Source: a virus. Taken from it: DNA of 42,387 bases. Shown here piece by piece: positions 1-42,387 of the stretch; positions within the stretch are counted from its first letter, which is position 1; each line of letters starts with the position of its first letter. The notes beneath the pieces were generated by a model. That model was not told where the DNA came from and ran no database searches. It saw nothing but the letters and a program-made list of their open reading frames with translations. The stretch is taken from IMG/VR virus record IMGVR_UViG_3300038406_000091, positions 1-42,387 of that record; one strand, written 5' to 3'. Both the position numbers and the translations under genes were made by a program.

Positions 1-127
1 GTCGAGCAGTGTCTTGGCGCCCGTTTCCTTGACCAGTCGTTCGATTTCCTTGAGGGACGATTTGACGGAGAAGCCCTTGAACTTCCCCGCCTCGTGAAGC
101 GCCCTATACTCCTGACGATATTTCACG
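1..127. repeat. Terminal direct repeat, copy 1 (identical to 42261..42387); marks circular closure or terminal redundancy
   Basis: Read base by base: gtcgagcagtgtcttggcgcc...cctgacgatatttcacg occurs at both ends of the window. Confidence 0.95.
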
Positions 128-820
128 CTTGCGACGACCTTTGTAGTGGGTCATGTACTCGCCGAGGACCGATCTCGCGAAGACGTCCAGTTCTTCGAGG
201 GTCATCTCGCGCTTGACCTTGAAGAACGGCGACAAGTTGTTCCCGGAGGTGTTAACCCGCGCCCAATCGAATATTTCGCAGTCGTGCCAGCGTTCTAGGG
301 TCAGGAAAATTCCCTTCCGCAGGCAGTTGATGTAGCGGTCCAGGAATTCGGGAAAGTCTTTGTGCTCGGTATCGAACCCCAGAAACCCGGTTTCGGTGTA
401 GAACTTCGACCGGCCGAGGTATGACAGGGCCTTTCCGTCGAAAAGGCTCTCTAACCATTCTTCGGTGATGGGTTTGGTCGTTTCCACGTCGGCGTCCAGC
501 CAAAAAACCTTGCCTTTGTGGTCTTTCAGCACATCCCACTGGGCAAAAATCTTGCGGGTGAACTTCCAGGCGTTCTTGTTGTAGTCGTACCCACCGTCAA
601 CCAGGCCATTCGTGCCGGGAATCGACTTGAGGTAGGTGTAAAAGGCCGGAACAGGGCCGATCTCGAAGAAATTCCGGTATTCGATCTTCTCGTGCTCAAA
701 ATCCGGCGGGGATTCGTAGTAAACGACAAGTTTCCCGGGCCAGTATTTGACGAAAGACTCTAAACAATTGCGCCCGTACTCTTCGTAGCCGGACTTAGAG
801 AACGACGTGACGACGATCAT
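104..820 (-). CDS. Putative nucleotide-diphospho-sugar (GT-A type) glycosyltransferase
   Basis: 238 aa. Has the DxD-like motif 'FWLDADV'. ATG overlaps the upstream stop (ATGA). Its 3' end overlaps the GTG start of the methyltransferase gene across the junction. Confidence 0.5.
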   Translation of the reverse strand: MIVVTSFSKSGYEEYGRNCLESFVKYWPGKLVVYYESPPDFEHEKIEYRNFFEIGPVPAFYTYLKSIPGTNGLVDGGYDYNKNAWKFTRKIFAQWDVLKDHKGKVFWLDADVETTKPITEEWLESLFDGKALSYLGRSKFYTETGFLGFDTEHKDFPEFLDRYINCLRKGIFLTLERWHDCEIFDWARVNTSGNNLSPFFKVKREMTLEELDVFARSVLGEYMTHYKGRRKREISSGV

Positions 821-1407
821 TCTTGCTCTACGTCGTCTATCGACACGATCTGGGTGTCGTAAGTCTTCTCGATCGTCCGCAGAAGGACGTTTTCGGCCTT
901 CCAGTCGTGGAGAGAAGGACCAACCCCGGTTCGATGGATAGCGTCGTTCCGGGTAAATTCCACATCCGGGTTCAGCAGGGTGTCGAATCCCGCTAAAACG
1001 ATCAGCTCGGGCTCGTAGTAATGGGCTGCAATCGCAATTGCCGCGAGGCCGGTTGAGACGTTTTGGTGACTTGGCTCCAGTTCCCGGAACTTGCCGTTCC
1101 AGTGATTACAAAGATCGAGCGGGATCATGAAAGGAGCGCCCCGCTTTGCGACCACGTCGAAGGTTCTCACCTCGTCGTAATGGCCGTTTTTTGGGTAGAA
1201 CCAGTACTGTCCGGCGATCACGTTGAAAACGAGCCCAGGAACCTCGGTGGACATGCACAAGGCATCCGCGCGGGAGCCGTAATCCGCTGTTCCCAGAACG
1301 GAAGCACAGCCCTTTAAACGGACGACGATATCGAATTGGTCGATCTTCTCGCCCAGCTTCTTTCCCACGAGGGAGGGTCCGTGGCCTACAACACAAATTG
1401 CGCTCAT
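817..1407 (-). CDS. Sialyltransferase-like / Maf(DUF115)-like glycosyltransferase
   Basis: 196 aa. N-terminal 'ICVVGHGPSL...IDQFDIVVRLKG' resembles the GNGPSL...D(F/V)xRxN motif of GT42/GT29 sialyltransferases and motility-accessory-factor proteins. ATGA coupling at both ends. Confidence 0.45.
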   Translation of the reverse strand: MSAICVVGHGPSLVGKKLGEKIDQFDIVVRLKGCASVLGTADYGSRADALCMSTEVPGLVFNVIAGQYWFYPKNGHYDEVRTFDVVAKRGAPFMIPLDLCNHWNGKFRELEPSHQNVSTGLAAIAIAAHYYEPELIVLAGFDTLLNPDVEFTRNDAIHRTGVGPSLHDWKAENVLLRTIEKTYDTQIVSIDDVEQE

Positions 1408-1670
1408 GCGGGTCCTATTAGGTGCTCGATCAGTTCGATAATCGGCTTGATCTCTTTCCGGAGTTCGGGGAATCGCTCGAACACCCGGTGGAGTTGGAAG
1501 AACAGGGTTTGTAGGTCGTCAATCGCGTACTGCATGCCCCGCTCGGGGCTGACCAAGAGACCCTGAAGGTTTTCCACGGTCTTGCTCAGCCTGGGTTCTA
1601 ATTCGGGGTAGTTGACCATGGCCGCAGTCAGTCGCCCGATCAGCTCCGATACTTCGTCGTTAACGGACAT
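1404..1670 (-). CDS. Hypothetical helical protein inside the glycan cassette
   Basis: ORF track 1404..1676 begins at a GTG. An ATG at 1670 gives an 11-nt overlap with the upstream gene. Confidence 0.45.
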   Translation of the reverse strand: MSVNDEVSELIGRLTAAMVNYPELEPRLSKTVENLQGLLVSPERGMQYAIDDLQTLFFQLHRVFERFPELRKEIKPIIELIEHLIGPA

Positions 1671-2649
1671 GGACACTCCCGTAGGGGATCATGGGTCCGC
1701 CCGTGCCGTAGTACCAAAGGGAGTTGTTAACCTCGCCTGTGCCTTTCGGCGGGCGGATGACTAGACATTCTTTCCCAATCGCGCCGCAGACGTGGGACAC
1801 GGTTTGGGTAACGGTGACGACCCGATCCAAGGCGGCGACCAGGTTGAATTGGTCGTTTAGGTCTTCCAGGGGATCAAGACCCAGATCAACCACGCCCTCG
1901 GGGAGTTTTTCCTCCCATTTCCCATCCGGCTGTTTCAGGTATTGCAGGTTGATGTAGGTCGCGTCCTCGGTCATCAAGGACTCGGGGTCTACTCGTCCAT
2001 GCCTCGCTCGCCAGGCGATACCGATCTTCGGTTTGTCCCCGAGCTCGGAAAGTCTCTGTTTCCAGTACTCGACCCGTTGTGGGTCGGGTTTCAGGTACGG
2101 CTTTCTCGGGAAGTGGCTCGGGTGTCTTCGGTAGAACATCAGCAAATCACCCAAGGCGACGACCGCGTCTCCGTCCGTGTAGTCGGACAGGTTTTTTCTC
2201 GGAAGACACTCGATCCGAAAAGACCGCTCCATGATCGGGATCAGCCGGGGGTAGGTGTGAAAGACAACCGCCTTATGCCCCAGCCGAACGATCAACTCAG
2301 GGATACAGGAGGCAAACAAGATTTCATCGCCTATTCCCTGCTCTCCCAGGACCAGAAGTCTGTCTACCTTCTGCCCCATCCATTTCGGGAGGGGGTTGGC
2401 ATACCCATTCCACCCCTGGAAGGTAACGGACCAGTCGCTTCTGTATTCCCAGCCGTCGTAGTTGTCGAACCTTCCCAGTCGCATTCTTGCCGCGCAGAGG
2501 TTCCACCGGAAGGAGGGTGGGAATAGCCGGTAGTCGATCTTGCCGTGCTTCTTGAGAACCCTCTTGATGTCTCGCTTGAGGAAGCGCTTTTCCTCGGCGG
2601 TGCACTCTGACTGGTTTATGACCTCGCAGAGTTCTGCGTATTCACTCAA
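1660..2649 (-). CDS. GT9/GT41-like (GT-B fold) glycosyltransferase
   Basis: 329 aa. 'LLVLGEQGIGDEILFASCIPEL' and 'IGIAWRA' match the heptosyltransferase-like domain that often follows TPR repeats in protein or flagellin glycosyltransferases. The start codon is TTG and overlaps the stop of the 55-aa ORF upstream. Confidence 0.5.
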   Translation of the reverse strand: MSEYAELCEVINQSECTAEEKRFLKRDIKRVLKKHGKIDYRLFPPSFRWNLCAARMRLGRFDNYDGWEYRSDWSVTFQGWNGYANPLPKWMGQKVDRLLVLGEQGIGDEILFASCIPELIVRLGHKAVVFHTYPRLIPIMERSFRIECLPRKNLSDYTDGDAVVALGDLLMFYRRHPSHFPRKPYLKPDPQRVEYWKQRLSELGDKPKIGIAWRARHGRVDPESLMTEDATYINLQYLKQPDGKWEEKLPEGVVDLGLDPLEDLNDQFNLVAALDRVVTVTQTVSHVCGAIGKECLVIRPPKGTGEVNNSLWYYGTGGPMIPYGSVHVR

Positions 2650-2809
2650 TGGGAACCTCTTCCCACTCGTATTCCTTCTGTCCCTGCTTCCTAGGCAGGC
2701 TCTGGAGGAAGCGTACCGTCCCCACGGGTTTCCCCTGTTCGTACCATATAAGGCCGTGTAGGGGCTTGGGATGGCTTAAATCGGCCTTCTCGATAAGGAT
2801 GCGGATCAT
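2642..2809 (-). CDS. Small ORF (55 aa), first gene of the glycan cassette; not in the ORF track
   Basis: Hand translation: MIRILIEKADLSHPKPLHGLIWYEQGKPVGTVRFLQSLPRKQGQKEYEWEEVPIE. Its stop overlaps the TTG start of the next gene. No obvious SD. Confidence 0.35.
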   Translation of the reverse strand: MIRILIEKADLSHPKPLHGLIWYEQGKPVGTVRFLQSLPRKQGQKEYEWEEVPIE

Positions 2810-2968
2810 CGGCTTTGGGCTCGAAAAATGTGGATGTGACTATTGTCTAGACCTCGGGACCGGAAGGGGGGTCGTACCCCTGGCCCTGGGGATTTTCCAG
2901 GATTATTTGCCTATTTACTGGCACAAATCTGCCACAGTGTGCGGCTAAGTGCTTGATTGATATGGGCT

Positions 2969-3042
2969 GACTACCTGGTTAGATATCAGGTAGTCTGGTT
3001 TCGTTGAGTTTTGAGAGAGAGTGAGGGGGCGAGGGACTACCT
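2969..3042. repeat. Three copies of GACTACCT: a 9-bp inverted pair (2969..2977 / 2987..2995) plus a direct copy (3035..3042)
   Basis: Read directly: gactacctg-gttagatat-caggtagtc, then gactacct overlapping the stop of ORF 3041..3235. Lies in a 230-nt non-coding gap. Confidence 0.7.
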
Positions 3043-3235
3043 ATTCTGCCTTGCTCAGCCCATCAATCAATGCCGCTATCTGGAGCTCGTGTAACGCTGA
3101 CTGTGTGTTGTCCCTGGTGTCGATCACTACTACCCACTCTCCGTCGTAGTCATTGCGATGGAGTACGTAGTGACCGAGCGTCATTGTCTGGTCCATTGCG
3201 CTCACCACTTCTCCGGGTCTTGTATCTGTGACCAC
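3041..3235 (-). CDS. Hypothetical protein (the start may be the internal ATG at 3196)
   Basis: 64-aa ORF in the late operon. The internal Met at 3196 has GGAGAAG upstream and removes the 34-nt overlap. Confidence 0.45.
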   Translation of the reverse strand: MVTDTRPGEVVSAMDQTMTLGHYVLHRNDYDGEWVVVIDTRDNTQSALHELQIAALIDGLSKAE

Positions 3236-3393
3236 TCCACCTGCCGCAACCTACCATCACTGCCTTGGTAGTAGGCTACTGGTGATATGTGAACGACCTT
3301 ATCCAAGAGTCTGGCGTATAGCGCGTTCTTCTCCCCCTCGCTCATATCCTCCACCATCTGCATGTAGCTGCCGTACAGTCTGGGCTGACTCAC
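3202..3393 (-). CDS. Hypothetical protein
   Basis: 63-aa ORF. ATGA-type overlap with the upstream gene. Confidence 0.5.
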   Translation of the reverse strand: MSQPRLYGSYMQMVEDMSEGEKNALYARLLDKVVHISPVAYYQGSDGRLRQVEWSQIQDPEKW

Positions 3394-3764
3394 TGTAGCG
3401 TCTCCGGTGCTGTGTGCTCGGGCATGAACTTGGCCTTCAGGATGTCTATCATCTCCTTGGGCAGCACCTTGGCGAGCTGGGCTAACAGGGCTTGAGGGTC
3501 GCTGTCCTCAGTGATCTCGGTGATCTCTGCGCTACTCAGTACTGGCATGGTCCTGTCTAGGAGGACTTGGGCGGCCTTGATCTGTGTGGCGGTCATCTTG
3601 CCTGGCTTTCTTACTTCGCCGGTTTCTAAGTCTTTGATTTCATTATCTGGGTCTTCACAGAGTACGTGACTCTCCAAGCGAGCAACGATCTTCTTTGTGT
3701 TGATCGTGTCCCTTATCTTCTCCCTGGTCTTGTTGGTCTGCCAGTTGCGTTTGCGGGCTGCCAC
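3390..3764 (-). CDS. Possible terminase small subunit
   Basis: 124 aa. Basic N-terminus followed by 'TATQIKAAQVLLDRTMP', which resembles small-terminase/gp3-like proteins. GTG start overlaps the upstream TAG. Separated from terL only by small ORFs and the glycan cassette. Confidence 0.35.
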   Translation of the reverse strand: MAARKRNWQTNKTREKIRDTINTKKIVARLESHVLCEDPDNEIKDLETGEVRKPGKMTATQIKAAQVLLDRTMPVLSSAEITEITEDSDPQALLAQLAKVLPKEMIDILKAKFMPEHTAPETLQ

Positions 3765-4000
3765 TACAGGTACTCTCGCTGTGCGTTGATTAGCTTCTGT
3801 ACGGCATCAGGGCTGGCAGGTATGGCGAGTCCATCGGGGCCTTCTTGGAAGCCGTTGCTTTGTAGCCAGGTGGCCCAATCGGGGGCGGCTTGGCCTGATT
3901 CCTGTGCGGCCATGTTGGCCTTCGTATACATCTCGCGGAGCATCTTGGTAAGACTTGCCGGGCCGCCTGCCATCGGATTCATTTGTGGTGCGGGGTTCAT
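3764..4000 (-). CDS. Hypothetical protein
   Basis: 78-aa ORF, coupled to its neighbours. Confidence 0.5.
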   Translation of the reverse strand: MNPAPQMNPMAGGPASLTKMLREMYTKANMAAQESGQAAPDWATWLQSNGFQEGPDGLAIPASPDAVQKLINAQREYL

Positions 4001-4335
4001 CTGAATGATCTCTCGTATCGGAGGCCATAACGTCTTTGGCCGTCGGTGTCTTGGGCGTTGAAGCCTAGGTTTCCCCCCAGGAGCGGCATTGATCCGTTGA
4101 TCTGCCAGTCTCCTGAGTACTTAACTTGGGTGTCGAGGTTTATCCCGCCTACCGGGCCTCTCAAGCCTATCCCGCGGGCTCCCATTGTGGCGGTGTAGGG
4201 TTGGGTCTCGTATACAAGCTTGCCGCGCTTAAGGGCGATCTTGGGCGTTATCTGCCAATTGCCCAAACTACTCAGCCTGAACCGCTCCTGGGGTGGCGCC
4301 AGCTCCGGCAATTGGTCCTCGTGGAATGGCATCAT
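3997..4335 (-). CDS. Hypothetical protein
   Basis: 112-aa ORF. ATGA overlap at both ends. Confidence 0.5.
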   Translation of the reverse strand: MMPFHEDQLPELAPPQERFRLSSLGNWQITPKIALKRGKLVYETQPYTATMGARGIGLRGPVGGINLDTQVKYSGDWQINGSMPLLGGNLGFNAQDTDGQRRYGLRYERSFR

Positions 4336-4511
4336 CGGTATTCCGCGACAAGGCCGGTCGGCTGGGGCTCTCCACGCTCCACCACGTTGCCGTCTCGATC
4401 GTAAACGGTCTTCATGCCCATGCCGACGTACTTGGTGCCGTCAAACTCAAGCCAGGAGCTGACCTCTACGCGGCCATAGAGCTGTTTGGCGATGATGTTA
4501 AGTTCGTCCAT
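4332..4511 (-). CDS. Small ORF (59 aa), not in the ORF track
   Basis: Hand translation: MDELNIIAKQLYGRVEVSSWLEFDGTKYVGMGMKTVYDRDGNVVERGEPQPTGLVAEYR. ATGA overlap with the downstream gene and TGATG overlap upstream. Confidence 0.45.
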   Translation of the reverse strand: MDELNIIAKQLYGRVEVSSWLEFDGTKYVGMGMKTVYDRDGNVVERGEPQPTGLVAEYR

Positions 4512-4636
4512 CAGTGTGTCCCCGGTGCCGCCTCGATCTCTTCTTCCTCTTCCCCGATGAAGAAGCCGACAACGTTTACACCTTCGGGGATGTCGATTTG
4601 TAGCTCAGTGTCGTCGTCGAGTTGGATGAAGAGCAT
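4511..4636 (-). CDS. Small acidic ORF (41 aa), not in the ORF track
   Basis: Hand translation: MLFIQLDDDTELQIDIPEGVNVVGFFIGEEEEEIEAAPGTH. GGGAG lies within the 12-bp palindrome GGGAGATCTCCC directly upstream of the ATG. Confidence 0.35.
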   Translation of the reverse strand: MLFIQLDDDTELQIDIPEGVNVVGFFIGEEEEEIEAAPGTH

Positions 4637-4657
4637 GGGAGATCTCCCGTGGAAGGA

Positions 4658-4742
4658 TGGCAGGCGAACCGGAATCGAACCGATGTCACAGCTCGTTGTT
4701 TAACGGGGCCCCAGCTGTACTCTGCCACTAAGCTATCGCCTG
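4658..4742 (-). tRNA. tRNA-like gene with normal acceptor, D and T arms but an aberrant, expanded anticodon arm
   Basis: Minus strand: CAGGCGA-TA-GCTT-AGTGGCA-GAGT-A-CAGCT-[GGGGCCCCGTTAAACAACG]-AGCTG-TGAC-ATCGG-TTCGATT-CCGGT-TCGCCTG-CCA. The T-loop (GGTTCGATTCC), the D-loop GG and a 7-bp acceptor stem are canonical. The 'anticodon loop' is 19 nt instead of 7. Confidence 0.5.
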
Positions 4743-4812
4743 CATAAAGGATTTGGCCCCACGCCCTCAGTCCCTTCAATCCGGTTAGTGTGCGGAGGCG
4801 GGAACGTGGGAC

Positions 4813-4850
4813 CAAAACAGAAAAGGCCCGGCCAGTTTCCTGGTCGAGCC
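4813..4850 (-). terminator. Rho-independent terminator downstream of the T5orf172 gene
   Basis: Minus strand: GGCTCGACCAG-GAAA-CTGGCCGGGCC (11-bp stem with one mismatch and one G-U pair) followed by TTTTCTGTTTT. Confidence 0.75.
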
Positions 4851-4871
4851 TTGGTGATCTTGCGTTACTGA

Positions 4872-5354
4872 CTAGACGCCAGCCGCGATTAGCTTTTTAG
4901 CGATACCGGGTACGTCCGCCTTCTCAGCCAGCTTGATTATGGCCAGGACTTCGCCCTCCTTCCTGAACCATTCTCCCTTGACGCCATAGCTGGCTAGGTA
5001 GGCGTGCAGCTTTTCCTCTACCCAGGCCGGTGCCGCGAAAGCGGTTATAAGATCCACCGGAACCGGGATACCTTGGCGAAGCTGGGACATGCGCTTCGTC
5101 AGGTTCCCTGTCATACCAATCTTGACCGCCCGCAGCTCCTTACATTCCACGATGTAGACAGTGGTGCTGGAGTGGAGTTCGTTTACAAGGGATTCCACCT
5201 TTCGGTGGTACAGCTTGCCCTTTTGTTTTGGCTTGGGGAGGTGCTGGTCGCAGTGCTTTTGCCCGGGCTCGGGATCTTTGAGGCAACCCGCCCGAATGCA
5301 GATGCGTGGGAGCGCATCGGTTAGGACACGATGAACCCTAGTTATTTGTGCCAC
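4872..5354 (-). CDS. T5orf172/MUG113-domain protein (GIY-YIG superfamily) with an N-terminal Cys/His cluster
   Basis: 160 aa. 'VYIVECKELRAVKIGMTGNLTKRMSQLRQG...GEWF' fits the T5orf172 pattern. The N-terminus has C-x4-C-x11-C-x2-H. GTG start. Confidence 0.6.
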   Translation of the reverse strand: MAQITRVHRVLTDALPRICIRAGCLKDPEPGQKHCDQHLPKPKQKGKLYHRKVESLVNELHSSTTVYIVECKELRAVKIGMTGNLTKRMSQLRQGIPVPVDLITAFAAPAWVEEKLHAYLASYGVKGEWFRKEGEVLAIIKLAEKADVPGIAKKLIAAGV

Positions 5355-5383
5355 AACCGATGCATACTTTTTTCATCGTGGTA

Positions 5384-5413
5384 ATTCTACCATGGGAATG
5401 GCTCACAAGTCAA
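5384..5413 (-). promoter_or_regulatory. Near-consensus sigma70-type promoter with extended -10 (candidate late promoter)
   Basis: Minus strand: TTGACT-18 nt-(TGG)TAGAAT. The -35 begins 3 nt after the stop codon of ORF 5417..5995. Confidence 0.65.
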
Positions 5414-5416
5414 GTC

Positions 5417-5995
5417 TCAGCTCGCTTCTTTTAGGGCGTCGGCCAAACTGGGGAAATCGCCCTCCCCGCGCAGCTGCCTCACCACTATAGAGACGTTGGC
5501 CACCCCTTCACTATCAAAGAGCTTCACCCGATCCAGGCAAACATCCTTCTTCTTGTCGTAGTCCCTGATCCAATTCTTGGTCGGCATTCCCATGTGGTGG
5601 GCATACGCATCCACCGGCATATCCTTCATGCGCCTGAGCCTCAGGCGGTAATCATCCACGGCGCACTTGCACAGGGCCTTGTGGCGCTCTATGGGGTGAA
5701 AGTCGATGAAGTTGTCCAGGTACACGTCGGAGGCCACGGTTTCGAGGTCGGATTGGTTGTTCTCTTCCCCGTAGGCGTATCTGAGCCAAGCCCGCACGGG
5801 CGCCCGTTGTGCGTTGATGGCGGCCAGAATCCAACCCACCTCCAGGAAATCCACGGTTGCCCAGGCGTTGGCCTTGAAGCTCCGCTCAATACGGCACTGA
5901 TAGCGCATCCATTCGAGCATACCCATTTCCGTCCTTTGTTGGTCGGCCCAGGTCAGGGCGTCGTGTATGCACTGGCGGACGGCGCCTATTTTCAT
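5417..5995 (-). CDS. Hypothetical protein; possible Q-like late antiterminator, mainly by position
   Basis: 192 aa. Last gene of the early operon and immediately followed by a strong promoter and later a terminator, which is the lambdoid Q-pR'-tR' layout. Sequence similarity to Q families is only a vague impression ('AWLRYAYGEE'). Confidence 0.35.
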   Translation of the reverse strand: MKIGAVRQCIHDALTWADQQRTEMGMLEWMRYQCRIERSFKANAWATVDFLEVGWILAAINAQRAPVRAWLRYAYGEENNQSDLETVASDVYLDNFIDFHPIERHKALCKCAVDDYRLRLRRMKDMPVDAYAHHMGMPTKNWIRDYDKKKDVCLDRVKLFDSEGVANVSIVVRQLRGEGDFPSLADALKEAS

Positions 5996-6015
5996 TTATT
6001 GGCTCTCCTGTTTGT

Positions 6016-6192
6016 TCACTTGCTCATCCACTCAATACGGAGTTGGACCTTGCCGCAGTTCTTGCACCGGCGTTCTTGCTCTATCCCGGTATTTTTCAGG
6101 TTGTTGAACGGCCCATATTTCTGCACCCTGTCGATGTCCTTCCATGGTGTCCACTCGTGGTTCCAGAAGCGGCACTTCTTTGTCTCGGACAT
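6016..6192 (-). CDS. Small Cys-containing ORF (58 aa), not in the ORF track
   Basis: Hand translation: MSETKKCRFWNHEWTPWKDIDRVQKYGPFNNLKNTGIEQERRCKNCGKVQLRIEWMSK. The same CAGGAGAGCCAATA(A/G)ATG initiation context precedes this ORF and the next gene. Confidence 0.45.
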   Translation of the reverse strand: MSETKKCRFWNHEWTPWKDIDRVQKYGPFNNLKNTGIEQERRCKNCGKVQLRIEWMSK

Positions 6193-6441
6193 CTATTGGC
6201 TCTCCTGGTCGGGGGCTAACAAAGCAGCCTGCAACTTCTGGGCGGCGGCACAGAACACAAGGTGCACGGTCGTTGATTCCGAATCCGGCCCCATGCCGAA
6301 TATCTCCAGCGTTTCCCCCATTACGGCAACGGCACAGCAACCGACTGGGCCGTACTTTCCGTCCTCAATGGCTGTTGCTAGTTCCCGCAGGGTTGTGACG
6401 GGATCGCGGTAGTTGCTTTCGTAAAGCGTGACCACCTTCAT
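6193..6441 (-). CDS. Hypothetical protein
   Basis: 82-aa ORF. TAGATG junctions on both sides. Confidence 0.55.
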   Translation of the reverse strand: MKVVTLYESNYRDPVTTLRELATAIEDGKYGPVGCCAVAVMGETLEIFGMGPDSESTTVHLVFCAAAQKLQAALLAPDQESQ

Positions 6442-6795
6442 CTAACACCCCTCCGATTCATGTAGTGGGCGGTGTTCGGGGTAGTCGGGGTTTAGGCCGT
6501 GGTCTGTGACTACCTCGTAGGTAGCAGCGAAGATGTCAGGCTTGCAGGGGTAAAATTCGCCTTTAATGCCCCTGATGATCCAGTCGCCGTGCTTTGCGGT
6601 GTGGTCGCCTTCCAGCGTGGGAATGGTCAACTCAATGTAAGGCCCGACCTCGCCACAATTGTCCGAGAAGGTATCCACGGAGCGCGCCGGGTTATCTGGT
6701 GAGATAAGGCCACCCATGAAGTCACACAGCTCGTTCCAGTTTGTCCACCGCAATTGAACTGCCTCTATCACTACCGGCTTTTTCCTGAATTTCAT
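6442..6795 (-). CDS. Hypothetical phage protein (N4 gp49 / Sf6 gp66-like impression)
   Basis: 117 aa. The 'MKFRKKPVVIEAVQ' N-terminus is typical of that small phage family as I recall it. Confidence 0.45.
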   Translation of the reverse strand: MKFRKKPVVIEAVQLRWTNWNELCDFMGGLISPDNPARSVDTFSDNCGEVGPYIELTIPTLEGDHTAKHGDWIIRGIKGEFYPCKPDIFAATYEVVTDHGLNPDYPEHRPLHESEGC

Positions 6796-7127
6796 TGCTC
6801 ACCACCAGTCGCATTGGCGACTAAAGTTGAATAACAGCTAGTCGTCTGGGCTCCTAAAACCCTGATTGCCTCGTCCACTGAGCGGACAACATGAACTGGG
6901 CCGCCCCACTTGGCGTGCCATTCCTGCTCGTCTTCGTTTAGCCGTTGCTTGCTCGGCGTCTTCTTGCCGTCCTTGACCTCAAGGAGGTAATTCACGCCAC
7001 GAAACGCAACCAGCAAATCGGGGCACCCCTTTCCAACTTCGTGGAGCGTCTGCACCGTGGCCCCGACCTTGCGGAGAGCGGCCACGATTTCTTTCTGATT
7101 GGCGTCAACCCGTTTCGGCACTCTCAC
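6792..7127 (-). CDS. PD-(D/E)xK nuclease, VRR-NUC-like
   Basis: 111 aa. 'NQKEIVAALRKVGATV...GCPDLLV...YLLEVK' gives the PD...(E)xK motif. GTG start. Confidence 0.6.
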   Translation of the reverse strand: MRVPKRVDANQKEIVAALRKVGATVQTLHEVGKGCPDLLVAFRGVNYLLEVKDGKKTPSKQRLNEDEQEWHAKWGGPVHVVRSVDEAIRVLGAQTTSCYSTLVANATGGEQ

Positions 7128-7422
7128 CCCCTACCCGATATGTCGTCAGGAACCGTTGTATTGCGGCGGTGTTGCCCATCGCTATCTTTTCCTCTCGTTC
7201 CCAGTTGCGCTCTTTGGGCCGTCTCCTGGTGTGCCCGCAGGATGTACGTCTTCCGAGCTTGATGTCTGTGGCGCGGGCGTGTACCTCTTTCCCACAACTA
7301 CATTCGCAACGGGCCATGGTGACGCCTGTCTTTCCGTTCTCTTTGTAAAGCTCGCGGATAGTGAGGTGGACGTAGGTCTTGCCGATCTCCTCCTTACCTG
7401 CGATGAACCGTTGCGTTCTCAT
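7105..7422 (-). CDS. Hypothetical Zn-binding protein
   Basis: 105 aa. 'ARCECSCGKE...LGRRTSCGH' is a pattern common in small phage proteins. Confidence 0.5.
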   Translation of the reverse strand: MRTQRFIAGKEEIGKTYVHLTIRELYKENGKTGVTMARCECSCGKEVHARATDIKLGRRTSCGHTRRRPKERNWEREEKIAMGNTAAIQRFLTTYRVGGESAETG

Positions 7423-7553
7423 CTAAAAGCCCTCCACAGTTGATTCCCCAGACTCACGGTGTAGACGACGCCGACGATAAGGCCGATCAAGAGTCCGCCC
7501 AGGATGCAGAGGGGCAGGAGTGCGAGACAGGCGGTGGCTTTGGCGAGTTTCAT
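7419..7553 (-). CDS. Small membrane ORF (44 aa), not in the ORF track
   Basis: Hand translation: MKLAKATACLALLPLCILGGLLIGLIVGVVYTVSLGNQLWRAFR. ATGA overlaps at both ends. Confidence 0.4.
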   Translation of the reverse strand: MKLAKATACLALLPLCILGGLLIGLIVGVVYTVSLGNQLWRAFR

Positions 7554-7828
7554 GCTAGGGCCTCCAAGGTGAGGGCCAACAGGTCAAGCTCAGAGAGTTT
7601 GTAACGGCGCTCAAACCCGCGTGTGCCCAGGCCGTGGACGCCGGAATCGCCCCGGTGATGTTCGGGACAGAGCGGAATGGCGAGCCAGTTGCTTGCACGT
7701 TCGCTCATGCCCTGGTCTTCGCGGGGATGGTGTATCTCCGCTGGCGTCTCGCCGAGGTCCAGATGGCGGCAGAGAATGCAGCCGAGGCTTGCCACGCTGG
7801 CGAGGTGCGCCTTTTCTTTGTTGGTCAT
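7550..7828 (-). CDS. Ref-like (RecA-dependent) HNH nuclease
   Basis: 'LGCILCR...EIHHPR...IPLCPEHHRG..GVHGLG' motif. I chose the ATG at 7828 (MTNKEK), which forms an ATGA overlap, instead of the track start at 7852. Confidence 0.5.
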   Translation of the reverse strand: MTNKEKAHLASVASLGCILCRHLDLGETPAEIHHPREDQGMSERASNWLAIPLCPEHHRGDSGVHGLGTRGFERRYKLSELDLLALTLEALA

Positions 7829-8136
7829 TTCTCGTCCAGCTTCCTGCGCCACTCTTCCCGTACTCCTTCGGCGTCGTAACGATGACCCGGGTATTTGATA
7901 AGCCGCTCGCCCAGGACTCGCAGAACGGTCGCCGCCTCTTTGCTCTCGCTGAACCAGTGCGCCTGAACGGCGATCTCCTGCCCGAGGTTCTGGCGCTCCT
8001 GAAACCGAGCCGACGAAATCATCCGGTCGTACAGATTCCTGATTCCGTCAATGGTCCAGTTGAACAGGCCCCACGCTATGAGACCGACAACCACCCATGC
8101 CACCACCAAACCTAACCACTGAAACATCGTTTCCAT
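7825..8136 (-). CDS. Membrane-anchored hypothetical protein
   Basis: Internal start METMFQWLGLVVAWVVVGLIAWGL, preceded by GGAGAG. The longer track ORF (to 8352) overlaps the upstream gene in another frame. Confidence 0.5.
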   Translation of the reverse strand: METMFQWLGLVVAWVVVGLIAWGLFNWTIDGIRNLYDRMISSARFQERQNLGQEIAVQAHWFSESKEAATVLRVLGERLIKYPGHRYDAEGVREEWRRKLDEK

Positions 8137-8137
8137 T

Positions 8138-8503
8138 TCACTCTCCAAAGTTAACGCCCAGCTCCTGAATGGCCCACGCTTGGCATTGCTCGCAGTAGGA
8201 CAGCATTTCGGGAGTGCTGAGGAGTTTTGTTGATTTAACCCACATCTTCTTGCCGAAAATCTCCACTTCCTTCGGCGGACAAAACTGTTCCTTGAGGTAT
8301 TGGTGAACCGTCTCCTTGTCGTTGCCGGTCTGCATGACGATGGGCGTGACAACGGCAGCGAAGTAGTAATTCCGATGGCTCTGACTGTTCTTCTTGACGT
8401 ACTCCCGAACCTCTACTTCCCACACCTTGCCCGGACTGAGATTGGCGATAGTCTCCAGGCAGCGGGCTTTGTGGGCGTCGGTGCGGATGATCAGGTTAGG
8501 CAC
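8138..8503 (-). CDS. NinB/Orf-like recombination mediator (tentative)
   Basis: 121 aa. Overall pattern and nin-region position. GTG start overlapping the upstream stop. Confidence 0.35.
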   Translation of the reverse strand: MPNLIIRTDAHKARCLETIANLSPGKVWEVEVREYVKKNSQSHRNYYFAAVVTPIVMQTGNDKETVHQYLKEQFCPPKEVEIFGKKMWVKSTKLLSTPEMLSYCEQCQAWAIQELGVNFGE

Positions 8504-8726
8504 TCTTGATCGCCTTGAGGTTGTTGGCTGGCAACATGAAGCCGGTCCCGCTGCGATGGTCGGTCACGCGGATAAAGTCCACCTCCACCTTGGCCGAGTT
8601 GATGATGACCTGCGCGACTTCCGCGATGGCCTTCGCTCGACCCAGCTCCATCGGCTTCTCTTCGTCCTGCAACGCCTCCAGGGTCGCAAACAGGTGATTG
8701 CGTAAATCCTCAATCTTGTTTTTCAT
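8496..8726 (-). CDS. Hypothetical protein
   Basis: 76-aa ORF, coupled. Confidence 0.5.
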   Translation of the reverse strand: MKNKIEDLRNHLFATLEALQDEEKPMELGRAKAIAEVAQVIINSAKVEVDFIRVTDHRSGTGFMLPANNLKAIKSA

Positions 8727-9360
8727 GTCTCGCCCTCTTGTTGATCTGGCGCATCAGGGCGCCGCGCAGTTGAATGAGCCGCCCGATCTCTTTCGGGTAG
8801 CGGTTGTGGTAGGAGTTGCGGCGCATCAGGTCACTGCGGCTTAGCAGGACTAGGTTCTCCCGCGTGATGTTTTGCTTGTTGCCGTCAATGAAGCACACGG
8901 CATATCCCGATGGGATCGGGCCGTAATGGGTTTCCCACAGCAGGACGTGGACGCCCTTCCAGCGTTCATGCGTCCGGCCCGTGTCGCTGACCTTGCGTTC
9001 CCGATACCCGTCTTCGTTTATCCGCTCGCTGCCAATTGGTTTGTAAAGCTCGGCCGCCCTGCCGTTGATCTGGCCTTTCTGGAACTGCGTTTGTGCTGCC
9101 CGGCCTCCAGCGGCCCAGCCTTTCTTGCCCTTGTTGTGCGGGGCGTGGCCGGGCTTGAAGCGATTGGCTGCGCCGACATCTCCCCGAAGCCGGCAGGCGT
9201 GGGCGCTGGCTAGATACGCCGCGCTCTTGCGCAGTCCGAGCCCGTTGGCCTTGTTGTAGACCTGGGGCTCGGTGCGGTTCAGGCGCTTGGCTATCTCGAC
9301 AGTTGGCGTGTCGGGGTAAAGCCGAGAGAGCGTCGTCAATTCTTCGGGCGTCCACTTCAT
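8710..9360 (-). CDS. HNH (HNH_3-type) homing-endonuclease-like protein with an N-terminal HTH
   Basis: 216 aa. 'VHVLLWETHYGPIPSGYAVCFIDGNKQNITRENLVLLSR' is the classic HNH_3 core. Confidence 0.75.
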   Translation of the reverse strand: MKWTPEELTTLSRLYPDTPTVEIAKRLNRTEPQVYNKANGLGLRKSAAYLASAHACRLRGDVGAANRFKPGHAPHNKGKKGWAAGGRAAQTQFQKGQINGRAAELYKPIGSERINEDGYRERKVSDTGRTHERWKGVHVLLWETHYGPIPSGYAVCFIDGNKQNITRENLVLLSRSDLMRRNSYHNRYPKEIGRLIQLRGALMRQINKRARHEKQD

Positions 9361-9521
9361 CTGCGTTTAACCTTCCCCGTTACCGGGCCGAATGTTTCTT
9401 CGAGCTTCACGATGAAGTCGTGTATGTCGGGGTATTGGGCTTTGAGGGCTTCGCGCTGGGCTGATTTCGCCTGCGCTGCCTTGTCGGCCATTGCCTGCAA
9501 TTTCTCCAGCGCCTCAGTCAT
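9357..9521 (-). CDS. Small ORF (54 aa), not in the ORF track
   Basis: Hand translation: MTEALEKLQAMADKAAQAKSAQREALKAQYPDIHDFIVKLEETFGPVTGKVKRR. 8-nt overlap with dnaB and ATGA overlap with the HNH gene. Confidence 0.4.
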   Translation of the reverse strand: MTEALEKLQAMADKAAQAKSAQREALKAQYPDIHDFIVKLEETFGPVTGKVKRR

Positions 9522-10875
9522 AGTCCATGCCGCCGCGCCATTGCTTCGGGCGGACTACGTTTTCGATAGGGCCGCCGGTGTAGTTCTCGAAGCGGCAGAA
9601 TTGGCCTTGGAATGTCAGGCGAGCGGTTCCCAGCGGGCCGTTTCTCTGCTTGCCGATGATGATCTCGGCCGTTCCCTTGGCGGCGCTGTTCTCGTCGTAC
9701 ACTTCATCGCGGTAGACGAACAGGATCAGGTCGGCGTCTTGCTCGATGGCGCCAGACTCTCTGAGGTCTGACATGACGGGGCGCTTGTTCTGGCGCGTCT
9801 CCAGGCTGCGGTTAAGCTGTGAAAGCGCGATTACGGGGACGCTCAGTTCCTTTGCAAGGGCTTTGAGTCCGCGGCTGATCTCCCCCACGATGCTGGTGCG
9901 GTTCTCCCCTTGCCCGTCCATCAATTGCAGGTAGTCCACGACGATGGCGCCGAGCTTGTGTTCACGATGCTGGCGGCGGGCAGCGGCGCGGAGCCTCAAC
10001 ACCGTTAGGGCTGGGGTTTCGTCGATGATGAGCTTGGAGGTGTTGAGCTTTGCCGACGCTTGGGTCATCCGCTTCCACTCGTCTGAGTCCATGTCCCCGC
10101 GCAAAACCTTGTTCAGGTCGATGCGCCCTTGGCTGGCGATGGAGCGGGCCACCAACTGCTCGCTGCTCATTTCCATGCTGAACACGAGAACCGGCAGCTT
10201 GGCGTTGACCGCCACTTGCTCGGCAAGGTTCATCGCAAAGGCTGTTTTGCCCATCGAAGGACGACCGGCAACGATGATGAGTTCAGAGGGGGAAAGTCCG
10301 CTGGTCAGCCTGTCCAGATCCTTGAAGCCGGTGGAGAGCCCCAACAGATCCCCGCCCTTCTTCATGCGGGCGTCGAGCTGGTCAACGAACCGCTTGAGGA
10401 CCGTTCCCGCGAGTTCAGGGCCGCCGCTCGTCTGCTCTTCGGCAATGGCGCTGATGATGGATTGCGCCCGGTCTACCTTGTGCGCGGTGTCGCCTTCGCC
10501 GTAGGCAATCTCCCCGATCTGCATGGAGGCAGACGCGAGTTGGCGTTCAACACTCTTGTCCCGCACGACCTTGGCGTAAGCCTTGATGTTGGCGGTCGAT
10601 GGTGTTTCGTTCGCCAGTTGTCCGAGGTAAGACATTTCAACCTTCTCGCCCCGAGCCTTGAGGGTTTCGCTCGTCGTCACCACGTCGGCGGGCTGGCCCT
10701 CAGACACGAGGGCTGAGATGGCGCGGAAGATCGCCCGATGTTCGGCGCGGTAGAAATCCGCATCGGTGATCGTGTCGGCAATCAGGTCGAACGTGGCCGA
10801 GTTGAGCAGCAGGCCGCCCAGGACGGACTGCTCGGCCTCGATGCTGTGCATGGGGGGCTTGATAGCGTCCATCAT
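9514..10875 (-). CDS. dnaB: Replicative DNA helicase DnaB
   Basis: 453 aa. 'PPHSIEAEQSVLGGLLL', Walker A 'GRPSMGKTAF', 'VVDYLQLM' and 'ALSQLNRSLE' are all canonical DnaB motifs. No intein-sized insertion. Confidence 0.95.
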   Translation of the reverse strand: MMDAIKPPMHSIEAEQSVLGGLLLNSATFDLIADTITDADFYRAEHRAIFRAISALVSEGQPADVVTTSETLKARGEKVEMSYLGQLANETPSTANIKAYAKVVRDKSVERQLASASMQIGEIAYGEGDTAHKVDRAQSIISAIAEEQTSGGPELAGTVLKRFVDQLDARMKKGGDLLGLSTGFKDLDRLTSGLSPSELIIVAGRPSMGKTAFAMNLAEQVAVNAKLPVLVFSMEMSSEQLVARSIASQGRIDLNKVLRGDMDSDEWKRMTQASAKLNTSKLIIDETPALTVLRLRAAARRQHREHKLGAIVVDYLQLMDGQGENRTSIVGEISRGLKALAKELSVPVIALSQLNRSLETRQNKRPVMSDLRESGAIEQDADLILFVYRDEVYDENSAAKGTAEIIIGKQRNGPLGTARLTFQGQFCRFENYTGGPIENVVRPKQWRGGMDYD

Positions 10876-11603
10876 GCGGCCTCCCTGTCGTACTTGCCCT
10901 CAAGCACCTTGGCGAAGTTCTCGGGCTTTATTAGCCACTCCAGGTCGGCCACGAATGGTGGCATCCCCGGACGCCCGTTGGCTTGTCCTGTCAGGAACTT
11001 CGATTTGCTGACGTGCGTGAAGTAGTCGCGCCAGAAATCAAGCGACTGGTTTTTGTCTCTCTCTCTCCACCTAGCTCGCAAATAGCCTTGTCGTGTCTCG
11101 TTCCAGACCTTCACCCTTGGGCACAATGGCAAGAGTTCGTGATAGAGGGCGATGATTTCCTGATGCGGGCAGCCAGGGGTGGCCGGCTTGCCGGCTTCTT
11201 CTTCTTCTCCTCCCTTCCCTTCCATTCCTTGATCCCTTCCCTTCCCTTCCGTCGGGACAGTTCCGGGGGATTCGGGGGAATTCGGCGGGGATGGAAGTTT
11301 TGATGGGGTTCTCTTGTCGACCTTCTGATGCTTGGCGAAGTTCTTTATCTGCAAATATTCCGTGTTATCAACTGTGTAAATGTCTATCAGGGAGTTCCGC
11401 CGAAGTTCCCCGAATAACTCCGAAGTGTCCACGTTATCGGCGGGGAAGATTTGCATCTTGATCTTCTTCGGCGAGTACGCCATGCGGCCGTCGTCGTCGG
11501 CGAAGTTCCAAAGGCCGATGAAAAGCAGGCGCGCGGGGAAGGACAACTCGACGACCTTCTCGTCTACCCAGAACTCGGGCTTGATGGATCGGATCCTAGC
11601 CAT
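10872..11603 (-). CDS. Putative replication initiator / replisome organiser
   Basis: 243 aa. 'IKPEFWVDEKV...LLFIGLWNFADDDGR' N-domain, low-complexity linker, and 'CPHQEIIALYHELLP...RARW' C-domain. Directly upstream of dnaB with an ATGA overlap. Confidence 0.5.
   Translation of the reverse strand: MARIRSIKPEFWVDEKVVELSFPARLLFIGLWNFADDDGRMAYSPKKIKMQIFPADNVDTSELFGELRRNSLIDIYTVDNTEYLQIKNFAKHQKVDKRTPSKLPSPPNSPESPGTVPTEGKGRDQGMEGKGGEEEEAGKPATPGCPHQEIIALYHELLPLCPRVKVWNETRQGYLRARWRERDKNQSLDFWRDYFTHVSKSKFLTGQANGRPGMPPFVADLEWLIKPENFAKVLEGKYDREAA
11182..11291. repeat. Cluster of short direct repeats inside the replication gene (iteron-like; candidate origin)
   Basis: GCCGGCTT x2, (CTT)4, CCCTT runs (x2 then x3), and three tandem 10-bp units TTCCGGGGGA/TTCGGGGGAA/TTCGGCGGGG. 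Followed by a relatively AT-rich stretch at about 11330..11390. Confidence 0.45.
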
Positions 11604-11706
11604 TCAGCGCCTCTCTCACGAACCGGCACCACGTCCTAATGGCCTTCCGCTTGTCCTTGCGCTGCTTGATTCGCCGTGCTTGGCGATGTGCTTTCTGTAG
11701 GTTCAT
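11596..11706 (-). CDS. Very small basic ORF (36 aa), speculative
   Basis: Hand translation: MNLQKAHRQARRIKQRKDKRKAIRTWCRFVREALNG. 8-nt overlap with the replication gene start. Confidence 0.25.
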   Translation of the reverse strand: MNLQKAHRQARRIKQRKDKRKAIRTWCRFVREALNG

Positions 11707-11775
11707 ACGCACCCCTAGTTGGTGCGTCCTTGCAGGTGTCGGCCCTCTTCCGTGGGGGCTCTTGTGTGTTCTTTG

Positions 11776-11898
11776 CTAACCCCAGATCAGAAACAGGCCA
11801 AGGACTGCCCAGCCGATTCCGGTCTCACCCTTCGTGAGGTATGCAACCCAAGCCGCAAGGGCGCACACCGCGATAGACGCTAAACCTTTACCGAACAT
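11776..11898 (-). CDS. Small membrane ORF (40 aa), speculative
   Basis: Hand translation: MFGKGLASIAVCALAAWVAYLTKGETGIGWAVLGLFLIWG. Its start overlaps the end of the upstream ORF. Confidence 0.3.
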   Translation of the reverse strand: MFGKGLASIAVCALAAWVAYLTKGETGIGWAVLGLFLIWG

Positions 11899-12106
11899 CC
11901 CCAACCCCCAAAATCTGCCTTGCCGTCATCAGGTACTCCCACCACTGCGGACTGCCGTCCTCGCCGATTTCGGGCTTGCCGTCTTGGCGACAGAGCCACT
12001 TGGCAAGGCGCTCGATGTACTCCTTAGCGAACATGGCCTCGATGGCTTTGACGTGGAAGGTGTAGCCTTCGGAGAGCTGTTCTATCTTGCCGATGGTGTC
12101 GGTCAT
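11888..12106 (-). CDS. Hypothetical protein
   Basis: 72-aa ORF. ATGA coupling to the upstream gene. Confidence 0.5.
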   Translation of the reverse strand: MTDTIGKIEQLSEGYTFHVKAIEAMFAKEYIERLAKWLCRQDGKPEIGEDGSPQWWEYLMTARQILGVGDVR

Positions 12107-12300
12107 TCCTCGTCGCCCTTCTGATACGGCCGCACCAGGTACAGGGAGCAGGCCGGGATTTCACAGGTGCGGATGCGATTGACGACGCCCGGGTCAGCAT
12201 CGCGGCCCTGGCAGTCAAAGCATTTCGCGTTGATGGCGGCCCGCAGGGAGGTCGGGTTCTTTGCTGCGCGTTCGATTGGGTTAAGTCTGGTGCTAGTCAT
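12103..12300 (-). CDS. Hypothetical Cys-rich small protein
   Basis: 65 aa. 'AINAKCFDCQG...CEIPACSLYLVRPY' is a pattern seen in small phage early proteins. Confidence 0.5.
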   Translation of the reverse strand: MTSTRLNPIERAAKNPTSLRAAINAKCFDCQGRDADPGVVNRIRTCEIPACSLYLVRPYQKGDEE

Positions 12301-12315
12301 CGCTAGACGCTCCGG

Positions 12316-12600
12316 TTACAGGTGATCTATGCCGAGTTTCGCCATGCTCTTGAGAGATTTGAACGTGTCGTGTGGCACGCAAATCTCCGCAGAATCAACC
12401 ATCTTGAGTTCGTGGGCGGTGATAAAGGCTTCCAGGTACTCGTAGGGGATGCCTGTTTCACCCGAGTGCCAATGTCCGACTGCCGCCTTGGAAACCGGCT
12501 TGCCGAGGATGGCGGTCATGCGATCCGCGATCTTCTCGTAGGTCAGATCCAGATCGTTTTTGCGCTCTCTCAAGCATTCACCTTTGCAAGTCATTGGCAT
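12316..12600 (-). CDS. HTH regulator (CII-like by position)
   Basis: 94 aa. 'LTYEKIADRMT...VSKAAVGHWHSG' looks like a helix-turn-helix. First gene after the post-cro terminator. Confidence 0.4.
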   Translation of the reverse strand: MPMTCKGECLRERKNDLDLTYEKIADRMTAILGKPVSKAAVGHWHSGETGIPYEYLEAFITAHELKMVDSAEICVPHDTFKSLKSMAKLGIDHL

Positions 12601-12773
12601 TGCTCCGTATATCGGCGCGTCTCGTAGTCGCTAACGCCGTCTAGCGCCTTCGCGGGCGTTCTAAGGGGCTTTAGGGTGGAGTCGGGCCGCATGGGATTTA
12701 TCTCGTGTTAAATCAGACGGGGGTGGGTAATGTGCTGAGCCATGGAAACGAACTCAGCAATCGAGCTACAGAC

Positions 12774-12797
12774 AAAAAAAAGAGCCCCCGCAGGGGC
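12774..12797 (-). terminator. Rho-independent terminator between cro-like and downstream early genes (tR1-like)
   Basis: Minus strand: GCCCC-TGCG-GGGGC followed by TCTTTTTTTT. A second hairpin, GCACAC-n6-GTGTGC, lies at 12805..12822. Confidence 0.65.
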
Positions 12798-12949
12798 AAA
12801 GGCCGCACACGGGCTTGTGTGCACGACCGGCTCGCCGCCACGGGTAAAGCAGCGCGGCGAGTGGGAGAAGAAAAACGCGCCCGATGAATTGGGCGCAAAG
12901 TGGCTTTCACCACTAGGGAGATGCTCCATGGCTATGGAGCGGGACGTAA

Positions 12950-13174
12950 TCATTTCTGCCGCCTCAGTCTGGCGAGCAGCTTGCGATTCGATTCGGAGAG
13001 AAGTTCGCCGGCCCCCTTCACGCCGGTCAGCTCTTCGGCTTTCAGGGCGACCTCGATGGAGGTCTGCTTATGCCCGCCAGCGACCAGGCGCAGGAATTCC
13101 GCCGAAACGCCTATGGATTTGGCGAGCTTGCCGCGCTCTTCGGAAGGGAGGGACTTGAGATGGTTCTTGAGCAT
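12950..13174 (-). CDS. Cro/YdaS-like HTH protein
   Basis: 'LAKSIGVSAEFLRLVAGGHKQTSIEVALKAEELTG'. Divergent from the CI-like gene. I prefer the ATG at 13174 (MLKNHL) because the track's TTG at 13183 lies inside the -10 element. Confidence 0.6.
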   Translation of the reverse strand: MLKNHLKSLPSEERGKLAKSIGVSAEFLRLVAGGHKQTSIEVALKAEELTGVKGAGELLSESNRKLLARLRRQK

Positions 13175-13178
13175 ATAG

Positions 13179-13194
13179 CCCAAGTGTACTTGGG
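13179..13194. promoter_or_regulatory. Operator-like palindrome CCCAAGT-GT-ACTTGGG overlapping the -10 of the cro-side promoter
   Basis: 7-bp perfect inverted arms, read directly. Related GTGTA(C/T) cores are at 13197..13202 (reverse) and 13223..13228, and TGTACC occurs in the pL-like promoter (13929..13934). Confidence 0.5.
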
Positions 13195-13211
13195 AGATAC
13201 ACCAAGGTCAA
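13183..13211 (-). promoter_or_regulatory. pR-like promoter for the cro-like gene
   Basis: Minus strand: TTGACC-17 nt-TACACT. The ATG at 13174 begins only 8 nt after the -10, so the mRNA would be leaderless or nearly so. Confidence 0.5.
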
Positions 13212-13258
13212 CTATTGCCGGTGTGTACCAGCAAAATAATTCGCACTACAAAGGCGCC

Positions 13259-13660
13259 ATGGACATCAAAGAAATCAGACGGGAGAACCTGCGCCTGCTG
13301 GCCAAGGACAAGGGGGGACAAGCCCGCCTGGCTGAGCTGTTGGGCATGTCCCTGTCCTATCTAGGTCAAATCATTGGCAAAAATCCGGTTAAGGGCATAG
13401 GCGACGCCATAGCCAGACGGGTTGAAAAGGAGTTAGAATTGCCCCACGGGTGGATGGATCAAGCCCATTCCTTGAGCACAATGAGTCCCGATATCTTCGT
13501 GCGGGCCGTTCGGTTGGTCGAGGATGCTATGTCTGCTGAAAAATTAAGCATCCACGACGCCGAAAAGAGAGCCCGACTTTACCTCATGGTATATCGCCGC
13601 CTACAGACGGCAACCCTGGACCTGTCGGATGTGCGGGAGCTTGTGCGACTTGCAGCGTAG
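13259..13660 (+). CDS. CI-like XRE-family repressor lacking an S24 peptidase domain
   Basis: Internal ATG of track ORF 13070..13660. 'MDIKEIRRENLRLLAKDKGGQARLAELLGMSLSYLGQIIG' is a clear HTH_3. 133 aa, with no Ser/Lys autocleavage module. Confidence 0.65.
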   Translation: MDIKEIRRENLRLLAKDKGGQARLAELLGMSLSYLGQIIGKNPVKGIGDAIARRVEKELELPHGWMDQAHSLSTMSPDIFVRAVRLVEDAMSAEKLSIHDAEKRARLYLMVYRRLQTATLDLSDVRELVRLAA

Positions 13661-13811
13661 TCACCCGTAGAACCGCCTGGGAAGCCTCCCAGGCCCCGAT
13701 AGACGTTCCGGCAACAATCGCTACCAGGATCGCTTGAAACAGCGCCCTGCGCCTCTCCTTGCCTGCTGCATCCCTGATTATTTCCCTTAGTTCCTGTTCT
13801 GCGTATTGCAT
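13584..13811 (-). CDS. Small membrane ORF convergent with and overlapping the 3' end of the repressor gene
   Basis: 75 aa. GAGGAGG lies 7-8 nt upstream of the ATG. One hydrophobic helix (ALFQAILVAIVAGTSIGAW). 77-nt antisense overlap with 13259..13660. Confidence 0.35.
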   Translation of the reverse strand: MQYAEQELREIIRDAAGKERRRALFQAILVAIVAGTSIGAWEASQAVLRVTTLQVAQAPAHPTGPGLPSVGGDIP

Positions 13812-13918
13812 TTTCCCTACCTCCTCGCTGTACCGGGCTCATGCCCTGTAATGGAGCAATATTCGGTCGTCCATTTCCCCTCCGCAATACCCCCCGAAAA
13901 ATATTTTTTCCTGGCTGG

Positions 13919-13947
13919 TTGACTCCGCTGTACCTGTGAGATACAGT
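13919..13947 (+). promoter_or_regulatory. pL-like promoter for the plus-strand early operon
   Basis: TTGACT-17 nt-TACAGT. The spacer contains the inverted repeat CTGTA...TACAG. Confidence 0.5.
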
Positions 13948-13989
13948 TAGCCCATCAACACCACAGCACAGCGCCCTAGGGCGGGAGGG

Positions 13990-14376
13990 ATGGGAATGAG
14001 TCTTTACAACATGCTTTTCGGAACCAACAACGCGGCGCCGGTTCTCTTGGCCGCTCTCGGCGTGACAGCGGGCGACGTTCCCCGGTTCCGCGATTGCTTC
14101 ATCAGCGGAGACGAAATCGTCATTCACACGCGCACTGGCGGCGGCAACCGCGAGGCATACGAAGAAGAAAACGACGCCCTTTGCGCGCACCCCTGCTATC
14201 TGCGGGACGAGGACGACGATTTCGATTCGACCTATGCGAACTTCTATTTCAAGTTCCCGGAAGAGTACGCGGCAGACCTGAAGGCGCTTGCGGAACAAAG
14301 CGACTCCCATACTCCGAGCGAAAAGTGGCAAGCGTTGTTTTCCGCCCTGAGCGCCCAAGCCAAGACAGAAGCCTAA
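13990..14376 (+). CDS. Conserved hypothetical phage protein
   Basis: 128 aa. 'PRFRDCFI...TRTGGGNRE...DDDFDSTYANFYF' looks like a recurring phage/plasmid family. GGGAGGG RBS. The start may be the ATG at 13996. Confidence 0.6.
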   Translation: MGMSLYNMLFGTNNAAPVLLAALGVTAGDVPRFRDCFISGDEIVIHTRTGGGNREAYEEENDALCAHPCYLRDEDDDFDSTYANFYFKFPEEYAADLKALAEQSDSHTPSEKWQALFSALSAQAKTEA

Positions 14377-14407
14377 CCCCCACCACCCACAACACAGGGG
14401 ATGAGAG

Positions 14408-14611
14408 ATGAACCGTATAGGCGATTGGCGAATGAAGCACGACACCCCGACGCGCATGGGTATCTCGGTTTTCACGCTCCCGGCTGGTGCGATAGTCGCG
14501 GTGAAGCAAATCGACCATCGCAACAACAAGGTATTGGTCGAGGCCGGACCGCGCACAGTCGATTGGATGCACGAGAGCTGGCTTGAAAAACACTGCGAAC
14601 GAATCGCCTAA
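14408..14611 (+). CDS. Hypothetical protein
   Basis: 67-aa ORF with an upstream purine-rich RBS. Confidence 0.5.
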   Translation: MNRIGDWRMKHDTPTRMGISVFTLPAGAIVAVKQIDHRNNKVLVEAGPRTVDWMHESWLEKHCERIA

Positions 14612-14624
14612 CTAGGAGCCACCC

Positions 14625-14810
14625 ATGACCGACTTCTGCCAAGGCTGCACCTACGACACACCCGACAAGTGCAACCATCCCGATCGGAAGAAGAGCCCCT
14701 TGACGTTTTGGGCCCAACCCATCCGCGAATGCTACACCCCCGAACTCGGGATAGTCGCAAGCTGGATGCAGATGGACCGGACGTTGGCGGCGGAGCGGAG
14801 GAAGGTATGA
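14625..14810 (+). CDS. Hypothetical Cys-containing protein
   Basis: 61 aa. AGGAG RBS. 'FCQGC...KCNHP'. Confidence 0.5.
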   Translation: MTDFCQGCTYDTPDKCNHPDRKKSPLTFWAQPIRECYTPELGIVASWMQMDRTLAAERRKV

Positions 14811-15025
14811 CTAACCCTATTTATTGCGAACGCTGTGGCCGCGAGCTCAACCCGACAAAGGTTGTGCCGCTGGAGCTCGACCAACGAGTCTTGGCATACC
14901 ACGACTTTGGCGGCGTTCCTGAAGACTTCTCGCAGGGGTGGTTTGATTTCGGTCCCGACTGTGCGGCGAAGGAACGCAAAAAGGCCCGCCGCCTACTTGC
15001 CGCCCGAGGCAAGTCCCATGAGTAA
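14807..15025 (+). CDS. Hypothetical Zn-ribbon-like protein
   Basis: Internal ATG with an ATGA overlap. 'MTNPIYCERCGRELN...GPDCAAK'. Confidence 0.45.
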   Translation: MTNPIYCERCGRELNPTKVVPLELDQRVLAYHDFGGVPEDFSQGWFDFGPDCAAKERKKARRLLAARGKSHE

Positions 15026-15278
15026 GCACCTAGAGATAGCGCAGGAGGCGCTGGAGAACGCCCACCTAACTCTTAGCCTGAGCCAGTCGGACTCTAAGAA
15101 GTACGAGGCCCTACAGATCGTCGGTAACGCATATGTCGCCCTCTCCGCCCATGAGGAAGAGGTGCGGGGGCTGGTTCGGGTGCTGCGCTATGCGGTCGAT
15201 AACCCGGAGTTCAATTCCGAGGTGTTCGACGCCATGACCCGCGCCATTCTTGCCAAGTTCCAAGGAGAAAAGGAATGA
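15018..15278 (+). CDS. Hypothetical protein
   Basis: Internal ATG (MSKHLEIAQEAL...) overlapping the previous stop by 8 nt. Confidence 0.45.
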   Translation: MSKHLEIAQEALENAHLTLSLSQSDSKKYEALQIVGNAYVALSAHEEEVRGLVRVLRYAVDNPEFNSEVFDAMTRAILAKFQGEKE

Positions 15279-15484
15279 GCCCGAGCCGCAACGCCATTGA
15301 GGTCGCAAAAGTCCTCTGGCAGGACGCCAGACGAAAGGGAACCCGCGTGGCATGGATAAAGGCGTATCACCAGTTCGGCGGCATAAGGCTCTATCTGTTT
15401 AGGCCGACTAAGCAACAGCGGGCCGACTACGACTACATCTGCGATATGCAGGACGCAGCCCTAGACATGATGGAGGACCAATGA
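15275..15484 (+). CDS. Hypothetical protein
   Basis: 69 aa. ATGA overlap. Confidence 0.5.
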   Translation: MSPSRNAIEVAKVLWQDARRKGTRVAWIKAYHQFGGIRLYLFRPTKQQRADYDYICDMQDAALDMMEDQ

Positions 15485-15723
15485 GCATCGAGCAATGGAT
15501 GAAGGAAAACCCGGAGCTGGTGTACCAGACCCTCGGCGAGCTGTCCGTCTCCAAGCTGGCCCGCCTCATCGAGGACGACATCGCCCTGGGCGCGTACCTC
15601 TTCGAGCAACTGAATGAGACGTACAAGGGCCACATAGCGGCGACGCATCTGCCGAAGGAACCTGACACCGAACGGATGCGGGAAGCGCGGGCGATTAATG
15701 CGGAGGCGCGGCGGGCATGGTAA
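15481..15723 (+). CDS. Hypothetical protein
   Basis: 80 aa. ATGA overlap. Confidence 0.5.
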   Translation: MSIEQWMKENPELVYQTLGELSVSKLARLIEDDIALGAYLFEQLNETYKGHIAATHLPKEPDTERMREARAINAEARRAW

Positions 15724-15836
15724 TCGACGGCGCAGATAAACGCTGGATTCAAACGCCGCTGCCCAGCGAAATGACCTGGAGCCAGCGGGTGATGTTCAAG
15801 GTGTGGCAATTGTGCAGGTTTCGGGAGGTCGCATGA
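15717..15836 (+). CDS. Small ORF (39 aa), speculative
   Basis: Hand translation: MVIDGADKRWIQTPLPSEMTWSQRVMFKVWQLCRFREVA. Fills the gap with overlaps at both ends. Confidence 0.3.
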   Translation: MVIDGADKRWIQTPLPSEMTWSQRVMFKVWQLCRFREVA

Positions 15837-16024
15837 ACAACGACGAATACTTCAACCAGAAAATCGCAGAGTACATGCCTGTGATTGAGGTGGCCGTTGG
15901 CGGCGATCTTGAACGGCTCTTGCGGCTCTTTGCAAAAGATATCGAACGAGACACGCGACACCAGGCGGCCGACATGGCACAGGAGTTGGCCAACAACATC
16001 CACAACATGACTCATCGGGGGTAA
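15833..16024 (+). CDS. Hypothetical protein
   Basis: Internal ATG (MNNDEYFNQK...) with an ATGA overlap. Confidence 0.45.
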   Translation: MNNDEYFNQKIAEYMPVIEVAVGGDLERLLRLFAKDIERDTRHQAADMAQELANNIHNMTHRG

Positions 16025-16027
16025 GCC

Positions 16028-16327
16028 ATGAAATCCATCGTAATGGTCGCTCTACTGCTACTCGCTACGGATGCCGATGCCATCAACACCGTGGCCGTCC
16101 GTCAGCAAATCCTGGGCGAAATGGAAGCGTCCAACCTTCACCGGGCCATGGGCAAGGACACCGGCTGCGATGTGCTGGACCACCCGACCGTCGTCATCGT
16201 CGCCTGTTACGGGGAAGACCGCGCCGGGCAATACAAGCAAATGCTGGCGCTGCTGGAGCGGCTGAAACTGAATCCGGTGGACAAGTACAACGCCTTGCTT
16301 AATTCGGGGCATGTGGAGGTCCGGTAA
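16028..16327 (+). CDS. Secreted hypothetical protein
   Basis: 99 aa. Signal-peptide-like N-terminus MKSIVMVALLLLATDADA. Confidence 0.5.
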   Translation: MKSIVMVALLLLATDADAINTVAVRQQILGEMEASNLHRAMGKDTGCDVLDHPTVVIVACYGEDRAGQYKQMLALLERLKLNPVDKYNALLNSGHVEVR

Positions 16328-16707
16328 TGACACCAGAACAGAAATTGAAGTGGGCCATTTTGGTTGCGACGCGGGAGGACGCGCCCGACGTGACAGCAGA
16401 AAACGTCGATGAACTCTACGACGAGCTAGTCGAAGAGGACATGCACTGGGACGCTAAGAACGAGATACGCAGCGGCGAAGTGGAAACGAAGCTACCGTGC
16501 GAATGGTCCCGCCACTACGAGGCCAAGTCGGTTGCCGCAAAGATGCCGGACGGCTCCTGGGTTGGCTGGACGTACTGGTACGGCGGCGGCAAGCACGGCG
16601 AACCCGAGGCAATCGACTGGATGGAAGACGCCTACGACCTGGATTGCAAGGAAGAGAAAAAGGTCGTTGTCGTGCAAACGTTCAGCAAGCGAGAGCCAGA
16701 CGAATGA
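16327..16707 (+). CDS. Conserved hypothetical phage protein
   Basis: 126 aa. 'SRHYEAKSVAAKMPDGSWVGWTYWYGGGKHGEPEAIDW' resembles a recurrent phage family. Confidence 0.55.
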   Translation: MTPEQKLKWAILVATREDAPDVTAENVDELYDELVEEDMHWDAKNEIRSGEVETKLPCEWSRHYEAKSVAAKMPDGSWVGWTYWYGGGKHGEPEAIDWMEDAYDLDCKEEKKVVVVQTFSKREPDE

Positions 16708-16883
16708 ACGCCCAGACCGAACACATCGCCGAAGTCGAGCAACGCTTCAACCGCGCCCGCCTCCAGCTCTACGCCAAGCGTAACGGAGAGGAAATGTTAA
16801 AGCGCATGGAGTCGGACATGATGAGCCCATCGGATAAGGCGTGGGTGAGAGAGGCGAGGAAGGTGATTTTGGGTGACGCCTGA
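16704..16883 (+). CDS. Hypothetical protein
   Basis: Internal ATG with an ATGA overlap. 59 aa. Confidence 0.45.
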   Translation: MNAQTEHIAEVEQRFNRARLQLYAKRNGEEMLKRMESDMMSPSDKAWVREARKVILGDA

Positions 16884-17041
16884 TGGACGACCTCCAAGCA
16901 TGGGCGCATCAAGAAGAGATTCTTCACCGGCAATGGGAAGAAGAAGTGGGAAAGCTCGAACGCCTATTAGAAAGGCATAAAGAGCATTTTAAGCGTGAAT
17001 ATCAATTGATAGAGGAAAAACGCAATGGCACTCATAGCTAA
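16883..17041 (+). CDS. Small ORF (52 aa), not in the ORF track
   Basis: Hand translation: MDDLQAWAHQEEILHRQWEEEVGKLERLLERHKEHFKREYQLIEEKRNGTHS. TGATG junction upstream. Confidence 0.35.
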   Translation: MDDLQAWAHQEEILHRQWEEEVGKLERLLERHKEHFKREYQLIEEKRNGTHS

Positions 17042-17624
17042 GAAGACCGGGGAAGATTTCCCCATCATTCCGGCAGGCACGCACGCCGCCCGGTGTTCCT
17101 GGGTCATTGACCTGGGTACTCAGAAGACGACGTGGCAGGGACAGGAGAAGCACCAGCACAAGGTTCTGTTCGGGTTTGAACTCCCCGACGAACTCATGGA
17201 GGACGGTCGTCCGTTCTTTATCTCCAACCGCTACACGATGAGCCTGAGCGAAAAGGCGGCGCTTCGTGGGGTGTTGGAGACCTGGCGCGGCGTGAAGTTC
17301 ACGGAAGAAGAGGCGCTGGGATTCGATCTGTTCAAGGTCTTGGGTCAGCCCTGCATGTTGACGGTGATCCACAACGACAAGGGCGGGAAGACTTACGCCA
17401 ATGTCGCCGGAGTCGCCAAGCTCCCCAAGGGCATGACCTGCAAGCCGGCGATCAATCCTCCGGTCTCCTTCTCGCTGGCCGAGTTTGACCAAAAGGTCTT
17501 CGACGCCCTGCCGGAATGGGTGCGTAACACCATTACACAGTCTCGGGAATATCAGGACATGGGCAAGCCGGCGCGGGAGTCTGAGAATCCGGCCGGCGAT
17601 CTTGACGACGATATCCCGTTCTAG
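17025..17624 (+). CDS. DUF669-type phage single-stranded DNA-binding protein
   Basis: 199 aa. The C-terminus ends in DDDIPF, the SSB acidic protein-interaction tip. N-terminal 'FPIIPAGTHAARC' fits DUF669. Confidence 0.65.
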   Translation: MALIAKKTGEDFPIIPAGTHAARCSWVIDLGTQKTTWQGQEKHQHKVLFGFELPDELMEDGRPFFISNRYTMSLSEKAALRGVLETWRGVKFTEEEALGFDLFKVLGQPCMLTVIHNDKGGKTYANVAGVAKLPKGMTCKPAINPPVSFSLAEFDQKVFDALPEWVRNTITQSREYQDMGKPARESENPAGDLDDDIPF

Positions 17625-17635
17625 AGGATTTCCTA

Positions 17636-18133
17636 ATGACTTCTCTTTATGTTCTTGCTGACGAATACCGTTATGCCGCTGAACAGTTGGCAACCATGGA
17701 ACTTGACGAGCAGTCCGTAACGGACACGCTGGAAGGCTTGTCCGGTGCGCTGGAAGTCAAAGCGACTAATGTCGCCATGTTCGCCCGCAACCTGGAAGCC
17801 ACCGCGCAAGCCATCATGGAAGCGGAAACCGCGATGGCGGCGCGACGGAAAGCGATTGAGGCCAGAGCGGCAAGGATTCGGGATTACCTGACAATGAACA
17901 TGGATATCGCCGGGATCACGAAGATTGAATGTCCCTATTTCAGTCTCGCGGTTCGCGAAAACCCGCCACGGGTCGTGATTGAGTCGGAAGGGTTAATCCC
18001 CGCAGAGTTCATGCACCAACCCGAACCACCATCGCCAAAGCCGGACAAAAAGGCGATTGCCGATGCGCTCAAGGATGGGCGCGCGGTTCCTGGCGCACAC
18101 CTGGAACGCGGAAAACGACTGGAGATTAAGTAG
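17636..18133 (+). CDS. Siphovirus Gp157-like protein
   Basis: 165 aa. Coiled-coil N-half plus 'ITKIECPYFSLAVRENPPRVVI' C-half. Typical partner of DUF669/Sak4 modules. Confidence 0.5.
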   Translation: MTSLYVLADEYRYAAEQLATMELDEQSVTDTLEGLSGALEVKATNVAMFARNLEATAQAIMEAETAMAARRKAIEARAARIRDYLTMNMDIAGITKIECPYFSLAVRENPPRVVIESEGLIPAEFMHQPEPPSPKPDKKAIADALKDGRAVPGAHLERGKRLEIK

Positions 18134-18349
18134 TTGAAGTCTTAACCGCCTGCGGGGGCGGTTATGGAGAGACGGCAGCACTTCCCCGCCCCAGGGAGCC
18201 GTCGAACGGGGAAGACCGAAGGCGCCGGCACAGTTACGGTGGAAGCGAGAGGGGTCGGATAGGGGTTCACGACGCCCAGGTTACCTGAAACCGTGATCGA
18301 CAAAACCCACCGGCCAGCGCCGTAGGCACCAGATTACTGAATAGGAGGG

Positions 18350-18628
18350 GTGATGGATTGTACTTGCAGTCAATTGTGCTTTTCGTCGGAACGAGACATG
18401 GCGGCGCTAAAGAACAAGCGCCACCACTCCGCCTGTCCGCTGTACTCGACCGAAAAGCACCCACGCCTCTTTTACTACGAAGAGGCAATAGACGCATGGA
18501 CGCCAGCGCCGGACATGATCGAAAACATCCTGAGTTGCGATCGACTCGACAACGGCGAGGACATGGAGATCAGTTTCAAGCGGGTCGATATGACCGATGA
18601 AGAATATGACGCGATACCGGAGGACTAG
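18350..18628 (+). CDS. Hypothetical protein
   Basis: 92 aa. AGGAGGGG RBS. Confidence 0.5.
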   Translation: MMDCTCSQLCFSSERDMAALKNKRHHSACPLYSTEKHPRLFYYEEAIDAWTPAPDMIENILSCDRLDNGEDMEISFKRVDMTDEEYDAIPED

Positions 18629-18632
18629 GCCC

Positions 18633-18863
18633 ATGCTCACCAAACTCCAAGCCTGTATAGACGCCCTCCTAACCTGGCTAGACGCCCAGCTCCTCAAGCT
18701 GGACCCGAAGGAGCAAGAGCGCCGACACCAGGAATACTTCTGGAAGATCGAGCGCATGACCAAGAGTATCGCACCTCCGGGCCGGTATCGTCGGAGAAAG
18801 CCCGACAAGCTGTGCGAGGACGATGCGTGTGTAGAGCGGATTAGAGAGGCGGAGGGGTCGTAA
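18633..18863 (+). CDS. Hypothetical protein
   Basis: Internal ATG (MLTKLQ...) just after the previous stop. Confidence 0.45.
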   Translation: MLTKLQACIDALLTWLDAQLLKLDPKEQERRHQEYFWKIERMTKSIAPPGRYRRRKPDKLCEDDACVERIREAEGS

Positions 18864-19396
18864 TGGCTGAGCACGAAAACTGTATCGGCGAATCTGACGA
18901 GTGGTACACGCCGCCTGAAATATTCGACGCACTTGGCGAGACGTTCGATCTTGATCCGTGCTCGCCTGGGCCGGGGCACTGGATGCCGGCGCGGCGAATC
19001 ATTACAAAGGAGCAAGACGGGCTGAGCGCTCAGTGGGAAGGATTCGTTTTTATGAACCCGCCCTTTGGTGGACGGAATGGACATATCCCCTGGCTTGAGA
19101 AGTTTTTGCAGCACGGCAACGGGATCGCAATCGTTCGCGCCTACACAAGCAGCCAATGGTTCCATGAGTATGCGGCCGACGCCGACGCGGTTTTGTTCCC
19201 GAAAGGCAAAACCAAGTTTATCCGCCCGGACGGAACAATCGGGAAGGCCCCGGGGCACGGCATTGCGCTACTGGCGGTTGGGGCGCGCGCAACGAAGGCC
19301 CTGCGACGATCCAGCCTCGGCATTTATTTCGATCTTCATGGCGCAAGGTGTGTAGAACGAATCCGGCTCAACGATGGGCCGATGGAGGGACAGTGA
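18863..19396 (+). CDS. Phage-type DNA N6-adenine methyltransferase (Dam, PF05869-like)
   Basis: 177 aa. 'DEWYTPPEIFDAL...FDLDPCS...GLSAQWEGFVFMNPPFG' includes the NPPF catalytic motif. Confidence 0.75.
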   Translation: MAEHENCIGESDEWYTPPEIFDALGETFDLDPCSPGPGHWMPARRIITKEQDGLSAQWEGFVFMNPPFGGRNGHIPWLEKFLQHGNGIAIVRAYTSSQWFHEYAADADAVLFPKGKTKFIRPDGTIGKAPGHGIALLAVGARATKALRRSSLGIYFDLHGARCVERIRLNDGPMEGQ

Positions 19397-19638
19397 ACAT
19401 ATCCGAGATCGAGTGCGAGCTGTGCGATGGAGCTGGCGAGATACAAACTCACGACGGCCAGTACGTCGGCTGCCCAGAGTGCGTTTCGCGTGATCAATTT
19501 ATCCTCATCCAGAAACTTAAGGTTGAGCGCGCGGAGCTAGAGCGGCAGGTGAAGGAGAAAGACGTAGTACCAACTGCTAACGAAAAGCTAACTCCGGCAA
19601 AGTTAGCAGATGCCAACGACGGGGCCGAGGGGGAGTGA
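19393..19638 (+). CDS. Zn-ribbon protein with a DnaJ-like CxxCxGxG motif
   Basis: GTG start (GTGA overlap, GGAGGGA RBS). 'CELCDGAGE...GCPEC'. Confidence 0.45.
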   Translation: MNISEIECELCDGAGEIQTHDGQYVGCPECVSRDQFILIQKLKVERAELERQVKEKDVVPTANEKLTPAKLADANDGAEGE

Positions 19639-19796
19639 TGGCGATTGTCCGAGACATACCGAAGTGTCCGACATGCGGGGCCAATGTGCGGCATCTGTAC
19701 TTTGGGTCGTTTGGTGCCGGCCGAAAGGAAAACGGATGGTACTGCACGAATGGGCACAAAGTAGAGCCGAGACACGACGGGGCCGCACAGAGATGA
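19638..19796 (+). CDS. Zn-ribbon mini-protein (52 aa), not in the ORF track
   Basis: Hand translation: MAIVRDIPKCPTCGANVRHLYFGSFGAGRKENGWYCTNGHKVEPRHDGAAQR. TGATG and ATGA junctions. Confidence 0.4.
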   Translation: MAIVRDIPKCPTCGANVRHLYFGSFGAGRKENGWYCTNGHKVEPRHDGAAQR

Positions 19797-19909
19797 GATA
19801 CGCATTTTATTGGTGTGGTTGCAGAGGGTGCGGCTATGTGGGGCAAGTCAACGAGTTCTTCGGCCGCTGCCCAAAGTGCGGGAGCGAGGATTTTTGGGAA
19901 CAGTTATGA
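19793..19909 (+). CDS. Zn-ribbon mini-protein (38 aa)
   Basis: Hand translation: MRYAFYWCGCRGCGYVGQVNEFFGRCPKCGSEDFWEQL. This is the C-terminal part of track ORF 19610..19909. Confidence 0.4.
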   Translation: MRYAFYWCGCRGCGYVGQVNEFFGRCPKCGSEDFWEQL

Positions 19910-19918
19910 GGGGTAGAT

Positions 19919-20149
19919 ATGGGCATGTTCGATTCTGTATTCGCCAGTTGTCCGAGGTGCGGCGAGGCCGTCGAGTTCCAGAGCAAGGCCGGCGAATGCG
20001 TGTTGGCATCCTATGACACTCAAAGCGTGCCGGTGGAAATAGCCGAGAGCCTTGATGGCCAGGTGGCGTCTTGTAAGTGCGGCGAGACGATAAGAATTGT
20101 CATATCGTTACCGCCCCCACCGAACCGTGTGCAGATGGCGGTGGAGTAA
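19919..20149 (+). CDS. Zn-ribbon protein
   Basis: 76 aa. 'SCPRCGE...SCKCGE'. Confidence 0.5.
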   Translation: MGMFDSVFASCPRCGEAVEFQSKAGECVLASYDTQSVPVEIAESLDGQVASCKCGETIRIVISLPPPPNRVQMAVE

Positions 20150-20152
20150 GGC

Positions 20153-20497
20153 ATGACCCCTCGCGGAATCAGATATAAGGACGCGCCTAAGTACGTTGGC
20201 CGGGATAAGGCCACATTCGACCGCGACTTCCGTCCGTATCTGACTGAAAGGAAAGACGGAAGGAAAGTGATTTTCGACAGACTTGAACTGGACCGCCTGT
20301 TTGAAGAGGATATGAAGCGGCGCGGACGCCCAGGGAGGAACACATGGGACGACCAAAGCTCCCCGAAGGGCTCACATGGCGTGAGAGGCCGGACGGGACG
20401 TACTACGAAGACATCTACTTCAACAAGCAATACCGAGGGAGACGTATTCGCGGCAGCGCGGGAACGGCTGAAGCGAAGGAAGCAGAAAGGCGGCTGA
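20153..20497 (+). CDS. Excisionase-like DNA-binding protein
   Basis: 'IRYKDAPKYVGRDKATFDRDFRPYL...FDRLELDRLF' has an Xis/AlpA-like feel and sits immediately 5' of int. The last ~150 nt overlap int in another frame and are low-complexity. Confidence 0.4.
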   Translation: MTPRGIRYKDAPKYVGRDKATFDRDFRPYLTERKDGRKVIFDRLELDRLFEEDMKRRGRPGRNTWDDQSSPKGSHGVRGRTGRTTKTSTSTSNTEGDVFAAARERLKRRKQKGG

Positions 20498-21417
20498 GGC
20501 AGAAGCTCCAGGAGATCGACAACGCCGAGATTTACGGCCAAAGACCTGATCGGACGTTTGCGGTCGCGGCGGCGAAGTTCCTGGACGACTACCCCGAGGC
20601 CGCACGGTATGAGATCCACCTGGCAAGCCTGATGCCGTATATCGGCAGTCTCTGGCTAAGGCAGGTCAGCAAGCAAAGCCTCAAGCCGTGGATAGAGGCC
20701 CGGTACAAGGAGAAGGTTTCCGCAAGGACGATCAACTGGGGCCTGGAGGCAGTACGCCGGATTCTCCGGTTAGCTGCCTACTACTGGCGCGATGAGTACG
20801 GGCTTTCGTGGATCGACAACGCCCCGATTATCGAGCTGGAGAAGGGGCCGAAGCTGCTGCCCTACCCGCTTTCATGGGAGCAGCAGGACGCGCTCTTTGC
20901 CAGGCTGACCGACCGGATGCGGGATATGTGCCTCTTCGCCGTCAATACCGGCCTGCGGGATCAGGGTGTTGTCCGACTGCGGTGGGACTGGGAGACGGAC
21001 GCGGGGATCGGAGAAACGGTCTTTGTCGTTCCGGGTTCCAGTACTAAGAACGGCAAGACGCATTATGTCGTGCTGAACTCGGAGGCCCGAAGGGTGATTG
21101 AGCGATACCGGGGCAAGGACGATGGCTTTGTGTTCGGGGAGCCCAAGGACACGGCGACCCTGACCAACCGTTCGTGGCAGCTGGCCTGGGCCACCACGAT
21201 AGGCAAGGTACCGGGCTACCTGAAAGGAGTCCACAACCTGCGGCACACGTTCGGCAAGAGACTGCGGGACGCCGGAGTAGACGAACGGGACGTTCAAGAC
21301 CTGCTCCACCACATGCCCAAGACCGTGACCCGGCATTACTCACAGCCGGAGTTGAGGAAGCTGCGGGAGTGTGTGGAGCGGATAGTGCGTAAACCTTTGT
21401 TGAGGGCGGTGGGATGA
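20344..21417 (+). CDS. int: Tyrosine recombinase (phage integrase)
   Basis: 357 aa. 'NTGLRDQGVVRLRW', 'HNLRHTFGKRLRDAGV', 'LLHH...VTRHYS' supply the R..HxxR..Y catalytic signature. Confidence 0.9.
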   Translation: MGRPKLPEGLTWRERPDGTYYEDIYFNKQYRGRRIRGSAGTAEAKEAERRLRQKLQEIDNAEIYGQRPDRTFAVAAAKFLDDYPEAARYEIHLASLMPYIGSLWLRQVSKQSLKPWIEARYKEKVSARTINWGLEAVRRILRLAAYYWRDEYGLSWIDNAPIIELEKGPKLLPYPLSWEQQDALFARLTDRMRDMCLFAVNTGLRDQGVVRLRWDWETDAGIGETVFVVPGSSTKNGKTHYVVLNSEARRVIERYRGKDDGFVFGEPKDTATLTNRSWQLAWATTIGKVPGYLKGVHNLRHTFGKRLRDAGVDERDVQDLLHHMPKTVTRHYSQPELRKLRECVERIVRKPLLRAVG

Positions 21418-21734
21418 TCAATTTTCCGACACAAGCCGAACTGCTGCGGATGCGATATGGCAGAGACGTGGAGATTGTGGATAGCCCCAAGGAAAAGAAG
21501 GTCCGATGCCCGGACGGGCATGAGCAGTCGTTCCCGTATTATGTCGCCTCATGGCGGGACGGAGACACGACAAAGCATGTGCTGATAGAACCAAAGCCCA
21601 AATTGGTCCACCGCAACTATGGTTGGCCGTTTACGACCCACCGCTACGAAGAGGATGCGGAGGCCATGAGAGCGGAACTCGCTGGGTACATCAACGACAC
21701 AAAAGCTCCACAAGACAAAAAAGAAGGCCGGTAG
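21414..21734 (+). CDS. Hypothetical protein
   Basis: 106 aa. ATGA overlap with int. Its stop lies in the loop of hairpin GGCCGG-TAGTTAA-CCGGCC (21726..21744). Confidence 0.5.
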   Translation: MINFPTQAELLRMRYGRDVEIVDSPKEKKVRCPDGHEQSFPYYVASWRDGDTTKHVLIEPKPKLVHRNYGWPFTTHRYEEDAEAMRAELAGYINDTKAPQDKKEGR

Positions 21735-21761
21735 TTAACCGGCCCAAGTGCTTGTTTTATA

Positions 21762-21828
21762 TGGCGCGCCCGGAGAGATTCGAACTCCCGACCGCCTGGT
21801 TCGTAGCCATGCGGACGGATTAGGGCGC
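21762..21828 (-). other. attP candidate: tRNA-Arg(ACG)-like sequence lacking a D-arm
   Basis: Minus strand: GCGCCCT-AATCCGTCCG-CATGG-CTACGAA-CCAGG-CGGTC-GGGAG-TTCGAAT-CTCTC-CGGGCGC-G-CCA. The anticodon loop, variable region, T-arm, 3' acceptor and CCA are canonical. Only 10 nt stand where the ~17-nt D-arm should be. Lies between convergent operons, one ORF (21414..21734) downstream of int. Confidence 0.55.
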
Positions 21829-21927
21829 ATTGTAAATCAACAACTTATGGGACGCTCCGCGCCGGATTTGTTCCACAAGGTACTATTAGAGCCTATGAGA
21901 ATGACCCAAATCTGCCCCACCGAATAG

Positions 21928-22956
21928 CTAAGCCCGCTGCCGCTTCCAGGCGAGATAATCGGCCCCCTCTTCCACGTCGAGGCAGACGTGAACTAATCCC
22001 CGCTCGCTCTTAGCATAGGGGTCGATGATGGTCACTGCGTTCTCGAAGTAGGATTGATTCGGCAGGTTCAGTTGCTTCCCGTAGCGATCATGGGTCTTGT
22101 AGGCGCCCACACGCAGGAGATGGGATATCAGCTTTGTGTCCTCGTCGAAGGCCGTCATATAGCCCGAGACGTGGGTATGGCCGGCCACAAAGACATGGTC
22201 CCGAAAGCGCGTCTTGGCGGCCTTGAGCTGGCCGTGCGTGGGATGCCACATGGAATGCCCCGGCCAGTCGTGCGCGGTGTTCACGCGGACCTCGCGGCCG
22301 TTGGGGAAGATCAGGTTAAGCCTTGCCCCCATGTTCTCGTGGACGGTGTTGCAGTGCTTCAGCATCCATTGCACCGGGTCTCCGGATCCAGACCAGCACC
22401 CGTGGTTCCCGTCCAGGAAATACAGCCAGTCCACGGAACGGACGAACCATTCGCCGAGCTGCCATGCTTCTTGCGCGGAGGTGGACTGTTCGGCGTAGAG
22501 CCCCACCAACCTACCGGCCCAGTTGTTCATCGCATCGCCGATATTGCCGGCGAACAAGCCCTCTGTGCGCTTGATAATGTCGATGTGGCGGCGCAGGAGG
22601 CCGATGTTCGTCCCATCGTCATCAACGTGCGGATCGCCGAAATGGGAGATCCCTATCGGGCCGTCGATGTTCACCCGAACATTGATGAGCCTTCGGGCCT
22701 CTTCGGCGAGGTTGACCTGTTCAAATTTCCGTTCCCGCTCGTCTAGCAGCTCTTCCACCGGACGCAATTTGGACGGTAGCTCGGGAACTGTGAAGCCCTT
22801 TTTCCCCTTGGCCTGCATTTCCAGCGCGTAGCCTACCCGGTCCCTAAACGTCTCTCGGGAGACGCCCATGATCCGCGCCGCTTCCGCCTTGCTCCCGCAC
22901 TGTCTGAGTACCGCCAGGACTTCTCTGCACTGCTCGTCTGAGATTGGGCGAGCCAT
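21928..22956 (-). CDS. Calcineurin-like metallophosphoesterase with an N-terminal HTH
   Basis: Start at the internal ATG (MARPISDEQCREVL..., TAATG junction). 'GDPHVDDDG', 'GNIGDAMNNW', 'LDGNHG', 'AGHTHV' are phosphoesterase motifs. The N-terminal 'AEAARIMGVSRETFRDRV' is HTH-like. Confidence 0.65.
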   Translation of the reverse strand: MARPISDEQCREVLAVLRQCGSKAEAARIMGVSRETFRDRVGYALEMQAKGKKGFTVPELPSKLRPVEELLDERERKFEQVNLAEEARRLINVRVNIDGPIGISHFGDPHVDDDGTNIGLLRRHIDIIKRTEGLFAGNIGDAMNNWAGRLVGLYAEQSTSAQEAWQLGEWFVRSVDWLYFLDGNHGCWSGSGDPVQWMLKHCNTVHENMGARLNLIFPNGREVRVNTAHDWPGHSMWHPTHGQLKAAKTRFRDHVFVAGHTHVSGYMTAFDEDTKLISHLLRVGAYKTHDRYGKQLNLPNQSYFENAVTIIDPYAKSERGLVHVCLDVEEGADYLAWKRQRA

Positions 22957-23204
22957 TAAGCCTCCACGGTCTTGATGGTGCGCACCGACTTGAGCATCCC
23001 AGCGGGGATCTCCATGCGGTCGGACCATCGGTTGCATTCGGGGTCGTAGGTCGAGGCGAGGATGATGGATTCCTCGTTGCGCTCGACCAGGAGCCCATAG
23101 GACTTGAGCGGGGGATTGGGTCGGGGCTTCTTGGGATCGTGCTCGAACCAGCCCCCGTCTGTGCGGGCGTCTATCCAGGTGACGCAGACGAGTTTGAGCT
23201 TCAT
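22956..23204 (-). CDS. Hypothetical protein
   Basis: Internal ATG (MKLKLVCVTWIDARTDGGWFEHD...) with an ATGA overlap to the upstream gene. Confidence 0.5.
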   Translation of the reverse strand: MKLKLVCVTWIDARTDGGWFEHDPKKPRPNPPLKSYGLLVERNEESIILASTYDPECNRWSDRMEIPAGMLKSVRTIKTVEA

Positions 23205-23476
23205 ACGCTCACCGGACAGGTATAACCCGCAGGCAGGTCCACATCGACCCGAGTCATTTCCTTCTGCCCGTTCACCAGGGGAAGTTCCGCGAGCACCTTG
23301 TTGAAGAACTCCAGCAGCTCGGTATTGGTCACGACATGCTTCCACTTGGCGCTAACGTACTGGCCGTCAAGAAAGCCGATCATGTGTTTCGGCTTGCCGC
23401 ATTCGTAATGGACCTCCAGATAGGAGGCATGAACAGGGAGAGCGAACAGCAGGACAGCGAAGAGTAAGGCGCGCAT
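23201..23476 (-). CDS. Secreted hypothetical protein
   Basis: 91 aa. Signal peptide MRALLFAVLLFALPVHAS. No lipobox Cys. Confidence 0.5.
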   Translation of the reverse strand: MRALLFAVLLFALPVHASYLEVHYECGKPKHMIGFLDGQYVSAKWKHVVTNTELLEFFNKVLAELPLVNGQKEMTRVDVDLPAGYTCPVSV

Positions 23477-23487
23477 GTGAAACCCCC

Positions 23488-23868
23488 TTATTTGCCTCGC
23501 ATGAGGCGGATGGCCGAAGGAAGGTCTTTAAGGATGGCCCGCCCGCCAAACCAAAAGGTCAGGACGAGCAGAAGGATGTTTTGCCAGTAGTCGGAGATCG
23601 TCTCCGCTGCGGGAAGGGTCCACCAGCCGATGAAGCCGCCGATGAGCCAGAGCGTTACACCGGGACGGACAAGGCGGTTGAGGCCATCGACCAGCACATC
23701 GAAGATGGAGCCGTGGGAAACGAGCTGCATGGCGCGGGCATCGGACAGGTCTTTCTGGTCCGTCTCGGTGCGCTCCTGCGCGGTGTGGAAAGCTTCGTCC
23801 GCGACCTCTGCGACCTTCTCGCCAGTCTTGCCGGAGAAGAGCGCACCAATTTTGCTTAACAAACTCAT
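23488..23868 (-). CDS. Holin, 3-TM (GTA-type/DUF3154-like)
   Basis: Internal ATG (MSLLSKIGALFSGKTGEK...) forming an ATGA overlap with the endolysin stop. Charged N-terminal part, then hydrophobic segments 'VTLWLIGGFIGWW' and 'ILLLVLTFWFGG'. Confidence 0.5.
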   Translation of the reverse strand: MSLLSKIGALFSGKTGEKVAEVADEAFHTAQERTETDQKDLSDARAMQLVSHGSIFDVLVDGLNRLVRPGVTLWLIGGFIGWWTLPAAETISDYWQNILLLVLTFWFGGRAILKDLPSAIRLMRGK

Positions 23869-24209
23869 TTGACCCCCTCGTGCGCGAGGCTGAAGTGGTT
23901 GCCGTCGGGCTTTTTGAAGTCCCCGCCCCACGCGCAATCGGGATCAAGGGTTTTCCAGTAATCGCCCAGAGTCTTGTATGCAGCGGAATCGGTCTGATAG
24001 GCGCCTTTGATAAAGAGGTTCACGTCTACGGCGAGGCGTTTGGTATGGAGGCTATTGGAGATGCCAGAGCCCTTCTGTGCGTTGAGGGCGGCTTGTTCGG
24101 GGGTGCGGTAGGCTTCACCAAAGGTCAGGCCGTAGCCTTTCTCGTGAGCCCACAGGATGAGTTTTGCGAAGAGTACGGAGAACTTCTGTTGCTTGCTGGA
24201 GAGGGTCAT
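23865..24209 (-). CDS. Endolysin, peptidase M15 (L-Ala-D-Glu / D-Ala-D-Ala peptidase type)
   Basis: 114 aa. 'FGEAYRTPEQ...SLHTKRLAVDVNLF...WGGDF...DGNHFS' gives the His/Asp/His zinc-ligand pattern of M15_4. Confidence 0.8.
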   Translation of the reverse strand: MTLSSKQQKFSVLFAKLILWAHEKGYGLTFGEAYRTPEQAALNAQKGSGISNSLHTKRLAVDVNLFIKGAYQTDSAAYKTLGDYWKTLDPDCAWGGDFKKPDGNHFSLAHEGVK

Positions 24210-24370
24210 TTGGCCCCCTTCTTTCGCCTATCCGCGAACCAATCGTAGATGCGAAGTCCTGTCCAAACGATTGAAAATAAAGCGGCTATTGCTGGCAGGA
24301 GCTTGAGGACCGTACTGAATGCGACCGCGATGGAGGCGGCATCGGCGACGGCTTTGGCTTGGTCATGCAT
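24206..24370 (-). CDS. Small membrane protein (54 aa), holin/antiholin-like by position
   Basis: Internal ATG (MHDQAKAVADAASIAVAFSTVLKLLPAIAALFSIVWTGLRIYDWFADRRKKGAK). The longer track ORF would run through a terminator. Confidence 0.4.
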   Translation of the reverse strand: MHDQAKAVADAASIAVAFSTVLKLLPAIAALFSIVWTGLRIYDWFADRRKKGAK

Positions 24371-24508
24371 GGGGAGCCGCCTTGCATGTGGCGGCGGGGG
24401 TGCTATTGTCGGGCATAGCCGTTCCTCAGTTCGTTGGGGATTGGTTAGGGGCCAGGGAGGGTCCGAAGCCTCCCTGTGTTCCCGCTTTCTCTTTGATTTC
24501 AAGGCAAT

Positions 24509-24535
24509 AAAAAAGCCCGCTAGCCGAAGCGAGCG
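24509..24535 (-). terminator. Rho-independent terminator upstream of the lysis cassette
   Basis: Minus strand: CGCTCGC-TTCG-GCTAGCG (one mismatch), then GGC-TTTTTT. Confidence 0.55.
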
Positions 24536-24557
24536 AGCTTGTCTATACTTAAGGGGC

Positions 24558-24591
24558 GGACGAGGTAAGTGCGCTAACACTTACCCCGTCC
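24558..24591. promoter_or_regulatory. Strong hairpin (14-bp stem, one mismatch) in the region 5' of the acyltransferase gene
   Basis: GGACGAGGTAAGTG-cgctaa-CACTTACCCCGTCC, read directly. A second small inverted repeat, CACTA-n6-TAGTG, follows. Confidence 0.6.
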
Positions 24592-24652
24592 TGACCACAC
24601 CACTATGGAGGTAGTGTCATGGCTGTCCTGATTATACACACGGAGGTGAGTT

Positions 24653-25558
24653 ATGCTGGGCTTCTTTAGGCTCCTGCTCGCCTACGGTGTGTTTCTCTCC
24701 CACCTCGATCTCGCCAGCGGCGGCGTCGGCCGCGCAATGGTCTCGGCGTTCTTCCTCGTCTCGGGCTATCTCATCACCCTGACGCTCGTTAAGAACTACG
24801 ACAGCCCCACTCCGTTCTACTGGAACCGCTTCCTGCGTATCTACCCGCTGCATCTGGTCACGCTCGCTGGGGTCGCGGTGGTCGCTACACCTAGCCTCTT
24901 GAACGGCCTCGGTGCGCTCGCCCTGATCCCGGCGTATGCGTTCAAGGTGAATGCGCCGGCGTGGTCGCTCGGGTTCGAGATCCTGTTCTATCTCATCGCC
25001 CCGCTCATCGTGTACCAGCCTAGAGCCATCATGTCTGTTCTCGGGTCGGCCCTGCTCTATCTCGCGGTAACGGGGAATCTCTACCGCCTGGGCGAGGGCT
25101 TTATGATCTCGGGCGACGAGTTCACCGGGACCGCCGTCGTCGTCTCGATGGTCTACTTTATGACCGGGGCGCTGCTCTTCTACGCTGGAAAGATCCCGAG
25201 GAAAACGCAGATCGGCGCTATCGCCCTGACCATCGTTGTGGTCTACGCCATCAAGAAGGGCTGGAGCAATGATCTGCGTGCCTTTCTTGCGATCATGGCC
25301 GCGACGTTCGTTATGCTGCTATCGAGCGGTAAAGACTATGCGTGGTCAAAGTGGGCCGGGGAGCTGTGTTATCCCCTATATCTGATCCACTGGCCCATTA
25401 TTGCCTTCTACAGTCGCAACTACGACGACTCCATCAATGCCGCCCTTCTCCTGTCCGTGGTGTGGGTGGCAATTGAATGGGGCGTGGTTCGTCGTTTACG
25501 CTTTCTTGATGCCGTAAAGATGGATCTCGCCGCTCGCGATATTGCCGCTGCCAAATAA
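24653..25558 (+). CDS. Acyltransferase_3 family membrane protein (O-antigen/glycan O-acetylase-like)
   Basis: 301 aa, polytopic. 'AMVSAFFLVSGYLITL...FYWNRFLRIYPLHL' is the family signature. GGAGGTGA RBS. The only plus-strand gene in this half of the genome. Confidence 0.7.
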   Translation: MLGFFRLLLAYGVFLSHLDLASGGVGRAMVSAFFLVSGYLITLTLVKNYDSPTPFYWNRFLRIYPLHLVTLAGVAVVATPSLLNGLGALALIPAYAFKVNAPAWSLGFEILFYLIAPLIVYQPRAIMSVLGSALLYLAVTGNLYRLGEGFMISGDEFTGTAVVVSMVYFMTGALLFYAGKIPRKTQIGAIALTIVVVYAIKKGWSNDLRAFLAIMAATFVMLLSSGKDYAWSKWAGELCYPLYLIHWPIIAFYSRNYDDSINAALLLSVVWVAIEWGVVRRLRFLDAVKMDLAARDIAAAK

Positions 25559-26875
25559 GAAGCGGATGGCATCCACGTTGTTGTTTAATAGCGTTGCTGA
25601 TCCGGTGGCATAGGCGGCGGGGTTTATATCAACGTTGGCAGTTGAATCATAAGAAGCCGTGCTGATCATTACCTTTTTGTGTACTGATGTGGAGTGGACC
25701 CCATAAATCTTGATTGTTCCGCTGACGCCGCCACGGCCAGCGTTGTTTGATACGCTGGCGGCCAATGTGATAGCCGATCCACTCGAAGCACCGGACGTGT
25801 AATCGGATGCGCCGGCCTCGAATGTAGATCCCCCATCGACCGACATGCGGGCGACCAAATTCTGGGCGTCTGTTGCCGGGGTGACGTTCACCAGCTCAAC
25901 GACAAACACGTCGTAATCCGCGCTAAGGGTCGTGAAGTCGAGGGTGGCGCTGCTGGAGGCTGTGCCGGAGCCGATGTAGACCAGAGAAGAGCCCTGGCTG
26001 GCGGAGGGGGCGGCCAGCGGGGCACCGCTGGCTGGCATGTAATTCGTACAAATCCAATTCCCAGACCCGAGCGAAATGAACTCCGCCCTGTCGTTAGCCG
26101 CCGTCGTGATGTTTGCCGCGGTGGGGAGAATAAGCGAGGTGGCGTTGTGGGTAAGGGTTAATGCTCCGGTGAAACGGACAACCCGCCTCGTGCCGGCCTG
26201 TACCGTTCCCAATCCAGTAATCGTGGTCGTGCCGGTAACGTCGACAAAGTTACCCGTTGCGGCGCCGATGTCGGTGGTGGTGTCGGAGGCGATGTCAGAT
26301 CCCTTGGCTTCGTTCAGCGCCTTGGATGACATCGTGGCCGTTTCGCCAATCGTCAGCGCACCGTTAAGCGTTAACGCGCCCCCGACTGTTTGGGCATCAG
26401 AAAGTGCGAGGCTGAACGTGAAAAAGCCATCTGCGGCAGCGTTTACGCCAACCAAAATCGCCTCATTTGGCCGAAGGGTGTAGTTCGCCGCCGTTCCGTT
26501 GAAGGTGTCCGCGCCGGTTGCCCGACCGATGGTGACGGAGTTGGAGGCGTCGGTGTTTCTGATCCAGCAATACCAACCGGCAGCAAGGGTGGCGGCATCG
26601 GAAAGCGTAAGGGTCACGCCCGATCCAGAGACCTGGATCATCTTGTTATGGTGGGACGCGCCTAACGTGGTGTCTGTCGTAAGCGCGGTGGGGCCGGTGT
26701 TAAAGTGGGTCGTTAATTTGGAGTCCATCGACTCCAGGGCCGTCTTGATCGCATCGGACAGTTTGGTCTTGATCGTGGACCATTTAACCTTGTTCGCTTC
26801 CGACACGGTGCCGTCGTCGGCCGGGGGTGTGGCGTTGTAGCCGCTAACTGATTCGGTTGTGTACTTGGTGCCCAT
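25496..26875 (-). CDS. Tail fibre / receptor-binding protein
   Basis: 459 aa. Ser/Thr/Ala/Gly-rich beta-type sequence. Last structural gene, after a terminator, with a GGAGAA RBS. Confidence 0.55.
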   Translation of the reverse strand: MGTKYTTESVSGYNATPPADDGTVSEANKVKWSTIKTKLSDAIKTALESMDSKLTTHFNTGPTALTTDTTLGASHHNKMIQVSGSGVTLTLSDAATLAAGWYCWIRNTDASNSVTIGRATGADTFNGTAANYTLRPNEAILVGVNAAADGFFTFSLALSDAQTVGGALTLNGALTIGETATMSSKALNEAKGSDIASDTTTDIGAATGNFVDVTGTTTITGLGTVQAGTRRVVRFTGALTLTHNATSLILPTAANITTAANDRAEFISLGSGNWICTNYMPASGAPLAAPSASQGSSLVYIGSGTASSSATLDFTTLSADYDVFVVELVNVTPATDAQNLVARMSVDGGSTFEAGASDYTSGASSGSAITLAASVSNNAGRGGVSGTIKIYGVHSTSVHKKVMISTASYDSTANVDINPAAYATGSATLLNNNVDAIRFLFGSGNIASGEIHLYGIKKA

Positions 26876-26883
26876 AGTTCTCC

Positions 26884-26909
26884 AAAAAGAAAGGGCCCCG
26901 AGGGGCCCT
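26884..26909 (-). terminator. Rho-independent terminator before the tail-fibre gene
   Basis: Minus strand: AGGGCCCC-TC-GGGGCCCT followed by TTCTTTTT. Confidence 0.7.
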
Positions 26910-26934
26910 AATCAGTGCTGCTTTATGGTTGGAT

Positions 26935-28908
26935 TTATTCGGTCGCGGCGACGGCTGTCGCCTTGGGAACCTGTCGGGACACGGCCTCGATAAGTCGTAG
27001 CATTTCAGGACTGCCGGGCTGATACCGGGAAGCCGCAAGCAGGAACTTAGTTCCTCTCTCAGAGGTCCAGAGAAACTTGGTCGCGGCGGCGGTCGTCAAA
27101 AGAACGGTTCCGCTGATTGGCTCTACAGCCGTCAGGGCGCCTGTCCCACCGACGGCCGCATAGCCGGCCAGCCGCACACCAGTTGGAGGTCTTTCAAACG
27201 CCTGTCCCGCTCTCTGCACCGTGGACATGAGATTGCGATAGCCGTCGATGTGGGCCTTGTCCGCACCTTTGAAAAAGACGCCCGTCGACTTTTCAATGTC
27301 GGCGAGCTTGTTACGAAAGGTCGCGGGGCTAAAGGCAATCCGCCCATCGAGTTCCTTGGTCGCGGCTTCTCTGGCCTGATTCACCATCCCATAGCGGACG
27401 GCGGATCTGCCTTTCGGGTCGAGCGCGTTGTAGAACCGCTGTGGCTTGCTTTCCAAGCCTCGTTTGATGAACATCGAGTAGATTTCATCTGCGTCGGCTT
27501 TCTTAAGCGCGGTCGCTAGCTGTCTCTCGGTATAAGGGACAACCTGACTCTTGTAGTAGGTATCTGCGCCCCGCCAGGCTTTGAAGATGTCGCCGCCCTG
27601 CGTCTTGGCGAAGTTGGCCATGTCGTCTTCCAGGGCTTGTTTCACCGCACCCAAAGCGTCTTCTCTGCCCGCCCCGATTCCTTGGGTCGTTCCTTTGTAG
27701 ATGGCGTCGATCTGCTTGCTAACTTCCGACCGAAAACCCCGGAGCGTGGAGAAGTTGGCACCTTGCAATTTCTCTTTGAGGTTGGTCAGGATCTTGATGG
27801 CGCCCGTATCGGGATCGAGGCTGTTCTGAATCTGCGCTATCGCGTCGTCAACCTGCTTGGCGGTTTGGGTGGCGGGAACCGGACCCTTGGGGTCGGCGAG
27901 CGATGCGAGTTTGTCGTATTTCTTATCAGCGATCTTCTTGACCAGAAACGCCCGCACGTTGCCGGAGGTCTGGACGATCTTACCCACATCATCCCCGGCC
28001 TCGGTCATCTCCTGGACGAGACGTTGCGCGTTTCTGTCACCTTTGGCGGCTTTGTCTTGAATGACCTTTAAGCCCCGGTAGTCGGCCCGAACGGCTTTAT
28101 GCAGGAGGTCGTCGGAGAGGTTCGTTGTGGCGGTTTGAGCAGCCTGCGCCTGGGCCGCTCTGTTCACGGACATACCTATAAGAGGAAGTTCTTCCAAACC
28201 CATCCCGACCTTCTTGGTCAGCGGGCTTTGGGAGACGTCGGGGAAAAGAACGGGAACGCCGGCTTTCTTGCCCGCCTCCATCGTAGCGATGGCCTGGGGG
28301 TCTTTGAAGATGCCGCGAGAGAGGTTGGCGACTTTCCCGGCAGCGCGGGCGATGCCCTCGGCGATTGGGGTCGCCAAGAGGCCGGCGCCAAAGCCCCAGA
28401 GGGCATTTTCGCCCCGTGATTCTCCTTCGCCTACGAACTGAGACGCACCGATACCCGTACCGACGGCGGCGTTATAGGCCATCCGTGCTGGTAATGTTTG
28501 CCCGGCGCCGGGGATGGCCATAAGCGGTCCGTAGTTGCCCACAGCGCGGCCTAAGTCGGTTCCGGGCAGTCCGCCGTACTGGTCCTCAAACCGCTGCCGG
28601 CCTTGCTGCGCCTGCTGTGTGAAGTCGGGAACGGCGTCGGGGTTCACCGCTTCTAACCCAAGCTGCTGCACGCCTTCCGCCAGGTCTTGAACGCCACGTT
28701 GCACGGACCGGCCCGGGGCGACAGCGGCGTTGCTCAACTTCTGCTTAAGCTTTGCTTCTTCCGTGCGGGCGTCGGCCGGGAGCATTTGTTGCGCGCCGCC
28801 GTGAAGCTCGGGGAAGTTCCGCTGAATCGCGTTCGCTATTTCCGCGTCCGGCATCCCGTCGGGGAACTCCAGAATACCGACGCCGGGAACCTCGATCTGT
28901 TGCGGCAT
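26935..28908 (-). CDS. Large virion-associated protein (internal/ejection protein candidate)
   Basis: 657 aa. Position equivalent to T7 gp15/gp16. TAATG coupling. Confidence 0.4.
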   Translation of the reverse strand: MPQQIEVPGVGILEFPDGMPDAEIANAIQRNFPELHGGAQQMLPADARTEEAKLKQKLSNAAVAPGRSVQRGVQDLAEGVQQLGLEAVNPDAVPDFTQQAQQGRQRFEDQYGGLPGTDLGRAVGNYGPLMAIPGAGQTLPARMAYNAAVGTGIGASQFVGEGESRGENALWGFGAGLLATPIAEGIARAAGKVANLSRGIFKDPQAIATMEAGKKAGVPVLFPDVSQSPLTKKVGMGLEELPLIGMSVNRAAQAQAAQTATTNLSDDLLHKAVRADYRGLKVIQDKAAKGDRNAQRLVQEMTEAGDDVGKIVQTSGNVRAFLVKKIADKKYDKLASLADPKGPVPATQTAKQVDDAIAQIQNSLDPDTGAIKILTNLKEKLQGANFSTLRGFRSEVSKQIDAIYKGTTQGIGAGREDALGAVKQALEDDMANFAKTQGGDIFKAWRGADTYYKSQVVPYTERQLATALKKADADEIYSMFIKRGLESKPQRFYNALDPKGRSAVRYGMVNQAREAATKELDGRIAFSPATFRNKLADIEKSTGVFFKGADKAHIDGYRNLMSTVQRAGQAFERPPTGVRLAGYAAVGGTGALTAVEPISGTVLLTTAAATKFLWTSERGTKFLLAASRYQPGSPEMLRLIEAVSRQVPKATAVAATE

Positions 28909-29867
28909 TATTCAAACTTCCCGGTGGCGGGGTTGTAGCGACGAACGCGGGACGAGGGGGCCGCCTGCGGGGCAACCTGAGCGGCGGGAGCCGGCATCTC
29001 GTCCATCGTGAAGTCGGTAGTAACGTTCTGCGGGTCCACGCCGTACCGTTTCGCCAGGGCCGAGTATTGCGCGGTGTTCTTCTGGTGGGTCGTCAACTGG
29101 CGTTTGTAGAGCGAGCCCGCGCGGGTGGTGAAGTCGTTGCGGGTGCTGGGGGCTAGTCTCTCGCCGGCGATGGTCTTGTTGTACATCGCCCGCACGCGGT
29201 CGGGGATGCCGGCGGAGTTCTGGGCCGTCGCAAACTCGCCCTCGCGCACCGTAGACCCCGGGTCGAGCATCTTCATGTAGTTGAAGATTAGGGCCAGGTC
29301 GCCCGCCGCCGAGGGATTCTTGGCAGACTCCTGAATGCGGCCGTAGGCGTCCCGCACCTCCATGTAGTTCTTCGACAGGTTTCGGAACTCGTCGCGGAGT
29401 TTCCCAGCCTGGGTGAAGAGCCGATCATTGCGGGCGTTGGCTTGGTTCGGGTCATCCCGAGGAACAAGAGACGCGAAGTCTTGTGTCTCTGCAAACCGCC
29501 TTACAGACTCCTGCGTGTAGTTCTTCGGGTCGATCTTACCAAACAGATCGCTCGGGTCTCTCGGCTGCTTAGCCTGTTTCAAGGCGACGGCCAGTTCGAG
29601 TTGTGCCCCCGGGTTGCGGCGCATCAGTGCGCTCGCTTGTTCGTCGGAAATCACGCCCGCCAGAATGCCCTGCTTGATCTGGTCGAGTTGGGCGCGGTCC
29701 TGCTCCCGGGTCGAGACCAAACCACCGTTGCGGCGCTCCAAGTCTTTCTTTAACTCATCGCCTTCCAACACCTGCAGGTTGCTGAGGTCGAGCGGCTGCT
29801 GTTTCGGTGCGCCGAAGGTCGCGACCTCACCGCCCTTCGCGTTGCGAATGCTGATCCCGCCGAACAT
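28908..29867 (-). CDS. Virion-associated protein (internal protein candidate)
   Basis: 319 aa. TAATG coupling at both ends. Confidence 0.4.
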   Translation of the reverse strand: MFGGISIRNAKGGEVATFGAPKQQPLDLSNLQVLEGDELKKDLERRNGGLVSTREQDRAQLDQIKQGILAGVISDEQASALMRRNPGAQLELAVALKQAKQPRDPSDLFGKIDPKNYTQESVRRFAETQDFASLVPRDDPNQANARNDRLFTQAGKLRDEFRNLSKNYMEVRDAYGRIQESAKNPSAAGDLALIFNYMKMLDPGSTVREGEFATAQNSAGIPDRVRAMYNKTIAGERLAPSTRNDFTTRAGSLYKRQLTTHQKNTAQYSALAKRYGVDPQNVTTDFTMDEMPAPAAQVAPQAAPSSRVRRYNPATGKFE

Positions 29868-30535
29868 TAGGCCGTGCCCCCGGTCATGGCCTTCGCGACA
29901 TCGAACTTCACGCCAGCATTAAATCCGCTACTCTTGCCAGTCGACGTTGTGTCTTTACCCAGGCCAAAGGCCGCGAGTTCCTGCTGCAATCTCTGGTTCG
30001 CGATGTCGGTCGTGTAGCCGTTCAACTGGGCCTCTAGTTGAACTTTCTGCATAACCGAGTTCACGATGTCTTTGTCGATGCCGGTGATGGCCGAAATGTT
30101 ATCGGCTTCGGCCAGGGCTCTGGCGTCCCCTTCGGCGCGGGCGCTCTCAAAGGCGAGCCGGTTCATGTCTTGACCGGCGAAGCTCGATCCCGAGATGTTC
30201 CGCAGGCCGTGGCTGCGATGGAGTTCACCGCGGCGCAAGGCCGACTGCTGGAGGATTGGGTTGACCCGCGCCTGAGTCAGGGCGCTATTATTTCCTGCCA
30301 GCCGATCACGGGTGCCCATCAGCTTCGAGCGATAGTCGCTGATCGTTCCCCCCAGCTCCCCCATCATTCCGCGGGCGCGGTTGATGCCCTCGTCCTGGAG
30401 ATTCCGAATGGACGGGTCCAACTTGAGGGTACGGGTGAACGGATCATACGAACTATTCCCCGTGCCCCGGAAATAAGGACCGGATAGCTCGGTCGATTTG
30501 TCTTTCTTTTTGCCAAAGCCAAAGTCTATGGACAT
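29867..30535 (-). CDS. Virion-associated protein (internal protein candidate)
   Basis: 222 aa. Coupled. Confidence 0.4.
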   Translation of the reverse strand: MSIDFGFGKKKDKSTELSGPYFRGTGNSSYDPFTRTLKLDPSIRNLQDEGINRARGMMGELGGTISDYRSKLMGTRDRLAGNNSALTQARVNPILQQSALRRGELHRSHGLRNISGSSFAGQDMNRLAFESARAEGDARALAEADNISAITGIDKDIVNSVMQKVQLEAQLNGYTTDIANQRLQQELAAFGLGKDTTSTGKSSGFNAGVKFDVAKAMTGGTA

Positions 30536-31068
30536 CGCTTACCCTTTACGCTGTAAACGTACTCGTCTCCCCTTTCGTCGCCGCCATGGATCTTGCCGAC
30601 GTAATGAAGGACGCCATACGTTGTAACGTGGTCGAAGAGGTTCTTGCTTTTCTCTAGGCAGTAGACGACACAGCACCCGATCTTTCTGGAATGCCGGACG
30701 TACTGTAGGAAGGCTACGATAGTCCTCAGAATGTTTCTGGGGGTGGCCCACTTGTAGAAATAAACGTGGGGCTCGATCTTCCAGTCGAAGTCATAAATAC
30801 CGAATAGCGCGATGGGGCCGCGATCCGGGTAGCCCGGGTTGAAGTCCTCGGCAATCAAAAGCTCTTGACGCTGCGCCAGGCTTTCGACGTGCTTCGCGAA
30901 GCCTTCCTGGGTTAAGTCTCTGGGAAAGGAGTGAATAGGTTCCTTCTGATACGCCACCCAGAGAATCTTAATGTCCTTGTGGTATGCGTTCCCGTCGAAT
31001 ATCTGGAGCGGACGAACGTGGGGTCGGTCTTTCTTGAATAGTCGATCTCGTCGCTCTTTGGGGGTCAT
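30526..31068 (-). CDS. Hypothetical structural-module protein (gp13/internal-virion-protein-A position)
   Basis: 180 aa. ATGA overlap with the upstream tail gene. Confidence 0.4.
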   Translation of the reverse strand: MTPKERRDRLFKKDRPHVRPLQIFDGNAYHKDIKILWVAYQKEPIHSFPRDLTQEGFAKHVESLAQRQELLIAEDFNPGYPDRGPIALFGIYDFDWKIEPHVYFYKWATPRNILRTIVAFLQYVRHSRKIGCCVVYCLEKSKNLFDHVTTYGVLHYVGKIHGGDERGDEYVYSVKGKRCP

Positions 31069-33287
31069 ATCTCGATTCGCATGATGTCGAATGTCAGCGC
31101 ACTCTGGACCGTGAGACCCAGGTAAAAGCCAGGGCCCCTGCCAACGGCGGAGAAGCCCTTTGTTGATGTCCTCTGCGAGAACTGAAAGCCAGTGTTGAAA
31201 TTTGAAGATGCTGGATCAACGATCTCGGCGGCAGGAGATCCTGATTGATTAATTGTCCAGACCTCACCCGTTGAAGATGTGAACGAGGTAACGCCATCTG
31301 CTGCATCATTAGGCGGATCGAACTTGGCAACGACCGTCCCGTCGATGCCGTTGCGGACTTCGGCGTAGTAGATTTTGCCGGCCGTTACGTCGGACTGACC
31401 GGTCGATCCGTGTGCGCCGAGCAGCACGTTTGTCGTTGAGCCTGCAATCGAATGTGTTGCTGTAGGATTTTTGTCGCTGCCGAGTTGGGTCCACGTCTCT
31501 CCGTCGTCCGACGTGTAAAATCTCACTATCGTTCCTGTTGCACCGTCGCTCTGGTGTGTAACCCGCAACCATTTTGCGTCGCCATTCCCGAGCGATGGCA
31601 GCCCAACCGTGGAGTCTGCTGTTGTCGTGTTTACGCCGTCCGTTGACCACGTCCACCGCAGTAGTCCCGTTGTGCCAACCCGAAATAGCCAGCTCCGTAA
31701 TGGGGAACTGCTGGTAAATTGATATTTGCTCGCTATCGTCTGGTGTGCGGATGGCGTCCAATCGTCCAGCGCCACCTTCGCCCGAATGTCGATGTCGCCC
31801 GTAATTGATACGGCAGCACTATCCGGCGTGCTCGCGTAGTTGCCGGACGCGCCTGGTAGAGAAAGGTATATATCGGTGCCGAAATACGCCGATCCACCAA
31901 AGTAAGATGCGGAGTCGCCGGAAGCTGGACCATCGAGGGGGATGGTGCAGCGATTTGTCGCGTAATCGTCCGCCCACTCTACGTCCATGAGGAGATCCAC
32001 ATCCGACACGCGGCGGTAATAGACCCGCCCCCGAAGAACGTCCGTGTTGGGATCGAAGACGGAGCCGTCTTTCCTTTCTACCCGGTCGAACATGCGTGTT
32101 CTTCGGTGAGCGGAAATCGCATCCGACCCCGCATCCCCGTCGCCCGTCCCGTCCATCTGATAGATGTTTCCAGAGTCGTCGCCCCAGTAAACGTAATAAT
32201 TCGATGCGCCGGGTTGCCTCATGTATATCGCGGCATTCGTGGAGAAGCTGGCCGCATTTGCGGTCCTGTATACAGACCACGGCGACAGGTTGGTCGCCAG
32301 CATTTCCTTGAACAGCACAAGGAGGTTGTTCGACCCCGCGAAGAAATAGACCTTCTGTCTCGTTTGGTCGTAGACCGTGATACAGCTCGTCAGGCCGTCC
32401 GTGGTGCCAGAAACCCACCGGGACAGGTCGTCGGTTTTGGTGTCGCCGAATTTCTCGGTCGCCGATATCGACTCAATAACCCCGTCGCGCTTCATGTAGA
32501 CAACATCGTCGCCAATGTTGGCCATCGTCTCGGTGGCTATCGCCGCCGACCCGGCATAGAACGGCACCCACGCGAAGTCCATCGAATCGGTCCCCGTCAG
32601 CTTCCACAACTGCCCGCCCATAGTGGAAACCACGAGCGAACCGAAGAAGAGAGCCACCCCATTGATCGGCTTGAGGTCGGGTGTGACCATGTAGAAGGCT
32701 TCGTTGCCGGTGGAGAACGTCGAGTCCTGTGCGCGTTTGGCGGTGTCGTAGGACTCGGGGTCTTCAAACTCCGACGCCACCATCAGGTGCGGTGTATCAA
32801 CACCAGTCTTGACGTTGAACAGCCACATTCTGCCCAGATGCACGATGGCATATTTTGCGTACAGGGTTGCCGGAGAGAGGCCGGTGGTTAGGGTCGTGAA
32901 GCTGGTCCCGTCCCACTTCTTAACGACCGTCGCCTTTGCTGTATCGACAATGACGGAATACCCGCCGAGGGTCCACGTTGCACCGCGAAGCCGCGAAGAC
33001 GTGCTAACGGTTCCTTTGCTGGTAAAGGTCGCGCCGCCGTCCCAGGAGTAAACGGTGTCCCCCGCTTGGACCAGTGTCGTTTCGGTGTCGTCTGCTTTGA
33101 TGAGCTGGATAAAGCCGTTGATCTGGCTGGCGTTGGTCGCAGTTCCCAACAAGTCAAACGGCTTGCGCGGCTGGTAGTGGGTATTTCTCCCGCCCAGCTC
33201 GAAGTTGTAGCCCTCGATGCACTCGGAAGGGTCAACAAGACTCGCGTCCTGCTCGTTTAATCCGCCCTCAAAGGTCAAATTAGCCAT
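31065..33287 (-). CDS. Tail tubular protein B-like, with a C-terminal LamG/concanavalin-like region
   Basis: Start at the internal ATG (MANLTFEGGLNEQDASL...), an 8-nt overlap with the upstream gene. Size and position match T7 gp12. 'LRSWLFRVGTTGLLRW...DGETWTQLG' looks LamG-like. Confidence 0.5.
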   Translation of the reverse strand: MANLTFEGGLNEQDASLVDPSECIEGYNFELGGRNTHYQPRKPFDLLGTATNASQINGFIQLIKADDTETTLVQAGDTVYSWDGGATFTSKGTVSTSSRLRGATWTLGGYSVIVDTAKATVVKKWDGTSFTTLTTGLSPATLYAKYAIVHLGRMWLFNVKTGVDTPHLMVASEFEDPESYDTAKRAQDSTFSTGNEAFYMVTPDLKPINGVALFFGSLVVSTMGGQLWKLTGTDSMDFAWVPFYAGSAAIATETMANIGDDVVYMKRDGVIESISATEKFGDTKTDDLSRWVSGTTDGLTSCITVYDQTRQKVYFFAGSNNLLVLFKEMLATNLSPWSVYRTANAASFSTNAAIYMRQPGASNYYVYWGDDSGNIYQMDGTGDGDAGSDAISAHRRTRMFDRVERKDGSVFDPNTDVLRGRVYYRRVSDVDLLMDVEWADDYATNRCTIPLDGPASGDSASYFGGSAYFGTDIYLSLPGASGNYASTPDSAAVSITGDIDIRAKVALDDWTPSAHQTIASKYQFTSSSPLRSWLFRVGTTGLLRWTWSTDGVNTTTADSTVGLPSLGNGDAKWLRVTHQSDGATGTIVRFYTSDDGETWTQLGSDKNPTATHSIAGSTTNVLLGAHGSTGQSDVTAGKIYYAEVRNGIDGTVVAKFDPPNDAADGVTSFTSSTGEVWTINQSGSPAAEIVDPASSNFNTGFQFSQRTSTKGFSAVGRGPGFYLGLTVQSALTFDIMRIEI

Positions 33288-33972
33288 AGGAGCGGCCGTA
33301 CTTCCCGTTCGCGTTCGTCGGGCGCAGGAACGCATACAACCGAGATTTGGCGTTGTTGTACGTCGCGTCCGCTGTCAGGAGGCCGAGATCCTGATTGGTG
33401 ATCATGAAGCGGAACCGACGTGCCGCCATCGAGACGAAGGCGTAATACTCCTCGGTGTTGTGAAAGGGGATGGTGTCGGTCGAATCCGAGACCATGACGC
33501 TCTTTTCGTAGTCATACGAAAGCGAGCGTCCGTTGTAGTTGGCGTCTGGAACCGCATAGAACGCGACCTTCTTGGAGGTCGTGTCTTCCCAATACCACCA
33601 AACCGGTGTACTGGTGCCGGTGGCGTACTGGTAATCCTGGTCCCTTAACGCAGACTCTCCACCGGGATACTCGTAGAGGCGAACGTTCTGGGTGGAGTCG
33701 TAGAAAGACGCGACCCCATAGAATCGGATGAAATTGCTTTCCAATGCGTAGGTTCGCGTTCCGGTTTCCAGGGTGATCGTGCTGCTGGTCTTCTCGTAGG
33801 GAATGAGCCGTTCCGACACGATCTCCGCCAACTCGTCCTGAATGGCAATCTGAGCCTGATTTATGTCGGCGGCGTGCTGAGAGTCCGAGAACGTCGTGAT
33901 GTTGTCGTCGTCTCCTTTAATGATGTTGTTGATTCTCAGGAGGCGATTTACACCATCAATGAACGTAGCCAT
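33280..33972 (-). CDS. Tail tubular protein A-like
   Basis: 230 aa. N-terminal 'MATFIDGVNRLLRINNII' plus its position directly after the capsid terminator, as for T7 gp11. Confidence 0.45.
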   Translation of the reverse strand: MATFIDGVNRLLRINNIIKGDDDNITTFSDSQHAADINQAQIAIQDELAEIVSERLIPYEKTSSTITLETGTRTYALESNFIRFYGVASFYDSTQNVRLYEYPGGESALRDQDYQYATGTSTPVWWYWEDTTSKKVAFYAVPDANYNGRSLSYDYEKSVMVSDSTDTIPFHNTEEYYAFVSMAARRFRFMITNQDLGLLTADATYNNAKSRLYAFLRPTNANGKYGRSYG

Positions 33973-33981
33973 TAGCTCCCC

Positions 33982-34008
33982 AAAAAAGAAGGGGGGCCGA
34001 AGCCCCCC
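33982..34008 (-). terminator. Strong rho-independent terminator after the major capsid gene
   Basis: Minus strand: GGGGGGC-TTCG-GCCCCCC followed by TTCTTTTTT. Confidence 0.85.
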
Positions 34009-34014
34009 GATTGC

Positions 34015-35100
34015 TTAGGCACCCAGATCCTTGGCGAGGGTGACGATCTTCACCACCCAGTTGCCATTGAGGATCTTGCCGCCGAACCACGCCTTCCAGG
34101 CGATGGACCCGATTTCGTTGTAAAGGTCCGCCACGCCCGAGGAACCGGGCTTGTGGACGATCAGCTCAATCGGCTGCGGCTTGTTCTCGTACATGACGTA
34201 GGTCGAGGACGGGTATTCGTTACCCAGGCCAATCGAGCCGATGGCTTCCTTGCCGTACACATACGAGGTGTAGAGGTCGTTGGTATCGACCGACGTACCG
34301 CGGAACGTATTGGACGTGGAGGTCGTGCCGGCGCCGGTCTCGATGGGGGCGATGGTGGTCGCCACCCAGCGAACGCCGTTCACCGCGCCGAACTCGCCGA
34401 CGAGGGTCTCGGTGTAGCCGCCGTACTGCTCCACGCCCACGAACCCGGTGATGTTGCGGATGTCTTCCTCAACGTCCGGGTGACAGATGCCGTAGAAGCT
34501 CGAACGAACAGTCGAGGTGGTGATGTTCCGCGAGCCCGTCGCCATGGAGGTGAAGACCTGGGCGTTTTCGCGGTTCAGCTTGTTCACCGCCCACTTGATG
34601 TCGTTCGCCTTCATCTCGGCGACGACAGCGGACTTGTTCGCCGCGTTGGAGGCGTAGCGGACGTTCGTCGCGTTGTCGTACTCCACCCGCATGGTGGCGT
34701 TCAAGGACTCGCCGGCATTCGCGCCCAGCGTTTCCATGAGGCTCATGGTGTTGGAGTTGATGTTGAAGAGATCGACTTCCTCGGTCAGAAGGATCGCATT
34801 GCCGAATTTGGCAATCGCCTTCGTCACGTCGGTGACGGTCGGCTTCACCGTGGAACGACCCAGACCGAACACCGCCGGACCGTTCTCGGTGTGTTCCGAG
34901 AGGGCGGTCGTGACGGGCGCCAGGTTCTCGATGCGCCGCCACTTGACGGACATCGAACCACCGGCTTTTTCGAGCTTGCCGGGCAGGGTGCCGTTGAAGA
35001 AGGGAAGGACTTTCTTTGCGGCCGAGAGAAGACCGCGCATGTAGACGAAGTTGACCGGGGCTTGTACGGTACTCGTCAGGTTGGAGACGTCTAGTGCCAT
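34015..35100 (-). CDS. Major capsid protein (HK97 fold, N4-gp56-like family)
   Basis: 361 aa. Follows the scaffold gene and is followed by the strongest terminator. 'GGSMSVKWRRIENL...LSEHTENGP...KFGNAILLTEEVD' fits that family as I recall it. Confidence 0.7.
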   Translation of the reverse strand: MALDVSNLTSTVQAPVNFVYMRGLLSAAKKVLPFFNGTLPGKLEKAGGSMSVKWRRIENLAPVTTALSEHTENGPAVFGLGRSTVKPTVTDVTKAIAKFGNAILLTEEVDLFNINSNTMSLMETLGANAGESLNATMRVEYDNATNVRYASNAANKSAVVAEMKANDIKWAVNKLNRENAQVFTSMATGSRNITTSTVRSSFYGICHPDVEEDIRNITGFVGVEQYGGYTETLVGEFGAVNGVRWVATTIAPIETGAGTTSTSNTFRGTSVDTNDLYTSYVYGKEAIGSIGLGNEYPSSTYVMYENKPQPIELIVHKPGSSGVADLYNEIGSIAWKAWFGGKILNGNWVVKIVTLAKDLGA

Positions 35101-35103
35101 TGT

Positions 35104-35778
35104 TTAAAAACCTCGTTTTGTGGCCTCCCACCACGCCTCGAAGTCACCCTGGGGCATTTTTAATGCGTCCATCGCGGGGTTCGATTGCGGGTTGGTTGCC
35201 ATCGTGCGTTGGGAAGAGACGGCAGCCCGTTGGTTTTCGAGAAGCTGGGGATCGGTCCTGACGGCGAATCGCGTGGACAACTGATTACCCATGACCTCCA
35301 AAGCCCGATCGAAGGCCGCCGGGTTTCGGTCCCGGTTGTCCCAGATGTGCTTGAAGGTGGGGTTGCGACGGTATTCCGCCTCTAGGGCGGCTTCTGCCAA
35401 CAGCGGATCGACTTTGAGCTTTTCGTTAACCTTGGAAACTGCCCGATTAACGTCGGCCTCCAGCTTTGCTTGTGCCTGTTGCTGCTCGAACGCCTGCAAC
35501 TTCGCACTCACCTGTTGGAGCTGATTGGTGAGCTGCGGAACGGCGGGGTTCTGCTGCCACGCGTACTGCAAGAACGCATCCGGGTTGATTACCGGGTCCG
35601 GCACCTGGGGCGGCGGTGTGTACTGCGGATACGCGGGCTGAGGCTGTTGCGGCTGGGCCGTGAAACTTCTCGTTTGCTCTTCAACGCTGAATTCCTTGGA
35701 GATGTCTTCAAGGCTCGGTTGCGGCGCGGCGGTATTCTCGGCAGGCGTATTGCTCTGCACGGGGGTTTGATCAGTCAT
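35104..35778 (-). CDS. Scaffolding protein
   Basis: 224 aa. Q/P/A-rich with coiled-coil character. Lies between portal and capsid. Confidence 0.55.
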   Translation of the reverse strand: MTDQTPVQSNTPAENTAAPQPSLEDISKEFSVEEQTRSFTAQPQQPQPAYPQYTPPPQVPDPVINPDAFLQYAWQQNPAVPQLTNQLQQVSAKLQAFEQQQAQAKLEADVNRAVSKVNEKLKVDPLLAEAALEAEYRRNPTFKHIWDNRDRNPAAFDRALEVMGNQLSTRFAVRTDPQLLENQRAAVSSQRTMATNPQSNPAMDALKMPQGDFEAWWEATKRGF

Positions 35779-35781
35779 GGT

Positions 35782-35985
35782 TTACTCCTGTTTGATTTGA
35801 AAGAACGCTAAAGCCTTGTCGAACCCCTCCTGCGCGGCCGAGTTGTATTTCCATTCGTCGGTATTGTCCTGACGAGGATCGAACGTCGGTATCACAGGGC
35901 GAAGCGCGAGCAGGTCTTGGGCGAGTTGTTCAAAAAACGGATGGCTGTGCAGGATGAGGATGGCGTCGGCGTATTTACTCGCCAT
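35782..35985 (-). CDS. Hypothetical protein
   Basis: 67-aa ORF between portal and scaffold. Confidence 0.45.
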   Translation of the reverse strand: MASKYADAILILHSHPFFEQLAQDLLALRPVIPTFDPRQDNTDEWKYNSAAQEGFDKALAFFQIKQE

Positions 35986-37903
35986 CGGGTTTCCTCATCT
36001 TCGATTCGGCTTCGGCGATCTTGAGGTTTGTCTTGATCGTGTCGAGTTCGGCCTGAATCTGGGCCTTGAAGTTGGCCAGTTCGGCTTGGTATTGGGTCTT
36101 CATCTGGGCTTCGGTGACCTTGGCGTCATTCACGGCCGCTTGAATCGCTACTTTCTTCTCAAGCTCCGCAATGGTCTCCTCGTGTTCCTTCATCGCCTCC
36201 TCAAACTCGGAGGCGATTTGTTGCTTGAGGACTTCCGTCTCGTCGTCGGGGATGTTCAGCCACCGCTCGGGGTTCTTGACTCCGGCGTCTTGGTACATCT
36301 CCTTGATGATTTCGACGGGCTTGAGCAGACCGGCAAAAAGCGGGTTGCCGGAGGCAAAGGCTGTAACGGCCGTGGCTTTCTGTGCCCTTTCCTCTTCTCC
36401 CAAGACTCCGCGTGCACCGACGATGTCGAAATGCACGTTCGGCGGAAGCTCTTGTTGCGCCATCCACATGAAATCCGGCGCGTCCATCTCGGGGTTGTAG
36501 AAGCTGTACCGGTCGAGCTGAGACTTGTTGATCTCGTGTTGCATGTAGAGGAACGTCTTGAGCGAGAATTCGAGCTTGTCGACGAAATCGACCACACGAA
36601 CCTCGCCTCTTGCAGACTGCTGACGGATCTCGGTCGCTGTCTTGTCGGCGGTATCTCCCCCACCCGCCCGCGAAGCGTCAACGCTCGTCCCCTGGCGGAG
36701 CTGGTCGAGGGCGGACTGGAGACCCTGAAGGGCGTAGTTCGGATCGCCCACCTCGATGACTTCGTAACGGGCGGTTCCCTTCGTCGCCCCCTTCCACCCC
36801 GGCGCGATCACCGGCCCGCCGTTGGCGATAAATTGCGGGTCGTTGCCGTCGTACAGGATCGGGGGTTCAGTCCGAAGCGCGACGGCATCGAGGTACTTGT
36901 TCGCCAGAACCGATGCCATCTTGTGAATCGGCGACAGCTTGATCAGCGGACTGACGTAGTACGGATCGCGAACGTCGAGTCGTTCGTAGCCGTTGTAGAT
37001 GATCGGCGAGAACGGAAGCGAGTTGGGCGCGTAATAGACGATAACGTCGTTGGCCAGGATAACTTTGGAGTTGGGTAGCAGAATGTCCCCATCTCCCCGG
37101 TTTATGGCGATGTCGCCGAAATACCGCGTCAGGCGAACGTCTTTGGTCGTAACGTCTTTGTTCTTATTCTCTTGCTTCGGGATCTTCTGGAGCTGCGCCG
37201 GCATCCATCCCGAACCGTTGGCGGCGAGCTTCAGTTGGTGCAGCGGAATGAATTCCTCGATGATCATCGAGCCGCTGTAAAACATGTTTGTCCCGATCAC
37301 AGACGGCGACGGATCGGGGTAGCAGTTCCACATTGAATGGGGAACCCATACCGGGGCGGCGACGTTCTTGATCCCGGCCCCTTGAACCAGCATCATGGAT
37401 TCTTGGCGGGCCTCGGCGACGAAAGAGCCGTGGTGCAAAGCTTCTTTAACCGACAACTCCATGCGGGCCTTGAAGCCGAAGTCCGCGTGCTGTTGCGCCA
37501 TCATGGCCCGAAGTTTCCCGTCCTCGAACTCTTGGGCCTTCTGGTCGTGCTGGTTTTGACCCGTTTCCGGACTCATCGCCGGGGGAAGTTCGACGTGCGC
37601 CTCGAACCATGCGCGGGTCGTCGGGAAAATAAGCCGGCGAACGTCGGCGGTGATGATCTCCGAAGCTCTCGCTAACTCCCCAAGCTCGATGGTGTTGTGC
37701 CAGTCGTTCTTGACCGCGTTTCCAGAGGAGTCGAACGACTCCATCGGCTTCATCGAGACCTGTCTGTCGACTTCCTTCCAGACGGCCTCATGCCATTTGC
37801 GGAACTGGTCGGTCTTGCGCTTTTGCAGTTCGTTTTTGACGTACTCGGCAACCTTTTCCCAGTCTTTGTCTGAGATGCGGCGCTTCTTGATGTCGTCTAC
37901 CAA
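35975..37903 (-). CDS. Portal protein
   Basis: 642 aa. Immediately downstream of terL (7-nt overlap). Apparent TTG start. C-terminal charged coiled region. Confidence 0.7.
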   Translation of the reverse strand: MVDDIKKRRISDKDWEKVAEYVKNELQKRKTDQFRKWHEAVWKEVDRQVSMKPMESFDSSGNAVKNDWHNTIELGELARASEIITADVRRLIFPTTRAWFEAHVELPPAMSPETGQNQHDQKAQEFEDGKLRAMMAQQHADFGFKARMELSVKEALHHGSFVAEARQESMMLVQGAGIKNVAAPVWVPHSMWNCYPDPSPSVIGTNMFYSGSMIIEEFIPLHQLKLAANGSGWMPAQLQKIPKQENKNKDVTTKDVRLTRYFGDIAINRGDGDILLPNSKVILANDVIVYYAPNSLPFSPIIYNGYERLDVRDPYYVSPLIKLSPIHKMASVLANKYLDAVALRTEPPILYDGNDPQFIANGGPVIAPGWKGATKGTARYEVIEVGDPNYALQGLQSALDQLRQGTSVDASRAGGGDTADKTATEIRQQSARGEVRVVDFVDKLEFSLKTFLYMQHEINKSQLDRYSFYNPEMDAPDFMWMAQQELPPNVHFDIVGARGVLGEEERAQKATAVTAFASGNPLFAGLLKPVEIIKEMYQDAGVKNPERWLNIPDDETEVLKQQIASEFEEAMKEHEETIAELEKKVAIQAAVNDAKVTEAQMKTQYQAELANFKAQIQAELDTIKTNLKIAEAESKMRKPDGE

Positions 37904-39333
37904 TTCTTTATTCCCGCCCTAATGGGTTGTTGGTGGGTGCGAATGACCTTGGTTTGGGCATGTCGTCGGAACATGACCCCGTAACGGGTCGCGGACAGGA
38001 AGTCGTCGTTTAGCGGAACGATCTTTCCGTCCTTGCGGTGGTACATGCGGAACTCTTCAAAAAACGGCTTGACGGTGGAGAAGACCTTGAATCGGCCTGT
38101 CTCCATCATCTCCAGCATCTGGAAAACGCCCGGCTCCACGGCATAACCGCCCTTCCCCTCCTCTTCTCCCATCGCCGGAGGATTGGTGAAGTGGGTGTGC
38201 CACATGTTCACGCCGTGCTCTTTGTAATGTTCCGCGAGAGTCTTTCCCGACTTCGGGTCGTGCTTCATGCCGTCATGCGGCCACGAACACGGAATCCAGT
38301 CGCCTTTTGCCTTGATGGCGGCGGCGTGAATGGGAATGAGGGTTCGAGACTCTCGGTAGCCGTCGTAGACGTAGACGACATCGTTTTCCCGATCCCACGC
38401 AAGAAAGGCGCAGGCAAAGGGATGATCCCAACCAAAATCGATGCCGTTGATCCGTGCGAAGTGCGGCGGAATCTCGAACGGGTCGATTGTTATTTGCTCT
38501 TCCGAGACAGGGAAAACCCGTCCCGAGCCCATCATCGGTTCGCCTTTCGACCGCATCGCCCTTTCGTGGGCGGGGATGCCGGCTAAGGCGAGTTCCCGTT
38601 TCTCCGGCGTCATGTGCGGCGCGTCGTCCCATGCGGCACGGATAAGGGCCTGCCCTAACTGAATGTCGTTCAGGAACCCCGCGACGACTTCGGTAATGCC
38701 TTCTTCGGGGGTGAAGGTGAGTAGACCAACCCCGTTGGTGGCGAACGTCCCTCGGACCATCTGCGACCAGATTTCCGCTGGGGGTTCTTCGTCGCCCCAA
38801 AAGCCTCCGGTAAGACGAGACCCCATGAACTTCTTCGGGCCCTGCTCGTAGGCTCTAAAGACGACCTTCGACCAACCCCCCGAAACATGCTTGACCATGA
38901 CCGAGTCGTAAGCGTTGGGGACGCCCGGTTTCCGGATCTTGTCGCCGATGCACTCCAGCGGGATGGTTCCCGTTCCTAGCGCCTTCTCGTCTACGGGCTC
39001 GCCGAACAAGTCTTTCTGACAACGATCACGAGTCGTCTCGTTCGTTGTCGAGGCAACCAGCCATTCCGTGGGGTGGTTGAATCGTGTTCCTTCCCACCAG
39101 GCCGGGTATTTCCCGGTTGTGTGAATGGCGACTTCGTGCGCGCCGGCATAGGTCTTGCCGATTTGGTTCGCACACATCAATGCCCTTTGACGGGCCGGTT
39201 TGTCGGTCTTGTGCCCCGGCGCGTTGTGAAAGCGCTTTTGATAGTCGTAAGGGGCGTAGTAGTCGAGTTTGTGGGTGTTCTTGTACTTCTCTAGCTGCGC
39301 GATGATGCCTGCGGCGTCAGCGAGCTTACTCAT
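37897..39333 (-). CDS. terL: Terminase large subunit
   Basis: 478 aa. Walker-A-like 'CANQIGKTYAG', 'WGDEEP' Walker B region, and a C-terminal RNaseH-like nuclease part ('INGIDFGWDHPFA'). Confidence 0.88.
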   Translation of the reverse strand: MSKLADAAGIIAQLEKYKNTHKLDYYAPYDYQKRFHNAPGHKTDKPARQRALMCANQIGKTYAGAHEVAIHTTGKYPAWWEGTRFNHPTEWLVASTTNETTRDRCQKDLFGEPVDEKALGTGTIPLECIGDKIRKPGVPNAYDSVMVKHVSGGWSKVVFRAYEQGPKKFMGSRLTGGFWGDEEPPAEIWSQMVRGTFATNGVGLLTFTPEEGITEVVAGFLNDIQLGQALIRAAWDDAPHMTPEKRELALAGIPAHERAMRSKGEPMMGSGRVFPVSEEQITIDPFEIPPHFARINGIDFGWDHPFACAFLAWDRENDVVYVYDGYRESRTLIPIHAAAIKAKGDWIPCSWPHDGMKHDPKSGKTLAEHYKEHGVNMWHTHFTNPPAMGEEEGKGGYAVEPGVFQMLEMMETGRFKVFSTVKPFFEEFRMYHRKDGKIVPLNDDFLSATRYGVMFRRHAQTKVIRTHQQPIRAGIKNW

Positions 39334-40006
39334 TCTTGATGAAGGTCATTAACGTGAACTCTTTCCACCATTCGTGGTGGTGTTCACAGTGCGCGTACTG
39401 TTTGAAGTACGGCCCGCCCGTCGTGTAGTGGATCAGGGACGGGTTCGTGGTCTTGTCGTACCCCACCAACTTGTTCCAGTGGTTCGGCAGCTCGCCGATT
39501 TCTTCGTCTTGCAGCCAGCGGAACTGGTGAAGGTCCAAACCATCCGCCGTGTTCACATAGTCCGGCGTCAAGGTCTTACAACGGGCGTTGTTGAACAGGA
39601 TTACGGACGACCAGTTCTTGCGGCCGTACTGGGTCTGGACGTTGCCGAGGTACTTGGTCTCTTCCGGCGGGGTGTAGTTGTGCTTCACCACACGAACCGC
39701 GTATTTGTCATCCCGCCACGCCCACAGCTTGGCGATGTCGTCTGTCACGACCATGTCGCAGTCCATGAAGATGGACCAGCCCTCGAACCCCGACATCCAG
39801 GGAACCAGGAAACGCGAAAACGAGAAATCGTTACTCTGCAACGGGTGACGGTCGCGGGTCAGAATGCCCCTAAGAGAACTCAAGGCAACCGGCGTGATCG
39901 AGACCGGGATACTTGAGCGGGTCTGGATCGAGTGCGCCAGGGTGTAGAGTGTCCCCGCCTCTACCGGGTCGTAACCGATGAAAACTCGGATCACAGAATG
40001 CTCCAA
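39326..40006 (-). CDS. GT8-like glycosyltransferase
   Basis: 226 aa. 'FSFSRFLVPWMSGFEGWSIFMDCDMVVTDDIAKLW' has the DxD motif in a GT8 context. 8-nt overlap with terL. Confidence 0.6.
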   Translation of the reverse strand: MEHSVIRVFIGYDPVEAGTLYTLAHSIQTRSSIPVSITPVALSSLRGILTRDRHPLQSNDFSFSRFLVPWMSGFEGWSIFMDCDMVVTDDIAKLWAWRDDKYAVRVVKHNYTPPEETKYLGNVQTQYGRKNWSSVILFNNARCKTLTPDYVNTADGLDLHQFRWLQDEEIGELPNHWNKLVGYDKTTNPSLIHYTTGGPYFKQYAHCEHHHEWWKEFTLMTFIKNE

Positions 40007-40995
40007 TCAATGGGCAGATGATGGTTGCCGATGTAGATGCCGTTCGTGTGGACGTAATCGGCATTTGGCAGGGGGCCGGCTTCGTAGTCGTAATGTTTTA
40101 TCGACGCGGAACGAACGAAGTTTCCGGCGACGATGGGGCGGTGTTCGACGCCCTTTGCCGTCAGTTCCTGCTTCACCTCTTCGATGTCGTCGGAGAGGAT
40201 GGCGAAGGCGAACCAGGAGGACTTGCCAACCTCTTTCTGGATGCGCCAGCCTTTGCGTTTGGCGACCTCTTTGAAGCCTTCCGCGTTCTCTCGTCGCTGT
40301 TCGACGAACTTCGGCAGCTTCTTTAGCTGTTCGATGCCGATAGCGGCTTGCATCTCGATGGGACGAACGTTGTAGCCGGGGTAGATGAATTCATACGGCC
40401 CGACCTTGGCGTTTAGAACGTTGTCTTTCGGTAGGTGTCGCGTCCACCCGTGGGAGCGAAGGCACAACAACATCTGGTAGAAATACTCGTCGTCCGTGGT
40501 AACTAATCCCCCCTCCATGGTCTGGATGTGGTGGGAAAAGAACGTCGAATGAGACGCCATGACCCCGAACGAACCTGTTTTTCTGCCCTCGTACTCGGCG
40601 CCCATGGACTCGCAGTTGTCTTCCAGAAACCCGGTGGGGTTGGGGTTTCCGAGAAGGTTGACTGCGAAGTCTGTCGGCGCGTTCAGCGTGTCGAGGTCGA
40701 CATCCATAAAGCGAAGATGCCAGCCGTACTGTTGGAGTGGGCTGAATGATGTCGACCAGGAAACGGCGGGAACCGTTATTGATCCGGCTCCGTGCCTCAG
40801 GGTGTAGGCGGCCACCATGAGAAGATTGGCGCTCGACCCCGAGTTGCAGGCGATGCAGTATTTCGTCCCGCAGTAGTCGGCGTAGGCTTTCTCGAACTCC
40901 GAGACGCGTTCGCCCATCGTGTAGATCCCGGAGTCGATAACCCGGTGGATGGCTTCTATTTCCTCCGGTCCCCAGGTGCTAGACGCTAAGCGCAT
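39991..40995 (-). CDS. colD: GDP-4-keto-6-deoxy-D-mannose 3-dehydratase (ColD-type DegT-family PLP enzyme)
   Basis: 334 aa. Blocks 'LASSTW', '[15 protein letters not shown]', 'NLLGNPN', '[10 protein letters not shown]', '[12 protein letters not shown]', '[10 protein letters not shown]', '[23 protein letters not shown]', 'SSWFAF', 'RPIVAGNF' match E. coli ColD as I remember it. That includes His-His where aminotransferases carry the Schiff-base Lys. Confidence 0.75.
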
Positions 40996-41899
40996 GGTCG
41001 ATCATCTCGCCGATCATGGATTGGAACGTGTGCTTCGGCTCCCAACCGAGCTTGGTCTTGGCCTTTGTTGCATCGCCGATAAGACAATCCACATCGGCGG
41101 GGCGATAAAAGGCCTTGTCCGTCTTGACGTAGGGGGACCAGTCTTGAATGCCGACGTAACCGAAGGCGGCATCAAGAAGGTCGCGGATGCTTCTGGTTTC
41201 GCCGGTCGCCAGTACAAAGTCGTCCGGCATGTCTTGTTGAAGCATGAGCCACATGCCGTAGACGAAGTCTTCGGCGTGGCCCCAGTCTCGCTTGGCGTCC
41301 AGGTTTCCGAGCGTGATATGCGATCTTTTCCCCTGCACGATCTCCGCGACTCCGTCACAGACCTTCCGGGTAACGAAGTCCTTCCCTCTTAGCGGGGATT
41401 CGTGGTTGAAGAGGATTCCGTTACAGGCAAAGAGCCCGTAGGACTCGCGGTAATTCACCGTCAGCCAGTAAGACGCGAGCTTTGCCGCCCCGTACGGACT
41501 CCGGGGATAGAACGTCGTCTTCTCGCTCTGTGGCGGGGGCGAGTTGCCGAACAGCTCAGACGTGGACGCCTGATAGAACCTGGAATGCGTGTGTTTCACC
41601 GCCTCCAGGATGTTCAGCGTCCCCAGAGCGTTGATCTCGAACGTCGTCCGGGGGATCTTGAAAGATTCTCCGACGTGGGACATCGCCGCGAGGTTGTACA
41701 CCTCGTCGGGATTGATCTTCTTGATGATGTTTCCTATCCCAGGATCGGTAACGTCGCCCTCGATGACGTTCACGTCTGGGACCTGCTTCGGTTGGGAGGT
41801 TCGTCGTACCAACCCATAGACCTCGTACCCCTTGGAAAGGAGTAATTTGGACAAATAGTGTCCGTCCTGGCCTGTGAGGCCAGTTATGAATGCGCGCAT
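40979..41899 (-). CDS. gmd: GDP-mannose 4,6-dehydratase
   Basis: 306 aa. '[12 protein letters not shown]', '[10 protein letters not shown]', 'SPYGAAKL', '[17 protein letters not shown]', '[13 protein letters not shown]' are canonical Gmd/SDR motifs. Confidence 0.93.
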
Positions 41900-41903
41900 T
41901 TAG

Positions 41904-42386
41904 TTAGTCGCGGAAGGTTAGAGAGACAAGAATGTCTTTGGTGGGAAGTTTCTCCCTCCACCAAGACTCGGGCTTTACAGTGACATGGACGTTGGTGCCG
42001 TCCTTGAAAAACTTCTTCGCCGGCAGGGTCGATATCGACAGGACGACGAACTTATTCGCGTAACCGAAGATTTCGGAGAGAACCCCGTCCAATTCCTCTT
42101 CGGGAACGTGTTCCAGAACATCGGTGCAAATCACCCCGTCAAACGTCCCCAGAGGCTTGGTGTCGAGACCCTTAACACCGGGGTCGTACAGGGCGGGGAG
42201 AACCCCCCAACGCTTGTGGTACTGTTTCTCGGTGTACTGGAGTCCCTTTCCACAGCCGTAGTCGAGCAGTGTCTTGGCGCCCGTTTCCTTGACCAGTCGT
42301 TCGATTTCCTTGAGGGACGATTTGACGGAGAAGCCCTTGAACTTCCCCGCCTCGTGAAGCGCCCTATACTCCTGACGATATTTCAC
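41904..42386 (-). CDS. Class I SAM-dependent methyltransferase
   Basis: 160 aa. 'TLLDYGCGKG' motif I and 'FDGVICTDVLEHV'. The GTG start lies inside the terminal repeat and overlaps the end of ORF 104..820 by 23 nt once the ends are joined. Confidence 0.7.
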   Translation of the reverse strand: MKYRQEYRALHEAGKFKGFSVKSSLKEIERLVKETGAKTLLDYGCGKGLQYTEKQYHKRWGVLPALYDPGVKGLDTKPLGTFDGVICTDVLEHVPEEELDGVLSEIFGYANKFVVLSISTLPAKKFFKDGTNVHVTVKPESWWREKLPTKDILVSLTFRD

Positions 42387-42387
42387 G
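42261..42387. repeat. Terminal direct repeat, copy 2 (identical to 1..127)
   Basis: Read base by base against 1..127. Confidence 0.95.

What the first reader, a model, noticed from the sequence alone, without database searches (positions are those of the whole stretch)
4658..4742. tRNA-like gene whose anticodon arm is replaced by a 5-6 bp stem closing a 19-nt insert
Seen: the minus strand has a perfect 7-bp acceptor stem (CAGGCGA/TCGCCTG) followed by CCA. U8, a D-arm (GCTT-AGTGGCA-GAGT) and a textbook T-arm (ATCGG-TTCGATT-CCGGT) are all present.

Between them, the stem (A)CAGCT/AGCTG(T) encloses GGGGCCCCGTTAAACAACG. No 7-nt loop with U33 and a purine at 37 can be drawn. The insert can be read as 7 nt (GGGGCCC) plus a 12-nt mini-hairpin (CGTT-AAAC-AACG). 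Alternatively a CTGGGGC loop (anticodon GGG, G37) could be interrupted by about 16 nt.

The element sits right after a terminator, at the head of the late genes. A 12-bp palindrome, GGGAGATCTCCC (4637..4648), follows it.

Inference, with three options:
- A tRNA carrying a short intron-like or insertion element.
- A decayed tRNA.
- A tRNA-mimic used for something else (processing signal, aminoacylatable decoy, recombination site).

Short insertions of this kind are not a normal feature of bacterial or phage tRNAs.
Basis: seen in the sequence. Interest (0 to 1): 0.6.

Follow-up and report, generated by a model that had tools for sequence, protein, structure and literature searches.

The report
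Phage tRNA look-alike, oversized anticodon loop
A temperate sediment phage carries, just after its late-gene switch, a gene for an RNA with a flawless tRNA body but a 19-base loop where the 7-base anticodon loop belongs, so it almost surely cannot read codons. No relative was found anywhere, so it is most likely a crippled cargo tRNA and only of modest interest.

Summary
Rfam's tRNA model matches 4660-4742 (minus strand) at 44.4 bits (E 2e-6). Every stem pair and every conserved elbow base is intact, but 19 nt stand in place of the 7-nt anticodon loop. ARAGORN in default mode calls nothing.

In the register that fits the rest of the body, no contiguous excision gives a loop with U33 and a purine at 37. 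There is no bulge-helix-bulge motif and no group I intron, and no RNA ligase or splicing enzyme was found among the proteins scanned. Splicing to a decoding tRNA is therefore unlikely.

The element lies in a complete 42-kb lambdoid temperate phage, after the Q antiterminator (PF06323), a promoter, a T5orf172 gene and a terminator. Phage 933W keeps its three tRNA genes in the same slot.

No homologue turned up in exact-pattern scans of IMG/VR, JGI metagenomes and 185,579 genomes, nor by similarity search of cultured phages or model scans of TerL relatives. Conservation and covariation could not be tested.

A contig from another metagenome is identical to the upstream leader and diverges within a base of tRNA position 1, so the element sits at a mosaic joint.

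Best reading: a non-decoding, probably crippled cargo tRNA that RNase P can still cut. A working tRNA mimic is not excluded. Earlier notes of this scan describe much larger tRNA expansions in other phages; none was compared here.

The parts
4660..4742 (-). tRNA-shaped gene, C1 to discriminator C73 (83 nt; 71 nt without the 12 extra loop bases)
   Evidence: Rfam RF00005, 44.4 bits, model positions 1-71. The cloverleaf is kept in the MFE folds of 85 nt and 251 nt.
4743..4743 (-). G at position -1. It can pair with C73 to give an 8-bp acceptor stem of the tRNA-His type. It is also the G of an ATG that starts a different ORF in a related contig.
   Evidence: Sequence; MFE includes the pair; loose end of run X4.
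4694..4712 (-). 19-nt loop in place of the 7-nt anticodon loop. It starts with the 8-nt palindrome GGGGCCCC (4705-4712) and ends with a weak 4-bp mini-hairpin.
4713..4717 (-). 5' strand of the anticodon-type stem (CAGCU)
4689..4693 (-). 3' strand of the anticodon-type stem (AGCUG)
4668..4684 (-). T arm with the canonical UUCGAUU loop and the G53-C61 pair
4719..4733 (-). D arm with A14, G15, G18, G19 and A21. G15 can form the Levitt pair with C48 (4685).
4747..4859 (-). Leader module: intrinsic terminator hairpin plus U-tract (4814-4850) and a second hairpin (4755-4813). It is 100% identical in contigs of two other metagenomes, and their flanks differ on both sides.
   Evidence: records 4 and 13, loose ends at 4747 and 4859; fold.
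4872..5354 (-). 160-aa ORF with T5orf172/MUG113 (GIY-YIG-like) domain, lying between the promoter and the terminator
   Evidence: Pfam PF13455 and PF10544.
5384..5413 (-). Sigma-70-type promoter-like site with an extended -10, 3 nt after the Q stop codon. It is the only such site found in 4300-5500.
5417..5995 (-). Q-type late antiterminator gene
   Evidence: phrog_304; PF06323 in this protein and all its relatives.
4637..4648 (.). 12-bp palindrome that abuts the ATG of the first late ORF. Its first half (GGGAG) is the likely ribosome-binding site.
4511..4636 (-). First ORF (41 aa) of the tightly packed late gene string downstream of the element
   Evidence: A contig of run X3 is 98% identical over 4509-4594.

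Best explanation
This is a tRNA-derived gene that can no longer decode. Most likely it is a crippled cargo tRNA sitting in the lambdoid slot between Q and the late genes.

Inferred course of events:
1. Q-modified RNA polymerase reads through the terminator at 4814-4850.
2. The 83-nt stretch folds into a normal L-shaped body, because the acceptor, D and T arms and all elbow contacts are intact.
3. Host RNase P cuts at its 5' end, probably leaving G-1 because of the G-1:C73 pair.
4. The 3' end is trimmed and CCA is added.
5. The product cannot act on the ribosome. Its 19-nt loop has no U33 turn, no purine at 37 and no 7-nt geometry.

The only likely remaining effect is to cut the late transcript between the terminator leader and the first late ORF.

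Shown here: the structure, the position, the lack of a canonical loop, and the lack of relatives. Inferred: transcription, RNase P cleavage, CCA addition, and loss of decoding.
For: - The tRNA model hit is at 44.4 bits, with 19 nt in place of the 7-nt loop. ARAGORN in default mode makes no call.
- The body without 12 nt is 71 nt. That is the minimum length of a canonical class I tRNA, so the design is a standard tRNA plus 12 extra loop bases.
- No excision gives U33 and R37 in the compatible registers. The intron-mode call is forced and non-canonical.
- The slot matches phage 933W, where the order is Q, pR', terminators, three tRNA genes, then late genes. Here the order is Q, promoter, terminator and the element.
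- No other promoter-like site was found in 4300-5500.
- No RNA ligase or splicing enzyme was found among the 35 ORFs scanned.
- The element is missing from every other data set searched and from five complete (94-100%) genomes of TerL relatives. Three of those carry ordinary tRNAs elsewhere.
- A related contig keeps the leader at 100% identity and replaces the element with an ORF start. The element is therefore dispensable at this spot.
- An oversized tRNA-Pseudo gene with an intact body exists in a cultured phage.
Against: - The body shows no decay at all. All 21 stem pairs are standard (22 with G-1:C73), and U8, A14, G15:C48, G18, G19, U54, U55, C56 and A58 are kept.
- One contiguous 12-nt insertion into a canonical loop cannot produce the present loop, because position 33 would still be U. 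At least two changes therefore hit the loop while none hit the other 64 positions. That fits either a very recent lesion or selection on the body.
- The loop carries an 8-nt palindrome. The chance of that in 19 nt is about 5% (my own estimate).
- No RNA data exist, so processing and stability are untested.
Confidence: 0.5

Rival explanations
1. The element is a working tRNA mimic that was never meant to decode. A stable tRNA-framed RNA is released from the late transcript, and its enlarged loop and/or its His-type G-1:C73 acceptor end is the functional part. Possible roles are a decoy for tRNA-targeting host defence nucleases, a chargeable but non-decoding RNA, or a deliberate RNase P processing signal for the late mRNA.
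For: - The body is flawless while the loop is remodelled by more than one event.
- A G-1:C73 pair is present. From published work, this pair is the main histidyl-tRNA synthetase determinant, and it directs RNase P to leave G-1.
- The cloverleaf is kept in the 251-nt context fold.
- The loop has a palindrome that could pair between two copies.
- Phage tRNAs that counter tRNA-cleaving defences are documented (titles and abstracts of PMC10264068 and PMC11464382, listed).
- Plant mitochondrial t-elements show that tRNA look-alikes can serve as processing signals (PMC1920247, abstract listed).
Against: - There is not one homologue, so there is no sign of selection.
- A relative has a gene start at this spot instead.
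- The loop has no better-than-shuffled target in the phage genome: the best non-self duplex is -24.1 kcal/mol, against -24 to -29.7 for shuffled loops.
- G-1 is simply the G of an inherited ATG.
- C1:G72 is not the usual tRNA-His first pair.
- A decoy without an anticodon loop would not match nucleases that read the anticodon.
Confidence: 0.27
2. The element is a decoding tRNA whose extra bases are removed or tolerated. One version is a tRNA-Pro(GGG) with a 16-nt insert cut at 37/38, read in the shifted register UACAG/CUGUG. The other is the Val(AAC) call that ARAGORN makes.
For: - In the register shifted by 2, a cut at the canonical 37/38 site gives CUGGGGG, with anticodon GGG and G37. This is the same loop as in the tRNA-Pro(GGG) of Microbacterium phage Big4.
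- C1:G72 was found in 5 of 5 phage tRNA-Pro genes examined.
- ARAGORN in intron mode returns a gene.
Against: - The shifted register leaves a 67-nt body with a 2-nt variable region, no nucleotide 26 and a 3-bp D stem.
- The discriminator is C, not the A of tRNA-Pro.
- ARAGORN's loop has G33 and an insert at 31/32.
- There is no BHB motif and no group I intron.
- No ligase or splicing endonuclease gene was found among the ORFs scanned.
- Bacteria have no known pathway for excising 12-16-nt tRNA inserts (established knowledge).
Confidence: 0.06
3. The element acts at the DNA level. It could be a tRNA-like target or scar of site-specific recombination (a secondary att site or bait for integrases that aim at tRNA genes). 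Alternatively, its palindromes could be protein-binding sites, with the RNA shape only a leftover.
For: - The left edge of the element coincides, to within about a base, with a mosaic joint.
- Anticodon stems serve as integrase core sites in many tRNA-targeting systems (established knowledge).
- The arm contains the nested palindromes CAGCUG and GGGGCCCC.
- A paper on non-canonical tRNA genes ascribes many of them to integration of mobile elements (PMC9897764).
Against: - The phage's own attP is elsewhere: a tRNA-Arg(ACG) 3' fragment at 21762-21828, next to the integrase gene at 20344-21417.
- The element is a complete tRNA body, not a 3' fragment.
- No repeat of any part of the arm of 11 nt or more exists elsewhere in the genome.
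- GGGGCCCC occurs once, against 1.6 expected.
Confidence: 0.07
4. The element is a chance match or an assembly artefact.
For: The only independent-looking support for the exact sequence is a contig that may come from the same sample.
Against: - E 2.3e-6 for the tRNA model over the whole window.
- A 42,269-nt contig at depth 15 has no differences across 3800-6000.
Confidence: 0.02

Closest known systems
Cargo tRNA genes of lambdoid phages between Q and the late genes (phage 933W: ileZ, argN, argO)
   Same: The slot and gene order are the same: Q antiterminator, late promoter, terminator(s), tRNA gene(s), late genes (compared).
   Different: The 933W genes are ordinary decoding tRNAs and have their own putative promoter. 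Here there is one gene with a 19-nt loop, no anticodon and no promoter-like site of its own. There is no sequence similarity.
Oversized tRNA pseudogenes annotated in cultured phages (for example Aeromonas phage Ahp1, 'tRNA-Pseudo', MT161459 11731-11844)
   Same: An intact acceptor, D and T body matches RF00005, with extra bases confined to the anticodon arm (51 nt where 11 are expected).
   Different: The Ahp1 insert is about 40 nt and the gene lies in a tRNA cluster of a large lytic phage. Here the insert is 12 nt and the gene is a single one in a 42-kb temperate phage. The two are not related in sequence.
tRNA-like processing elements (plant mitochondrial t-elements, PMC1920247; precursor of the P1/P7 C4 antisense RNA, an RNase P substrate, recalled from Hartmann et al. 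1995 and not read here)
   Same: A tRNA-shaped fold inside a longer transcript, placed at a boundary between RNA segments, would be cut by RNase P without serving in decoding.
   Different: Those elements are conserved and their cleavage has been shown. Here cleavage is only inferred and no conservation is seen. The loop has no antisense target in the phage, unlike C4.
Intron-bearing tRNAs (archaeal BHB introns; bacterial group I introns in anticodon loops; 'enigmatic' tRNA introns of Lak megaphages, PMC6784885)
   Same: Extra sequence lies inside the anticodon loop of an otherwise normal tRNA gene.
   Different: The insert is only 12 nt. There is no BHB motif and no group I fold, and no excision restores a canonical loop. 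The Lak introns were identified by re-prediction with tRNAscan's eukaryote settings and checked by aligning genes with and without the insert.
YrlA / bacterial Y RNAs
   Same: A tRNA-like module that does not decode.
   Different: In Y RNAs the two ends form the Ro-binding stem and the tRNA-like part is an internal module. Here the ends form a normal acceptor stem. No Rfam family other than tRNA matches, and no rsr gene was seen.

Membership tests
Canonical tRNA (Rfam RF00005) | Cloverleaf with a 7-bp acceptor stem, D and T arms, and the conserved elbow bases (U8, A14, G18, G19, U54, U55, C56, A58, G53:C61) | tested here: met
   44.4 bits against a cut-off of 29, covering model positions 1-71 with no non-standard pair flagged. 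The bases were read.
Canonical tRNA (Rfam RF00005) | 7-nt anticodon loop with U33 and a purine at 37 | tested here: not met
   The loop is 19 nt. ARAGORN in default mode finds no gene. No 7-nt remainder has U33 and R37 in the registers that fit the body.
Canonical tRNA (Rfam RF00005) | Aminoacylation and use on the ribosome | not testable with these tools
   This needs charging assays or tRNA sequencing.
Intron-bearing tRNA | Excision of one contiguous insert yields a canonical anticodon loop in a full-size body | tested here: not met
   Enumeration. ARAGORN in intron mode gives a loop with G33. The Pro(GGG) solution needs a register that leaves 67 nt.
Intron-bearing tRNA | Recognisable intron type: a bulge-helix-bulge motif, or a group I fold of 200 nt or more | tested here: not met
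   The insert is 12 nt. No Rfam intron family matches at E up to 1 in 4400-5450. By inspection, there is a 7-nt 5' bulge, a 4-bp helix and no 3' bulge.
Intron-bearing tRNA | A splicing endonuclease or RNA ligase is available | tested here: inconclusive
   None was found among the 35 phage ORFs scanned. The host is unknown.
Phage tRNA pseudogene | tRNA-model match without a usable anticodon loop | tested here: met
Phage tRNA pseudogene | Signs of relaxed constraint elsewhere in the gene, or loss in close relatives | tested here: inconclusive
   The body has no mismatch. A related contig lacks the element at this spot. No homologue is available for comparison.
tRNA-like RNase P processing element | Acceptor/T-arm mimic embedded in a longer transcript at a segment boundary | tested here: met
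   The element lies between the terminator leader and the first late ORF. No promoter-like site of its own was found.
tRNA-like RNase P processing element | Demonstrated cleavage by RNase P | not testable with these tools
   No RNA-holding run was available.
attP or integration-derived tRNA fragment | A partial tRNA (3' part) next to an integrase gene | tested here: not met
   The tRNA body here is complete. The integrase gene is at 20344-21417, and a separate tRNA-Arg 3' fragment is at 21762-21828.
tRNA-His type acceptor end | G-1 paired with C73 | tested here: met
   G at 4743 and C at 4660. The pair is formed in the MFE fold.
tRNA-His type acceptor end | GUG anticodon | tested here: not met
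   There is no 7-nt loop, and no GUG in the 19-nt loop.

The most novel reading that the evidence does not exclude
The element is a selected, anticodon-less tRNA mimic. It would be an RNase P-released, CCA-tailed RNA with a His-type G-1:C73 end and a display loop, made only when Q switches on late transcription. It would act as a chargeable decoy, as a shield against host enzymes that attack tRNA bodies, or as a built-in cutting signal that frees the late mRNA from its terminator leader.
Probability: 0.2. Interest if true: 0.6.

Novelty: new member of a known kind. Interest (0 to 1): 0.3.

Why it matters
If this is a dead tRNA, it is a small example of how cargo tRNA genes in the lambdoid late-gene slot are lost, and it warns that covariance models report such relics as tRNA.

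If the body is under selection, it would be a very compact natural case of a tRNA frame carrying a non-anticodon loop in a temperate phage. It would be expressed under Q control and easy to test at the bench by RNase P cleavage, CCA addition and histidine charging.

The flanking 113-nt leader is identical in three metagenomes while both its neighbours differ. It may be the more general object: a conserved late-control RNA module that marks recombination joints.

Tried and rejected
**Homologue searches, all negative**
- blastn of 301 nt and of 86 nt against 50,697 phage records gave only generic T-arm matches.
- Exact patterns for the loop and the 3' half gave nothing in IMG/VR.
- A gapped acceptor-stem pattern gave nothing in genome contigs, IMG/VR or JGI metagenomes.
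- A leader pattern gave nothing in IMG/VR or metagenomes.
- Across 80 loci of TerL relatives: blastn and nhmmer, ARAGORN on 36 loci, Rfam on 16 loci, and my own covariance model R1 on all 80. The single 18-bit hit, in L037, lies inside a 449-aa ORF and was rejected.
- RF00005 over ten whole records of relatives found three ordinary tRNAs at other positions.

**Route through neighbouring proteins**
- The Q protein has seven relatives and the 112-aa late protein has two, all on short contigs.
- The search for related loci with the alignments A1 and A3 found nothing.
- Cluster look-up gave no accession numbers.
- tblastn of Q against cultured phages found nothing.

**RNA evidence**
- No RNA holder was listed for this DNA. 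The one run labelled RNA was a contig set, probably DNA.

**Ideas tested and dropped**
- Antisense target of the loop in the phage genome: no better than shuffled loops.
- The loop copied from elsewhere in the genome: not so.
- tmRNA: none.
- Isotype of the body, by alignment to 96 labelled phage tRNAs: uninformative. The best match is a tRNA-Met that shares only the T arm.
- Recurrence of the two palindromes in the genome: not significant for GGGGCCCC, and only loose matches for the 12-mer.

- tRNAscan-SE was not available.
- Relatives cannot be drawn for a virus record.

Full report
**What is there**

On the minus strand, 4660-4742 has every part of a class I tRNA.
- A 7-bp acceptor stem.
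- U8 and A9.
- A 4-bp D stem with a 7-nt D loop carrying A14, G15, G18, G19 and A21.
- A26.
- A 5-bp anticodon-type stem, CAGCU/AGCUG.
- A 4-nt variable region ending in C48.
- A 5-bp T stem with the loop UUCGAUU.
- Discriminator C73.

Rfam's tRNA model matches end to end at 44.4 bits. The cut-off is 29, and E is 2.3e-6 for the whole window. No non-standard pair is flagged, and 19 nt are treated as an insertion where 7 loop positions are expected. ARAGORN with default settings finds no tRNA in the window.

Two details need correcting. First, the bases after the stem are C73-C-A-U, so a full discriminator-plus-CCA end is not encoded. Second, the base before C1 is G, which can pair with C73 to give an 8-bp stem (the MFE fold forms it).

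**The loop**

Without 12 of its 19 loop bases the gene would be 71 nt. That is the minimum length of a canonical tRNA with a 7-nt D loop and a 4-nt variable region. The body therefore expects a 7-nt loop between CAGCU and AGCUG.

I listed every way of removing one contiguous block so that 7 nt remain. In the standard register, and in the register shifted by one, no remainder has U33 with a purine at 37.

Only a register shifted by two (stem UACAG/CUGUG) gives canonical loops. One of them is CUGGGGG, produced by a cut at the classical 37/38 site. This would be a Pro(GGG) loop. Position 1 is C in all five phage tRNA-Pro genes I looked at. But that register uses up the last D-stem base, leaves no nucleotide 26, and leaves a 2-nt variable region. 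The product would be a 67-nt body, and the discriminator is C rather than A. I reject it as a working solution.

ARAGORN with introns allowed forces a Val(AAC) call, with a 14-nt insert at 31/32 and G at position 33. That is not credible either.

The loop is therefore mostly open. It begins with GGGGCCCC, which occurs once in the genome against about 1.6 expected.

**Context**

The window is a complete 42,387-bp virus record with terminal repeats. It comes from a sediment metagenome.

It is a lambdoid temperate phage.
- Repressor-like protein, O-like replication initiator, DnaB-type helicase, HNH endonuclease and integrase.
- A tRNA-Arg(ACG) 3' fragment with CCA next to the integrase gene, which is the likely attP.
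- A P22-like large terminase whose nearest cultured relatives infect Proteobacteria.

Upstream of the element, in order, lie:
- a Q antiterminator (phrog_304; PF06323);
- a promoter-like site with an extended -10, 3 nt after the Q stop, which is the only such site in 4300-5500;
- a 160-aa T5orf172/MUG113 gene;
- a terminator hairpin with a U-tract at 4814-4850, followed by a second hairpin.

Downstream lie a 12-bp palindrome that contains the likely ribosome-binding site, and a string of overlapping late ORFs.

Phage 933W has the same order: Q, pR', terminators, three tRNA genes, then late genes. The element thus occupies a known cargo-tRNA slot. I infer that it is transcribed only when Q lets polymerase pass the terminator.

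**Relatives**

None was found.
- The similarity and pattern searches listed under Tried and rejected (cultured phages, IMG/VR, JGI metagenomes, one genome for each of 185,579 species) were all negative.
- Eighty loci around relatives of the terminase hold no tRNA-like sequence by blastn, nhmmer, ARAGORN (36 loci), Rfam (16 loci) or my own model (all 80).
- Ten whole records of relatives hold three ordinary tRNAs at other places.
- The Q protein and a late protein have a few relatives on short contigs.
- Conservation and covariation therefore could not be tested.

**A mosaic joint**

I laid contigs of four public runs on 3800-6000. The results were as follows.
- A 42-kb contig, probably from the source sample, is identical throughout.
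- Short contigs from a second sediment study and from a wastewater study are 100% identical to 4747-4859, the terminator-plus-leader module.
- The wastewater contig then diverges. After a one-base difference in a T run it shares ATGC with the window and continues as an ORF-like sequence (MLLRRGKQTR) that is absent from the window.
- In the window, the same ATG is followed by C1 of the tRNA body and by a stop five codons later.
- The sediment contig diverges on the other side of the leader, where the window has the end of the T5orf172 gene.

So the new DNA starts within a base or so of tRNA position 1. The element is not needed at this spot in at least one relative. G-1 is simply the G of an inherited start codon.

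**Weighing the readings**

A decoding tRNA produced by excision is unlikely.
- No compatible excision exists.
- The insert belongs to no known intron type.
- None of the 35 phage ORFs scanned is an RNA ligase or splicing endonuclease.

An antisense role against the phage's own RNAs is not supported. The best non-self duplex is -24.1 kcal/mol, while shuffled loops reach -24 to -29.7.

A DNA-level att role is unlikely. attP is elsewhere and no repeat of the arm exists in the genome.

Two readings are left.

(a) A crippled cargo tRNA. In favour:
- the slot;
- the orphan status;
- the relative that lacks it;
- the existence of an annotated oversized tRNA-Pseudo gene with an intact body in a cultured phage (Aeromonas phage Ahp1; 51 nt where 11 are expected).

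(b) A selected tRNA mimic. In favour:
- the body is flawless (21 of 21 standard pairs, or 22 with G-1:C73, and all elbow bases present);
- the loop cannot be explained by one insertion into a canonical loop;
- the G-1:C73 pair, from published work, is the main determinant for histidyl-tRNA synthetase and for RNase P leaving G-1.

In either reading the RNA should be a good RNase P and CCA-adding substrate. Its minimal effect would then be to cut the late transcript between the leader and the first late ORF. I put (a) at 0.5, (b) at 0.27, and the rest lower.

**Comparison and novelty**

The element works like, and probably descends from, the cargo tRNAs of lambdoid phages. It fails the defining loop test for a canonical tRNA and the tests for intron-bearing tRNAs. 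It meets the operational definition of a tRNA pseudogene, and structurally also that of a tRNA-like processing element.

Earlier notes of this scan describe much larger expansions, about 50-150 nt, in tRNA look-alikes of large phages. I did not compare their sequences with this element. Here the insert is 12 nt, in a small temperate phage.

I file it as a new member of a known kind, with modest interest (0.3). The most novel reading not excluded is a Q-controlled, anticodon-less, possibly histidine-chargeable tRNA mimic. I give that a probability of about 0.2.

Noticed in passing
window 4747-4859 (minus strand): A 113-nt non-coding module (terminator hairpin plus a second long hairpin) is 100% identical in contigs from two other metagenomes, one sediment and one wastewater. 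The DNA on both sides of it differs. It looks like a conserved late-control RNA module that marks recombination joints.
   Followed up: partly
window 4728-4745 (minus strand): A vestigial five-codon ORF (ATG, four codons, TAG) overlaps the 5' end of the tRNA body. Its ATG is the start codon of a different, longer ORF in the wastewater contig.
   Followed up: partly
window 4872-5354 (minus strand): A T5orf172/MUG113 (GIY-YIG-like) gene sits between the late promoter-like site and the terminator, so it would be expressed without Q. A related sediment contig has different sequence where this gene ends.
   Followed up: partly
window 4509-4594: A contig from a third sediment study is 98% identical to the 41-aa first late ORF. 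It diverges exactly at that ORF's stop codon, which is another joint at a gene border.
   Followed up: no
L089 1498-2108 (minus strand): In a phage with a related terminase, a 176-aa protein with an RNA_ligase domain (PF09414) lies directly upstream of an ordinary tRNA-Thr(TGT). This may be a tRNA-repair pairing.
   Followed up: no
L084 11731-11844 (Aeromonas phage Ahp1, MT161459): An annotated 'tRNA-Pseudo' has an intact tRNA body with 51 nt where 11 are expected in the anticodon arm (31.2 bits). It is a cultured-phage case of the same kind of lesion or design.
   Followed up: partly
window 21762-21828 (minus strand): A tRNA-Arg(ACG) 3' part with an encoded CCA lies next to the integrase gene (20344-21417) and is the likely attP.
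   Followed up: partly
window 21928-23037 (minus strand): A 369-aa ORF at the far end of the late operon matches a DNA-repair-exonuclease PHROG (phrog_7339, E 2e-36) but no Pfam family.
   Followed up: no

Follow-up and report, generated by a model that had tools for sequence, protein, structure and literature searches.

What does a glycan-building gene cassette do for a temperate phage that keeps it among its packaging and structural genes? The window, by which we mean the whole analysed stretch of 42,387 nt, carries at its two contig ends the identical sequence that a first-pass annotation had claimed (127 bp, 1..127 and 42261..42387), and the assembly closes into a circle of 42,260 bp with a GC content of 57.6%. 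Because the ends join, the gene for a GT-A glycosyltransferase comes to lie directly before a methyltransferase gene, and nine open reading frames, all intact, all on the minus strand and all where that annotation had placed them, form one island occupying ~15% of the 42-kb genome. In order these are orf55, the GT-B gene (GTB329), orf90, a sialyltransferase-like gene (ST196), the GT-A gene (GTA238), the methyltransferase gene (MT160), gmd, colD and a GT8-like gene (GT8_226), followed by terL and the portal gene. From orf55 through terL to portal, each junction either overlaps or spans no more than 4 nt: overlaps of 8 nt (orf55/GT-B), 17 nt (GT-B/orf90), 4 nt (orf90/ST), 4 nt (ST/GT-A) and 23 nt (GT-A/MT, where the methyltransferase GTG lies within the GT-A 3' end), a spacing of 4 nt (MT/Gmd), and overlaps of 17 nt (Gmd/ColD), 16 nt (ColD/GT8), 8 nt (GT8/terL) and 7 nt (terL/portal). 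The overlapping junctions, that with terL included, bear out the proposed translational coupling of the cassette with terL, and the gene arrangement points to late co-transcription with the structural genes. The phage is temperate, and its integrase gene (20344..21417) is far from the cassette, which thus does not occupy the usual site of moron or seroconversion genes. Hydrophobic segments typical of a membrane helix were absent from all nine island proteins, the enzymes are all predicted to be soluble, and no Wzx-, Wzy- or Gtr-type partner genes were found in the window.

The identities already proposed for the two sugar-nucleotide enzymes proved solid. Gmd, a GDP-mannose 4,6-dehydratase (40979..41899), matched PF16363 over its full length (E = 7e-118) and scored 390 bits against TIGR01472, under the cut-off of 415. 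ColD, a PLP/PMP-dependent GDP-4-keto-6-deoxy-D-mannose 3-dehydratase (39991..40995), had E. coli O55 ColD as its best match (PDB 2gms, E = 1.5e-93; 3gr9, ~1e-93), with perosamine synthase far weaker (E = 3e-25). In ColD, a His replaces the Schiff-base Lys: an S-H-H active-site motif (S154-H155-H156), invariant among relatives, aligns to His188, the position of which is known from the mutant entries 3b8x and 2r0t (H188N, H188K). Sequence and structure comparison shows a predicted pathway in which Gmd converts host GDP-mannose to GDP-4-keto-6-deoxymannose and loss of the 3-OH, catalysed by ColD, yields GDP-4-keto-3,6-dideoxymannose. It ends there; the window holds no reductase of the ColC/GDP-fucose-synthase type, such as relative L019 does encode; the window likewise holds no ManB/ManC genes and no Pse or Leg biosynthesis genes. 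The window ColD is also the shortest of its family, having lost 14 and 12 aa in two deletions, located between residues 105 and 125, that are unique to it and could impair its activity.

At family or fold level, all four glycosyltransferase calls of the first-pass annotation were upheld (GT8-like, retaining GT-A with DxD, GT29-like and GT9/TibC-like GT-B). GTB329 (1660..2649) has a GT-B fold, is GT9/TibC-like and resembles FlmG without its TPR domain; its AF2 model (pLDDT 94) matched WaaF/GT9 enzymes in Foldseek (1psw, E = 1e-5; 3tov), TibC (4rap/4rb4) and then FUT8 and FUT1, and in BFVD it matched viral TPR and GT9 proteins, as well as, weakly and on structure, a PBCV-1 protein. GTA238 (104..820) had no sequence match in Pfam or PDB, and was assigned as a retaining-type GT-A enzyme from its AF2 model (pLDDT 94), for which Foldseek returned the LARGE1 xylosyltransferase domain, BoGT6a, alpha-3GalT, XXYLT1 and PaToxG at E ~1e-7, including retaining GT6 and GT8 enzymes; K90, the DxD residues D109 and D111, R137, E143, D180 and H225 are invariant. 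ST196 (817..1407), a GT29-like 'mini-sialyltransferase' of 196 aa, scored 27.2 bits against PF00777, over the cut-off of 23, and 12 of its 13 relatives matched the same family (best E = 1e-10), over sialylmotif L only, as did a PDB profile search that returned ST6Gal1, ST3Gal1 and ST8Sia3 at E ~1e-3; S-like (HxNVSTG) and VS-like (HDWxxE) motifs, read as sialylmotifs by eye, are invariant in the alignment. GT8_226 (39326..40006), a GT8-like retaining GT-A enzyme, itself fell under the Pfam cut-off for PF01501 (E = 1e-3), a family matched by 20 of the 26 members of its own family (best 6e-9), and profile searches returned the WbbM GT8 domain and phrog_28018 (E = 1e-47), with the DxD residues D82 and D84 and a C-terminal H193 invariant.

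The call of a class I SAM-dependent methyltransferase was likewise confirmed for MT160 (41904..42386; PF13489, E = 3.7e-7; PF08241, E = 2e-4; phrog_24759, E = 2.6e-26), the GTG start of which, at 42386 (=126), spans the circular junction, with an upstream in-frame stop confirmed on the circularised sequence. Two small ORFs matched no family in Pfam, PHROGs or NCBIfam: orf55 (2642..2809), the first gene of the block, corresponds to a 57-aa ORF placed likewise in the closest relative, L235, and orf90 (1404..1676), between the GT-B and ST-like genes, recurs in its place, at 30–41% identity, in many relatives. The latter had been read as 88 aa from an ATG at 1670, which is in frame, although the mechanical ORF begins at GTG 1676 and gives 90 aa. 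By analogy with GlfM, the small factor of Maf-2 systems (10.1101/2023.12.03.569772), orf90 is possibly a specificity adaptor.

Downstream, the island is bounded by terL (37897..39333, minus strand), for which GenBank matches are annotated as large terminase and a relative's orthologue matches PF03237/PF17289. Upstream lies a candidate small terminase (3390..3764, minus strand); the earlier assignment as TerS has no database match or named homologue behind it, as Pfam, PHROGs, NCBIfam and a PDB profile search all returned nothing. Homologues of this candidate lie upstream of the island in five relatives (L005, L010, L018, L019 and L020), and within it, between ST196 and GTA238, in three others (L003, L004 and L006). 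The only real gap, 231 non-coding nt upstream of orf55 (2810..3040), contains a hairpin with an 11-bp stem (2969..2995) and matches no Rfam family. Neither a sigma-70-like site nor a minus-strand terminator turned up in a consensus scan of the gap, in weak support of the claim that the cassette has no promoter of its own, but the nucleotide sequence of the gap is conserved in the closest relative and may for that reason be regulatory; it is possibly a regulatory or packaging-related element. L019 and L020 lack the gap, with the GT-B gene ~50–120 nt after the terS candidate.

Rather than the undescribed one-off pictured by the first-pass annotation, the island is a conserved yet hypervariable feature that defines a clade of uncultivated temperate podoviruses, all examined members of which carry it at a fixed site; a partial, auto-annotated version is already in GenBank (MW202713.1), apparently with no published analysis in the literature. 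The count took in each distinct viral locus that encodes homologues of terL and portal and extends for 5 kb or more upstream (n = 20); GC content across the clade runs from 0.40 to 0.62. The GTB329 gene precedes terL in 20/20 and is the universal anchor of the island, accompanied by ST196 in 14, GTA238 and Gmd in 12 each, and ColD and GT8_226 in 11 each. In L235, with a GT-B 80% identical to that of the window, Gmd, a Methyltransf_24 protein and a radical-SAM/SPASM protein replace MT160, Gmd and ColD, and other relatives carry a GDP-fucose-synthase-like reductase, 2OG oxygenase-like proteins, a nucleotidyltransferase-cupin, GT2, GT9, FkbM or an NDP-hexose C-methyltransferase. Catalytic residues are invariant among relatives at 45–80% identity.

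Outside the clade, bacterial homologues of GTB329 are C-terminal domains of TPR proteins of 530–1300 aa in tandem arrays, within which homologues of GT8_226 also occur (56–63% identity). Flagellin genes lie within 10 kb of 6 of 78 such loci, against 0.6–1.8 expected, and in L125 a flagellin gene and the gene for a 589-aa TPR-GT-B protein are arranged divergently; no phage locus contains a flagellin gene. An unrelated podovirus (MW202512.1) encodes a TPR-GT-B protein, an FkbM methyltransferase and a GT8_226 homologue directly downstream of its major capsid gene, whereas T4-like phages (DLP6 and Pelagibacter phage Mosig) carry GT8_226 with a methyltransferase, and in some cases a sulfotransferase, outside structural modules.

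We tentatively favour, as the best explanation though one we would stop short of calling probable, a virus-encoded cytoplasmic protein-glycosylation system that is expressed late and acts on virion proteins. A variable island at the same spot in every examined relative suggests that each strain probably places its own glycan on its own particle proteins. Four soluble transferases and a SAM methyltransferase would be made together with terL and portal from one overlapping gene string; GTB329 would start the glycan by placing its first sugar on an acceptor protein, a role proposed because it occurs in every clade member and has TPR-fused bacterial homologues like FlmG. The remaining transferases would lengthen a short oligosaccharide that may include a 3,6-dideoxyhexose, once reduced by a host enzyme of the Fcl/ColC type, and perhaps an ulosonic acid supplied in CMP-activated form, for example Kdo, with MT160 methylating the glycan. 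The glycan would most likely sit on virion proteins, be it one or several, of the capsid, decoration or tail/fibre type. A protein acceptor is hinted at by the TPR fusions and flagellin neighbours of the bacterial homologues and by the presence of TibC, a protein O-heptosyltransferase, among the top structural matches of GTB329, and the structural link by the module beside the major capsid gene in MW202512.1, which is independent of the clade. Against this reading, the phage GT-B lacks the acceptor-binding TPR domain of FlmG, the 4-reductase/epimerase step is absent from the window, and 72 of the 78 bacterial arrays are not beside flagellin genes. If true, each phage lineage would have its own 'virion glycotype', and diversifying selection on the virion surface would account for the swaps of tailoring enzymes among close relatives.

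The main alternative, less likely but possible, is that the enzymes remodel the host surface, either an envelope glycan (O-antigen, capsule or EPS on undecaprenyl phosphate) or a host flagellin, pilin or S-layer protein, so as to block superinfection or prevent progeny re-adsorbing to debris, with the host supplying the initiating transferase, flippase and ligase. Colitose-type 3,6-dideoxyhexoses are classic O-antigen sugars, and the best match of ColD is that of E. coli O55. The lack of membrane proteins is compatible with an envelope glycan, because soluble glycosyltransferases also assemble undecaprenyl-linked O-units at the membrane and O-antigen transferases are usually soluble or peripheral; nevertheless, the window lacks partners of the GtrA/B/C or acyltransferase-3 type as well as Wzx and Wzy. 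The phage has an integrase, the GT-B, GT8 and methyltransferase genes have bacterial homologues in chromosomal clusters, some beside flagellin genes, the T4-like modules sit outside structural regions, and the conserved 231-nt stretch could carry an independent promoter. However, the island is coupled to terL and portal rather than placed where conversion genes usually lie, near int/att or the tail-spike gene, it occupies the same site in all 20 loci despite hosts of very different GC, which is unusual for serotype conversion genes, and an envelope change made only late in the lytic cycle has little time to act.

Passively carried host genes, partly inactive and with no role for the phage, are a highly improbable explanation: the pathway without a reductase, the two unique ColD deletions and the varying content among close relatives would fit such decay, but nine ORFs are intact and overlapping, catalytic residues are invariant, both AF2 models (GTB329 and GTA238) are confident, and ~15% of a 42-kb genome has been kept in every clade member. 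Least credible of all is a defence against restriction in which phage DNA is glycosylated at packaging or earlier, which would explain the proximity to the terminase and the hypervariable tailoring content that we would expect of such loci, and known DNA glucosyltransferases are indeed GT-B enzymes, but among the ten largest non-structural proteins, of which only a DnaB helicase, an HNH protein and the integrase were identified, there was no hydroxymethylase/thymidylate-synthase-like enzyme, DpdA or other base modifier, the DNA of a temperate phage is replicated as prophage, TPR-fused bacterial homologues point to protein partners, and we know of no precedent on DNA for GT8, GT29 or GT9-like enzymes or a 3,6-dideoxyhexose donor.

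The proposed glycosylation of virion proteins can be set beside several known systems. The seroconversion modules of P22 and SfV (gtrABC) and Sf6 (oac) likewise place glycan-modifying genes in a temperate podovirus, but those modules code for integral membrane proteins, are expressed by the prophage, lie beside int/att and attach just one residue, traits not seen in the island. The GDP-L-colitose pathway of E. coli O55/O111 and Yersinia uses ManB/ManC, Gmd, ColD and ColC; the phage Gmd and ColD are clear orthologues, ColD with its catalytic His kept, but they belong to a putative late operon without ColC, ManB/ManC, Wzx, Wzy or WaaL, and the final sugar may be colitose or another 3,6-dideoxyhexose. 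Chlorovirus PBCV-1 encodes Gmd, GMER and transferases for its capsid protein Vp54, on which a virus-specific, methylated, deoxyhexose-rich glycan is built in the cytoplasm. It shares with the window a viral Gmd and its own transferases, but is a eukaryotic giant virus without the ColD/3,6-dideoxy branch, and its genes are scattered rather than gathered in a packaging operon.

Cytoplasmic flagellin O-glycosylation is carried out by FlmG and Maf/GlfM systems (PMC7591256; 10.1101/2022.03.25.485807; 10.1101/2023.12.03.569772), FlmG being a 596-aa TPR and GT-B flagellin O-glycosyltransferase, the TPR domain of which binds the acceptor (PMC7591256). The bacterial GTB329 homologues are likened to FlmG by architecture (TPR and C-terminal GT-B) and size (589 vs 596 aa), ST196 carries the GT29/GT42-type nucleotide-sugar motif characteristic of Maf, and orf90 is small and in cis, like GlfM; unlike these systems, the phage has a GT-B without TPR, no Pse/Leg genes and no flagellin gene.

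In mycobacteriophages Che8, Corndog and Myrna, the phages' own transferases glycosylate capsid and tail-tube proteins, as summarised in PMC12363180, citing Freeman et al. 2023. Going by that summary, the resemblance lies in phage-encoded, cytoplasmic transferases with a presumed benefit at the particle surface, and the difference in actinobacterial hosts and in virion glycosylation that was demonstrated there and is predicted here from genes. As far as is known, mycobacteriophage systems draw their nucleotide sugars from the host and use two or so transferases. To this the window adds predicted tailoring by Gmd and ColD, four transferases of four types and a methyltransferase, in genes that keep their place between the terS candidate and terL while being hypervariable across a temperate podovirus clade.

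The identical contig ends (bases 1..127 match 42261..42387 over 127 bp) reduce the record to a circular unit of 42,260 bp with 57.6% GC. They look like an assembler k-mer overlap, the genome being either circular, with 42,260 bp, or circularly permuted; the same phage is also present in a Logan assembly as a 42,269-bp contig. ORF listing and translation returned, at the positions originally reported, all nine minus-strand genes that the first-pass annotation had described as a glycan-building cassette in the packaging and structural operon. In order of transcription after joining the ends, these are orf55 (2809..2642), the GT-B gene GTB329 (2649..1660), the small orf90 (1676..1404), the sialyltransferase-like ST196 (1407..817), the GT-A gene GTA238 (820..104), the methyltransferase MT160 (42386..41904), Gmd (41899..40979), ColD (40995..39991) and the GT8-like GT8_226 (40006..39326), followed directly by terL (39333..37897) and then portal (37903..35975), all on the minus strand. 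The translational coupling proposed earlier holds for the whole string: from orf55 to portal, every junction is an overlap of 4–23 nt or, once, a 4-nt spacer. The sole real gap near the island is the 231 nt at 2810..3040 upstream of orf55; the late gene string has no other non-coding stretch of any size. None of the nine proteins contains a membrane-helix-like hydrophobic stretch (19-residue Kyte–Doolittle maximum ≤1.34 in each). Besides a DnaB helicase and an HNH endonuclease, the phage encodes a tyrosine integrase, whose gene lies ~18 kb from the closest gene of the cassette. A PHROGs search of the upstream small ORFs and structural proteins gave almost no matches, so virion proteins are typed only as far as the capsid, portal and terL similarities reach.

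Gmd was recognised unambiguously (PF16363, E 7e-118 over residues 4–299); its 390 bits against TIGR01472 fall slightly short of the equivalog cut-off (415), as the protein has 306 aa against the 342 positions of the model. Its translation carries the motifs GLTGQDG, STSELFG and YGAAK, the first of which we take to be the N-terminal GxxGxxG NADP site and the other two the S/T-E...YxxxK catalytic residues of Gmd. The ColD assignment was equally well borne out, with a match to E. coli O55 ColD at E 1.5e-93, compared with 3e-25 for perosamine synthase (Per) and 8e-25 for E1/RfbH. A His replaces the PLP-binding Lys of DegT-family aminotransferases (His188 in E. coli), and the S-H-H motif, invariant across nine relatives, coincides in the alignment with the S-H-H of 2gms and, in the mutant entries 3b8x (H188N) and 2r0t (H188K), with S-N-H and S-K-H respectively. 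Synthesis of GDP-perosamine by Gmd and Per was rejected, as the residue is His and not Lys and the ColD match is better by ~70 orders of magnitude. The window ColD is the shortest seen in its family (334 aa vs about 345–390). Two deletions that occur only in the window, of 14 and 12 aa, fall in the stretch of about residues 105–125; the residues concerned are kept by E. coli ColD and, at least partly, by all eight aligned relatives. The cofactor-site residues LEDNCES flanking the deletions are still present. Given these deletions, activity should not be taken for granted, and the protein may be a functional enzyme reduced to its core or one that is partly disabled. MT160, of 160 aa, is a class I SAM methyltransferase, as first proposed. 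From these genes the phage is predicted to be able to turn GDP-mannose into a 4-keto-3,6-dideoxy GDP-sugar. No match to a reductase of the ColC/GDP-fucose-synthase type was found in the window (tblastn with the protein of a related locus, L019), and the encoded pathway therefore ends at GDP-4-keto-3,6-dideoxymannose unless a host enzyme finishes it; L019 itself does encode such a GDP-fucose-synthase/ColC-like reductase (7ll6, E 4.5e-81).

The four transferase calls were upheld at the level of family or fold, with GT8_226 and ST196 best described as GT8-like and GT29-like. GT8_226 scores 19.2 bits against PF01501, under the cut-off of 24.3, and 20 of its 26 homologues match this Pfam GT8 family (best 6e-9); D82xD84 (DxD) and the C-terminal H193 are invariant, and there is a weak match to the GT8 domain of WbbM (E 0.02). 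ST196 exceeds the cut-off of 23 for PF00777 (GT29) with 27.2 bits over residues 6–54, as do 12/13 of its relatives in matching this family, and ST6Gal1, ST3Gal1 and ST8Sia3 align with the same stretch, sialylmotif L. These alignments reach no further than that CMP-sugar-binding motif; the invariant HxNVSTG and HDWxxE (alignment A6) resemble motifs S and VS, judged by eye, in a protein of 196 aa compared with about 270 aa for a GT29 catalytic domain. GTA238 and GTB329 are placed by structure prediction only, as sequence and profile searches were empty: GTA238 has no Pfam or PDB match, and Pfam is also empty for its relatives, while GTB329 has no PDB match and neither it nor its 120 closest homologues match PF01075 or any other Pfam family. 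The AF2 model of GTA238 (pLDDT 94) has a GT-A fold, with Foldseek probability 1.0 and TM 0.5–0.6 to LARGE1, BoGT6a, alpha-3GalT and XXYLT1; its D109xD111 metal site and H225 are invariant, and by its model it is of the retaining type and similar to GT6 and GT8 enzymes. That of GTB329 (pLDDT 94) has a GT-B fold with top Foldseek matches to 1psw, 3tov and 4rap/4rb4 (probability 1.0, TM about 0.45), the nearest solved structures being the GT9 heptosyltransferases WaaF and TibC, then GDP-fucose transferases.

Relatives of ColD were detected on 108 IMG/VR contigs; the full synteny GT-B, orf90, ST, GT-A, (MT), Gmd, ColD, GT8, terL, portal and capsid is shared by about 25 of these, at 45–79% identity. 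A census starting from terL took in 20 distinct loci that have homologues of both terL and portal and ≥5 kb of sequence further upstream. A GTB329 homologue precedes terL in every one (20/20), together with ST196 in 14, GTA238 and Gmd in 12 each, ColD and GT8_226 in 11 each and MT160 in five. On such clade-wide conservation, a recent moron origin of the cassette was rejected. The island belongs to the clade and not to this genome alone, and its content is fluid at a fixed site. In the closest relative, L235, whose GT-B is 80% identical, Gmd, a Methyltransf_24 protein and a radical-SAM/SPASM protein replace MT160, Gmd and ColD of the window; further relatives add 2OG-oxygenase-like proteins and a nucleotidyltransferase-cupin, and still others GT2, GT9, FkbM and an NDP-hexose C-methyltransferase. 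The nearest GenBank relative, the uncultivated temperate podovirus MW202713.1 (capsid 55% identical), encodes an integrase, a cro/repressor pair and an antiterminator, and upstream of terL a partial cassette of a PLP enzyme, a methyltransferase, a GTA238 homologue and a glycosyltransferase auto-annotated 'tibC'. The clade's GC range of 0.40–0.62 indicates that it infects diverse hosts; the only host hint is a related contig, L082, binned in a Gammaproteobacteria MAG.

Several other features of these genomes also vary. Many relatives encode the radical-SAM/SPASM protein (312–319 aa), whose substrate may be a sugar or a protein, immediately before terL or before the GT8-like gene (L001:6182-7132, L002:7563-8501, L004:6631-7590, L235:7053-7994), and in L235 it and the Methyltransf_24 gene occupy the place of ColD in the window. 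In the terL genes of L001 (8207-9052), L017 and L196 (L197 is the same virus), the Walker A lysine is immediately followed by an in-frame insertion of about 280 aa whose boundaries are intein-like (…NQVGK/C…VVHN/T…); that of the window (ANQIGKTYAG) has no insertion. A second variable island of 1.9–3.4 kb lies in relatives between portal and a small ORF (orf67) before the scaffold gene (L001:12240-14117, L004:11189-14405, L015:16339-19044, L025:7397-10406). In L001 and L017 it includes a 467-aa GDSL/SGNH hydrolase, its other proteins having no Pfam match; the window has nothing between portal and orf67.

Upstream of the island, the assignment of 3390..3764 as TerS gained no match in Pfam, PHROGs, NCBIfam, a PDB profile search or a homologue search, and we refer to this gene as the terS candidate. 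In L003, L004 and L006, it and orf78, its 78-aa upstream partner, are found within the island, flanked by the ST-like and GT-A genes (e.g. L004:2667-3213), which argues that the putative packaging genes and the glyco-genes form one (recombining) unit. The non-coding stretch at 2810..3040 is conserved with L235 at nucleotide level, including a hairpin with an 11-bp stem (2969..2995) and a GGGGTACGACCCC stem-loop; scans of it gave no Rfam match, tRNA or sigma-70-like site, and it may serve as a packaging (pac) site or in late gene regulation. The GT-B gene of L019 and L020 comes almost immediately after the terS candidate, so an island-specific promoter is not a general feature. Further upstream, a 160-aa Cys-rich ORF (4872..5354, minus strand), which matches only PHROGs of unknown function, is preceded by a promoter-like site (5413..5384), the sole sigma-70-like site within 1..6000. 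In relatives it sits downstream of RusA, and it may be a late-gene regulator or antiterminator for the whole string.

Outside phages, the GTB329 domain forms the C-terminal part of bacterial TPR proteins of 530–1300 aa, and a single 2,484-aa ORF (L090:1792-9246) holds four TPR and GTB329-like domains. Up to eight paralogues of the bacterial genes stand in tandem, and these arrays are interleaved with homologues of GT8_226 (56–63% identical) and MT160 (40–44%), in genomes of Proteobacteria, Planctomycetes, Marinimicrobia and Nitrospira (L083-L160, e.g. L101, L117, L128, L152). A TPR-sulfotransferase may adjoin the array (Phenylobacterium; L143). Together, these arrays look like an uncharacterised multi-enzyme modification system. 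A flagellin gene lies within 10 kb in 6/78 bacterial loci (expected 0.6–1.8), and L125 has a 589-aa TPR-GT-B gene and a flagellin gene as divergent neighbours. The bacterial homologues share their TPR and GT-B architecture with FlmG, a 596-aa flagellin O-glycosyltransferase in which the TPR binds the acceptor and the GT-B selects the donor (PMC7591256; 10.1101/2022.03.25.485807). In contrast, GTB329 lacks the N-terminal TPR acceptor-binding domain: the region it has in common with the bacterial homologues begins at ~residue 45 and is preceded by just two helices (H2-12, H18-35). Among other phages, the capsid gene of the unrelated podovirus MW202512.1 is immediately followed by genes for a TPR-GT-B, an FkbM methyltransferase and a GT8_226 homologue, and in the T4-like phages DLP6 and Mosig, GT8_226 and a methyltransferase (with a sulfotransferase and other glycosyltransferases) stand apart from the structural genes.

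Our leading reading, held tentatively and with confidence a little short of even, is that the cassette glycosylates virion protein: the universal GT-B would start a glycan on a protein of the particle and the variable enzymes would extend and tailor it. Coupling of the cassette to packaging and head genes, its fixed position with diversifying content across a clade of many hosts, and the second, independent association with a capsid gene in MW202512.1 all favour a virion acceptor, as do the protein-directed relatives of the GT-B, TibC by structure and the FlmG-like TPR fusions by homology. A precedent comes from mycobacteriophages, which are reported to glycosylate their own virions (PMC12363180). 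We speculate that orf90, conserved and encoded between the TPR-less GT-B and the GT29-like gene, acts like GlfM, a helical-bundle factor serving the TPR-less Maf-2 (10.1101/2023.12.03.569772). Remodelling of the host envelope or of host surface proteins is the strongest rival, which we consider less likely. Soluble O-antigen transferases exist, the GT8 and methyltransferase module is non-structural in myoviruses, the window lacks the reductase and the phage GT-B lacks a TPR, all of which weigh against a virion acceptor; the absence of any membrane or export partner speaks for one. A smaller share of probability goes to other explanations. That the cassette is inert cargo is very improbable, and glycosylation of phage DNA is marginally more so and was rejected, no base-modifying gene being present among the ten largest non-structural proteins scanned.

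A more specific form of virion glycosylation, which we put forward with greater reserve, is that this clade of temperate podoviruses of Gram-negative hosts carries a self-contained cytoplasmic system for protein O-glycosylation between terS and terL, in which a TPR-less FlmG-like GT-B makes the start and a swappable set of enzymes confers a lineage 'virion serotype'. The GT-B would act on capsid or tail proteins, maybe guided by orf90 as a GlfM-like adaptor, and the glycan of this phage would be a methylated, O-antigen-like oligosaccharide containing a 3,6-dideoxyhexose. If true, this would be the first virion glycosylation described for phages of Gram-negative hosts, and would open a second, virus-borne field of glycan diversification alongside the O-antigens and flagellin glycans of bacteria. 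A glycan on the particle would mean that such virions can wear lineage-specific coats of phage-made rare sugars, with a bearing on adsorption, on persistence in water and sediments, on escape from grazers, antibodies and capsid-sensing bacterial immunity, and on how 'auxiliary metabolic genes' of sugar metabolism are read in metagenomes. Whatever the acceptor, the island offers a natural library of compact soluble enzymes (306-aa Gmd, 334-aa ColD, 196-aa GT29-like enzyme, TPR-less GT-B), its GT-B gene before terL provides a genomic marker for an abundant uncultivated phage clade, and the locus points to the uncharacterised tandem TPR-glycosyltransferase arrays of bacteria.

The chemistry of Gmd and ColD is textbook knowledge, and virus-encoded glycosylation is known from chloroviruses and mycobacteriophages. 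Literature searches on phage ColD or colitose, on phage Gmd as an auxiliary gene and on terminase-adjacent glyco-genes turned up no account of this system, and annotated phage records contained nothing on such islands beyond unremarked auto-annotation. Within the literature searched and the annotated phage records, four features appear to be undescribed: a glyco-island of temperate podoviruses that is conserved but hypervariable and locked between the terS candidate and terL, a phage branch towards a 3,6-dideoxyhexose, a GT29-like enzyme of a bacterial virus and a TPR-less FlmG-like anchor transferase. Prophage seroconversion systems of the Gtr/Oac type are expressed from the prophage, have integral membrane components and lie adjacent to int/att; the cassette shows neither of the latter two traits. 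The island shares with viral systems of virion glycosylation the encoding of transferases together with structural genes.
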